From Podarcis pityusensis (lineage: Eukaryota), in the NCBI GenBank assembly GCA_964106645.2, contig OZ067039.1: a stretch of 64,000 nt of DNA. One strand, 5' to 3'. The position numbers and the translations under genes are program-made. Under the pieces are notes generated by a model that had not been told where the DNA came from, did not search any database, and saw only the letters and a list, made by a program, of their open reading frames with translations. Within the stretch, counting starts at the first letter, position 1. Each line of letters starts with the position of its first letter. Positions 1-64,000 of this stretch are shown in pieces.

Positions 1-414
1 ACAAATGCATGATTGGTTGGAGGGGCAATCCATGTGCATCCCACCCATTCCTGGCATTCCCAGCATTGCTCATTCAACTTTGGCACCCATTCCCTCTCTT
101 CATAGATTGGGTGCAAAGGTTGAAAACTAGCTTTATTTTCTCCACCGTATCAAAGCAGTTACCAAAACGGTTTTGGCCATTGCATTTAATTTGAGCTGAT
201 GATTTATTATGATTATTACGATTCTTTTTTTCTTTATCTTGGGGAGGGGGGGGCACTGACCCTGTTCACTCTCTCAGCGGGGAGCAGTCTCTTCCCCTCT
301 GGCAGTGCCCGTTTAACAATCTCCTGCCAACATGTAGATACCCCAAGCGGGTATTATGCACCTCATGCTGGGGCTTGCTGCAGTAGCCCTAGTTGTAGCA
401 ATGGTTCATGGTGC

Positions 415-420
415 AATAAA
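415..420 (+). terminator. Polyadenylation signal of an upstream + strand gene (possibly USP36)
   Basis: AATAAA followed by a GU-rich tract (ttttgtgtatgtgtgtgtgt). Gene identity rests only on recalled human synteny. Confidence 0.45.
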
Positions 421-888
421 GGAATGTTTTGTGTATGTGTGTGTGTGCTCAGTCTTGTCGATCGGTTTCTCTTGTGATTGATTGCAACAGTAATTCTTCC
501 ATGACCGCTCACCTCTTAAGCTTACCATTAGTCTGAAGCCCTAGCTGAGAACTCCTTTGTTCCACTTGGTTTATCCCCCTTGTCTCAGGCCTTCCTACTC
601 TCTCACTTTCTGTTGACACTCATCTATCTGTGTAGTTGCAGTACCGGGGTGGTTATGTTGGGTACTTTTCAAGACATCCTAACATCGTAACACCCTTATG
701 TGCATGCCTTTGCTTTGGCCTATTGCAGAACTGAAGGCAAAAGCTAGGGGGAAGACTTGAGCCCAGCCTTTGAAATAAGGGCATTTGACCTAACCAATAG
801 AAACAAGTGGATTTTTTTTGGGGGGGGGGGGGAAATCTCGTGCCCCTTAGAGACTGATCCCCACTACCCACCTGAACAGCCTCCGCAT

Positions 889-960
889 TATAGAATCATA
901 GAATTGTAGAGTCTGAAGATACCCCGAGGGTCAGAAACCTCCAGCAATGCAAGAATCTCA
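889..960 (-). mobile_element. CR1-type 3' tail fragment
   Basis: tagaatcatagaattgtagagt is the reverse complement of the CR1/SINE terminus. Confidence 0.6.
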
Positions 961-1254
961 ACACGTCCCCCATCCAGTTTGAAGCCATACTGGATCCTGC
1001 TTAGCTTTGCAACATGCATGGGGTCAATGCATATTGCAAAGATTCTCAAACCCTTGAGGAGAGGTTTGCTGCAATGGTTGAAAGGCCATGTAACTTCCAG
1101 GTTAACCCCAATTCCACCTGAACAGCTTTACAGCTGTAGATTTTATATATGCCACATTCAGTGGAGCGAATATTCTTCCTGTGGTTTGCCATTAAGCACA
1201 CACATCATGCTGAGAAGTTGTAGCGTTGCCATGATCCCTTATAGGGAGCGAGTG

Positions 1255-1425
1255 TAGGAAGCTGCTATTCTACTCGTATCAGGCTAATGGTCCATCTTGC
1301 CTCGTATTGTTTACACTGACTGGCAGTGACTCTCTGGGGTTTTTGACCCTACCTAGAGATGCTGGGGATTGAACTTGAGTTCTTCTGCATGCAAAGGTAG
1401 TGCTCCACCACTCAGCTACAGCCAT
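1255..1425 (-). mobile_element. tRNA-derived SINE, second family; related copies at ~31960-32085(-), ~41850-41975(+), ~46105-46665(+), ~48150-48320(-)
   Basis: Reverse complement reads ggctgtagctgagtggtggagcactacctttgcatgcagaag...ttcaatccccagcatctc with A/B-box-like head; body shared among copies. Confidence 0.7.
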
Positions 1426-3499
1426 TCTCCAAAGATGATAGATACTGTGGCTAGTCAATGCTTTTTTCTTTATTTCTAGTTTTATTAAATTATTATTTTT
1501 AAGTGAGATTTAGAAGGGTTTGGAGGCAGGCAAAGGGGGCCACTAACTGATAGGGGAAGGGGAAATCACAGGGACCCCTACAGGTTTGTCTGTGGCTATT
1601 GATGGTGCAGTAATGATGGCCTTCAGGAGAGCAGAACTATATGCTCTGATGTTCTTGGCCAATGTTGCTGAACCTGCCAAGAGTGCCTAAATGCAATTTA
1701 TTGTTGAATCACTCTTAAAGAAGGGCCAGTTCCTACTTTGGTAATGGGGGCACTTCTCTTGTAGTTCTAGTAGTAGACCAGTACAGTAGAACCTGTAGTA
1801 CCACCGCCCCTACTTGCAAACAATTTGATTTGTGACCATGGCAAACTCGGAAGTAAATACCAGGTTTGCCACGATTCGCGCACGCACAGAACTGCTCTTC
1901 TACCAGCGACCCGGATCGACTCACAAGCAGACCTCCAGAACGGATTCAGTACGTGAGTAGAGGTTCCACTGTAGTGCAAACTCAAAACATGCCAAATCAA
2001 TTAAAACGCTGTTCAGAGCAGAGCACCAGAAATGCATTATTGGCTTGAGCAGTAAGCCTAGGCTAGGCATGTCCAAAGTCCGTTTCGGGGGCTTAATCCA
2101 GCCCACTGGTTGATTTAATCCAGCCCCTGTGGCAGTATATGTTGTGGAGTAAAATCCTAAAAAAAGAGCTCAACAACTTCAATCCTAAAAGCTCAACAAC
2201 TTTGGTCTGTCTTTAAAAGCTTGCAATTTACAAGAGGGTTGCATTAATCAATTCTGTCATAAACCCTCAATGTTTCTATGGTGGTGTATCTAGAGGTTTC
2301 CGTGCTATACTGATTTAGAATGTTATTTTGCTTGCTGATCTAGGAAAGGGTTAGGAAAGAGCCTGTTTGACTGGTCCTGGCAACAACTTGTACATCGCCT
2401 GCAGGAGCTTTCTCACACTTTTGAGAAATCATTGTAAATATTACCCACAAGGAGTCTTCTTGCATTATAAGCACTGAACTATCCAGCCTGTCACACTGAT
2501 TAAATGGTAGGTGCTAAAGCAGAAGCTGCTGCTCAAGAAACCACTCATATAGTGCTATTCCTGTTTCCAGGCAGACACGCCTAATATGTATGGAAATACA
2601 TATATGGCTTTTTACCCAGTATCAAAGTTTTTTTGTTTTTGTTTTAATCCAGAATAACTAGCCACAATACTGTACAGTTAAGCAGCTCTGAGAGAGTTCT
2701 AAATCTACTACAGGACTCTGTAGGTGGCGCAGTGAAAATAGGAGTATGTTAAAATGATTGCTGCTTCTTGCTTATATAATAATAATTATAGTTAATTGCT
2801 GGAGCTAGTTCCTTTTTTAGTTGCTTCCCTAAGGAGACACCTGTTCATACCCCAGGAATTCTCAAACACACCTGAAGAGGGGTTGGGTTGATCACAGTAT
2901 CTGATGCACATGGAGTCCTGACTTTGACCTCCTTCATTGGTAACAGCCTTTCCCACTTTATTAAACAACAAAAATGCTATTCCTAAGCACCCTTAATCCC
3001 CCTCTTTAACCTCTCCTGTGAGTAGCCCTGCAGATTGGGGGCGGATGTGTGTTGGGGGTGCAAAATCAAGTTGCAGTTGGGCCAGTGTGATCCCAACTCC
3101 TCTCCCCACCCTGATCTTGTATGGCCTACTAACATCTCTTCCTCTATAAAAAAATGTGCAGTGCTTAAACAGAATCCAAGGTAGGTCAATCCTGCCCAGG
3201 GCAGACCCACCCACAGGGCAAGGTGAGGCAACCAGGTGGCAGGATCCGATCTTTATCCTCACTCCTTGTTCCTGATGTAGATCTTCATTCCTTCCCTGGT
3301 GGGAAAAGGGGAGCCATGTTGTGGTTCACTTCAGGTGCCAAAATGACCTTGGCTGGCCCTGATCCTGCCTGTTGGGCCGCAGCACCCTAGAGTGGAATCC
3401 CACTTCTCACAGACGGGTGGGACGCTTTTATTTTTATAAGAAATATAATACTCTGCTGCTGTTAAATTATATCCCGTCCTCTTGTCAACTGCAAACCCC

Positions 3500-5100
3500 C
3501 TAGTGACACCCGCCTCGTCGACTCTTCCCTCTGGGCAAGACAAGGAACGCAAGGGATCATTTTGCTTCACAGGAGACCCCACGGCGCCCAGGCACATCCC
3601 GCTCTCTGACTCCTGAGAAAACCGGCTCTATTTAAATTTAAATTAATTAATAACCCGCCCTTCCTCCCAAAGCAGCCCAGGGAGGCAGCTTGCTATCTCT
3701 CCAGCCTTTATCAGCCACGGTGTGTGGGCACCGCGTGGCGCGGGCAGCAAAAGGCGCTCCTCCTCCCCGGTTGCAATTAATGTAGGTGTTCATGAGTAGA
3801 ACACAGTTTGCTATGCGTGCGTGGGCGCGTGCAGGTGTGCAGTTGCAGCGACAGGTTTGCAAGCCGCAGAAGCAGCGTGCTCCGGATCCGACGGTACAGC
3901 ACGAGCAGCAAACCCAGGCCCTTGCTTAAGCTCCGGACCGCGTTGCCCGTCACGTGGGACGCGAAGCCTCGCCTCTTTCGCGTCGGGTTTCAGGGGGAGG
4001 TGCCGCCGCCGCCCTCCTCCTCTTCGTCGTCCTCCCCCCCTCCGTCCCCTGTTCCCATCACGTGTGCTCGGCGGTGGGAAGGAACTTGCTGAGTAGCGGC
4101 GGCAGCAGCAGCGTAGCTTTAGCAGCCGGGCAAAGCAGCCGTGCAAGAGTCTGGCTGGTAACATGGAGGAGGACGAGGAGAGCGGATACGGTGAGCTGGC
4201 GAATGAATTAGATGCATCCAAGGAGACGGGAAGGAACATCTTTGGCTGGGCCAAGGTGGGGGGGGCGGGTCTTAATGGGGGGGGCGCTCAGGGAAAGAGC
4301 CTTAATCTTGCGACTAGTTAGCAGGGGGGAGTGGCCCTTGCATGTTCAGCGAACTGTCCTTGGCTTAAAGCGGGGAGTGTGCAATTGCTGCCCCCCACCA
4401 CCATCCCGACACAAACACATTCGGATTTGGGAATGAGTCTCTCTTTGCATCCTTCTTCGTCTTAGCAAGAGAGGATGAACGGGATTTGGGAGCTGTGTGG
4501 CCGGTTGTCCTGAGGGGGGTCCTGCCTGAGTGGATTCTGAGGGTCCGCTAGTAAATCCCGAGGAGAGATCGGCTCCTGAGCATAGGAAGTAGAGATTGTG
4601 CAATGCCGTGGTGCGGTGCGGGGTGAGGTGCCATTGGTTCAGGGTGGGGTCACACAGGGTGCTCTCTTGGGTATGTCGGTGGGTGGGTAGGGCTACCTTT
4701 TTCCTTAATCACCCCCTATGGAGGAGGGCAGCTGCCCTTCCCGTGGGGGAGAAGAAGAGAAGGTTCTGGGCAGCTGTTCCAGCCCGTGGTCGCAGGGCGA
4801 GGACAGCTGTTCATTACAATGGGGTGCGCGGAGAAATGAGCTTGGAGTCGGTGGCGGGGGGTTTGGGGGGAACAGGCGTGCGGCCGCCTTTTGGGGGGGA
4901 GGGAGGTAAATGTGGCCGGACTCTAAAAAGAAGTATTTACAGGGAAGGGTCAGCGGTGGCTCCCCTTGCGCTGAGCACTGCGGTGAGGGTTAACGAGAGA
5001 CAGCTGGGCCGTGTGTGTTGGTCGGCTTGCGCGCCTTTGGTGGGGGGAACTTCGTGCCGGCATTTATCCTCTAGGCTGGGCAGGGAAGCGTAAACTGCCT
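3500..5100 (+). promoter_or_regulatory. CpG island / main CYTH1 promoter
   Basis: Marked rise in GC and CpG density compared with the rest of the window, spanning exon 1; TCACGTG E-boxes (CACGTG at 3951-3956 and 4059-4064). Boundaries estimated by eye. Confidence 0.85.
4163..4190 (+). CDS. CYTH1: CYTH1 canonical first coding exon (MEEDEESGY + G, phase 1)
   Basis: aacATGG strong Kozak inside CpG island; donor ACG|GTGAGC at 4191; resembles mammalian MEEDDSYV; phase matches exon 2. Confidence 0.92.
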
Positions 5101-8100
5101 TTCGGAGAAGGGAAGGAGGGTTGTGGGGGTGACTTCAGGGTAGCAACAGCTGCATGAGCAGCAGATGCTTCCCCTTTCTGCCTGGCTCCTTCGCTCTCCT
5201 TCTCAGGGAAGGAGAACGTGGCTCTTTCTGAGGCAGAGTTCAGCTGTCACATTTGTGCCTCTTCTCTCAGTTGCACACACACACACACACACACACACAC
5301 GGGGTGGGGTTGCTTTTTTGGGCCTGGACTGATGTCTCTGATCTGTGTGTCCAACTGTCATTTCCAAGTGTCATTTCCTGCCAGTGCAGATCACCTTCTG
5401 AAAAGGTGGCAGGAGCCCTGGAGATGGCCTAGTGGCGAAGGACTGGATGACTGGCCCTGCCAGGCACGTCGCCTCATGTGACTTGTGGGAGGCCCTCGAA
5501 CAGGCCCTGATCTTACCCAAACCTTAAATTACAGTGCTAGGTATAAGTATTCTGCAGAAGTGGTGGGAGTGAGTGCACTGCTCACAAAATGTCATTGTTC
5601 GGGGGGGGGGGTGAGCGATGGTGGTGCCCTTCATAACCCCAGTGGCCACTGACTGGAATTGATATATCCCGAACTGGGGACAGCAGACTTGGGCTTGGAG
5701 GATTTGAGGTTCACACACAGGCCTGTCTTGCGTAAGAGGTGGGGCAGGCCGGTTTCCTGAAAGAACCCACATTTAGAAGGAACTGGAACAAATTTAGAAA
5801 TGTTGCAACAAGCCAGGCAATAACACAGCTAAAACTTCCTAAGCACCTGTCTTCAGAGAAGCTGCCCTCAAAATAAGCAGACAAGATTTGCTGTCATTTG
5901 TAGCCCAAATCACTTCGTCTGGTGCGCAGGCTGCCAAGGTGCTAGCCTTTCTTGTTCCAAATTGAGGTGATGTTTCTGCCCTTGGAAAAAGGAAAGAAAT
6001 GTACATTCAATATACTGATGTAGGATATGTGTTGTCAAAATTGTTTGACTGATTGAGCAGGGCTGTCCCATGTCGTTTTGCTTCATGAGGTAAGAACGAC
6101 AAAGTGGTGGCCCCCTCATTCCACACAGAAGGGCCAACAGGATCGGAAGCTGAATATTACTTCAACAGTGACAATGGGGCAGTGTCCTCCACCTCACCTG
6201 AAGGTGGCAGGGTCACTTAGGCGGCACGATGTCCTTTTTGCTGCTTTCTGCCCCTAGCATTTGCCACTTAAGGCAGCCACCTCACTCCACCTAATGGTAG
6301 GGCCGGTCCTGTGTTTACATGTAAAACTGAACTGTGGAGGTGACTCCTTGTGCTGGAAATGCCACTTTGGCTCGCAAGTAAGCTATGAGACACTTCATTT
6401 CAAAGAGTCTTTGGTCCTTTGCTTATTCAGCTTTCTGTGTATGACACTGCAATGGAGGGAGTCTCCCAGTGCGATCTCCCCCGAATCCACTCCAATTCCT
6501 TTAACACTGGGAACTTCTCTGCAGTGTCGTTGCACCAGGAGAACGAATTAATATGTATGACCCAGTTATGGGTGACTGGCTGACTTAGAGGCTTCCCCAG
6601 CAGAGCTGTGAGCTCAAATCTGTGTCTTAGCAGCTGTGGCACGCTGGGGCAGTAGAGGCTTGCTTGATTTATTCCTCCTTTTGCGTGGCATACCCTGTCA
6701 TGCAAATGGCACCCTGGGCTTCCTTTATCCAGTGTGCTGACGCTGGGACCTCTGGGGCCAGATGCCCTTTGATGTGCCTGTGCTGCTGAGTCCTGTATGT
6801 GGATTTGGCAAACAAATTAGCTTTGAACCTCGGGTGGCTTTTGAGCAGGGCGGCGTGGATGCAGCATCTCCATTAATCACAGAGACCCAGGCTGAAGCTG
6901 TAGGTGATGCCCGGGAGGCAGGCGGTTCTCTCAAGCAGCAGGCACACATGTCCCTGCCACCAGCGGGCTTGTCCCTGATTTGCCTAGTACATGAATATTC
7001 CAGCTGTGTTGCTCACTTCTTGCTATGATCCCAAAGACGGTGTCTGGGGAAAGTGGAGCGGTGCTTAAACGATGTATGCATGCAGCTGCTTTCTCATCTA
7101 GCCTGTACTGTGAGCGATGGATTAGATTTACAGGGGTAATCTCCCTTTCAGGCAAGTGGCAGCCTGCCCAGTTCTGCTCACCATGGTTCTCAGCCCTGTG
7201 CGTCTCCAACCTGGGTAGCACTGCCCAGTCACATGGAGGGGTCCTGCTGCCTGTTCATCAGCAGAGGTGACTTAGGGACAGCAGCAGTTCCAGGGACTGA
7301 TGCTTTCTCCTTCCTCCCCTCAACCCCCAGGCTGAGCTGAAGGGTGGAGGCTCTGAGGCTGAGCTCTGCTGTGGTTGCCACTGACAGCTGGGTATATTTG
7401 AGCTCCTTGTTTTCACAGGTTATCATGTGTTTGCTGTAAAAATGGGATTATGGCTCAGGTTGTGATTATGGCTTCTCTACAATAATGTTAACAAGGGCTG
7501 TTGAATACTTATTGTATGCACGCATCATTTTTTAATTTTTTGCTGCCATGTGCCGGCGAGGGGCTGCTTCTAGCCAGACTGCGATTTGATTCAGTCCTAA
7601 TGTATTTTCCTTTACAGTGTGGAGGGAAATGTGTTCATGGGCATGGGGGGCTAGTTTGTAACCTGGTGCAGGTCAGAACATTCGTTCTCTGAGACCTGAG
7701 TATATTGCATCACTCACACCTAGAGGACAGTTGGTGAGCAGTGGAGAGGAGTTGGTCTTGGTACTCTTTCTAGGTTTGTGGAGGAGAAATGTCTTTCTTC
7801 CCTGTTCACTTTGGCGATTGCTTACATCTGAGAAAATGTAGATTTGTGTGTAGCCTGGGTGGAGAGAAGGGGGTTCCGTGCAGAGCATGCTGCTGTTTTG
7901 GAAACTCAAAACAAGCCTGCTGTGTCTCATCTTAGTGCACTTGTAGGACAGTCGCTTCTGAAATCAGCAGCTGGCTCTCCTCTGCTGGCCCGCTTGTTTA
8001 CAGGGCAGCTAAATTTATCCATATTTGCATGGGAGTTGCCAGGTTGCTCCAGCCAAAAAGGAAGCGAGGCTACCCTTGCAAATGTATGCAACTTGCGTAA

Positions 8101-11100
8101 TGACAAGAATTTCCCCCCAGAAAGCTTTCGTGGGACATCTCTGAATCTACAGGGCTCTCACTGAACATTCTCATTGATCCTATCCATGAGCTTTCAGGAC
8201 ACGCTGAATGGAAAATAGCTTGGCTGTGCTGGGAGCTGGGGCACATGAGGCCACTCTGATGGGCCCAATGCAGACAGCAGGCTCTGAAACAGTTAACAAA
8301 TTCCTCTGCCCTCTCCTAACTTATGTCAACTTGACAACACAGAGAAAGAAAGAGGCAGCTGTGTGTGTACTCATGCAGTGAACACCACATCCTCTGTCGC
8401 ACATCTTTCCTCCTAGTTGGGTGGTTGCTCCACTTCTTTGTTCCTCTTCTTGGGTGTCACGCAAGCTCAACTCATCCCTCCCTCCCAGTTTGCCCATCCT
8501 TCAGTGTGGCTTGCCCATGACTCACCTTATTTTGCCCTTGCTGTCCTTCTCTCCCCTGTCCATGGAGGTTTTTCATAACCCAGGGAAGGGCTAGGCAGCT
8601 GCAGGGTTCATCCAGCTGTGCACAGCACGCACGCACGCACGAGCACACACACACACAAAACCTTTAAAGCTCCACCTCATTGTCGTCTTTTATCACCTGG
8701 TTTCCTGCGCTTGGCCGTTTTGCTCCATCGGTGCAGACTTTTGCCCTCTAGGCTTTGCCAGAATGTAAGCATGCAAGCCTTTTGCACCCTGCTTTTTGTG
8801 GTTTGCATTCAGTGGGCATTTCCTTGCCTGCTGGCTTGGTAATAAAATCTCTAGGCCTTAGACACACAAACAGGGCAGGAGATGGTATCGTGTTTCATCC
8901 ATTTGCTGCAGGACCCTATATCCTTTTGGGGCAGCTGTCCCCTGACACATAGCAGCTGCCCACCAAAAATGCAGGTTCAGGGATGCAAGTGTCCCATTCA
9001 GTGTGTGCTAGTAGTTTAATGTCGAAGTACCTCTGTAGGGCAGTAAGACTGCAATGGGGGGTGGCTGTGCAGCCTTTACAAATGGCTCAGGGCTCCATCA
9101 GTAGTTTCTCAAATTCTCAAGACTGTCGCTACGGATTTCCCTTGGAGCTGCGTAGGAAGACAGGCAGCTTGCGGTTGCCCAGTGCTTATAACCTTGTTGC
9201 CATAGGTATGTTGCCCTTGCCAACAAGGAAATAACATCTGCACACTTCCCTTTGCATTCTAGAGCCCGGTTTCCTTTGAAAGAGCCTACTTTTTAAAGGC
9301 TCGTTAATATCAAGGGAGCTTGAAATGATGCTTTAGAGCCAGCAGGTGGTGCTCAAGTCTCCCGACTGGACACTGCTATCCCACTGAATCCCAACACTGA
9401 GCATTTCCAGTAATCCCCTGTGGTTTTAACCTGTGGGGGGCAGGGGCGGTATTGTTTTCATGATGCCCTATGATTAATCGGAAGCAGCTCTGAAGATCAG
9501 CGTGTTTATTCTCTGGCTTTTATTAAGCAAAATGCTTTGAGAATGCATCTGCTCTGAGAACAGAGAGGTGAATTGGTCCTCTTGTGAGAGAGATGCCCAG
9601 CACACACCGTGGGATTTTGGGGAGGAGGCGCTCGCTTGTGATATGGCAGCTGGCGATCCTTGAATTCTGCTTGGCCCAAACAAGGATGGTATAAGTAGAA
9701 CCAGGAGCACCAAACAAGGTGGCATGGGTACTTGGGCCTCAGGAACCCCACTGCTGTGTGCTGTCTGCGGTGTACAGGTAAAAAGTTATCACATGGTTTG
9801 ACTGCCTCTTGCAGTCACTTGCATTCTTGTATTCTGATTGGCTGTGTGAGGGGGACAGGTGGCTGTTGCAGAATTTAAATGCTTTTGGCTGGCAGGAGGG
9901 GCATGCATCGTGTTAACAGGGAAACAGGTTTCTTAGGAGAGTGGATAGGGAGCTGGGTTAAGTACCCACAGATCTTTTGGTCACATGACTGGAGGCATCT
10001 TTCCATTCACCTCTTGTCTTTAAGTTCTTGCTGGAGCTACCAGCACGCTTCCCAAAGGTGTTTGATGCTCAGAAAGGATAGGAACTTGATTTTTTGCTTT
10101 TAAATGAATAAATACAAAACTTGCGGTTGCCAGTGATTTGTGTTAAGATAATAATTAAAAAAAAACAACACCCAGGCTGATCATGTGGTGCATTTGCACT
10201 CTCTGTCTGTGCAAGAGGCCTGCTGTGGTGGAGCAATCGTTTCTCTCTCTTTAGCAACGTTGTGGATACCCAGATCTGTATGAAAAGTGATTGCTCAGTG
10301 AAGTGATGGTGTTGTGGATACAAGCTGCTGTGGAACAAAGTTAGTTTGCTTGGTCAGCGCATTCACTGCGGAACTTGCTCTAGAAGTGAAACAGATGTGT
10401 CTGTCCTTTGCTCTCATGCTGTGGGGGGGGGGCAGGGGTGCTGGTGGAATGTTGCTGAGGGTGCAGCTTCTCTCTTGGTTCGCATCACGGCAGAGGCCCT
10501 GAATGATCGAAACGGCATTGTGCTGCGTTCGACAAGCAGATGCTTGGCCAGACATAGACAAAGGGAAATACGCAGGTTCCAAATAACGGGCTCGTTTGGG
10601 GTGGCTTCAGGCTTCCCATCCCTTCCCAGGAGTCTCCTATTTCCTCCCATGTTTTGGCTTATTTCTGTGATTTCAGGACAGTGTTGCTAGTCTTGCGTAT
10701 TCCTCACTCTTTTCGGAAGCTCCTGTTCTTCCTATCCACCCACTGAGTTGTACTGCTGAGGTCTTGGGAAAGATGCAAACGTTTACGCAAGGCTAGGAAG
10801 CTTCTTCACTAAAACAACATCAAAACAAAAGGACGGGAATCTGTCTTCATTGTTTTAAAGAACTTGTTTCCAGTTCTCGTTTTTGTGTGGAGAAAAAGTG
10901 AATTCCAAAGGCTGAATACCCACAATGTTCATTGGGTGGGGAGGCTGAGAGGAGAGTCTTCCTAGAGATATGGATTTTTACAGTTCTGCCTTTTCCTTCT
11001 TCAGGGGTCCTAGAGTGTCCCTGCCCCTGCTCTCCCCTTCTCCCCACCACACACATTGAACTGTACCCCAGAAACCTTTCCTTTCTCCCTTCTTCCATCA

Positions 11101-14100
11101 CCCCAGCCTGCCAATGATGTTTTCCTCCAGGAATCCAGATTTTAGTAAATGAAGCAAATTGGAAAATAAAATGGAAGTTGATGTGAAATGCATTCTCATT
11201 GCAAAACATGACTTCTGCATTTGCTAAAATCTCTGCTGTTATGTGTGATCAGGGCACATTTGCCTCTATCCCCCCCCCCTTCCCCCTAGCTTTGAGACCT
11301 GGGTAGACTTGACTTGTGCAAATAATAATAATAATAATAAATTTTATTTATATCCCGCCCTCCCCAGTCGAAGCCGGGCTCAGGGCGGCTAACAACAATA
11401 AAACAGTATAAAAGTACAGCATAAACAACACTCTAAAATCATTCATTATAAAATTAATTAAGGTCCAGACAGGTCAGAAAAAAGAAATCCCACGTTTGCA
11501 ATGTCTATGCTTTCTAGCTTTTCACTGCCTAGCTTCTCTGTGTGTGTATATTTCCCCCAGGCAGGTGGGTCTGGGTGCCTGAGCTTCCTGTCCCAGCCTG
11601 GAGCAGATTGGCTGTGGCACTAATCGTACTGCATGAAGGATTACCGGCCACCAGGATTAAAGGATTTCTGTAAAAAGAGCTGAGGAGGAATGGGGGATGG
11701 GCTGCTGCAAGAGCTGGGAGGGCATACATGACTGGCTGATGGGGAAAGGAGTGAGGTTGGAAGGTCTTTGGCTGAGGAACCAAGGTACCGTATTTTTTGC
11801 TCTATAAGACTCACTTTTTCCCTCCTAAAAAGTAAGGGGAAATGTGTGTGCATCTTATGGAGCGAATGCAGGCTGCGCAGCTATCACAGAAGCCAGAACA
11901 GCAATAGGGATTGCTGTTTTCACTGTGCAGCGATCCCTCTTGCTGTTCTGGCTTCTGAGATTCAAAATATTTTTTTTCTTGTTTCCTCCTCCAAAAACTA
12001 GGTGCGTCTTGTGGTCTGGTGCGTCTTATAGAGCAAAAAATACGGTACTTGTAGGCCACAGGGTAAATGCATGGCTGCTGCTCTCTAGAGATGGAGAAGT
12101 CCACTAGTGACCTAACCCAGGGCAGTCCAACCTCTTAGACCAAGTGGAACGCAGGAGTACTTCAACACAGAACCTGGGGGCCGCACACTGAATTAAATTT
12201 CCATATTGTTAATTAAAGCATTTGTAATATGGCCAATGCGATTTAATATACACAATTAATTTATTTTAAGGGTGAGCACTCCTAAACATAATGAGACCAG
12301 CTCCCAAGTAAGTATGCATTGAATCAGGGCAGGTTGCTAGGCTGTGATCAGTAGGACAGGGTTTCGATTCCATGCAAGCTGACCTGGGATAAAGCCCTGC
12401 TCAGGTCAAAATGCAGTGCAAGCCTAATGCGTGCCTATTCACAAGTAAATGCTGTTAATTTCATTGAGACATACTCCCAGGTAAATGCAGACTGCACAGG
12501 GCTGCCGCCTTAAAAATTATACATGGAGGTATTCAGCTGTCTTAATACCACTGCAGGGGAAATAACCTCTCTCACATTAATGCGTTGTTATTGATATAAT
12601 TTTTTTGTTGTTGCTTATATCCTGGGCAAAGTTAGAGGGGAGGAGGGGGGTGGCTGGCCTGTATGGCCTTGCAGAGGCTGAGGGAGACACAAGAAGTGCC
12701 TTTGCTGTTTCTGCGTGCCCCTCACAGCAGCAGTGACAAAGCCGGCTACTCAAGCCACACTAAGAAGCACTGAATGTTTTCAAGGGCTGCATGTTGGACC
12801 ACCTTGATCTACCCCTTGCATGAACTAAGGACAGCTTTTACGCTCCAAGCAGCAGGCATTGAGCTTCCCAGTGGGTGCTTCTCCCGTTTTTAATTATGCC
12901 CCCACCCCACCTCTGAAACTGGAACTGAGCTTAGGGAGCGGAGTGTGCATGCACAAGGTGGAAAAAAGAGTGTTTGCAGTATCAGCAGGCCTGGGAGGGG
13001 TTGCACACCCGTCCCTCCCACCGCTTTTTTCTCTCTTGCAAGCCCCTTATCCCCACCTCCACATTCAGGTTATCTTTCCGAAAGTGGCTTTGGGAATGTG
13101 TGTTTGCTGAGATTAACCCCAGTGTAGTTTTCTCATTTTAAATGTCGAGAATGATGCCCCACAAGCCTCCCAGTGGGCCTTTGTACTATACAGTATAGGC
13201 ATGCTGTTGAGGGTTGTAGAATTATTGGGTTGTTCTTGTTTTTAGTTTTTATTATGTGTTTCATGTTTTTATATTGTGATTCTATGTTGTGAAGCCCTGA
13301 GACCTGTGGGTATAGGACTGTATACAAATAAAATAATAGGTGCGTATGCGGACCTTTTCTGGCACTTCCTAAAAAAGCACATTCCTAGCAATCCTTTGGC
13401 TTTTCCACTGGTCTCAAACCAGTCTATGCTGTGTATCTGTCACCTTTTGGAAGCCTGTGTCCAGGACACAGGGAGTGGGTCACTTCACCTGTGGGACTCT
13501 CTTGGAGCAAATGCCTGCGCCTCGGTTCTCAAGCTGTAAAATGACAGGGACGAGGGTTGTAGGGTTGCTGGGAGGGGGACTGATGTGCACACACAAAAAT
13601 ATGGAACAGGTTTCAAATGCGAATTCTAGTTCTTGAGATGTGCTCTCATTTCCTCAAATGTCTCCTGTTGCCTTGGGAGGAGTGCTTGTGCAGAGTCCTG
13701 CTTGTTGAATGGGGTACCTTCTACAACACCTGGGAGTAGTGAGGTCCAGCATCTTATCAAATGTACTGGTCACTGAGGGCGTGCTTTATGGGCTAGATGC
13801 CTAACTGAATGACAACATGGTTCCTATATCCTTGTAGGCAGCGGTCAAATCTCTGTTAAATGAATGAATGTCAGATCTACAAATCTTGAACTAACCTCCA
13901 ATCCCTGATAGTTCATTTCATTTCATTTTTTAAACTTTATTTATCATGTTTATATTCCCCCCTTTCCTCCAAGGAGCCCAAGGTGGCATATGTAGTTCTA
14001 CTCTCTGTTTTATCTTCTCAACAATCACGTGAGGTTAAGACAAACTGGCCCAAGATCACCCAGTGAGCGTCATGGTTGAATGGGGATTTGAACCCTGTCT

Positions 14101-17100
14101 TCCATATCCTAGTCCAACACACCACGACATCACATGGTCTCATTGATTTTTTTAGTCAAGCTATTAAAACATGGGATGGCTTCCCAACTCAGCATGGCCT
14201 TGGGCAATGCTGATTATTTGGATCCATTTCAATTTGTCTTCAGACCTGGGTTTGGGACAGAACAGCCTCTGTTTCGCCAGTGGATGGCTTCCATTAGGGA
14301 ATGGCTTGTGATTGTGTCCCTGTTGGTTCTTTTACAGCTCTTAGTGGCTTTCAACATCGATGACCATGGCATTCTTCTGCGCCATCTTGCTAAGTTGGGT
14401 CTGAGGAGGGGAGAGTATATGTTAGCACTGGTCCTTTCTGGAAGCTTTCCCACCTAGTTTACCCATTGTATGGCATAGGATGCTAAAAGTTCATATCCCC
14501 CAATGCGTCCTGACCCAAATAAGGCTGCTGTCCCGATTCTTTAATCAGCTGCATATCGAGGAGAAGCTCAGCATACGGAGCTGCTTCTTTCACTGCCAGG
14601 GGCATCGCTTGGTACTTAAAGAACCTGGGAAACAGATCATGGTGCAGATTTGCATAAATGTACAGTGTGCCTCTGGGTAAATTAAGATGGCAAGGCTATT
14701 GCTAGCACTGCACTTAGCTGCACAGTAAGCAAAGTTTGCTTTTTTTAATTTAAAAAGGAGGCGGAGGAAAGGGGATCTGGGGCACAGCACAAAATTCAGT
14801 TCCCCAAGCGGTGCCCCTGGTCTCTGCTACCCTATAATGGACTTTACGGACCTTGGCATGCAGCTGTTCAAGGAACAGGAGCCTTATTTGGGGCAGAGAG
14901 GGCTCTTTCCCTGGAGGCATTGCTCTACTCATTTGGCTGGCTTGCAGTAAATGCTCCAGCGTAACAGCTTTGCTTGCTAGCTTCATTCTGCCGAAACCAG
15001 AAACATTAACTGTTTGCCGTCCCCACGCTTCTCTTTTCACTTACCAGGACCATGCAGTAACAGGATGGCTTTTCTGTCCTCCTGTTGGATAATAATTCCC
15101 ATTGTCTTTCCACCTTACTTTGGATTCAGTTCTGGGGGCACAGCGCTTGCCCCAAAGTCTTGTCATTGCCTAGTTGTGCGCCAGTTCAGAGACTGAAGCA
15201 GCAACGGATCAATATCTGATGTATGAGGGTTTCATTAACTAGAGTGGCCTGCTCTTCTTTTTGTATGTAGAGCTTGTCTGAAAAGAGTTCTTCTCTCTGC
15301 CTACTCATTTGGGGCAGAAGTCATTATGGGGCTCCTTTAGTTCCCCTTCTGAGTCTCAGGCACCGAATACAGTGTGAGAACTGGTAGCTCAGCCTTGTTA
15401 AAGAGCCTTTTGCAACGTTGATACAGCCACCTTTCTTTGAAGTGTCATCTACTGGGCATTTACCCCTTGGCAAATCTCAGCAGCAGATACCACCCTGCAG
15501 TGTTCATTCATTTTAATAGGTTTGTATCCTGATTCTTCCTCCCCAAGGGCCTTAGTTTGCCTACCCATGGTTTAAAGCATACAACATTTTGTAAACTATT
15601 GGATGAGGGATGGGCTTTTCTGGAGTCGCTTATGCCAAGGGAAGTGCCAACCTTTCATGGGTATTCTCTTCTCTGATTCTGCCTCTTCTGTTGATTGATC
15701 TGGCTTATACCTCTCCTGAGCACCTCCCTCTTCTCTCTCTGCTGCTTGCTATCATGGAGAGATTTTTTTTTCTCAGAAACGATGGCTCATTTTTTCACAA
15801 ACGGGGAGTTGCCTCTGTGTGTGTAAAAAAATAAAAATCACACATATTTTACTTTGGGTGCTGGTTGTCAGGGTCCTGAACCCTATTAGTTTGTGGGCCA
15901 ATTATTTTGCTTTGCTCTACTGTGGGTAAGAAGCAATAGAACTGGAGCCACATGCTAAGGGAATTACTTGGTTTGTTTTGTTCCTGTGCTAATAGATCCT
16001 AAAGCTTATCAAACTATTATGAAATGGGATTTCCGTAAACTTTCACTTTCCAGCAGTCTAGCATTTAGCTGCCAGAAGGAACATTATGTTGAACTTTCGA
16101 TAGATGAGAAAGCTAGAGTTGTGTGTTTCCAGAAGTACTGGGGAGAACTTCCAGAGGGATAGATGTAATACATAAAAAACCCAAGAGTCTTCTGGCACCT
16201 TAAAGACTAATTGGAGGAGGGCATTCTCCCCCTTTTTGATGCACCTTACAGGCAAACAAACTTTGTTAAGATATGTTTTTATGGGCTTCATCAGATGCTT
16301 GGAGTGCGATCCTTGGTTGTTGAGTATATTCACTTATGAGTTTAAAGACAGGAAACGTAAATTTGAAATTAAATGGTAATATAATGCAGTCTGTGATAAT
16401 TCAGTTAGATATTAAATTTGCAGCAGCCGTAATTGATAATCTTAGTGTTGTTGATTAAATTAACACCTGTGGAGGGAGAGGAAATCATTGTTTCCATTTG
16501 TTGCCCCCCTCCCGGAAACCCGTGTCCTCACTGTGGAAAGATGTGTGGATCCAGAATTGGCCTCCACAGTCACTTATGGACTCATTGTTAAGCCTGTGTT
16601 CATGGAAGACCATCTTACTCAGCTACGAGTGATCGCCGAAGAAGATGATTTTTATATGAGCAATTCCAGGTGATTAGGAGATCCAGAAAAAGAATAGTGA
16701 GGTTGAGTTTTAGTGGAAACGTATCAGATGAATATGGAAGCTTTTCTGTGTTCTCCTTTTTAAGACAGGGGACCCATGCTGTTAGCTGTCTAATGTAAGC
16801 TTGTTCTTGAAGTGTTTGGCAGACACCTGTGCACTTTCTTGCTGCCACGTCCTCCGCAGCTGGGATGTGCACCTGTGCTTGTGGAGATAAGCTTGCCAGT
16901 TCCCGTTGTGCCTTGTTTCAGCTGCTGTTCAGCTTGGTGCTGCAGGGATTCTGGCCCCATTGAAGAAGCTCTTTACGAGCCTCTTGAGACATAAGGGAGC
17001 CAGTTGTGGAATCAGAAGAAAAAACACGAGGATGTAATGAATCCTGTTTGCTGGACTGTCTGTTTCATTCTCCATGAGTTCTCACAGAAGAAATTGCACA

Positions 17101-20100
17101 CTTATCACCTAACTGGCCTTTTATGGATTCCCCATTAGTCAGGTTTGCCACACTCCTGCCAATCTTTCCTCTTAAACTCTGGCCATCTCAGGTTTCCCTG
17201 TCTCTTCCAGAAACAGAGTCATGTCTCTTGCCTGCTCCGCAGGTTCCAAGTAGGGCTCCCAGTTCTCGACAAGAGTGCTAATCTGATATTGCTTTGCACA
17301 TCCTGGGAGAAGCAGCAATAGCACCACCTTTGCCAGTGAGACTTCTCTTGCCCTGTGCAGCTGATTAGATTGGATTAGAAGTTCAAGGTGGACTGGAATG
17401 TGTTTGAACTTGAGGCTTGCGCCAGACAAGTTTTCTCTGAGACTGTGTAATAAGAGATGCAAGGAAGAAGAGTTCAAACTGAGTTTATTTGCAGAAGCAC
17501 AAAAAGGATGGACCTCTCTGCAGCTTTTTGTGTCTCACTATAACCACCAACGCAGGATAAAACACGATCTATTTTAAGACAAAAATAGTTTTGTGGAAAG
17601 CATAATGCTGTGTCAATTCTGTGACACATCAAACATTGTTTGTACTCCCTTGTGCAGACAGCAGACATGGTTTGGATTTTATGCATTACTTTTAATACAT
17701 CGCCATAACTTGTTCTGTAAACTTTTGGCTTCATACTGTGTTAAAGAAACTGACTTTTAAAAAGCATGTAGAAGGGGCTGATGTGCTGCTTTGGGGACAG
17801 GTGTGTAAACCAGGCTTGTCATGATCCCCAGCAAATTAAGAGACAGCCAGTAGCCCTGTCGAAGGGAAATAGCCAGTCACTGTCTGTCTTGTCCAGGTTT
17901 GTGAGGCTGACCTTTCTGTTCTCATGGGGGCTAAAAACCTTTTAAGAGAACAGCTGAGAATTCACCAGCAGTTGCCAGGGCCTCACAGCAGCAACCAGTC
18001 TCAGCCTTTTTTGCTTTTGAAACCTTTGTAATTGGGATCCAACTGGCCAGTGCCTTCCTGCTCAGGTGGAACCAGCTTCGGAGAAAAGGGTCTTACACCT
18101 AGAGAAGTGGTCTTGAACTGCACCTACCAGCAAGATCCACATGGTGCTGCTCCCGATCCTCCTTTTTCTAGCAGGCCGGGAATCACGCCGACTCCTTACT
18201 CTGCAACTCTTACCCTGCTGCTTCCTTGCACTTTCCATGCACATCTATGCACACATGCGTCTTTGGCACCTGCATGCGTTACATTTTCGTGCACCTTCCT
18301 TTTATGTGCTGGCTGTTGCATAGCAACCACTGGCTCACAAGATGCTTAGAGCTGTAATAATGCAGCCGGATAAAACCGACCTAAAAATACCCCTTGCCCA
18401 AACCTCTCCTGGGCAGCTGGGAGGAGTGGCTGGGGAGGAGCCAGGGGGGGCACCTTGGAAAAAGTTCCCAAACTGAATTGCCCTCTAAGTGGCTTTGTGC
18501 GTCTCTCGTCAGCTGTCCAGCGCAGCGGGAACAGTAACAGTTTCCTGGCAGGGAGCTGGGATTGGCTGGGCTCGGTGCGTGGGAGTCTCTGCTGCTCCTT
18601 CTGCTCCAGCCGGACTGGGGATCCCTCTCCTGCTGTGTCTCTTCCCTCCCCGCCCCCTTGCACTGTCTGGAAGAGAGGGAAGTGGAGGCTGCTGCTTGGG
18701 AAGCCATTTGGTGCTGAGAAAGTGGGCACCCTGATGTTCCGGCCTCTGCACCCCACCTTGCGCCTGGCTCTGACCTGCTAGGCCTTTCTCAGCTGCCCAA
18801 GGGCAGCACCCCCTGCCCAGTCTTGAGAGGGCATTGCCTCAAGGGCATCATCATGGGCACTGTCAGTGAGCTCTGTGCCTCCAGTTTCCAAGCCTTCCTC
18901 TTCCCCTCCACCTTGGTAGCCACCAAGCCAGGTAGGTGCTTTATCTTTTGCCTCTCCTCTCTATGTCCAGGAGTGTCTTGTGCTGATGCTGGGAGAAATG
19001 AGGTGCCGGAAGTTGGGGTGTGTGCAGTATGTATATTGTCTGTGGTGAGGCCAGGATTAGTCATCCTCTCCTATGCCCTGTCCCTTGCAAGCGAAGCCAC
19101 AACAGGCATATTGCACTGGTGTCCCTCTAAGTGAAGGCTGCTGGTGAAAGGGGCAGGGGCCACAGCTTCAGTGCATTTAGCTATGATGTTGCTTTCCTCT
19201 TGCTGAGATTTGGTGCACCGTCGTTCAGCCAAAGTGTAACCTTATCCGCTGGAGCTCAAAAAAAACACAGGTGACTGAATTGCTTTGGAATGAGGAGCTT
19301 GGAAGAATCCATCCTGCTGATTCCTTAGCTCAGGAACCAGTCTAACCTCTGTTGTACGGGTGGAAGGAAGAGGTGGCAATTGGTTCACAGCCTTATGTTT
19401 GGTTACAATAAGGCTGAACCCAGTTCTGTGTTTTGATCCCCTTGGCAATCTGTTTCCTCACATGCTCAGATACAAACTCCAGTCCATTTCACAGGCAATC
19501 TGCTCTGCTAGTTGTAGAATCATAGGATTGTAGAGTTGGAAGGTACAACGAGGACCATCTAGTCCAGCCCCCTGAAATGCAATACCTCAAGGACTAGCTC
19601 TCTCCATGTGAACCTACCTGGACCCTGAGATCATCCTCTGAGGCCCTACAAGTGGTCCAGGGGGTCGCAACATGAGAACGGGCCTTTTCTGTAGTGGCTC
19701 CCCATTTGTGGAATGCTCTCCCTAGGGAGGTTTGCCTGGTGCCTTCATTATGCACCTGTAGACGCCAGGCAAAAACATTCTTCTTCAACCAGACCTTTGG
19801 CTGATTATACCCTTTTAAATGTGTTTGTGGGAAGAGGTGAAGGGAGGAGGGTTTTAGTCGTTTTCTTCTTCTATTTATTATGTATTTTGTGTTTTTATCT
19901 TGTATTTTTATGTTGTAAACCATCCTGAGATCTACGGATGAAGGGTGGTATACAGATTTAATAAATAAATAAAATAAAATAAATATTTTGCCCAACATAG
20001 GCCACAACCCTGAATTTAAGAGTCCCATGCTCTACTCATGGAGATGTTGTCGTGGTGTCTGCACATTGTCTGAAAGAGTCACTTGTGCTAACTTTATACA

Positions 20101-23100
20101 TGTTGAGGTGTGTGTGTGTTTTCCACATATTCTTGTGAAGATTTCTTTTTTATTATCTGAAGTAAGTTTTCTAAAGTGCGTGAGAGCAGATCATTATTTT
20201 GCTGATGCCTAGCAATGGGGTTGTGGCTGTGACCTCTTTTTGACCTCCCTAGAGGAAGAGCATATGCTATAGTTGTCGTAGTTGTTGAAGTTGCATTTAT
20301 ATCCCGCCCTTCCTCAAGGTGGTTTACGTGGTTCATTTTCCCCTCTCTATTTTATCCTTACAATAACCCTGTGAGGTAGGACAGACTGTAACTGACCCAA
20401 GGTCATCCAGCAAACTTCATAGCTGAGTTTGGATTTGAACCCTGGTCCCCCAGCTCTAACCACTGCATCACCTGTAATGGGTCACAAACTCTGGACAGCC
20501 AGTTTGGTGTCTGCATTGTGGAGTATGATGAATGGAAAGGACTGTGTTACACAAAGGCGGCTGCTGAGGCCTTAGGCCAATTCCATTCTCAACCCCATTT
20601 TCACATTAAAAAACACACACCCTATGAGCTGCCTTACTGGAGGAAGAACCTGACTAAGGCAGCTTGCAGTAAAATCTATTCCGTACAGTAAAATAGCAAA
20701 ACAAACTGAACAGAGCCAGCAGCAAAATCGGGTAACCCTGGGAGGGGGTTTGAGGGATGGGTGTGTTTCTAGACCTACATACTGAATGCAACAGTCATGC
20801 AACTGTTAAACCAACTACAGTTTTCACCAGTATGGAAAACTGACAATGGGCAAAATTTCACCTGTGGAATGAATGTCTGCCTGTTGCACAGAGCCTCTAC
20901 TAAAGAAAGATTAGCAAGCTTACTATGTATGGGCACTTGATGAGACGGGCTTGTTTTCTGTCTCTTCTTCCTTGCTGTGTGACAACAGGATGGGTGGAGG
21001 GTACTGATTTGTCTGATGAGGGTTTGTGGTTTTAGGTTGGCGGGGAGGCTGGCAGGCCAGATAGAATGATCCAGGATTAAAGCCACTTCACAGTATGAGA
21101 CTGTTGGTTCAGGTACAGAGAGAATATAGCAGCCTTAGCACTGAAGCCTGTAACATTGAGTTCTCCGGTTCATTGGCTCAGCCCCAGGTTCTGTTATTCC
21201 TTGCATTCTGGTATTGAAAGTTTTGCTGTAGAGTACTTGGACCCAGGGAGTAGTTCTTGTGAGTTCAGTCTAGGGATCTGCAGCTGTAAAGGACAACTAA
21301 TAGAGTACATTGGTACCTCGGGTTAAGTACTTAATTCGTTCCGAAGGTCTGTTCTTAACCTGAAACTGTTCTTAACCTGAAGCACCACTTTAGCTAATGG
21401 GGCCTCCCACTGCTTCTGCGCCACCGGAGCACAATTTCTGTTCTCATCCTGAAGCAAAGTTCTTAACCCGAGGTACTATTTCTGGGTTAGCAGAGTCTGT
21501 AACCTGAAGCGTATGTACCCGAGGTACCACTGTATCTGATATCTTTCCAACAATTTTCAGAACCTGATTTTCCCTTTTTAAAAAGAGAACAAGTTTCTGC
21601 CCCCTAGTATTTATGAAAGGCAGTGTGAATATATGGATGGATTCTTTATAAAACCTAGCCAGGGAATATTGCTGTTTCAGACCCTTCCCATCACCCCAGT
21701 CCTTGTTATTTCTTGGGTCAACAAATCTAGTTTCGCTGTTTCCCTTGCTCAGTCTGACATAGGGTTGGTACACTGGTCAGTTGATTGCCTATTTATTTGA
21801 CCATTGTCCTATATGTTTGAATATTCCATGAAGGCAAGAATACCACTGCTTAGGTGGCAGATTTGCATTTTATTTCATTATGGGTTTCACTTCTTGATGA
21901 GGACTGCTTGCCTCTGTAGTGGTCAAAGGCAAGCCTAGCAACATAGAAAACCTTTTCCTACCAACCCCCTGCTACAATTGCAGCTATGCAAGTTGTTTTC
22001 ATTGGCAAAGGTTGTTATTTTAATTGCATTTTAAAACAGAACAAACAGCAATTTTAAGCTGACCCTGGAGTTTTAGGATAAAAAATGAAGGATAATCTTT
22101 CATTGACTTGTTCACATGTATAGAAACCATACTTTGCATTAATTCATTAGCAGCCTAACTTTTTGGGGATGGGAAGTTCAAAAACACAGAGTCAAAAATC
22201 CTTGGTAGTCTGCTGCATGTCACTTAGACCTACCAGTAGATCCCAGTTTAGCTTCTGTCTAGTACTGCTCCAGATGTTGTCCACCTGCAACTTCCACCAG
22301 ACTCAGGCAACATGGCAGTGGTCAGGAATGATGGGAGTTGCAGTCCAGCATTGTCTGGGTGGGCATCATGTTTATTCTGCCTCAGAACTTGGGGTTTTGG
22401 TTAAAGATTTTGAGGCTTATTTTTAGCAAAACAAACCAAGGTGAAATTGCCTGGTCTAGAAGATACCATATGTGGTTGTGCAGAACAGGGTATTGATTCC
22501 TGTTGCTTCACAGTGAATTTCCTGAAATACAAAATGTGGAAAGTGAAATCTCATACTAGATTAGTGACTAAAGCATGGTGGGTGAGCTTGTAAAGCCATG
22601 CAGAACTCTACAGGTGAGGAAGACAGCTAAATTGTGGAGGGCAGAAAGCTTGGGGTCTAGTTGCCTTTTTCTTCTTCTGCCTTATGAAGTATCCTGTGCA
22701 AAAAGACATACACCTCTACTCCCACAAAAAGATAGATCCATTCTTCTTAGGCATTCTTTTGTAGGACCAAAGTATCAACAGCTGCGTGAATTTCTACCAT
22801 GCAGCCTGGCAGTAGGATAGATACTGCAGAGTAATGGCTGGCAGCCTGCAAGCTCTTGCCAAACTTGGAGAGGAATTCAGCCATCGCCCAGTGGCTTACA
22901 AACAGGGCACAGCTGCAGTTTGTCATGAAGTATGTGAGGGGGAACCCAAGGGGCTGGTTGTGTTGTTCTCTCCACCTCTTCAGACGTTGGGGAGAGCCGT
23001 TTCCCATATGGCTGCTAGCTCCATCCCCAACAGTCAAACAGAAGGGGATTCTGCCTTGGCAGGAGCTGGGAGGGGGAAACGGAAGCCAGATGGTGTCCAT

Positions 23101-25718
23101 GGAAACGAGGCCTGTACTCTGCACAGCCAGGTGGCTCCAGGCAAAGCATGGCTGGGGCTGTTGTTATGCCTCAGCTGTGAGTGAAGAGGAGTGGGGTGAT
23201 GGGCCCTGTGTGTGTCTGCCTCTTAAAAGTGAGGAATTGGTTGCACTTCTGCAAAAGTAATGGGCCTGGCAGACTTAGAAATGGAGTCCCTTTCCTGGCA
23301 GCACTGAAGTCTTACTGTATCTGATGCAGCAATGAGAGGCAACTGTCATTAGGAAAACAGGATGTGGTCGCAGTAGCAGCTGAGAGCAGGAACTTCTTGT
23401 GGTGCCTTGAACCCGTTTGTGCCTGGCAACTTGGAGGAGATGGGCAAAAGTTTGTTGACAGCCAGATCTTGTCAGACCCTATTTAAACTAGAGGAGCACT
23501 CCAAAGTTTCTTAAGCTAGGAACAACTTTACAAAAACCATTGTACCCTCTCTCCCTAGCTAGACCAGGTCTTTCAGCTCAAATGCCACATTCCCTCAGGG
23601 GCAGGCTTCATGCTAGTAGTAAGCTGGTAGTAGTAGCTGGGTAGGGCTGTGGATGTGAATTTTCCCTTTGTATGGGAATCCACGCTAAAGCCGGAGGTTT
23701 TTATGCACAGGTATCTCTGGCCATGCTAGTATTACCACAGTGGAGGACAGCTTCCAGTCAGGCAAAATCACTCCAGGCTGATTTAGAGCACGGGTCTCAA
23801 ACTGTGACCTTTGAATCACTGGTGGTCTGTGAGCTTCATCCAAGTGGTCTGCAGCATTTCTGTGGATTTGCTGTTGAAGATGGCAATTGGCAAGTCCATC
23901 GCGTTAAATACTCCTATTGATTTTTAATAGCTTTTTTATTGCTCCTTTTATTATAATATTGTATTTTATTGCATTGCAATTTGAATTCTATGAAATGCAG
24001 TAAAATACAGTGTGTAAGAAATAAAAGAAGCAATAGAAATACAATTGCTGCAGCAGACAGGAAAGTCAGTAAGTGGGCCACCAAGACCCCCATATCCTGT
24101 GTGGGATATAAATAGGGAACCACTGCTGCAGAGTGTGGTCAGTGACATGTGTGGTCTGGGGAGAAACTTGAGGGATGGATAAAGAGGCCCAGAAAGCCGC
24201 ATTTGTCCCCCTCCACCGTGGACTGAAATACCCCCACACCTCCTCTAGGCATACAGATGAGGTCCCCAACTGCACCATACATTTAAAGCAGAATCATACC
24301 ACTTTATACAGCTGTGGCTTCCCCCAAGAATCCTGGGAACTGTAGTTAGTTGAGGGTGCTGAGAGTTGTTAAGAGAGCCCTATTCCCCTTACAGAGCTAC
24401 AGTCCTCAGAGTAGTGGCTTAACAGTCAGTCCCTCTTCCCAGGGAACCAAAAGGTTTATTCATTAACTTCTGATTAGATTCTTGAACTGCCTGGGAGCAA
24501 CTTTTTGAATGGCTCTGCACCTGTGTATGATTTCCTCAGCCACAGTTTGACCACTTCTGGTTTGCAACTGAGTTTGGGGAGGTGTGTGTCTTACAAAGCT
24601 TCGTTCTAGCCAGCCCTATCGTGTGGAGTGAACTGGATGAAGTTTTTGGGCAGATTGGGAATGTGAAGATGTGTGAATAAATCAGCAATGATGGGGAAGA
24701 CTTGGAGCATCACCATGTCCCTCCTTTCTAAGGTCCTCAGGGAGAAAATGCGTTATTGTGTCTTGGGAATCTATGCATTTGCTTGACTTCCTAATTGGCA
24801 CTCTATTGAGCCAGGGCTTTCCCACCTATTCTCTTAGTTTAGGTGCCCTCCTGTCTGCCTTTGGGCAGCTGTCTGGGTATGATGCTTTCTTTTAAAATGT
24901 AAAATCTGGGACTTGCCCAGCAAAAATTGCAGGGTGATTTAACAGTGATTCACGTATGTGCTCAGACACAGCTTGCAGAAGCCCTAGAGTGTAAGGAGTA
25001 AGCTGCAGTCATATAGTTACTGGACCATAAATGTGTGTAATTGCTTTTTGCAGTCTGGGGTAGAGGTGGTAGCAGAGAGATTATTTGTAATGGTTCATGA
25101 GTTTGTTTTCAGAAAGGAGTTCTCTCTGCAGTCCTCTTGATGGGTTGATGGGTTAAAAGACAAATGTGACCCCCGCTTGGGCCAATGCCTTTTTATTATC
25201 AGCAGAGGGCAGCACATGGCCAGCTATTATCTGTGCTGTTCTGTTACACACTTCCCCACATCTTACAGTGCATTTTCGGGGCTGAAAAAGTTTGCATGCA
25301 AATACATGCTTCATGGGGGGCGGGGCGGTGAGTGAACTGAAAAGCGTTGAAAAAGTGTGTATTTTACACAACAGTGTGAATTTGACACATAAAGTGCTCA
25401 CAAAAATGTGTGCAAATGTGTCCAACAGACCTATGAATGCCAGTGAGGCCTAAACTGGATGGAATTAGCTGCCTTTTACTTTAACTTGACTTTGAATGGC
25501 AAGTTATTAGCCATTCTGCAAGGCAGTGGTTCCTGATTTCCATGGACCACTTGAAATTGGTTGAGGGTCTTGGGTGGACCACTTCAAGATTTTTCTATTT
25601 GTTGTAGCAATTGTAACGTGCTGTGCTAGATTCTGTCATGTCACGTGTTCATTCCCAGTAATGTTCTTACCCTTGCAATCATCTGTACTGTAATGCTTTT
25701 GTGCTTTTGTTTGAAAAG

Positions 25719-25754
<36 letters not shown>

Positions 25755-27887
25755 GTGCTGTCCTGGATGCTGCATGGTTTATAATTATATTTTTATTGCT
25801 CCTTTCATTTCTTATGTATTGTATTTTACAGCATTTTGAAGAATTCAAATTGTAATACAATAGAACGCAACGTAAAAATAAAAGAAGCAGTAAAAATACA
25901 ATTTAAAATCTGTCGGAATATTTTATGTGATGGATTTGCTGCCTCCCATCCTCAGCCACAAATCCACACACAGTGCAGACTACCTGAACGAAGCTCATGG
26001 ACTTCAGTTTGGGAGCCCCTGTTTTGAATAAATGTCATTCAAAACAAAACACCACATGCCACAAATGAAGAATAGTTACCATGCTGGGGCATGGTGAATT
26101 TTTAAAGTTTCAAATTCCAAAGGTGAGGGGTGCTAAAAAATGGTAACATGACCTGAGGATTCAAAAGCTGTTTTCAGGAACGACTGGGCCTGTGGATGGT
26201 CTCATAACAGTTCTCCTGGTAGACTAAAAGCATTTATAACATGCTTTTCTTCACTGCATTAATAACCCACTTTTTCAAGGCGGCACACTTTGTGGTTCTT
26301 CTCTCCTCTGCCAGCAAGCTTCAAGGGGGGCTGCACAGAAATTTCAGCCAGTCTTTTCTCACCCCTAATATTGACACAGTGGACCACACTGGCTCTGCAC
26401 TCAAATGTGCGTAATAGTTTGTGATTCCCCACCCTTTGCTGCAGGCTTGGGAGGGGTTCTTTCTGCTATCCCACCCCACACAGATCTTGCCAGCTAGTGT
26501 TTACATCTGTCAAGCTGTAGTTTCCTCCTTGCCTCCAGAGCATGAGGGGGTTAACGGCCTTCTGGAGGCTGTGGGATCAGCACAGGAACAGGGCGTTGCT
26601 GGTTATCTCAGTCACTGCCAGGCCAGGACTGTGATGACGCCTATCCTCCAAGGCAAGGGCCGCCCATTGGCTGGGACAAGACTTGACTCATTCCAGGAAG
26701 CCACAGCCAGACAGCAAGTCAGACTCAGGTGTCTACCCAGCCGAACAGCACGTAACTGTGGAACGGACAGAGACAGTGGTCTGCAACATCTCTCTGCTGC
26801 TGGCAGCATGGTGCTCAGGATGGAGAACGGTGAGAGTGGCGCAGGGTGGGGAACCCCCGGGCCCCCTCTTTGGGTGGTTGGGAGAGTTGTGTTTAGTGGT
26901 GGCGACCACTAAAGGCTTCATTTGTGGGGAGCCATGGTCAAGTTGGATGTTGTACAGAAGTACGCACCTTCCTCTTTCATTAAACCTTTTAAATTTGAGA
27001 TCTTTTCCAACCTGCATTTGTATTGGAATTGTTTTTAAATAAGTTTTCGTTGTTTTATCTCTCACCGTGTGCTGCTCTGGAAGTGAGTCTGGAATATAAA
27101 TTTAATAAATACATAAACATGGGGTGAGTTCTTCAGAACATGGCCTTCCATGTTGCAGTGATAACTGACTAGTGTTCTGATCAGTGCTGTTTTTCTAGAA
27201 AAAGGGGTGCCGGAACTCACCAGGAACACCTCCCTCCTTCTCTTGGAATGGCAATGGCCCCCACCTGAGAGGTGCTGGAACTGAGTTCTGGCGAGTTCAG
27301 CTGAAAAAAAGCCCTGGTTCTGATAATACTAGTGAGAGTTGAAGAGTTCTTTGAGCTTCTGGCTCACTAGGAGCACATCCCATGAAGATATGCTGCCCTG
27401 GGGGGCGGCGGCGGGGGGGGGGGGTTTGCACTGGAATATGGGACAAGCAGTTACAGTAAGCAATGCCAGGTAGGCTTACTCCTGTAGGGCCACTGCTGTG
27501 GCCTAGATATTTGAGGGGTTTTTTTTGGTGAAGTGTCCTATTCCTGCTCTCAGCCGGGAGAGGCCCAGTCTCGCTGTACTTGAAAAGCAGGAGTTTCTGT
27601 TGGCAGCGCCCTGAGTGGCATGCTCCGGCATGCGTCTCTCCCAAAATACCTCTCCTGTCCTTTTCAGTTCCGCTTCAGCCCTTGGGCACCAGGGAGGGTG
27701 CTGGGAGAAAAGCACGTGGATTTAATGAGGCAACAGGCTGCTTCCTACGCGCTTAGGGCAGGGCTTCTCTACTTTCTCTGGGCACCACCTTGAGAGCAAG
27801 AGTGTTTAACATGGCTGTCCCTGAGCCACATGTGGATCCAGATGAGTGGGAAACGTGTTTGGAGAGAGGGTTGAACATGTTGCCCAG

Positions 27888-27956
<69 letters not shown>

Positions 27957-30900
27957 ACCAATCAGATACAGGTGGCCACCATTTTGTGTGTATCTGATTG
28001 ATGCACAACAGCTGACACGTGCGCTGCTTTTGGCCCCAGAAGGGGGCGGAATGAGTTTATGCACAACTGCTGATGCGCACAATGACCTGGAACACAACCC
28101 TCGCACAAATGGGGAGTTCCCTGTATTGTCAAATAATTGTCAAGTGTGTTTTTAAAAGACCTTTAACTTTGAGAATGAAATCCACCAAAGCTTTAAAAAT
28201 AAACAAGTACAACCAGGGAATCTCCAGGTGAGACCTGGAGAGACTCATGTTTGAAACCCTGGAGAAACCCAGTCACTGTAAATACTGTTTTGGGACTACA
28301 ATTCCCATCATCTCTGACCACTGGTCCTGTATGCTAGGGATGATGGGAGTTGTAGTCCCAAAATAGCTGGAGGGCCAAGTTTGGCTATGCCTGCCTTAGA
28401 GTGACCATGAGCCCTGGGAAATAGTTTCCTTCTAGGCTTGGAGCTCAACATAACTCTGAGCCCATGCAAGTCCAAAGAAGAAATCCTTTCCTAGTGTGGG
28501 ACTGAGTTTGCTCACTTGTTTTTATTGCAACACTATCAGTGTTCTTCCAACTTAGTCTTGTGGCTTCTCTCTTATCCCAAACTTTCTCCCTTGCGTAATT
28601 CAGTCTGGATTTTTGACATCATCAGATAAGGGCTCTTCCAGCAGAGCCTGGATTTTTTAAATGAAATAGAGCTTTTTTGGTTTACCAAAGGTGTGGGTGT
28701 GGGGGTCTAGAAGTGCAATTTAGAGCCAAATCAATCAATCTTGGAACAGCAACTTGCATTCCCCCCTTTGCTGGCCAGCTTGCTTATGGCAAGGGGTCTC
28801 TGCCTGTGTTCTGTGCAATGTGGAGCCTCCCTCACTTCTGGCGTAGTCTTTACCTTGACAGCTGCTCTCCATGTAGCATGGGGCTTTAGGACTCCGGTTT
28901 CCTCTTGGGGTGCATTTCCTGGCCATGCACACTCTTCCCACGCTGCCTGAAACTGACGCGACCAAGAGTGTGCACTCAACGATGGGTGAAAGGCAGCGGT
29001 CCCAAACATTGCGGCAGTGTCTCTTGCATTAACATCAGCAGTGCTTTTGTCTTCTCTGCAGTGAAGAGTGAGCATTGAGGATTTGCCCAATAGCCATTGG
29101 GATTTGTGGTTCTACTGAATCAAGGCACTTAGGAATGACTAGTTTTCTACATTTCATTCATCCTTAAAACAACAACCACAATGCAAATTATAGTCCAGTA
29201 AGCAAAGGCCTTTCTTATAATCGGTCTCTTACTGGCCACAGAGTCTGTTTCACAATCTGCAGCAAAGATCCTAACTTGCACTTTCTAAGCCCCTAGCCCT
29301 TATTAAATGCTGACTTTTTGCTTTCAAGACCCATGTGCATTGGTTTCAAGACCCTTGGGCATTGGTTTAAAGAACTCTTTGCATCTGATGGCCTCTATAA
29401 GTACCTTTTTTTGGTGATTATGAATCCCATCAGTTCTCTTTGTTGGAGCTTTTACAGTGATGCCGCCAGCAGTGTTTAGTCCTTGATGTTGCAGAAGTTC
29501 ACCTGAAGCCTACAGATCTGGCACATTTGTTGAGCTGCAAGGTTACTTGTCCATGTGTGATTTGTGGGGATGTTTAGTGCCACCCACAATGTGAAGCATC
29601 TGATAACTTTATATGCTGCCACTGCTTTAGACTTCCCACAGAGGATGTACTCTTCTTACCTGAGAATATGGTGTTACTTGCTTGTGGAGCCTTTGAGTGG
29701 GATTCATTTAATGAGCCCCATCAGCAGAAGCCCTGCACAATAACTTCTGCTTGAGCAATGGGGCTTTGCTTCCTTTCCTCCCCCCCTGCCCCCTCCCCTG
29801 AAATTGGCTCAGGGGAGCAAGAAAACCCCTGGAACAGCACACAGGGGGAGGAGAAGGGGGAATCATTCCACCTGGCAAGCTAAAATGCTTGCCCAGATGT
29901 TGCATGAGTGGTATTCAATGCTAGCCCTACTCAGAGTAGACCCATTACAGTTAATGGGCATGACTAACATAGGTTTGTTAATTTTAAAGGTTTTACTCTG
30001 AGTAGTGGACTTAGTTGAACATAATCCTTTATCTTTGTTAGCAAGGAGCCCAAGTGTAATGTTGGGCAAGTGTGGGCATCATGTCATGAAGCTGGTGCTG
30101 AGTAGCATCTGTGATTACAGGCAGAAGGATATAAATCCCTCTCTGCCATGATAGGATTTCTGTGGGTGGAATCTCACAGTTGCTTACCATGAACCAGTTG
30201 CCAAAACCCTTGAAGCCAGGAGGCAAATGTGGCACATGGATTCCCTGTGGTGCCTACTATGGGGTTTTTTGTGTGCATAAGGGTGTGTGTGCAACACCAT
30301 GTTTCGGTTTTGGAACAAGTTAAGAACATGCTTTGTTGCTTTTTGGTGCCAAGCCCATCATCCGCAAGGAGCCACGCAGGAATTGCTAGTAAAACACCCT
30401 TGCCTTCTGTAGTCAGGGTTGCTGCTTCCTTGCGAGCAAATTTACTGTGCAACTTAAAATGGCAGGCTGCAGAACATCCCACTGCATGGATCTGTTCCCA
30501 CAAGATGTGTGTCATTTGCAGCCTTCATCTTAATGTCTGCTTAAGCCTTGCTAGAAAGTGAACCTCTCTTCAGCTTCCCAGTAACGGTACCCAGAAATGG
30601 AGCTCTCATTGAAGGAATCTGCCTTGAGGAGAACATCTGGAGCAAACATACCTGTTGGGTGGCGCACTATAGAAAGGGCTCGTCTCCATGCCTTGTCAGG
30701 TGCAGTTCTCCCACCCACACAAGCGTTGCTGTTGTAAGGGATAGATACTGAGTTTGGAGGAAATGCCTTAATGGACTGCCTTGCCTTGCTTCTTGTGGTG
30801 AATGCCAGAGGATAACTGGCTCTTGTGGCCTTAAATTAGCTTTCCCAACCTGGTGCCATCCAGATCATTTGGACTAGAACTCCCATCAGCCCCAGCCAAC

Positions 30901-33900
30901 ATCTGAGTGGGGGAAGCTCCTGGAAATTTACAGGATAACTTGTGGGGTGCCATCTTATCCTTGCTCCCAGTCTGTGATATGAGTTTAACTGCCTTGGCTC
31001 CACTGGGTCTTATGGTGTCAAGGCAATAATTTCTTATGAGGGACCAGAGTAAGAGCAGGGAGAGAGACTTAGGGTGTCAAGTCAAGCTTCCATTACCCTG
31101 CAGGCACCTGATGATGTAACAGGGAGAGTAATCCTAAGGGTTAAATTTCTTTCGCACACATGCAGGAAACTGATGGTATCTGGAATTTCTTGTAACCTCA
31201 GCCACTGCCTTTAGTACACACGAGGTCGCCTGGGATTGGACACTTGGCATTCATGAGTCCTGTTCTATAGTTTCACTGCCTTAGGGCAGGAGAGTTCCCT
31301 ACCCTCACTTGACTTTGTGTGGATGAGGGGAGAGCATGGAATTTCTGTTGCATGTTTGTTTGCCTTATAATCCCATCAGTGTGTGTGGTGGTTAACAGAG
31401 TACAAGAAGACAAGTCCTTTGTCTCAAGGATCCTACAAGAAAGAGAGAGAGAGAGCGAGGATACAAGAGAAGGGGAGGCAAGGGGTAAACAGGGGAAATA
31501 ATGTAGAGTTGCACATTTCACTTGCTACAGGTTTAACTGCGGCACGCCCACATTAAATATGTTGATTATGACATTCAAGTTGTGATACAATAAAATGCAA
31601 TATAAGAAATAAAATAAGCAATAGAAACAGAGTTAAAACCATACAGCATCTAGCACAGTGCATCGCAATTGTTACAACAGGCAGAAAAATCATTGTGGTT
31701 CACTGAGACCCATGGCAATTTCCATTTGGTTGTTGAGGGTGGAGAGTAGTGCCAGATTACCAAATAGGCAGAGTAAGCCCCAGCCTATGGGCCCTGCGAC
31801 AACAGATCAAAATAATACTGATTTGATCTTGAAAGATGATTACAAAAACATCTCGGGAGATAATTTGAGAGGGAGCCCCCAATATTTCGACTTCCTAGGG
31901 GCCTCCACAGGGTTTAATCTGGCACTGATAGAGAGAAGTTTGGGAACCACTGGACTGCATCACACTGACTGGTGGTGGCTCTCCAGGATTTCAGATAGGA
32001 GTCTTTTCCCAGCCTGCCAGATGATGCCAAGCTTTGAACCTGGGTCCTTTTATATGCAATGCAGTTGTTCTACCACTGAGCCTTGTCTTTTCCTTTGGTG
32101 TGCTGGTAAAAATACTGTGTTTTCTGTGATGAGCTGCAGGATACAAATGGCTTGCCATGTGCTGAGTTTAAAGAGGCAGCCACAACACTGCTCTGTGGAA
32201 TTGGCCACATGTTCCTCTTGCTTGTTCTCCATTGTTGCCTGCTGTTGTGGGCTGCCTTGTGGATCTTGCCATGCATCAGTGGAATGACAAAGTGTCACTG
32301 ACAAGGACACTGGTTCTTGAAGACGCTGTCATATCTTGTTAGCTAAGTTGTATTTATGTAGCCGTGATTTGGGGAGTGGGATGAATCAAACCTTGTTTTC
32401 AAGGTTTGTGGGGAGGGATGCCCTTGTGTATGCAAGGGGGCAGTGGGGAGAGAAGTGCTTGTTATGAAGATGCGGCACCAGGAGGGTCTGTGGTTTTTAA
32501 ACTTCCCGGATTACGTTGAAGAGATTTCAGATTCCAGTCCAGGGCTTCATGGGAGAAATCAAAGGAACAAAAAAACCCAAAACCTTTTAGGGTTCAGAAC
32601 CTGAATCTGCAACTAGGATTAGGAAAGAGGTTCAAGCAATGCCAGAAGCAGAAGACACAGATACTTGTATGTACCGTAGGTCTGGTGTCACAACAGGGTG
32701 GAACCGATCTTGGGAACATAATCTGAATGCATTGCATCTTGGGACAGTTTGCTCTTAGGGCATTTAGGAGGAGGAGAGGCCTTTTGAGAAATTGCTCCAC
32801 TGAGGTACTCCATACCCATTTGCTGGGGAGTAAGACTTACTGAACTTTGCAGTACTTAACTTCTGAACACACTTGCATAAGTCTGTGCTGTTGCTGTGAG
32901 CTTAGGATAATGGAGATTTCGCATCTGCTAGGGAAGCTTGTGCTGGGAGAGCCTGAAGGAAGTGCTACCTTAGATGCACCAAACCAGGCCTTAGAAGAGG
33001 TGGCATAAAAGTGAGGGATGTGTCAGAAGGACCCCTGAGCTCTCAGACTTTGCTTGAAGAAGCTCCTCTAGAGGAAGGATGGGGAAATGGTGACTCTCCA
33101 GATGTTGCTGGACTGCAACTCCCTTTGGACCCAGCCAGTCACACATCATTGCTTCTCCACTGCTGCTCCAGAGAGTTTGGTCTGAAATGGAGGAGAAAAT
33201 GGAAAAATGGAACAAATCTAACGGGACTGCCAGTGCTGAATTCTAATGGGGCTTTCTCAAAGTGGAACTCTGTAGGGTTGGCTTTCTAGCTCACTAAGCT
33301 GCAGGAAAGTACTGAATTTGAAAACACGTGGGCAAGTATCAAAGTGTATGGAAGTTATTTTCTTGCAATTAGAATCTGAAGAGTTTAGCACAGCATTCTA
33401 AATCTTTTGGGGGCATAAACACCAACCCTGAATGCTCCGCCCCAAAATCAATTTTCCAGATGCAGTGCTGTCGTTCTCTATTTTGAAAAATGTGAGTTTC
33501 AGCCTTACTTTGGTGCTGTGTTTCCTAGAATGAACAGAATAGGAATTAATATTTGGCAACTTTTCAAACACAGCAACTCCAGGTCAACATGTTGTTGTTG
33601 TTTTTCTATCACTAAATATAATGCTATATTCCGCCTGATTTTCTGAATGAATGAGTACATCAGTCAAAGGTATGGAACTACATATCACATTCACAAGAGG
33701 CTTCTGAAAAGATTAGCAGAAGCTATGCAAAATCACAAGAAAATAAGCATGTGACTATAGCTAAATATAATGAAGTGGCCATGAATGTGAAATTAAAAAA
33801 AATAACCACTAAAATGCCACACAGCTGAACCCACATTTAGCTGGGATGAAGGGTCTTTCCCCTTAGTTCTCAACCTCCTCTAAAAAGTCAATGCCCCCTC

Positions 33901-35449
33901 TGAAAATTCACCCCCCATTTCAATCCATATGCTTGTAGACTCTCATAAGCAACATTAGGGTGCGTGATTTTAGGGGGTTAAACTTAATTTCTGCAAATTT
34001 CGGGGGGGGGGTTCCTTAAAAATATGGTTTTGTGTATGAGGAATTCAAATCTACTATTTTTGTGATCGGGCAACATTTAGCTTGTTAAGTCTACATTTGA
34101 TGAAGAAGCACATAAACTGCTTTTGGAAAACCAAATAATTTTAATTTTACCTTATACAAATATTAGGTAATGCTTAATAATAATAAATATTGTATAATAG
34201 TATTGATATTAATATTACTACTTGGCAATCATTTTAATGATTTTTACGCAATTTTACATGCATTTACTTACCAAGCAGAACTAAATTATATTAATTTAAC
34301 CAAAATATGTTTTGAATTCCCAAGTCATGTTACAACTTTTTAGCATCTCTACCTGAAACTTGAAAAATTCAACATGCCCTGCTAAGACATGGGGGATTGT
34401 GAGGATTAAGAAGAAAGGGATGTTGTTGTGGAGGAGCATCTTTTCCTTCAAACAGGCAGTGGATGATGATGGTACACTGGTCCCCTTCTGGCATGGAGAA
34501 GAGCAGTTGTGCTGCTGGGCAGTCAGGGCTTTGAAAGAGAACACCTATAAAGTGTTAATGAATTACAAAGATTTTCACAAGTACTAAGGAAACCACCTGG
34601 TATAATTAAGAATGGGAATGATAAAATGCCTGGCTATGTAGCACATTTAACAAGTCGCTACCACAAAAGCAGATTGGATGTCTGATCAGCAGAAAACTTG
34701 CCCAAAACTTCAGAGAAGGCATCTCTCATTAAGGCAGAATGCAAGGTGAGGAAATAATGTTGTCTTGGTATAAAAACACATACTATGAAGGATGAATCTG
34801 GAACAAGTAATGCAGGGGCATCCTTTAAATAGAATGAAAATTAAAGCAGATGAAGTTGACGCAACCTTAAATTTACAAAACTTAACAAGAAATAAGTTTA
34901 GCTTAAAAAACCTTAATTTATAGGAAATTATAAATTAATTATAAATTATAAATTTCCAGGTCAAAGGCCTTGAAGCGATGCCTTATGAGGAACGGCTAAG
35001 GGAGCTGGGCATGTTTAGCCTGGAGAAGAGGAGGTTAAGGGGTGATAAGATAGCCATGTTCAAATATATAAAAGGATGTCACATAGAGGAGGGAGAAAGG
35101 TTGTTTTCTGCTGCTCCAGAGAAGCTGACACGGAGCAATGGATCCAAACTACAAGAAAGAAGATTCCACCTAAACATTAGGAAGAACTTCTTGACAGTAA
35201 GAGCTGTTCGACAGTGGAATTTGCTGCCAAGGAGTGTGGTGGAGTCTCCTTCTTTGGAGGTCTTTAAGCAGAGGCTTGACAACCATATGTCAGGAGTGCT
35301 CTGATGGTGTTTCCTGCTTGGCAGGGGGTTGGACTCGATGGCCCTTGTGGTCTCTTCCAACTCTATGATTCTATGATTCTAAGATCAAATTTCACCATGC
35401 CATGGGTAAAAGCTGAATTCTCCAATATTTAAGTCTGTGGTATCAGAAG

Positions 35450-35504
<55 letters not shown>

Positions 35505-38500
35505 ATGTGTGTGTACGCCTAAGATTAAACACCTATTCAGCTGCATTAAACTATGAGAGTGTGCATGTTGTGATGCAGGAGTGCTGCCTTTGTTTCTGGC
35601 ATGCTTGACAATGAGAGAAACAATGAATTGCTTCTGAGTGAGGTGCTAAGAATAACACCTGTGTGGCTGCAACTTTAGCATATGTTTTAGGGTCCTGAGA
35701 AGAGGAGAAAGGCAGTAAGGGAAAAAGACGCGTCTTCCTTAGAGGCTGAACAGCATTTCCTCCTTGAGCATGTAATTCAGCTAGAAACTCGTAATATCAC
35801 ACCCAAATATGTGTGTGTAACTGCTTCTGAAAGAACCAGCGTGTCTGATACTCGTATTTCCATGTATTTGCTGCTTCCTCCCACTTCGTGTGCAAATGTC
35901 CTGCACACATGCCCTCCCTGTGCTGCAGCCTGGACAGGCAGGGGTTAATCCCCAGGCCTCGGCAGGTGGGCGGGGTTCCAAAGCTGTCATCCTCCATGGA
36001 AGGCAGCACGAGCAGAGGAGCTCAGCTGAGCAGAATGAGAGGAGGCCGAGACACAGCCCCTTCTCCTTGACAGGGCTGGGCTCCCCAGCACATGGGCTAC
36101 TAGCGCACTGATGGTGTGTCACAGGGCTTACTTTGACAGTGGGCAGAAAGAGCTGGGCGGCAGCCTGGGGTAAGTCTCTCCCCCTCCTCTCCCTCTCTCA
36201 CCCTGTGTATTATGTTTGCAAAGGGGAATTCTCTGCTCCTGTTTGGCCCCCTGTCTTGTGTGCTGCTTGGTCCCTCATGGCTGCATTTGGTGCCATGTGC
36301 CACTGCCTTTCCCATGGTGCGCACCATGTGCCTGGCCTTTCTGTCATAGCCATGCCTGGTGCTGCACTCCTTTCTGCCCCGTCCACCAGCATGCTGTGCT
36401 TCCCCTGCCTGCCCGTTTTCTGGCTCCCCAGCAGATTATTCCAGGCATGGAGGGGAGGGGGAAGGCACTGTGTGTTGTTGCTCCTGCCTTCCTTTGGGCC
36501 CATGTTTATGCACGGACTGGATTTTCCCAAAGTGTCTGCAGGAGAGGAGGGAAGAGAGAGCTTTCACCAGGGTGGGAATGTCATATTTCTGCTCCAGGGC
36601 TGTTTAAGTCAAGGGCCCCTAACTGAAAGGTGTACAGAAGTGGCTGATATTGGGTGGGGGTAGATGCCACCACCATCATCGTCATGGGCTGCCGTTGCCC
36701 TGCGCAGAGAGTAGATAAGCACTAAGAAAGGGGAAAGGCTGCTTAGAGTGGTGGCTGTCAATGTTGGCAGCCAGCCAAATGTGTGAATTGGTGGGTGGGC
36801 ATTAAGAGCCCAAGGGGCAAAGAGAGTCCCTCTTGTGGGTCAAGCAGCTGGTGGGCCCGGAAAAATGAAGAAATTGGAAGCTCAAGCTAGGGTGAGGAGG
36901 GGAGGAAGAGGGGGAGTTGGCCCTGAAAGAGCACACAAATGAGAAGGATAGAAGTAACCCACTAACATCCTTACCTTGGAATAATGTTAGTGTGATTCTC
37001 CTTTCTGTTTCGACACATCCACCTGTATATGCTTTGGTAGGGGGTGTAGAGGACAGCACTGTCTCTGGGAGTTGAGTAGGACTCCCATTGGGGCTGACAT
37101 ATAGGGCAGGGGGTTCCTTCAAGCTAGGGTTTCCCGTTCTTGCAGACCAAAGCTCTCTTCAGACTGAGCTCACATGCATTTGACCCACAGGTGGGGTAGA
37201 ACTGCACTCTTACTTGCAACCCAGACAAGAGCATTGGATGAAAGCAAAGCAGGCCATTTCATAAAATATATAAAATAAACACAGTTCACACTAAAAGCAT
37301 GTTTTGAGAATTTTGCACCAGTCTTTGCTTGTTTTCCTCTTCTCCATCCCGCTCCCCCTTCTCTTCTTTCCTTTTGCACCATGCCTTTTTAGACTGTAAG
37401 CCGGATGGCAGGCAGGGACTGTGTTGCTTTTATTGATTTGTAAGTCACTCTGGGAACATTTCCAGCCGAAGAATGGGTTACAAATGCTTTGAATGAATTG
37501 TTAAAAAATGTTTTTCTTTTTGATAGCTTGAGGTGTTGGAGCCCCTATTGCTTGGTCTTCTGGGAAGAGAGTAAGTGGTAGGGGTTAGAGCAGTCAGGGA
37601 TTGTGCTGATGGGTGATTCTCTGGATAAATCGTTGCTCATTGGGGAGTTCTGCCTTCCTACCTGCAAGACCCATCCAGCTGATTGGAAGTCATTTACTCA
37701 GGTATTTTGCTTGGACTAAGCCCAGAGTGCCTTTGCTTATTAGTGTTTCTCTGTACTTATGGAGGCACATAAATAGACACACACCCCAGCCCCTCCTTCA
37801 GAACATATTCTCCTAATTACCAGCCCCACTGTTTATCTGTAGCACTGACATAGCTGGAGTTGGGACTCGGGTCAATTGACCAGTCAGATACCAGTCAATT
37901 GACTGCCTATTATTTGACTGTGGTCAAATGATCTATGAAATAAAGAAGGCCCATGTGAATGTGGCAGTCAGCTGCTTTATTGCATTTTGATAGCAATAGC
38001 AGGAACAAGGGTCGCTTACACACTTCCCCTTCCCCATTAATCCAAAAGGCTTAGCCTTTTCTATTGACAAAACCAACTGCTGGCATCTTTGAACAGGGAC
38101 ATACAGAGTTCAGGAGGAAACGTGAAGCCAATAATGCAGAAAGGAGGCATGGGCCAGTGGAGGGTGTGTGTGGAGAACACACTGGTATTTGTAGTATATC
38201 ACCTCTGTGAGTTTTTGCCTGTTTACAAGACCACAACGATGGCTCTTCTTGCCATCCATCTTGCTAATGCAACCTTTTATGAGAAACCTGTTTCTGTAAC
38301 CAAAGAGCCAGGGTTTGGATGGCTCCGCTGGAGTCATTGCAGGGGCAGGGGCCTAGAATTGCCAACTCAACAGGATATGACATAGGAGAGCCAGCTGCAC
38401 TTGTGGCAGACTACATGCGCTGTGATTCAGAATGCCTGCGCACCAAAGAGGACCATGGAGATGCTGGATATCGTTCAGCGGGGTGCACTCAGCTTGTTTA

Positions 38501-41500
38501 CTCCTTGGTCTCTTGGATTTCATGCAGACCAGTTGTCCTCCCTAGAATGTCACCTGCACTTCCCCCTTTCATGTAGTTGTTCAACGATCAGCCTTATCAT
38601 CTAGTCTGGTGGGGGAGGAGCAAGGTGAAGCCACTGGTTTCAGTCAGTAAAGCATGAAACTCGTAATCTCAGGGTTGTGGGTTTGAGCCCCATTTTGGGC
38701 AAAAGAGATTCCTTCATTGCAGGGGGTTAGACTAGATAACCCTCATGGTCCTTTCCAACTCCACAATTCTATGAAAACATTGTGTGGGATGCTACATTTC
38801 AGTCTCCAGGCAAAGAGGCATTTCTTCCCCAAAGGATAGGTGCTTGGGGGGGGGGTGCACTTTTCCATTCACAAAATGAAGAGCAGACCTCTGGGAGTGA
38901 ATTCTGCACATATTTAGGGGTTCCCAGCCTTAGGTGCTGGGTTCTTTTGGAAACAAGATTATGACGAGTACCCAGGAGTAAGGTCCACCGGCACACCGAC
39001 TTTACTTGCTATTGGAAAGAGGGGCCCTCTGTGAGATCTTCTGCTTTGTTTTTGTTAAGCTTCTGAGGAGAGCACAGTAGTTTTGGAAATTGGTATATTT
39101 CTTTCCACCCCAGTTAGTGCCATTCTATTAATGCATTACGTAATTACTTAGTTGAATGCTGAATTTCAGCTTTAAGCCTCCCAGAGCTCCTGCTCTGGGC
39201 CCACCTGCCCTGCCTGCTGGAAGGGGGGAGGCACTGCCTCTTTAAGAGCTGCCTCCTTTGTATGCTGCGGCTGGGCTGCAGTATCTTGGCTTTGGGCTCC
39301 TGCCCTCGTGTCCAACTGCAAAGCAATGAAAAGGCACTTCCCTTGTTCTGGCTTCTCTGTTCCAGCAGCCACACAATGGAGCCTTGTTGTGTCAGGAACT
39401 CTGATCTCTTTGAAATAGCCCTCAAAGCTAGAGCCTGGCTCCCCACCCCGGCTACAGGTCTGTGCTCCCTGTTGAGGACAGGGACCCTGCTGCTCTCCAC
39501 ACACCCTCCATAAGGCAAGGGAGCACCACCACGTTCTGCCCCTGACTGTCTGGGTACACGTTCCCCACTGGGCAACTGCAGTGGTATGGCCAGGATGGTA
39601 GAACCTGCCTTCTGTTCCTCTGTTGACCTCTGGGCTTGGTCCTGCCTCTCCCCATCTCAAAGCAGCTGAATCAGCAATGCTTCCAGCAGGGTCAAACCGA
39701 GACACTCCCCCTGCCTGCAGAGACTAGAATGTGATGCCTGGAGCATTGCTTGAATTCCTCCAGCGGTATTTGGGAAATGTCTGTCTCATGCTGCGAGCTG
39801 CAGATGTGAGAATCCACTGTATGTTATACCGCACAGATGCAGGACAGAGTTCTGGGGTGCATCATTACCTTCATGTGCTGTGTCCTGCCTCTCTTTCTGG
39901 GGTTCTCAACAGGAGTCGTGCCTTTTTGCTAGGAAGCCACAGCCAACGTGGCCGCCTTAAGTGCTTCTGTTTTTGTTTGGGCTCACACATGAGAAAGGAG
40001 GAGCTGGCCTGTGGTCTGAGGCCTGCAGCTTCAAGTCACCTTTGTGCAGTGCTCTGCATGTATCCTAGCACTGTTTCGGAGGGGTCGTTTGGACAGTGGC
40101 AAAAACAGATGTAGCCTTGAATGACTGCAGTGGGTTTCTCTTGGAAGTATGACATTGCTGTGTATGTATGACGGCAAATTTCCCCCCTGTTGCCTGATGC
40201 TTGTGGCAGCACACCTGCATCCTTAATTCACTCTGGAGGATCAAGATTGCCTTAGATCCTTCCTTGTGGTGGTGATTGTGGTGCTTAGTAGGAGAATCCT
40301 TGGGAAGAATTCAACATAGCATTCAGTGATGTATGCGTAAGTGGAACAAGGTCCATTGCTGCAATGGGACTTTTCCACCCATTCCTCCCCAAACCTGTTC
40401 ATGTGTTGCAGGCAGAGGAGAGGAGAGGAAGTCCTATAGGAGAAGATCTTGCCTTTCATGTCATTGGCAATAAACAGCCCGGTTTGGGGAGCTTAGCTTT
40501 CCAAAAATGTTTGCTTAAGCATCGATTCCTGAATCTTGAGACTGGGTTGTAGGTTGGCAAAATTCAGTGTGTGAGAGACATCTGTGCCTTTTTTTTAATG
40601 GCTACCTAGAAGGAAGAGTTTCTGGTTTGCACATAATGCTAAGCTATGGTTTGCTTAACAAACCACATGTTAACCAGAGGTTGTCCCACAGAGAATCAAA
40701 CTAACTATGGCTTGTTACTCTATGGTCAGTTTTGTTTTCCAGCTGTTCTTGCCTCCTTTCTTTGTAGCTTCATCACTGTCTAGGGTGGGCTGGCCAAGCA
40801 AACTGCAGTTAAGGAAGGGTGCTGGGTTCACATGTAACACCAAGCCATATTTAAAATAAACCAGACTTCATAAGCCAATGACAAATCATGGCTTTCCATG
40901 TTTCAGAATGTTGCTTCTATCTTGTGAGTCCTGCAGTTGCCTTGACCTTCACGGTGACCTTTATTTTTGTATGTTTCTGTGGCTTTCCCTTCCCAGAAAT
41001 AATGTCTTCCTCTCTGTTGTTCAAAGGAGAATCTAATTGTGTTCAATGGAGCTTTGACAGCTAGTGATCGAACACAGGTCTCTCTAACCTAATATGCAGA
41101 AGTCAGTGCAGCAATTCTGTGCTTGGTGATTTTGGAGTGGAGTGGGAAAGAAATGATTTGTGGGAAGTTGATGCTACTCACTATTGAAGCAAAGTAGTTT
41201 CTGGCTTGTCTGACTGCTATGCCTGTTACCAAAAGGATCCATCTCGATCTAGCATTCTGTGTCTAACACTATCCAGTCAGAAGCTTCTGGGAAATGCACA
41301 AGCAAGGCATCATGTAATACGCATAGCTTGTTTGCTCCCAGAAACCAACAGATACACACTGTATCTAACAATGGTGGCCCCATTAGCTTGTCATAGCAAA
41401 TATTGGTTTGCTGTTCCAGTCTCATATATTGGACTGTTTCTCCCCTCCGAAAAACCAGCACCACCATCAACCCATATTGGCAAGTGGTCATCACACATAA

Positions 41501-44134
41501 TGTGCTGATGAATGCCATATAGTGGAATCAACAGTGGAATGAAAAAAATGTGTACGCTGGGTCATATGTTGCATACCCCAAGGGTTTATTGCATATTCTG
41601 GTTACAGCAAGCAGTTCTGGGTGAAGTTGTGACTGCTGCATCAGTCTCCCTGGCCTGCCAGGAGCACATCATATCCTTGTTGAGATCCACCCATTGTAAG
41701 CAACTCTCTCTTTGTTTCTTTACCCTGGCAGTGCCCAGCGACCTGACCCCTGAGGAGCGTCAAGAACTCGAGAACATCCGCCGACGCAAGCAGGAGCTGC
41801 TGGCAGATATACAGGTATGTGGGGATAGGGGTGTGGGGTGCAGGAGGCCATGCTGAAGGTCCCAGGTTCAGTCTCTGGCATCTGCAGGCAGGGCTGCAAA
41901 ATTCCCTGCCGGTCAGTATAGACAGTATTGGAATTTGATGGACCAGTGGTTTTGACTGGGTCTAACGCGGCTTCTTAAGATGTGATCAAGTAATTGCTGG
42001 ATTAATGGGGTTTGTTTGTATGGCACAAGACTGACACAATACTTCCCACCAGGTCCCATTCCAAGGAAGGGTTGGTGGCTGTTTTGTAGCTTCCAGACTT
42101 GGTGCCTCTGTGTGTCCTGGCTTTCCCTCCTTCACCTCCTCTCTTTCGGGGCTTAACTGTTTTCAGTGCCGTGACTTTGCCCTGGAAATGTGACACACAC
42201 ACAAAAATAGAATGCCTTTGAGCACATGTAGACTTGCTTTACCTTGATCCTGAGTAGCCACAGTGGAAACTCCCCCCCCCCCCCACTCCCCAACACACAC
42301 ACCTTGGGTTAGCAGCAAGTGGTTCTTTGTGGACACGAAACCTTTGGCATTTCTTTCTTTGGATATTAAGTGCATGGCTATTCCTGCTCCTGTTCCCCCA
42401 GAGGATTCTGTGCACAGCAGCCCTGAGGCTCTGCACAGCAGGTGTCTTGGGCAAACGTCACTGCAGATCAGCAGCCAGGCACAGTTCTGGCCACCCCAGC
42501 AGGGGTTGGGGGGGTGAGAAATGGCTGGGGCTGGGGTCTGATTACCCTGTGCAGCTTCCATGTCGAAGGATCAAGTTGGTGGGGAGGGGCATCTCCACCC
42601 GCCTTTAGCCTTGACCTGTCAGGTTGATGTACCTTATGGACATGACAAGCTAGAAGGTGGGTTACGGATATAGGATTCTCTGTCGACCAGCCCCACCTCC
42701 CAGTCAAACCTGTTCCATCTTTCCCATATAAGGAAAGATGCTGTAACTAGCCAATATTGGTGCAGACCTTTAAGAAGATGGGGGTACGCCTTCCAAAGTG
42801 ATGCCGGGAGAACATCCCCTTCCCTGCGTCCCACTCCTTCCGTGCCCTCAGAGGCAGTAAGTCTCACCCTCCCCTTGGCTCTGACATGGGCTGCCTGTTC
42901 CTGTGGCAACTTGCTCACGGGTGCTGGGCTTGGCAGGGCTGCTCATCAGTCCTATCAGCAATAAATAAGGCAGTAGGAGAGGCTAATCACTGCCATATGC
43001 TGGACACTTCCTAATGAGATTAGCCCAGTAATTGTGTTAGCCCCAGGGGCTTGCTCTTCTTCCTTCCTTCCTAGAGCTCAGCATGCTGATGCCTCCCACA
43101 GATTGGCATCCATAGCCCAGCCTGCCTCTGAGCCAAGACAGGCAGACAGGCAGGCTTCTCTCTGGTATTCATTTCCCAGGGCAGTGGGTGCCTGCAGCTG
43201 GCTTCAGCTATATCTGATGAGTCTCTGAAGAAGGGAACAGGGTTTCCCCTTACGCAGGAAGGGAGAGGTTCTGTTGTTGAACCCTGCTTCCTGAGTCTCC
43301 GTAAGCCTCTACCTTGCAGGCTCCTGGATTTTTGCGGAGAAGTCAACTTGGCAAGTCTTTCCTCTGCTCTCTATGCATTACTTCTCCCTCTGCCCAACCC
43401 AACTGATCCTCAAACCTAGATTAATGAGCATGGGGAAAGGCATAAGAGGACAGAAAAAGCTGGAGTAATAATTCCAAGGTGTTCTTTTTTAAAAAAAAGT
43501 TCCCCCCAAGAGCCCCACTTGATGGTGTGCTCATTCCCCTGCCTTTCTTCTCCTCTGCAGCGTCTGAAAGATGAGATAGCAGAGGTCACTAATGAAATCG
43601 AGAACCTGGGCTCTACAGAAGAGAGGTGAGTGGTGCTTCTGCTGGAGGAATGGGGAAGGTGATATTTTGGGGGGCTTTCTCAGAATAGAAGTAGGGAGAA
43701 ATAAAGTAAGCAGAAACCTGCACAGCAGAGCTGGCATGAATTCTAACATTAATGGATATTCAGGGTCAAATCGGCCCACTGAAAACAGAAGACAACCCCT
43801 TCTACCAGGAGCAATACTTGAACGTCAGTCCAGATAACGTTGCACATTTCATGCTGTGGATGAAACAATATCTAAAGGCAAACAAGAGTTTAAACTTGAA
43901 GAATAACCCCAAAGACTTATCGGAGACCCATTCATATGCCCAGTAAAAATAGATTTCCCTATTTTGCTGACTTCAGTTGTCTGAGGAATGGGATTCCCTT
44001 GGTCTGGATTCCATCACACTTGTGTTGAGAATTGACATTTTAATCCTATTTACATTTGAGGCCTATATGCTGAGCCTCTAGCCTGTCAAAAAAAAAAGAT
44101 CATACTAATCTATTGAGAAGAATGGGGTGACAGT

Positions 44135-44178
<44 letters not shown>

Positions 44179-47100
44179 CTGGCTGGCTGGCTGTAATGTT
44201 CAGTCTCTTTAAGTAACCATGTGGAACGAAAAGCTCCCAGGCTGTTTTGTCATCAGGGATCTCTGGCCTGGTCTGTTCCACTAAAGGCTCTAGGTTTTGT
44301 CTTGCCCAGAGTCGTCCCTCCCACCCCCCAAAAAACTCCTTTTCTAGGACTGGTCTTGCTTCCCCATCTGGCAGCAGGTTCCCTGTCTCAGGCAGTTAAC
44401 TCTGAACTGAGGCAGATGGAGTCACCAACAGATTAGGCGGCCCAAATTGTCAATGGAAACTGACATGTGACGTCTCTTTCAATCACTCAGTGTGGCTTCC
44501 TTTGCCCATCCCTGGGGACACCAGGCCCTTGTCATGTAGGGCATCCCAGGAGGCTTCCTCCTCCTCTTCCACAGTATATGGTCTCGAGATCAGTCTGCTG
44601 GTGTGCCAGTTCCCTGCTGTAGTCTCCATTTTAGTGCTGGGAAGACATCCAAGTTCCACCAAAACTTAGCTGGAGTGGCGAGAGGTCTTCATTATTTCGT
44701 GGGGTAGAGAATGTATTTCCTTGTGTTTAGAAACTTAGGCTTGCCGCTAGTAGGGGAGGGGTTTGTGCATGTGCGATGCACCCTGTCCGATAGGGGAATG
44801 GAAAGTGCCTCATTGCCTAGCCTGCCTATGACTAAGATGTAGGGAGGTGGAGCATTGATGAAGTGGCACAGCCCCATGCTGCTCCTTGGTGGGGGTGTCT
44901 CTAACCCAAATCTTTTGTGCCTTCTAGGAAAACCATGCAGAGAAACAAGCAGGTGGCGATGGGCAGGAAGAAGTTCAACATGGACCCTAAGAAGGTAATC
45001 AACACTTCCTTACTATGGAGCTGGCAACAGGTGTTGTCCAGGGACCACCACAAGGTCCCTCATTGCAGGCAAACTGGCTACTGACTTGTGGACTTGGCAT
45101 GGTGTTGGGATACTCAGGTCTCAGGGTGACTGATCCTGGCTAATGGTTAGAAATGCCCAAACAGACACATGTGCTCCTAGGGAAGGTGGAGCTAGTTGCG
45201 GGCCAGTAAGCCACTGGTGCAAATCTCACATCAGCCACGAAACTCATTAAATGGTCTTAGGCAAGCCACTATTTTTTTAACCGCAGGCTCCCTCACCTGC
45301 AAATACAGCCTGCCTTTAGGGCTATTGTAGGCACTACTAAGAAGGTTTGCATGAGACACAGCTTGACCATTTCAAATCTACTATCTGCATTCTATGCATT
45401 ATTGGAGGTGTTTTGGGTTCCTGTACCTGTGTGTCCTGTGCAGGGGCAAATGCAGAGAGACACCCTCTTCTTTCTGTGCTTGCAGGGAATCCAGTTCCTG
45501 ATAGAGAACGACCTCTTGAAGAACACCCGCGATGATATTGCCCAGTTCCTCTACAAAGGGGAAGGGCTCAACAAGACAGCCATTGGCGACTACTTGGGTG
45601 AAAGGTAATGGGAGAAGGGAGCTCTGGGGCTTGGTCTTCCTTTATAGCCACTACCATAATGGACTTTGGTTCCTATCTCTCATGGGCATTCAAGAAATGG
45701 GAAAAGAACTTGGGATCCCAAGAGATCTCTTGCCAGTGCTCCATTGTTTCGAGTTTCCCATGTGGACTGGCTGAACCGGAGTTCATAGTCAGGACCTTGT
45801 TAGCATCCTTGGCTAATTGGAGGGTTTCTGTGCCCTGAACCAAGCTTTGCTTACCAAGTTGCGGGGGACAGCTGAGGAATGCCAACTGAAATTGTGAATA
45901 TTTAAACTGTGTGGGACTTCAGGATCATTCTCGCTGCAGCTGGCCAGTACTGGGTACTTCAGCACTGCATAACACCTAAAGCCTTGAAATAACTTGCCTG
46001 TGCTCTGAAGCTTCTTGGAAGACTTCTGGTAACTTCTTAAGAATAGACACCAGGCCATCTTAAAGGCCCAGAACTGACAGATTGAAAACTGAATATTTTG
46101 CATTCATGCAGAAGGTCCAGTTCCTGGCATCTCCAGGTATAATGATCCAGGATTGGGTAGCAATTAAAATGATGAGGGATTGGGTAGCAAGTCACGACAG
46201 AGAACCTTCTCTACATGTATTTCCCTGGAGAAAGACTGCCTGTCAGAATAGACCAGCGGTTCCCAAACTCTGGTGCATAGGCCACCAGAGGTCCACAAAC
46301 TTCATCCAGGTGTGTCTGTGGATTTGTAGTTAAAGATGGGAGGTGGCAACTCCATGGCATCAAACATTCATAATTGATTTTTAATTGCATTTTTAGTGCT
46401 TCCTCTATTCCTTACATTGTGTTTCGATTTTAATTCTGTGGACACAATAAAATACAATATATAAGAAATGAAAGGAGTAATAAAATACAATTAAAAACCA
46501 TACCGTGTCTAGCATGGCACATTGCAACAGCCAGAAAAATCATTAAGCGGTCTGCCCAGACCATCCAGTAGTCCATGCTGGGGTGGGGAAATGTGGGAAC
46601 CACTGGAACAGACCATATTGGACTAGATGGTGAGAGAGTCCCACCTGGGATAAGGCAGCTTCCAGGCCAGGCCAAGAGGAGAGCCCAGTTCTTGGCAGCA
46701 GCAGTGGTTTGGCAGCTGTATGGGAATGGTGAGTTTGGTCGCTCTCACATGTTCCCCTATTCTTTTGCCTCCTCACAGAGATGATTTCAATATCCAGGTG
46801 TTGCACTCATTCGTGGAGCTGCATGAGTTTACAGACCTCAACCTTGTCCAGGCACTGCGGTGAGTGGCAGCAGGATGTTTGTGAGTGAATCACAGGTGTG
46901 TCCTTTTTCTCTTTTCCTGCACGGAAAAGGCAAGAAGAGGACATGTGTGGGCTTTGGGGCTCCCTAGGAAAGAGCAGTGGTTTGCAGTCCACACACAGAG
47001 AGGGAAATATGTGACTTGGAAGTCTCTGGCACATCACACAGCCCTTCTACCAAGGAATGTTACTTCTCTGGCAGCTTTGCTTACAGTCCTACTCAGCTTA

Positions 47101-50100
47101 GCTGACTATGTGCTCGTTTTCCCCGCAGGCAGTTCCTTTGGAGCTTCCGGTTGCCGGGCGAAGCACAAAAGATTGATCGGATGATGGAAGCCTTTGCACA
47201 ACGGTACTGTCAATGCAACCCGGGTGTCTTCCAGTCAACAGGTATGCACGAATTGACTAGCTGAACTCTGCAGGCAGCTAGGGTTTGGGATGCAGTTTTT
47301 CCTGGAGCATCCTCAGAGAGTTCACAGTTGGGTGCCTTCTGGCTCCCACTGCCAGATTTTCAGGCTTTGTTGCTTGGAAGTGGAGAAGGGCTGGCAAAGT
47401 TCTGTCCCATAGTTAAAAGTGTGGATTTTGCTCCCACAAGATGGAGAAATGGCCACCAACTTGGGATGGCTTGGAAAGACCCAGTTCACGGGTATAAGGC
47501 TATCAGTGGCTACTAGCCGTGGTGGCTATGTTCTCTTTCCACTGTCAGAGGCAGAATGCGTCTGAAAAGTAGTTCCTGGGAATCACAAGTGGGGAGAGGG
47601 CTTTTGAGCTTGTGTTTTGCTTGTGGTCATTCTGCAGGCATTTGGTTGACTACTCTGAGAACAGGATGCTGGACTAGATGGGCCTTTGGTCTGATCCAAC
47701 AGGGCTCCCCGCCGAGCCACCCACCCACCCCAAGATAGCAAACAACCCAACACAGAGCATGCATCCTGGGACTTGGTGACACTTCCTAGGCTACCCAATT
47801 GTCTGAGTTTGTGCCTTGGTAATGGATGGAGCCCAAAGGGCAGCCCATTCTGTGCTTGATCCATCCTTCACACCTTTCTCCACCCCAGATACCTGTTATG
47901 TGCTCTCGTTTGCCATCATCATGCTCAACACCAGTCTTCATAATCCCAACGTTAAGGACAAGCCGACAGTGGAGCGCTTCATTGCCATGAATCGTGGCAT
48001 CAATGATGGCGGGGACCTGCCCGAGGAGCTACTTAGGGTGAGCTTTGTGGGAAGGGAGTGGAAGTAGTGTTTGGAAATCACAGGACTGCGATAAGGGACA
48101 TGGGGGTGGCAGGTCATCGAAATATTGGAAGTTGCCTTTGTACCTGGTCGTATTTGTCCATCTAACCCACTATTGTCCTGTTGCGTCTTATCTGGTTGAC
48201 AGAGACTCTCTCCTGGGCCTCAGGCAGAGATCTTTCACATTGCCTGCTACCCGTTACTTTTTTGCATGTTAGATGTGGAGGATTTCACCCGGCACCTTCT
48301 GCATGCAAACGCTGGTCCCTTCCCAGGTTGGCTATTCCTCCTGGGAAGCAGGAGTTGGACTTGCACAGGCCCCCAATGCGTTTCTCTTCCTCCTACCAGA
48401 ATCTGTACGAGAGCATTAAAAACGAGCCCTTCAAAATTCCCGAGGATGATGGCAATGACCTGACGCACACTTTCTTCAACCCAGACCGTGAAGGCTGGCT
48501 TCTGAAGCTCGGTGAGTGCATCTGCGCAAGGTGCAAGGCCTCAGCCATGCGGAGCAGTGCAGCTGTCGCCATGGCATAGGCTGCAGGGAGCAGGGAGCTC
48601 GGCTGCAGTCTGGTGACTTCTTCGTTTTTGTTTTTTTTGCATGGGGCTCGGTGGCCACAATCCAGCACAACACATACCCATTGCCGAACTCAGGATGCTT
48701 TCCTAATCATCCATGCTTCAGCAGGATGTCCAGCAAGGGCAGTCTTGGTTGCAGTGCTCAGCGTCCCCTAATGGCTCTCTTAACTTGGGCACAGCCGTCT
48801 GGTTTCGGTGATTTGGTGGGTTGGGGTGCTTATGACAGTGAGGAAGACACATTGGTTTCATGGGCCCCAGGAACAGCAGATAAACTTGGGCTTTCTCTCC
48901 CTGGCTCCAATATTCTTAACCACTGTGGACTAAGCATTAGCCCAAGACTTGTCTGTGGTTCTGTGCTTCTCACCTGACATTGGAGGCTAGTCTCTGGCAT
49001 CACCTCCCACAACCCCGCTGTGTGCGCACCGGCAGTGCATGCATGGCACCTGCAAGGCATCCACCAGCCCACCAGCCTTTCCCTGCGCAGCCCTTGACCA
49101 TCTTTCTCCTGCTCACTCAGAATGTTTCAGTTGTCTTGCCAGGTTATGGCTGGAGCAGCTCCCTGGCTGGTTTGTTTCTCCCATTTCTCTCCCCACCACC
49201 TTTAGGGCTGTTTAAATCTCTTGGAATCTTCAAATCAAATTTGAAAGCACAAATCCTCTGAATATTCAAATTTGCAATCACTGAATCTTTAATGAAATAT
49301 GGCTAATGGAATTATTCATCTATGTTTGAATGTGTAACCATCCTCTTTTTGCTTGGAGCATTTTATGAAATAAAATGGAAACAGATGCTTTTGATTCCAA
49401 GGGATTGAGGGAGGATGCACACACTCGAGATATTCCTGGGGAATGATGTCTGAGCTGAGACTCTGTGCTGAGTCTGAACAACACACCTTTTAAATCGTGC
49501 CCTTTCTTTTCCTTTCAACCAAAGCCATGCAACAAAATGACAAAGGATTGATAGATATTGTTATTTAGAACACACGTTTTAATTATTTTAAAATAAGAGG
49601 TTGCATTGCATGGCAGTGGAGACAGCAATGAGGCTTGCTCACAAAGCAGACTTAAGGACAGGCTGCTAGGTGCACCATTACAGACATGGATATAACTTGA
49701 GAATATTTTACAGTTTACCATTTTAGACCTGCACGTAAGCAGCAAATATATGGTTGCTTGAAAACACAGTTGTATATTACAGTTGTGATTGTAGCAAAAC
49801 ATAAATTTTGTTTGCTGTGAAGTTTCCATTCTTTGTTAGCTATGTTTAGAAAAGATACGTGATCCTGAAGTTCAGCCAGAAGAGGAAGCCTAAGAGATAG
49901 TTTCATTTCGGACTTGGGAAGGATGTTTTCTGGCAAAAACGCCACAATTTTCTTCCCTACAGCCATAACTTCTTCCCTAACTCCAGATCCACCCAATGGA
50001 TAAACAAATGAAGACACAGAAAAGACACAGGACAAACACAGGATAACATACACCATAGCTGGCTTATCGTTAAATAAGCCTTGATTGAAACTCATGATCA

Positions 50101-53100
50101 AATCCTTTTTTCTATTTGTTTCAAACTCCAGCCCTCTTGTGTCTCAGTTCAGGAAGCATTCACCAGATCTATGTTGGTGTGTGTATCTGTGTCAGGTGCA
50201 AAGGTGGGGTGTGTGGGTTTGTTTGTTTTTAACACTGGATTTTAAAAATTGTGACTAAAAAACTGCAGGTACTAATGCAAAGAGTGCAGACATTGCAATG
50301 AGAACTCAGTTCAGCATGGCCTTTTCCAACTTTGGGAATTTCTCCTGTGGCTAGCTTTCTCAGAGGCAGTAGAAAGAACTGGCCTGAATCCTTTTCTTCG
50401 CAGATAAGTGAGCTTTTCTGCCTGAGCTGGGATGTTTGAATTGGGAATTCTAGGCTGCAGCTATATCCAAATTTAGGCCCCCTGGTTCCCAATACTACCT
50501 GTCCCTGTCCCCCATTACATGGGAAGGAAGTCCCCTTGATCCCTGCGGGACCATGTTGCTGACTTTATCACAAAATGCTAAATCTGCTGAGTTAGGAGCA
50601 ATCACTCAGACAGCATCCTGTGGTTTTACCCTTCCACTGAATGCCCAGGACTTGGTAGAGCTTTATTCTGGGATACAGTGCCGCAGGGTGGCGGCAGAAA
50701 ACAAAGACATGCCTAAAATCCTTGGAGAGTGAGATTAATTTGGCCCGTGAATGCGCCAAACTGCATTGGTAATCACCAGAGGCGATTCCTCGTGTGTACA
50801 CGATTTTGGGGGCAGGGGCCTTGGCTGTCTTCCAGCTGAATCCCAGCAGCAAATTGCTGATTGCTTCCGCCTGCGAATGATGCATGCCACCCCCACATGG
50901 AGGAGTCTGGGCTGCAGGCCACTTTAACAGCTGTCACCAGCCGTGGCACTAAAATTGCTAATTCTGTGACCAGGGAGCCGTTCCTGTGGCAAGCAAATTC
51001 CTGACGCTACCAGGATTTCCTAAGCTAGCAACAAGGACGAACCTATTTTTTTTTTGCCAGGAGTTCCTGGGGCTTTTGTGTCCTTGGCTTTGGCACCCTG
51101 ATGACCTCGAGGTGGGCACTCTCCTTCTTGGTATTCTAGCGGAGAGGGAGACCTGCACCACAACAGGAGAAACGTGGGCCTGGTTTTGGGAAAACCCCTT
51201 CTGCCAACCCTCTTTTCCCTAATGCTCAACACCTTTCATTAGCTTGGGCAGCGCCCCCTGCTAGCAGCAACTGGGGTGTGCGCCAAGGGCAGATTTGATA
51301 AAGTCCTTTGTTTTTTAATTTTCTTTTCTCCCTCATTTTGTATGTTTCCATGATTTTGGCACTGCCTTTCCCTGCCCTCCAAACTCCAGGAGGTACGTAC
51401 CCCCATATCCCCTCGCTAGCTTTGCCGGGGCCAGGGGTGTGCTGCCATGCTTCTTTATTTTTCTGTTCTTTCGTTCTTTTAAATTGCTGGTGATTATTAC
51501 TAGTCTTATCGCTGCTATTGCCACCGTTGCTAACTGGCTGCACAGTCCATGGGGAACTGGGGGACAGGTGGGATGGTGAGTGGGATGGGGGGGGGTGACG
51601 GGAAGGCGGAGTTTCCATGTCCTGTTTGGCCCATCCCTCAAAAAATTGCCCCAAAGAAGCTTCACAACATGGCCAGGTCTGAGCCTGGCAGTATCTCCCT
51701 CCCCAGCTTTGTCAGTACCCTGGATTTTTAGGAGTCAGAATCACATTGTAGGATACAGCGGTGAAGAAACAGCCTTTTGTCTGCCCCAAAGAGGCAGGGG
51801 GCAGGGAGGTCACTATGCCCCTCAAGAAGAAGCAGCTCCTCACGGCATGGACGTTGCTGTCCAGTAGGGCGCCTTTGCTTGAAAATGGCAGCGTGGCCAC
51901 ATCTCTCTGGGAACTGACACTGTGAATCTGGCCTGAGAAGGTGCATAGCCACTGAGCCTGGCTTGCTATTGCCAAGAAACTCTGCGTTCGCTGCTTAAGA
52001 CTGGATGCTTCCTGCTCCAGAAGGCCCAGCAGTGCAGCTACAGCGAGTGCACAGCTGCCATCATGAAACCATCCAGGCATTGGCGATGCCTTATTACCAG
52101 CCCTGCAGCAAGCAGCTGGCAAACCGCGGTTCCTTATCCCAGCAGGCATAGCTGTTCATGGTGGTGGGGTGTTCACGCATGGCTGCGCTGGTGCTACCTG
52201 CACTTACTGTACTTGCCCCATTATATTTCTGCAGGTCACATGACAAGCCCCACCCCCTGCCTCCCAACATACCCGCAGAACTTTCTATGCCCCACTGAAA
52301 GCTCTTCCCCTTGGGTTTCCCCCCCTTCCCATTAAGCTGGAAAAGGGGAAAGCTAGTATTAAGAGAAAGCTGCATTCCTTTCATGGAGACAATATCTCAA
52401 TACATTTCTGTTAAAGATTTCTCAACCTCTCTTCATTTAAAATAATTTCCAAACCAAGAGATAAAGTTTAGAACTGCAAAAGCCTGGTTATTAACGTAGG
52501 ACATTTGTCCTGAAGGGCCCTACGAATTCGCAGGCAGCAGAAAAATGGGGAGGCCTCTTGTAACAAGGACTAATGAAGTATTAATTGTGCTAAGCTGATG
52601 CATGTTGGCAGCCGCATGGCATTGGAGTCCCAGTTGGTGGAGGCCCAGAGAGCTAGGGAGGCGCTGGCAGCAGTGAGCTGTTAAGATCTTGATTGGGTAA
52701 CGCGTCATGGTTCTTACCAGTCCATTTATAACACTGTAAATCCTTTCCAATCCTTATCCCGCCTAACTCTGCAACAACCCTGTGGAGTAGGTCACTGCTT
52801 CCATTTTTAAGGGTAGGGAGGAGGAGGTGGAGACGGGGCCTTGGCCACTCAATGGTTCCATGGCTGATGAATCTTTTGTGCCATCCTCTGGAGAACATCG
52901 ACTCCCGCCATCATAAACGAAGGGAGAATGTTAATTTGTTTAATGTGATAGAATCACAGACTCGTAGAGTTGGAAGGGATCACTAGGGTCATCCAGTCTA
53001 ACCCCCTGCAATGCAGGAATGTTTTGCTCAATGTGCGGCTCAGACCCACTACTCTGAGATTAAGAGTCTCTTCCTCTATCCCAGATGTATTAGCCTAAAT

Positions 53101-56100
53101 TGTGGTTAGCTTTTTAAAGAGTTTCTTGGCAACTAGAATAACTTAAAACAAAGAATCAGCAGAAATTCTTGTGGCTTCTTTCTCTAGAAGTCTCCAGACC
53201 GCTAAAATATATATCCAAAGTATATATTGTATATTCCTGGCTTCTAAATTTAATGCCATGTCGTGGCGGAGGAGGAAAAGCTGCATAATGAATGGGCAGG
53301 GTCTATTCCCTCAGTTTCTTAAAACTGACAGCAATTTGGAAAACCTCTCAAACAACGTTGCTTCATGAACATTTGGTAGCCGGCTTAAAAGATTTCAAAA
53401 CTTTGTGGACTTGGCTTATAGCAGATGGGACATACTCACTGAACAGCAACCATGGCTAGAAACCACTGGTTAATATCCTGGTCTCATGAGCTTATTTATA
53501 CTCGTCCTGAGGGAAACATACTTTGGGTAATTCTAGCTGGTTATCTCTTATTAGCAGCTTCGCTTGGGGGCTCCTTAACAGGGTGCGTGGGGTAATGACA
53601 CCACCCGCCCCCCGCTTTGTTCACAAGGCTGTTGTACCTCAGAAACTGTTCTAGCATGAAAACAACTTTGTGAGTGAAATTCCAACTTGGGTTTTTGCCT
53701 CAGACCCTTAACACAACCTGTTTGGAACTTGCACACACTAAAAAGCATCTTTTGTCTGGTGCTCCCTAGAGATGTTTCACTGTGTACTCTTCCGATAGGA
53801 CGGTAGCAACCCTTCCTAACACCAGGTCAAACCATTGGTCCATACAGTCCAGTATTGTTTACTCTAAAGGTGGGGAATTTCCAGCACATGAGCTAATCTC
53901 GGCCCACAAGGCTTTTCCCCACAAATCCTGGTCAGCTGAAGAGTGGAGTCTAAATCTTTCTGCTGGGAACAGGTGTGTATAGTCAAGGCAAGCAGAAAGT
54001 AGTGTTTTGCAAGCAAAGGCAGAGTGCTGGTGAAGTCCCCCTCCACTGGCTTTCCTTGCAAAACACACCTTTCTTTCTAGTGAGTGGATCCTCCTTTCAA
54101 GGGAGGGGAGTGGAAGCTGCTTCCATTTGCACTTTTCAGCCTTAAGACTGTGCTAAAGCACTTGCCTCTGAAAGTCTCCCCATCTTCTTATTGTAAACCC
54201 CCAACATAGGGTTTGAAGGGGAGTGACATGAAAGCTTGCAAAGCAATGCCTGTCTGCCATGTGACATTGTGTGATGGGTGGATCAGTAGCCCAGTCCACC
54301 TGTCAAACTTGTCCCATGAGGCCAATCTCATGGGCCTCTGTTTCCTCACCCTGGTCTACTCTTGACCGGCAGCAGTTCTCCAGTGTTTGGGGCTGAGAAG
54401 GGCCTTAAGATTCCTGGCATTCCTCGTAAAAGGTGTGTGCCCCACCACCAGAGAGTGAGGATCCCTGCAGTGGCTCTTCTGAGAAGGTTGGCAGTGGGCC
54501 ACCCCATGATGCCAGGGGCTCCCAACAGGTGGGGTTTTCTGTGTTCCCTGGGGACTGTGGCAGGCACTATCTGGAGCAGTTGGCTTGTTTTGTCTTTTTT
54601 TCCCCTTTTCTTTCCCTTCTTGTGTTGCTGAATGAGGTCTCATTGTTGTATGTGCTGGTCTGTGGCTGTCAGGGCCTCCTTAGGAGGGGTCTCTAGTGTT
54701 CTGCACCTTTTAAATCTTGTTGACTCATCTCCACCACCATGGGCTTGAGAGAGCAGCCAATGCTGACAGAAAATACCCAAAGTTGTTGCCCTCTCCACCA
54801 CTGAGATCTTTCCATCTTTGCCTCCCTGTCCTGCATTCCTCACCTCTCTTGGACGTGCTGTTGTTTGCAGCCTCTGACTGGGGAGGCCAAGCAAGGAGGG
54901 CCTGCAGCTACAGCATTCTGTCGTTTTCACAAGTGAGGTGCAAGGTGGCTTTTGCTGGAGGTGGTCCTGGGGGTCTCTTGGTGTTCAAAATGACCCCCGC
55001 TGTATTGACTGGTGGTCGCAAGGTCTCTGACCCTGTACTTGGGATCTGAGCTGTCTGGTATGGATTCTTTTTATTATCATTATTTTGGTGATGGCTTGTG
55101 CAAAAACCTTTCCCAAGACCCTGGATTTGGCTCCTGGACACTTGAGCTTCAGTGTCAATTTGGGAAGGGCCACTGGAGTCTCCTGTGTTTACTGATGGGA
55201 TGGTGGGTGGGGGCATCTTTCTGAATGGGTTCCAGTTCTAAGCCAACCCCCCTCCCTCCCTCTCACCTCACCCTGACTAAAAGTCACCAGAGCGGGATTC
55301 CATTGAACTTTTATTCTGAGATGGGCTTATACAGAAAAGACTTTCAGGTCATGTTTGTATTTCAGGCCCCGCCCCACACCCCGCCTTTTGGGTGGAGCTC
55401 TGGAGGCCCAACTTAAAAGCCACACTGGGGCAGGAAAGGGAATAGCTGATTCCTGTAGTTTCAGTACTCATCCCTTTTTAATCCTGAAGCTGTTGTTAAG
55501 CTCTGCTTCTTGCCTGGAACTGTATGTACCCGGGCAGGCAAGTCTCAGGGACAAGAACCCATAGCTGAGAAAGACTGTGTAGCCATGGGTTGTCTGTTGG
55601 TGTGTCTTTCTTTTTAAATTAGTTGGAGCTGGCTATGAGGCAGGATGCCTGGGTAGCCTCAGGGCAAACAGAATCCCATGGAGCTCAGACTCTGACTAAG
55701 CTATGAGCTTTGTCCATAAAGAGCCTCAGTAGGTAGATCCCAGCACTAGCAGGACACTGATGCCTCTTTCTTCCTCAGCATGTCGGCAGATCCATGTCTG
55801 CTCCATAGTATACGCAGCAGGGCACTTCTCTTGATGACCACCACCTCTGCCTTCCGCCTGCCCCCTTCAGCTGCTATGCTCGCCATGTAGCCACTGGCTG
55901 CTGCTGCTGCTGTGGTGTGTGGCTGGCTCTGCTTGCACTGCTGACGCCACTTGCTGTCTTACACCGCCTACTTGTGCCTGTAGGCTCTTAGCTCTGCCTT
56001 TGCCTTAGCTGCTCTTGTGCCCAGCACCCTCCTTTCGGCCTGGGCATGCATTGTCAAGCTTGCTTCTTCTCTGCGCAGGTGGCCGGGTGAAGACGTGGAA

Positions 56101-59100
56101 ACGGCGCTGGTTCATCTTGACGGACAACTGCCTTTACTACTTTGAGTACACCACGGTGAGTGGCACAGGGTGCTCTCGTAAGTGTCCACGGACATGATCT
56201 CATGACGGGATTGCTAATGTGCAGTTTTGAATGATGGACTATGGTATGTAGTCTTAGGCTCGTGTAAGAGTCCAGGACATGGGTTATCTGGAGTCAACTG
56301 CATAGCTGAGTTCTTACTGACTGGCGTGGGAATGGTGTAGAGCAGGCTTCCTCAACCTCGGCCTTCCAGATGTTTTGAGACTACTATTCCCATCATCCCT
56401 CACCACTGGTCCTGCTAGCTAGGGATCATGGGAGTTGTAGGCCAAAAGCATCTGTAGGGCCAAGGTTGAGGAAGCCTGGTGTAGAGGTACTGCAGACTTG
56501 GCTTTAATTATTTCATATAGACACACATACCACCTTTTCCCCCTGACAAGAATTCAAGGTGGCTTACACATTACAATAAGAACAGCTAAAAACATAGGAA
56601 GAAAAACTCTTAATTATTAAAAAGCAGTTAGTTTTAAAACTATAAAGGTTTGTTTAACTATCTAAACTAACTATATATTATTAGAAAGGTGCAGATAATT
56701 ATGTTGAAAAAAGCATGGCACCAGCCCTTTGATTAAAAGCAAGTCAGTTGCCCAAAGCCTGTTGTAACAAGAAAGTCTTCAGCTGCTGGCGGAAGGACAG
56801 CAAGGAAGGAGCCAGTCAAACTAGGGAAGGAGTTCCAGAGTCCGAGAGCAGCCACCACAAGGTCCTATCCCACATCCCAAAGGTGCCTGTGAGGGTGGCA
56901 GGACTGAGAGAAGGGCCTCCCCCAAAGATCTCAGATCCTGGGCAGGTTTGTATGAGGGATTGTGGTCTTTCAGATAGCTAGGACCTAAACTGTATTGCGC
57001 TTTATAGGTTATATAACCAGCACTCTGAATTGTGCCTAGAAACAGACTGGTAGCCAGTAGAGCTGTTGTAACAAGGGGCTCTCTATAACCAGCCCCAGTC
57101 TACAATCTGGCTGCAGCTCTTCGAGTCAGGTGAAGTTTCTGGACACTTTTCAAAGGTAGCCCCATGTAGAGTGTGTTATAGTAATCGAAACGGGATTCAA
57201 CTGAGGCATGTGCCACTGTGGCCAAATCAGACATCTCAAGGGTATATATTGGGTGCAGCGCATTCTGTTGTGGACCCATGAAAGCGAATGCCCTAATAAA
57301 ACAGTTAAGTCGGTCAGATGCCATGGTTGTGTTTGCAGCAGTAGGCTACTCCTTTCAAATGAGCATTAAGGAGGAATCTGTCTGAGAGCAGTGTTCTTCC
57401 TGTTCAATGTTGGGATGGAAGAACCTGTAATATTTTGTCAGAATGAACCAGCCTGGATGTGTCTGAATTAACAAATTGTTGTCTTGCAGGACAAGGAGCC
57501 ACGAGGCATCATTCCCTTGGAGAATTTGAGTATCCGTGAGGTTGAAGATTCCAAGAAGCCTGTGAGTAAATGCCAGTGCTGGAGAGTAGGAAGTGCTCTC
57601 CACTTCCTACCTGGGGGGAGCCTAGGCTGCGGATACTGTGTGCATGTAAAAAGAAAGAAAAGGATGATACCAAGAAAAACTGAATTATGCAAATCATTAA
57701 CTAAGCTTGCCTACTTTTGTAGAGTCGATTCTGATTCTGCCATGGGGGAAGAGGCAAAGCTATGCAAGGACACCCAGCTGGCTACAGAAAAATCCTGCGC
57801 AGGGATAAGCCAGGCTTTTGAAACTTGACTCATCTTTTCTGCCCTAAGAGCAAAATGCTTGATGTGTTTAAGCGGATGTTGATGTTTGCAAGGTGATGTT
57901 AAACCTGCACACAGAGTACTATTTTCTGTGCTTTTGCAGTGCAGGATATGCACTGTCTTTTGGAGGTCTCCAAGGTGTTAAAGGACCCTGCAGCATCTGA
58001 GCTGTTAGTGACTACACTTGGATAATGCTATCAGAGCTTAAATAGCCAAGATAGGAAAAAGCCCCATTCCTGTTCACAGCTAGTTCGCTCCTTCCTCTGC
58101 TTTGTGATCAATCCAACCAAAAAGTCTTCACCCATAGTTTCCTTGTTTGGATGAAATGGGGAAACTGTGGTTAATCAGTGATATTTCTAGTTTGCTTTCT
58201 TGAGGAGCAATGGGGCTGCATGTGTGGGTAAAAGGCTTATTCATAATTACGTCTGATCCTCAGACAGCTTGCCAGTGATTTTTATCAAGTCGTTCTGGTG
58301 ATAACTGCAGTGGGCCAGGAATGCTGGCTCGGCTAGTGGAATTGTAGGCCCTTGGTGAGAGTTGCTTTCCCAGAGTGTTGTATTGCTGCCAGGAAGTCAT
58401 ACCAGAGAACTGGTTACTTGCTGTCGAAAATCCTGTAATTCCTGCTCTTGAAGGATGTCTGGGAAATCCCTGGAATATGCAGAAATTTTGAGCTGGTGTT
58501 GGCCACAAATCAATTCTGTTTATCCTTCTCTTCTTGCAGAACTGCTTTGAGCTATATATCCCTGACAACAAAGACCAGGTGATCAAGGCTTGCAAGACTG
58601 AGGCAGACGGGCGTGTGGTGGAAGGGAATCACACTGTGTACCGCATCTCTGCACCCACCCCAGAGGAGAAGGAAGAGTGGATGAAATGCATCAAGTGAGG
58701 AGGGGCAGGAATGATGTGAAGGGATCTGGGTAGTTTGCTTGAGCAATGTGTCATTCATTAATTCGTTCATTCATTCATTTGCATGTTGCTTTTCTGCACA
58801 CACACAAATGCCCAAAGTGGCTTACGACAAAGAAAAAAGGGTGCATTTCAAACAAATACTACAAAACAATTTCATAACAACAAACCCAAAAAACCCCACA
58901 TTTCAGCGCTATAAATATAACAAAGATTACTTAAAAATGTAGCATCCAATAGCCAAAATTAACAAGGGAGCTTCAGTTTCAGGCTTAGCCCTAGAAATAT
59001 GCCTCCCATAAAGTAGCTCACAGTCCCTCTCCTGCAGCAGCTTCTTATAAGGCTTACATGGGCAAAGGGTGGAGTAGCTGTAAACACCCCTCCCATGAAA

Positions 59101-59560
59101 AGAATTATTTCTCATTCCTCCAGATTTCCTCACTGTGAGGGAGGTGGGGGCGCAAATCTGTGGTTAGGTGGGCATCTGGAATTTTGGGGAGGAGATGTAG
59201 CATCTGAGAATGGGGCCTCTCTATAGCTCCCTGGTTGAGATTTGCCAGTGGGTTGTGGGTTATGAGGGGGAAATAGGGCAGCCCTTAATGAAGTACAGTC
59301 CCCTGATCTTCCTGCTCCCTCTTCAAGCTAAATCATGCTTCCTTCCAGAAACAGTAGCTAAGGGGGTGGACTGATCCTATAATTATGTGCTGGGTTAAGG
59401 GATTTCCCTTAACACTTTGTGGGTTTTTTTACTCTCTCTCTCTCTCCCCCCCCCCCCCGCCTCCCACTTGTCTCTCTTCAGAGCTGCAATTAGCCGGGAT
59501 CCATTCTACGAGATGCTTGCTGCACGCAAGAAGAAGGTCTCCTCCACCAAGAGACATTAG
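4163..59560 (+). CDS. CYTH1: Cytohesin-1 (ARF guanine nucleotide exchange factor), spliced CDS: join(4163..4190,41732..41814,43561..43625,44928..44994,45486..45604,46779..46859,47129..47241,47889..48037,48400..48511,[51390..51392],56079..56155,57490..57561,58540..58694,59482..59560); 399 aa (2G) or 400 aa (3G)
   Basis: Manual splicing gives an open 1200-nt frame with GT-AG introns and matching phases: [43 protein letters not shown]...[17 protein letters not shown]...[18 protein letters not shown]...[20 protein letters not shown]. The N-terminus and C-terminal VSSTKRH match CYTH1 as I recall it, rather than CYTH2/3/4. Confidence 0.97.
5274..5300. repeat. (CA)n microsatellite
   Basis: Read directly from sequence. 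Confidence 0.95.
11321..11410 (-). mobile_element. LINE/SINE 3' tail with (AAT)n
   Basis: (AAT)n then tttatttatatcccgccctcccc...ctcagggcggctaacaac, an L2-type terminus in reverse orientation. Confidence 0.6.
11788..12045. mobile_element. Tc1/mariner-superfamily MITE, 258 bp
   Basis: Perfect 23-bp TIR ccgtattttttgctctataagac / gtcttatagagcaaaaaatacgg, flanked by TA on both sides. Confidence 0.92.
12118..12806. mobile_element. Older hAT-like non-autonomous element
   Basis: Imperfect TIR cagggcagtccaac / gttggaccaccttg and decayed 8-bp flanks acctaacc / atctaccc. Confidence 0.45.
13940..14125 (-). mobile_element. MIR/CORE-like SINE; related copy at ~20295-20470
   Basis: acaatcacgtgaggtta...ggcccaagatcacccagtgagc...ggggatttgaaccctg pattern shared with 20295-20470. 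Confidence 0.65.
14150..14460 (+). mobile_element. L2-clade LINE reverse transcriptase fragment, degenerate
   Basis: ORF 14134..14457 has [16 protein letters not shown]...[21 protein letters not shown], a decayed LDPFQSGFRPG...LLDLSAAFDTIDH motif. Confidence 0.85.
16184..16305. mobile_element. Penelope-like element terminal fragment, degenerate
   Basis: gagtcttctggcaccttaaagactaa...cttcatcagatgc resembles reptilian Penelope pseudo-LTR sequence as I recall it. Confidence 0.5.
16504..16649 (+). mobile_element. RTE-clade LINE 3' end
   Basis: Encodes [26 protein letters not shown], the C-terminal zinc-finger motif of RTE ORF2, followed by a short 3' UTR and gaagaagatgat tail. Confidence 0.75.
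18853..18931 (+). CDS. CYTH1: Candidate alternative first coding exon of CYTH1 ([26 protein letters not shown] + G)
   Basis: atcATGG strong Kozak, 26 codons plus 1 nt, near-consensus donor CAG|GTAGGT, phase 1 fits exon 2; GC-box-rich upstream region. Confidence 0.7.
19515..20036 (-). mobile_element. tRNA-Lys-derived, CR1-tailed SINE split in two (19515-19584 and 19985-20036)
   Basis: Both halves match the reverse complement of the uninterrupted copy at 38636-38774. Confidence 0.75.
19585..19984 (+). mobile_element. L2-clade LINE 3' end nested inside a SINE
   Basis: Encodes [23 protein letters not shown]...[13 protein letters not shown] (L2 ORF2 C-terminus); ends in (TAAA)n tail. Confidence 0.85.
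21308..21532. mobile_element. Tigger/pogo-like MITE, 225 bp
   Basis: TIR cattggtacctcgggt / acccgaggtaccactg (1 mismatch), TA target duplication, internal ttcttaacctgaa repeats. Confidence 0.88.
25724..25752. repeat. (TA)n microsatellite
   Basis: Read directly; lies inside a hAT-like element copy. Confidence 0.95.
26808..26829 (+). CDS. CYTH1: Candidate alternative first coding exon of CYTH1 (MVLRMEN + G)
   Basis: agcATGG strong Kozak, 7 codons plus 1 nt, donor ACG|GTGAGA, phase 1 fits exon 2. Confidence 0.55.
27182..27316. mobile_element. hAT-type MITE, 135 bp
   Basis: Perfect 8-bp TSD GTTCTGAT (27174-27181 and 27317-27324); imperfect TIR cagtgctgtttttc / gaaaaaaagccctg. Confidence 0.88.
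27894..27953. repeat. (TC)n(AC)n compound microsatellite
   Basis: Read directly from sequence. Confidence 0.95.
28285..28393. mobile_element. Partial copy of the palindromic MITE family
   Basis: ttttgggactacaattcccatcatc...gatgatgggagttgtagtcccaaaa inverted repeat; same core as 56343-56478. Confidence 0.75.
34958..35381 (+). mobile_element. CR1 LINE, 5'-truncated, ORF2 C-terminus and 3' tail
   Basis: ORF 34978..35304 ([22 protein letters not shown]...[39 protein letters not shown]) is typical of CR1; terminal ttctatga repeats. Confidence 0.95.
35451..35514. repeat. (CT)n(GT)n compound microsatellite
   Basis: Read directly from sequence. Confidence 0.95.
38636..38774 (+). mobile_element. 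tRNA-Lys(CTT)-derived SINE with CR1-like 3' tail
   Basis: Head tcagtcagtaaagcatgaaactcgtaatctcagggttgtgggtttgagcccca resembles tRNA-Lys; tail gcagggggttagactagat...ttccaactccacaattctatga matches the CR1 3' end at 35320-35381. Confidence 0.8.
41732..41814 (+). CDS. CYTH1: CYTH1 exon 2 ([28 protein letters not shown]), coiled-coil
   Basis: Polypyrimidine tract plus CAG acceptor, CAG|GTATGT donor, 83 nt. Confidence 0.97.
43561..43625 (+). CDS. CYTH1: CYTH1 exon 3 ([22 protein letters not shown])
   Basis: ttcttctcctctgcag acceptor, GAG|GTGAGT donor, 65 nt. Confidence 0.97.
44136..44177. repeat. (GT)n microsatellite
   Basis: Read directly from sequence. Confidence 0.95.
44928..44994 (+). CDS. 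CYTH1: CYTH1 exon 4 ([22 protein letters not shown]), start of Sec7
   Basis: cttctag acceptor, AAG|GTAATC donor, 67 nt. Confidence 0.97.
45486..45604 (+). CDS. CYTH1: CYTH1 exon 5 ([40 protein letters not shown])
   Basis: ttgcag acceptor, AAG|GTAATG donor, 119 nt; seen in ORF 45351..45608. Confidence 0.97.
46254..46605 (+). mobile_element. Non-autonomous hAT-like element inserted in a SINE; related copies at ~23790-24125, ~25524-26021 (inverted), ~31560-31952
   Basis: TIR cagcggttccca / tgggaaccactg, 8-bp TSD gaatagac / gaacagac; AT-rich internal quasi-palindrome shared among four copies. Confidence 0.8.
46779..46859 (+). CDS. CYTH1: CYTH1 exon 6 ([27 protein letters not shown])
   Basis: cctcacag acceptor, GCG|GTGAGT donor, 81 nt. 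Confidence 0.97.
47129..47241 (+). CDS. CYTH1: CYTH1 exon 7 ([37 protein letters not shown]), Sec7 catalytic glutamate finger
   Basis: ttttccccgcag acceptor, CAG|GTATGC donor, 113 nt; FRLPGE motif with GAA at 47160-47162. Confidence 0.98.
47889..48037 (+). CDS. CYTH1: CYTH1 exon 8 ([50 protein letters not shown])
   Basis: ccccag acceptor, AGG|GTGAGC donor, 149 nt; Sec7 motif 2. Confidence 0.98.
48400..48511 (+). CDS. CYTH1: CYTH1 exon 9 ([37 protein letters not shown]+G), Sec7-PH linker
   Basis: cctaccag acceptor, TCG|GTGAGT donor, 112 nt, phase 1. Confidence 0.98.
51250..51264 (-). promoter_or_regulatory. CTCF-like motif upstream of the microexon
   Basis: Minus strand CTAGCAGGGGGCGCT, one mismatch to CCAGCAGGGGGCGCT, CpG retained. 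Confidence 0.45.
51390..51392 (+). CDS. CYTH1: CYTH1 3-nt alternative microexon (GAG), adds one Gly to the PH domain (2G to 3G)
   Basis: Long AG-free pyrimidine tract then ctccAG|GAG|GTACGT; G+GAG+GT gives GGA GGT; matches the known cytohesin diglycine/triglycine microexon in the expected intron. Confidence 0.88.
52949..53080 (-). mobile_element. tRNA-Lys-derived, CR1-tailed SINE copy
   Basis: Reverse-complement match to the 38636 copy (tagagttggaaggg...ccccctgcaatgcagg...ctgagattaagagtctc). Confidence 0.75.
56079..56155 (+). CDS. CYTH1: CYTH1 PH exon ([26 protein letters not shown])
   Basis: cttctctgcgcag acceptor, ACG|GTGAGT donor, 77 nt. Confidence 0.98.
56343..56478. mobile_element. Palindromic hAT-type MITE, 136 bp
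   Basis: Perfect 8-bp TSD GTGTAGAG (56335-56342 and 56479-56486); perfect 16-bp TIR caggcttcctcaacct / aggttgaggaagcctg; body largely self-complementary. Confidence 0.92.
56515..57245 (-). mobile_element. L2-clade LINE 3' fragment
   Basis: ORF 57100..57324(-) [42 protein letters not shown] matches the L2 ORF2 SRLDYCN...LQLVQNAAARL region; AT-rich 3' UTR near 56520-56720. Confidence 0.85.
57490..57561 (+). CDS. CYTH1: CYTH1 PH exon ([24 protein letters not shown])
   Basis: tcttgcag acceptor, CCT|GTGAGT donor, 72 nt. Confidence 0.97.
58540..58694 (+). CDS. CYTH1: CYTH1 PH exon ([52 protein letters not shown])
   Basis: ttcttgcag acceptor, CAA|GTGAGG donor, 155 nt. Confidence 0.97.
59482..59560 (+). 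CDS. CYTH1: CYTH1 last coding exon ([25 protein letters not shown]), C-terminal helix and polybasic region
   Basis: tctctcttcag acceptor; TAG stop at 59558-59560. Confidence 0.97.
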
Positions 59561-61305
59561 CCACATGGCTTTGTTGAGTAGCAGTGACATTGGCAGCTGT
59601 TGCCTCTCCGTCTCCTGGCAGAGAGGAAGAGGAGCGAGACGACACAGACCCGCCTGCTCTGCATTATGACCCCGAGGGGGGACTAGCTTCAGCTTTTGCT
59701 ATTCTTTTCTGGTTTGGGGGCAGGAAGAGTTGCGGGGGTAGGCTATGTTGATGGCAACCACCAGCTCTCACTGACTTATTTAATTTGCAAGAATGCCACC
59801 TCCCTGCCAGCCCCTCAGCTGGGCAGCTTGAAGCCAAACCGTGTCACTGGTAGCCCAAGTGGCAGGAAGAGAAGAATTGTTGGGGTCTTTTCTGCTACCG
59901 TGGCTGACTTGCTCCTTGCCTGTGCCGATGGTGAGGCAGACCTATTCAAGCTGCCAGCGAGAAGTGTCGGCTGTACCAGGCTTTAGGCCTAATACTCTCC
60001 GAGACCCTGAATCAGGAATGGACCACAAACTGCCAAAGGCATAGATCAGTCTGCAGCAGAGGTTGGGGGCATGGCTCTCTAGCACTGAAGCAGAGAGATC
60101 CCTGTGGCCCTCTGCATCGCCATGTTGCTCCCTGTTCTTTGGTCAGGTAAGCCCAACGGCTTCTTTCCCCCAAAGCAATTGAGCTGTATGCTCTTTCATG
60201 TTTAATTTCTGGGGTTCTCTGTCGCAAGGAGTTTTGTTAACCACGTTGAGTAATAAGCAACCAAGAATGTCAGTCCCAACAGCTGGCATGATGAATGGCA
60301 AGGCTGCCACCTCCAGGATTTCCCCTGCCCTCGTTCTAGAGGGCACTGACTTAGGCTGCCTCGTATGTGAAGCAGGAATGAGGCCAGCAGAGGGCTCACT
60401 CAAGCAACCTTGCCCAGATGAGAAGGCGGTGCTCTTGTGAGCTAGCGGCATGCATGTGGTTGTGGGTGGGCAGGTAGTGTAACCCTCATGGATGCTTTAC
60501 AGGGAGGCTTTTCACCCCTTTGCCAATGGCTGCTGGGAACCATCTCACCCAACAACTGGGCACAAAAAATTTATCCCTGCAGCCAGAGCTTCCTCCGTTT
60601 TTTGTTTGTTTGTTTAACATTGCAATCGGGAGCAGACAGAGCTGAAGAAAAAAGACCTGCACCATTCCCTGTACCCTGAAGAAAGAAGTTGAAACAGGCT
60701 GGCTCTGGATTCTTTGACATAGGCTATCTTCTTACAGTTGCACTTTTCAGTAGAGGGAGTGGATGGACTGGGATGAAGGCTGTCCTGGACCAGTGGGGGC
60801 ACTTCTTGGCTCTGAAGCACAAGCAGATGATTGGTTGCTGGGGAACCATTGGAAGCCCAGGGTGGGTGGGGTATGAGATGATGGCTTATGCCTGGAGCAC
60901 TGAGCTGGGGTAGGCCATAAGAGGACGGTTTTCCCCGACTGTTGATTTCATTATGCGCCTTGGAAAAGCTCCAGTTTTCCCCAGCTCAGTATTAATCTAT
61001 TTATCGGAGATATACATACTCTCTGTGTAGATTTTTCTCCTTTTAGATTATTTTGTATTTGTTTTTAAATAAGAGGATTGTTTTCTGTGAAACATAGCAG
61101 AATTCTAAAAAAATGCTGTGGCACAAGGGGGGGCGGGAAGCAAGGGGGTTGCGGGAGGAAGGTGGAAGTTACTCCTGGTCAAAAAGTTTGGTTACAGTTT
61201 TTTGTGTTGAATCCTTTTCCACCCCATTGTTGGGTTTTTGTTGCCACAACCTTGTGAACTAGCACAGAGCAACTGCAGCAAATAAATGTTGATCTCACAC
61301 TTGGC
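59561..61305 (+). other. CYTH1: CYTH1 3' UTR (approximate end)
   Basis: Runs from the stop codon to just past AATAAA at 61281; repeat-poor, with U-rich terminal segment. Confidence 0.7.
61281..61286 (+). terminator. Polyadenylation signal AATAAA of CYTH1
   Basis: Canonical AATAAA about 1.7 kb after the stop codon, preceded by U-rich sequence and followed by U/GU-rich sequence. Confidence 0.75.
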
Positions 61306-62660
61306 TCTATGCCCTTCTTTGGCTGCCTCTGTCTCTGTGATCTACATTTATGTGGTTTTCCTATTTGAGGTTAGTAGCATTGCATCAAGCGATTCAGGGG
61401 CCTTGCCAGTTGGGGCTGGTAAATTGGGCCAGCCTCTTTAGATCTGTGAGACTGGGGACATTTCTGTAGCCATACTGAGGAAGGGTTTCATTGTGGTTTC
61501 CCTCCCCAGCTTTAATTTTTCTCTATCTGCCAGGGGAAGCTGCTGGTAAGATTGGTTTAAGTTAAGGGACCAGAATGTAAAGCATTCATCTGGCTTCCCA
61601 GCATTGACACTGGTTACTGATAGCTAGCTGCTATCAGTAGCCAGATGCAAAGAGGTTATAAAGCGTACATTAGGAAATGAGGTTACAGTGGGTTGTATTC
61701 AAGCTTGCACTAAGGCGAACAGTCAGGGCAACGAATTCTCCTTGCTCAACAGAATGTTCTTTCCCTAAACATGTTCTGGAAGATCCCCTTACCCTCTGGA
61801 GCAGAGCTGGGGATTGTGTGTTTGGGAGTGGAAGTCCCATTGTGCTAGCAGAAATCCTTGCACAGGTACAATTATTTAACTGGATACTGCCCAGGGTGTT
61901 GTTTTTTGAGAGGGGCTTAGAGAAGATCCTGGTGGATTTGGGGTAAGACAGCAGGCTACAGTAGGGCCCCTAGTCCCACTGGGTTTGCATCTCCACAGTA
62001 CAGTAGTTTACACAAGCTGGGGAACCTGCAAGATGTTATGTTTAGGGAACAGCAAGAGCAACCCACTTGTTGGTAAAATGTAAACATGCCTACACTGAAC
62101 CCACCTTGTCACAAACCAGCATAATGTTATGATACTGTTATGTCTTTTCCCTGCATGGCTTTGCAAAATGCAATTTTTGTTTCATCAGATTCTGGATTTT
62201 TAAAGCTGTCTCAGGGGATGTGCCTAGATGGGGTTTACATGCCAGTAGACCTCTATCCATTATAAAGCCTTTAAAATCTTAGTAGCACTGTATACTTACA
62301 GAATAACAGGATTACCTCCAAAAATAGGCAACAATTGCTTTGTCTAAATAACATCCAGCAAAACTTGGGTGTTCACCTCCAGTGTGTCTCAGATTCTACA
62401 TAAGTGAATTAATCTGAGTCAGAGAATTGCATTCAAAATACACATTAGCAGAACAGAGGTGGTGTATCTAATGCAGACTTTCTTGACCAGCACAGCTCTT
62501 CCTGATAATGGAGCAAGTGGGGTTGAACTTTGGCTAATTTCCTACATGGGTTCTTAGTAAGAACTTCAAAAGAAAAATTGTGGACCCGAGCAGAATTTTG
62601 AAGATCCCGCTCTTGCTAAAATTGGTTCAACTTTTCAAACTCACGCAGCCTGAGCAGCAA

Positions 62661-62674
62661 CCAGCAGATGGCAC
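62661..62674 (+). promoter_or_regulatory. CTCF-like motif downstream of CYTH1
   Basis: CCAGCAGATGGCAC matches CCASYAGRKGGCRS; motif match only. Confidence 0.45.
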
Positions 62675-64000
62675 CAAGGTATCACATTTGGGTTTGTAGG
62701 GGGGGAAAGAATGCTTATCTCCAGAAATTACCTCATCCTAAATAATCTCTTAACACTCTAGGCTGCTTTTTCTTAAGGAATGTGAGTTTATAGCAGCCTT
62801 GCAAAATGGTTTTCAGTGCCCACAAAATGTAAATAAGAATCAGTGTGCTAGCTGTGGTGGTAGTGGGTAAGCTGGTTTGATAGGTGGGATGAATATGTTA
62901 GCAATGCTCATGCTTCTTATGATCTTCCACCCCTTTCTCTGATATCCAAAGCAAGGGGTGGTCCCTTGCATTGGATATGTGGTCCCTGCCTGGCCTCTAT
63001 GGGTGGGAAAGAGGATTCTCCTCATTTCCTTTTATGGCAGTGGTAGCAGTAAGTGGAGGAAGGGCTCTTTCTAGATGCTCTCAGTACCACATCAGGACTG
63101 AAAGAGCAGTGGTGCTTGGGCCTTCTGGCACTGTAGTATGGGGAGGGCATCTTCCAATGCTGCCATTTCAGCTTTTAGGGGAGTAAGGAGGAAGGGTGGA
63201 TGCTTTGGGGTCAGGGGAAGGTGCAGATTAAAGGAAACAATGAACCCTCTGTCCCAGATAATTTATTTTAGCCAGAGAAGTCTTTAAGGGTGCCTTAATA
63301 ACTTGTCCCCTCCTTTTGCAGTGCCCCCTTAAGAACACTGGGAGTTTGCTTCCAAGCTAAGCCATGCTTTAGGCCGATATACATGGCATCACTGTTGCTT
63401 CTGAAAATACTGTAGAATGAGTCCCTAGTTGTTCTCCACTACCATTTCCACTTCTACTCTTATCTAGTCCTCTTTCAGGGCTCCTGGTTAGCATCCTTCT
63501 CCAGCTTGTGACATCATATCCCCACCACCAAACCAATTTAGTTTGTCTAACAGCGAGACCTGTACACTCTCTCCACACAAGGTTCTTTCTCTGCCAACCT
63601 GGTCCTGTGTATGGTCTTCTCAGTGCCTCTTATTCTTCCATCATGGATGATTTCAGCAGCAGGAGCCACAGTATCCCTTGTTGGTTTCAAACCAGCTTCC
63701 TATGGCATTCCTCTCCGTTGCAGTCTGCACAGAAAAATGTGTCTGGGAGGATCTGTACCTCTGGGGTGAATATGTAGTTATTGTGCCCAGGGGTCCCAGG
63801 AAGGTGACCTGGAAAAGAAATTGCAATTAGTCTTACAAAGAGTGAAAAATGGGCAGCACGAAGATATCCAAGCAACAATGATTGCATTTTTCAGTAGTGG
63901 TGCCTAATGGCAGAATACTTTATGCAGTTATGCGCCTCTTAATGCTATATTATTTTTAGGAAGCTGTTATTTTTCATTACCGCTCCCTCAAAAGGACATT

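Follow-up and report, generated by a model that had tools for sequence, protein, structure and literature searches.

The window, a 64,000-nt stretch of Podarcis pityusensis DNA, contains 12 standard-size coding exons of a cytohesin gene. The protein read from these exons shares 391 of 393 residues with Podarcis CYTH1 and 97 to 98% with four other reptile entries, compared with 86 to 87% for two CYTH3 proteins (335/390 and 338/390 residues) and 82 to 83% for two CYTH2 proteins (322/391 and 325/391). Judged by these protein comparisons, the host gene is lizard CYTH1; CYTH1 had been proposed by an earlier reading of the letters alone (here called the sequence-only reading). A search of the animal's own genome found four cytohesin loci, with the three other paralogs on other contigs. 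The features on which the analysis rests are as follows.

41731..59560, plus strand: the 12 standard-size coding exons of CYTH1 (coiled coil, Sec7, PH, polybasic tail, and stop), located by tblastn
48400..48511, plus strand: upstream coding exon, with the end of the Sec7 linker and the PH beta-1 strand (...EGWLLKL plus one G base)
51295 (position −95), plus strand: second candidate branch point, TTGAT, by motif prediction only
51304..51387, plus strand: AG-free, pyrimidine-rich tract of 84 nt (79% C+T), read from the sequence
51315..51319, plus strand: candidate distant branch point, TTAAT, at −75, by motif prediction only
51363..51375, plus strand: two TGC motifs, at 51363 (−27) and 51373 (−17), by motif search
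51388..51389, plus strand: AG of the microexon 3′ splice site (CAG), read from the sequence
51390..51392, plus strand: 3-nt microexon GAG, adding one Gly to the PH beta1/beta2 loop; read from the sequence, with an inclusion junction in runs X4 and X14
51393..51398, plus strand: microexon 5′ splice site GTACGT, read from the sequence; the CYTH3 microexon is followed by the identical hexamer
51393..51542, plus strand: cluster of 10 YGCY motifs in 150 nt downstream of the microexon, possibly an MBNL-type enhancer
56079..56155, plus strand: downstream coding exon (GRVKTWKRR..., PH beta-2 strand, lipid-binding arginine)

The microexon lies on the plus strand in a phase-1 intron that splits the glycine loop of the CYTH1 PH domain, and it divides this intron of 7,567 nt into 2,878 and 4,686 nt. 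The upstream exon, over which spliced contigs of X4 and X14 extend, ends in phase 1 directly before the donor GTGAGT; the peptide of the downstream exon is identical to the solved GRP1 and ARNO PH domains (25/25 residues). In the CYTH1 reading frame, skipping gives L-G-G-R-V and inclusion gives L-G-G-G-R-V. The arrangement AG/GAG/GTACGT at 51388 to 51398 was checked on the letters of the window, and the positions that the sequence-only reading had given for the tract, the TGC motifs, the splice sites, and the flanking exons all match the sequence. The tract is mostly unpaired in the predicted fold. The fold of 51290 to 51460 is no better than that of shuffled sequences (z = −0.55; 53 of 200 shuffles fold equally well), and therefore we claim no structural element.

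Several other features of the region were seen in passing. Two further long AG-free runs end in AG, at 52152 to 52234 (81 nt) and 55891 to 55983 (91 nt); use of the latter, which lies 95 nt ahead of the true acceptor, would cause a frameshift. Antisense stop-to-stop frames of 161 and 133 codons (51226 to 51734, minus strand) overlap the microexon, without evidence of coding. At the 5′ side of the gene, there is a likely alternative first coding exon at 18853 to 18936, which matches the N termini of turtle and bird isoforms at 68 to 73%, and another at 26487 to 26828, whose 113 residues match the N terminus of Podarcis CYTH1 isoform X2 at 90% and may partly be translated 5′ UTR in that isoform model. 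The short MEEE-type first exon of CYTH1 was not located in the window. A CpG-rich stretch at 3001 to 5000 (observed/expected of about 0.6) is a possible main promoter, and candidate polyadenylation signals lie at 61281 and 63227, 1.7 and 3.7 kb past the CYTH1 stop.

Use of the exon was looked for in sequencing runs of relatives, of which 4 of 24 (4 of the 18 guessed to be RNA, a label that is a guess, with none on record as RNA and no tissue recorded) were compared with 48300 to 52300. X4 comes from organism A (study P2) and X14 from organism C (study P5), both of them relatives that are about 96 to 98% alike in the intron and not the species of the window. In both runs, depth over the upstream exon is 7- to 10-fold that over the intron; the exon is joined to the previous one at 48399, which identifies the material as spliced RNA. 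Furthermore, a 60-nt contig in each of the two runs matches the upstream exon up to 48512 and then reads AG followed by the first letters of the downstream exon; hence, exactly GAG stands between the two exons. Inclusion transcripts were present in 2 of the 4 runs, from two related organisms and two studies; X12 and X15 have no cover of the upstream exon and are therefore uninformative. The three inserted letters have no unique mapping, as 2 of the 25 AG-NNN-GT sites in the intron carry GAG. The sequence-only reading had named a lack of inclusion reads in any tissue as one outcome that would speak against it, and the GAG junction is found in contigs of X4 and X14. It had also proposed a toggle conserved in this reptile. 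Inclusion in two relatives bears out one half of that proposal; the skipped form is not among the contigs listed for these runs, and therefore we infer the toggle itself in this lineage.

In sum, the known 3-nt GAG exon of CYTH1 very probably has its lizard ortholog at this site; two relatives include the exon, and some tissues likely skip it, by which the PH domain would be switched. Inclusion would produce a triglycine PH domain with loose binding of PI(4,5)P2 and PIP3, and skipping, likely in some tissues, would produce a diglycine PH domain selective for PIP3. The long AG-free tract, together with a distant branch point, may leave enough space for the spliceosome to recognize an exon of this size. 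Inclusion would be expected to be broad and tissue-graded and not restricted to neurons, and with such a pattern, the exon probably does not need SRRM4.

The functional part of this reading leans on mammals. Passages of PMC6314551 call the CYTH1 3-nt exon evolutionarily conserved and report that the diglycine form of CYTH1 has a 640-fold higher affinity for the headgroup of PIP3 than for that of PI(4,5)P2 and moves to the leading edge after growth-factor signalling, whereas the triglycine form is constitutively at the plasma membrane and binds the headgroups of PI(4,5)P2 and PIP3 similarly (Kd of 7.2 and 3.0 µM in mammalian isothermal titration calorimetry [ITC]). A review restates the mechanism (PMC6724607). 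The one-glycine switch that the sequence-only reading invoked is thus supported by PMC6314551, except that the triglycine form binds both lipids and is not selective for PI(4,5)P2. By analogy, we infer the same lipid switch in the lizard protein, in which the added glycine likely alters which membrane lipid is bound.

Both forms of the loop occur in database proteins. Among 120 homologs (the best of 1,603), 83 have GG, 14 GGG, and 4 another loop, and 19 have no pattern match, one of which is GGG after a different residue; the homologs are cluster representatives, and these counts are not isoform frequencies. The GGG set from these 120 includes Caretta, Falco, Colius, Hymenochirus, and four fish. 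Annotated triglycine CYTH1 proteins thus far come from a turtle, birds, a frog, and fish among these homologs. The four squamate entries among the best 120 of 1,603 comprise two GG, one with another insert, and one without the motif, with GGG in 0 of 4. At least 7 of the 120 homologs have long inserts at this junction, some of which may be model errors. Such inserts are seen in the database models P0194, P0196, P0243, P0198, P0204, P0206, P0210, and P0217. In the three bat entries (P0194, P0196, and P0243), the inserts are alike, with about 25 residues each, and may be a genuine exon of that lineage; the others are perhaps model errors.

The paralogs in the same genome have comparable sites. 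The locus on C14 is CYTH3 by match to a named alligator protein; those on C13 and C10 we take to be CYTH2 and CYTH4 by elimination and by C-terminal sequence features. Two candidates were located.

L005:862-864 (G000:C14, ~10835661): CYTH3 GAG microexon candidate, 597 nt past the upstream exon, donor GTACGT
L007:2449-2451 (G000:C13, ~36688948): CYTH2 GAG microexon candidate, unusually long AG-free tract, GCATG 19 nt downstream

In the CYTH3 intron, AG/GAG/GTACGT stands behind 89 AG-free nucleotides (L005:862) and ranks at the top of 33 sites, and in the CYTH2 intron, AG/GAG/GTAGGT stands behind 262 AG-free nucleotides (L007:2449) and ranks second of 12 by donor score. Two further sites were discarded: L007:1425 in CYTH2, which has the better donor score but is purine-rich with an AG-free run of 4, and L005:4948 in CYTH3, a GAG site with an AG-free run of only 4. 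None of the 3 candidates in the CYTH4 intron (977 nt) is a GNG site. In this genome, the GAG microexon layout is accordingly present in CYTH1, CYTH2, and CYTH3 and absent from CYTH4. This is the pattern of PMC9104363, a review that names cytohesins 1, 2, and 3 as carriers of a 3-bp GAG insertion. Alignment of the paralog flanks left 45 of 194 columns invariant, with short shared motifs only.

A first alternative concerns the control of inclusion. The exon could be a canonical neural SRRM3/4-dependent microexon that is turned on in neurons via UGC motifs, and the TGCs at −27 and −17, together with the long distance from branch point to AG, do fit the layout described in passages of bioRxiv 2024.09.17.613571 and PMC12871342; in these passages on microexon layout, the CYTH genes are not mentioned. 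Furthermore, a TGC at −17 or −15 recurs in all three paralogs (at −17 in CYTH1), compared with a background of 10 to 24% per site, in a comparison window that was chosen post hoc. Chance alone, however, often places a UGC between branch point and AG: of the 495 intronic AGs, 223 carry at least one TGC in −30 to −4 and 54 carry two or more, and therefore two TGCs alone are weak evidence. Nor does the human ortholog have low inclusion outside neural and endocrine cells. In PMC7935315, inclusion of the human exon amounts to 61 to 74% across normal breast, prostate, lung, and colon, and the SRRM4-versus-GFP inclusion table of that paper, with 314 rows, has no row for a CYTH gene, where a high baseline could mask an effect; in 12 of the 19 supplementary files, no CYTH gene appears among SRRM4-induced exons. 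High nonneural inclusion in human and the absence of CYTH1 from the 314 SRRM4-induced exons make SRRM3/4 control weakly supported. Neuronal activation by SRRM3/4 is, in our view, unlikely, and of the SRRM3/4 signature that the sequence-only reading had seen, the two TGCs are there and the control that they were taken to signify is doubtful.

A further proposal, tentative and rather improbable, starts from the downstream side. The 10 YGCY motifs in the 150 nt after the exon are equalled in 1 of 49 other intron windows. MBNL bound at downstream YGCY promotes inclusion, and MBNL is abundant in muscle and blood. Perhaps the GAG microexons form an SRRM4-independent class, in which CYTH1 to CYTH3 have retained a shared CTG...CTGC element about 28 and 17 nt upstream ever since they duplicated, paralog-specific downstream motifs set the defaults, and MBNL-type YGCY motifs drive high CYTH1 inclusion in muscle and blood. 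The link between MBNL and the YGCY motifs of the CYTH1 exon is put forward as a hypothesis. Titles and the beginnings of abstracts in the literature found, a search on CYTH1 and MBNL1 included, name no regulator of the CYTH1 exon, and the supplements of a zebrafish study (PMC12626424, 12 files) and of MicroExonator (PMC7821500, 8 files) gave no match to cyth, possibly as they do not list it by gene name.

A second alternative accepts the exon and denies the switch: lizard CYTH1 would always be triglycine. The inclusion junction is indeed the only one listed in both informative runs, and in X14, the depth of the inclusion contig (70.5) is close to that of the upstream exon (71.3). None of the 4 runs has a listed contig with the skipped junction; variants are lost in contigs, and the stretch compared ends short of the downstream exon (56079). 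In X4, however, the inclusion contig (293) and the intron (46.8) leave about 130 of the upstream exon's depth of 470 unexplained, where contig depths are poor measures and do not equal percent spliced in (PSI). Two lizard CYTH1 database models (P0179 and P0246) are diglycine, although gene models may simply miss the exon, and human PSI spans 25% to >95% in passages of PMC6314551. We regard a constitutive exon as improbable.

A third possibility is that one of the flanking exons uses a shifted splice site, a tandem acceptor or donor, and so supplies the extra glycine, with 51390 unused. Some cytohesin-1 models read LAGGRV (P0120, P0211, and P0226), as a tandem CAG acceptor would give, and the relatives were compared on 48300 to 52300, with the acceptor end of the downstream exon beyond. 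On the other hand, the acceptor ends in GCGCAG, without a tandem AG, and the donor begins with GTGAGT, and hence neither flanking site can yield GAG, which are the inserted letters observed; in addition, each of three paralogs has its own AG/GAG/GT site behind a long AG-free tract. A shifted site is very hard to reconcile with these data.

Finally, a motif this short calls for comparison with the rest of the intron. The CYTH1 intron contains 25 AG-NNN-GT sites, among which that at 51390 has the best donor score (4.77, with a runner-up of 1.77; the score is built from general base frequencies of donor sites). Three of the 25 could give Gly-Gly, and only that at 51390 has a tract. The triplet GAG occurs at 2 of the 25, at 51390 and at 52824, the latter a rejected candidate with an AG-free run of 1 and without a pyrimidine tract. 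Of the gaps between the 495 intronic AGs, only two are longer than the tract, and none of the 12 longest is richer in pyrimidines. A GNG site with an equally good donor arose in 23 of 1,000 first-order Markov resamples of the intron, and 0 of 1,000 combined such a site with ≥40 AG-free nucleotides, with thresholds that were picked after the site had been seen. That so long an intron produced the motif by chance, as the 25 sites and the 23 resamples might suggest, is scarcely credible given the result once the tract is demanded and the recurrence of the layout in two paralogs, and this reading is already largely refuted by the inclusion junction.

The ortholog reading thus kept, the exon is real and already known, as the ortholog of a well-known event. 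In human, the event is catalogued as VastDB HsaEX0018350 (chr17:78696007-78696009; supplement file 6 of PMC7935315). Since the switch is well described in mammals, the lizard exon is real but ordinary, and the novelty that the sequence-only reading had attached to it was too high in view of the human catalogue entry and the triglycine CYTH1 proteins annotated in turtle, birds, frog, and fish. Among the 20 literature matches listed, of 761, nothing relevant reports the exon in reptiles. Biologically, little is added by one more vertebrate ortholog of a switch that has been described since 2000, with a functional study in 2019. The practical value lies in annotation, as exact coordinates of the CYTH1, CYTH2, and CYTH3 microexons are now at hand in this lizard genome for a feature that is frequently absent from gene models or wrongly filled in. 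Furthermore, a 3-nt exon was correctly read from raw sequence, which makes it a good positive control. The point of some interest is the splicing factor behind the tissue pattern.

Compared with neural SRRM3/4 microexons, the exon is alike in its length of ≤27 nt, the preserved frame, UGC near the acceptor, and a long unpaired region between branch point and AG; it is unlike them in that the human CYTH1 exon has high inclusion in nonneural tissues and does not appear on the list of 314 SRRM4-induced exons. The Drosophila cytohesin Steppke has a PH domain with a diglycine loop that binds PIP3, and an engineered third glycine weakens binding (passages of PMC4640550), and thus the structural effect holds far from mammals; a natural triglycine isoform is not described in these fly passages. 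CYTH2/ARNO (HsaEX0018354) and CYTH3/GRP1 resemble CYTH1 in the GAG insertion, the AG-free tracts, and a TGC at −15 or −17. Their downstream flanks differ from that of CYTH1, with 4 YGCY motifs per 150 nt versus 10 and with an ACTAA motif, which CYTH1 lacks within 300 nt. In three human lines, CYTH3 inclusion is 5 to 21%, versus 66 to 93% for CYTH1 (passages of PMC6314551). Closest of all is the human CYTH1 microexon (HsaEX0018350; PMC6314551), which shares gene, intron position in the PH beta1/beta2 loop, length, and the change from two to three glycines and differs from that of the lizard in species only.
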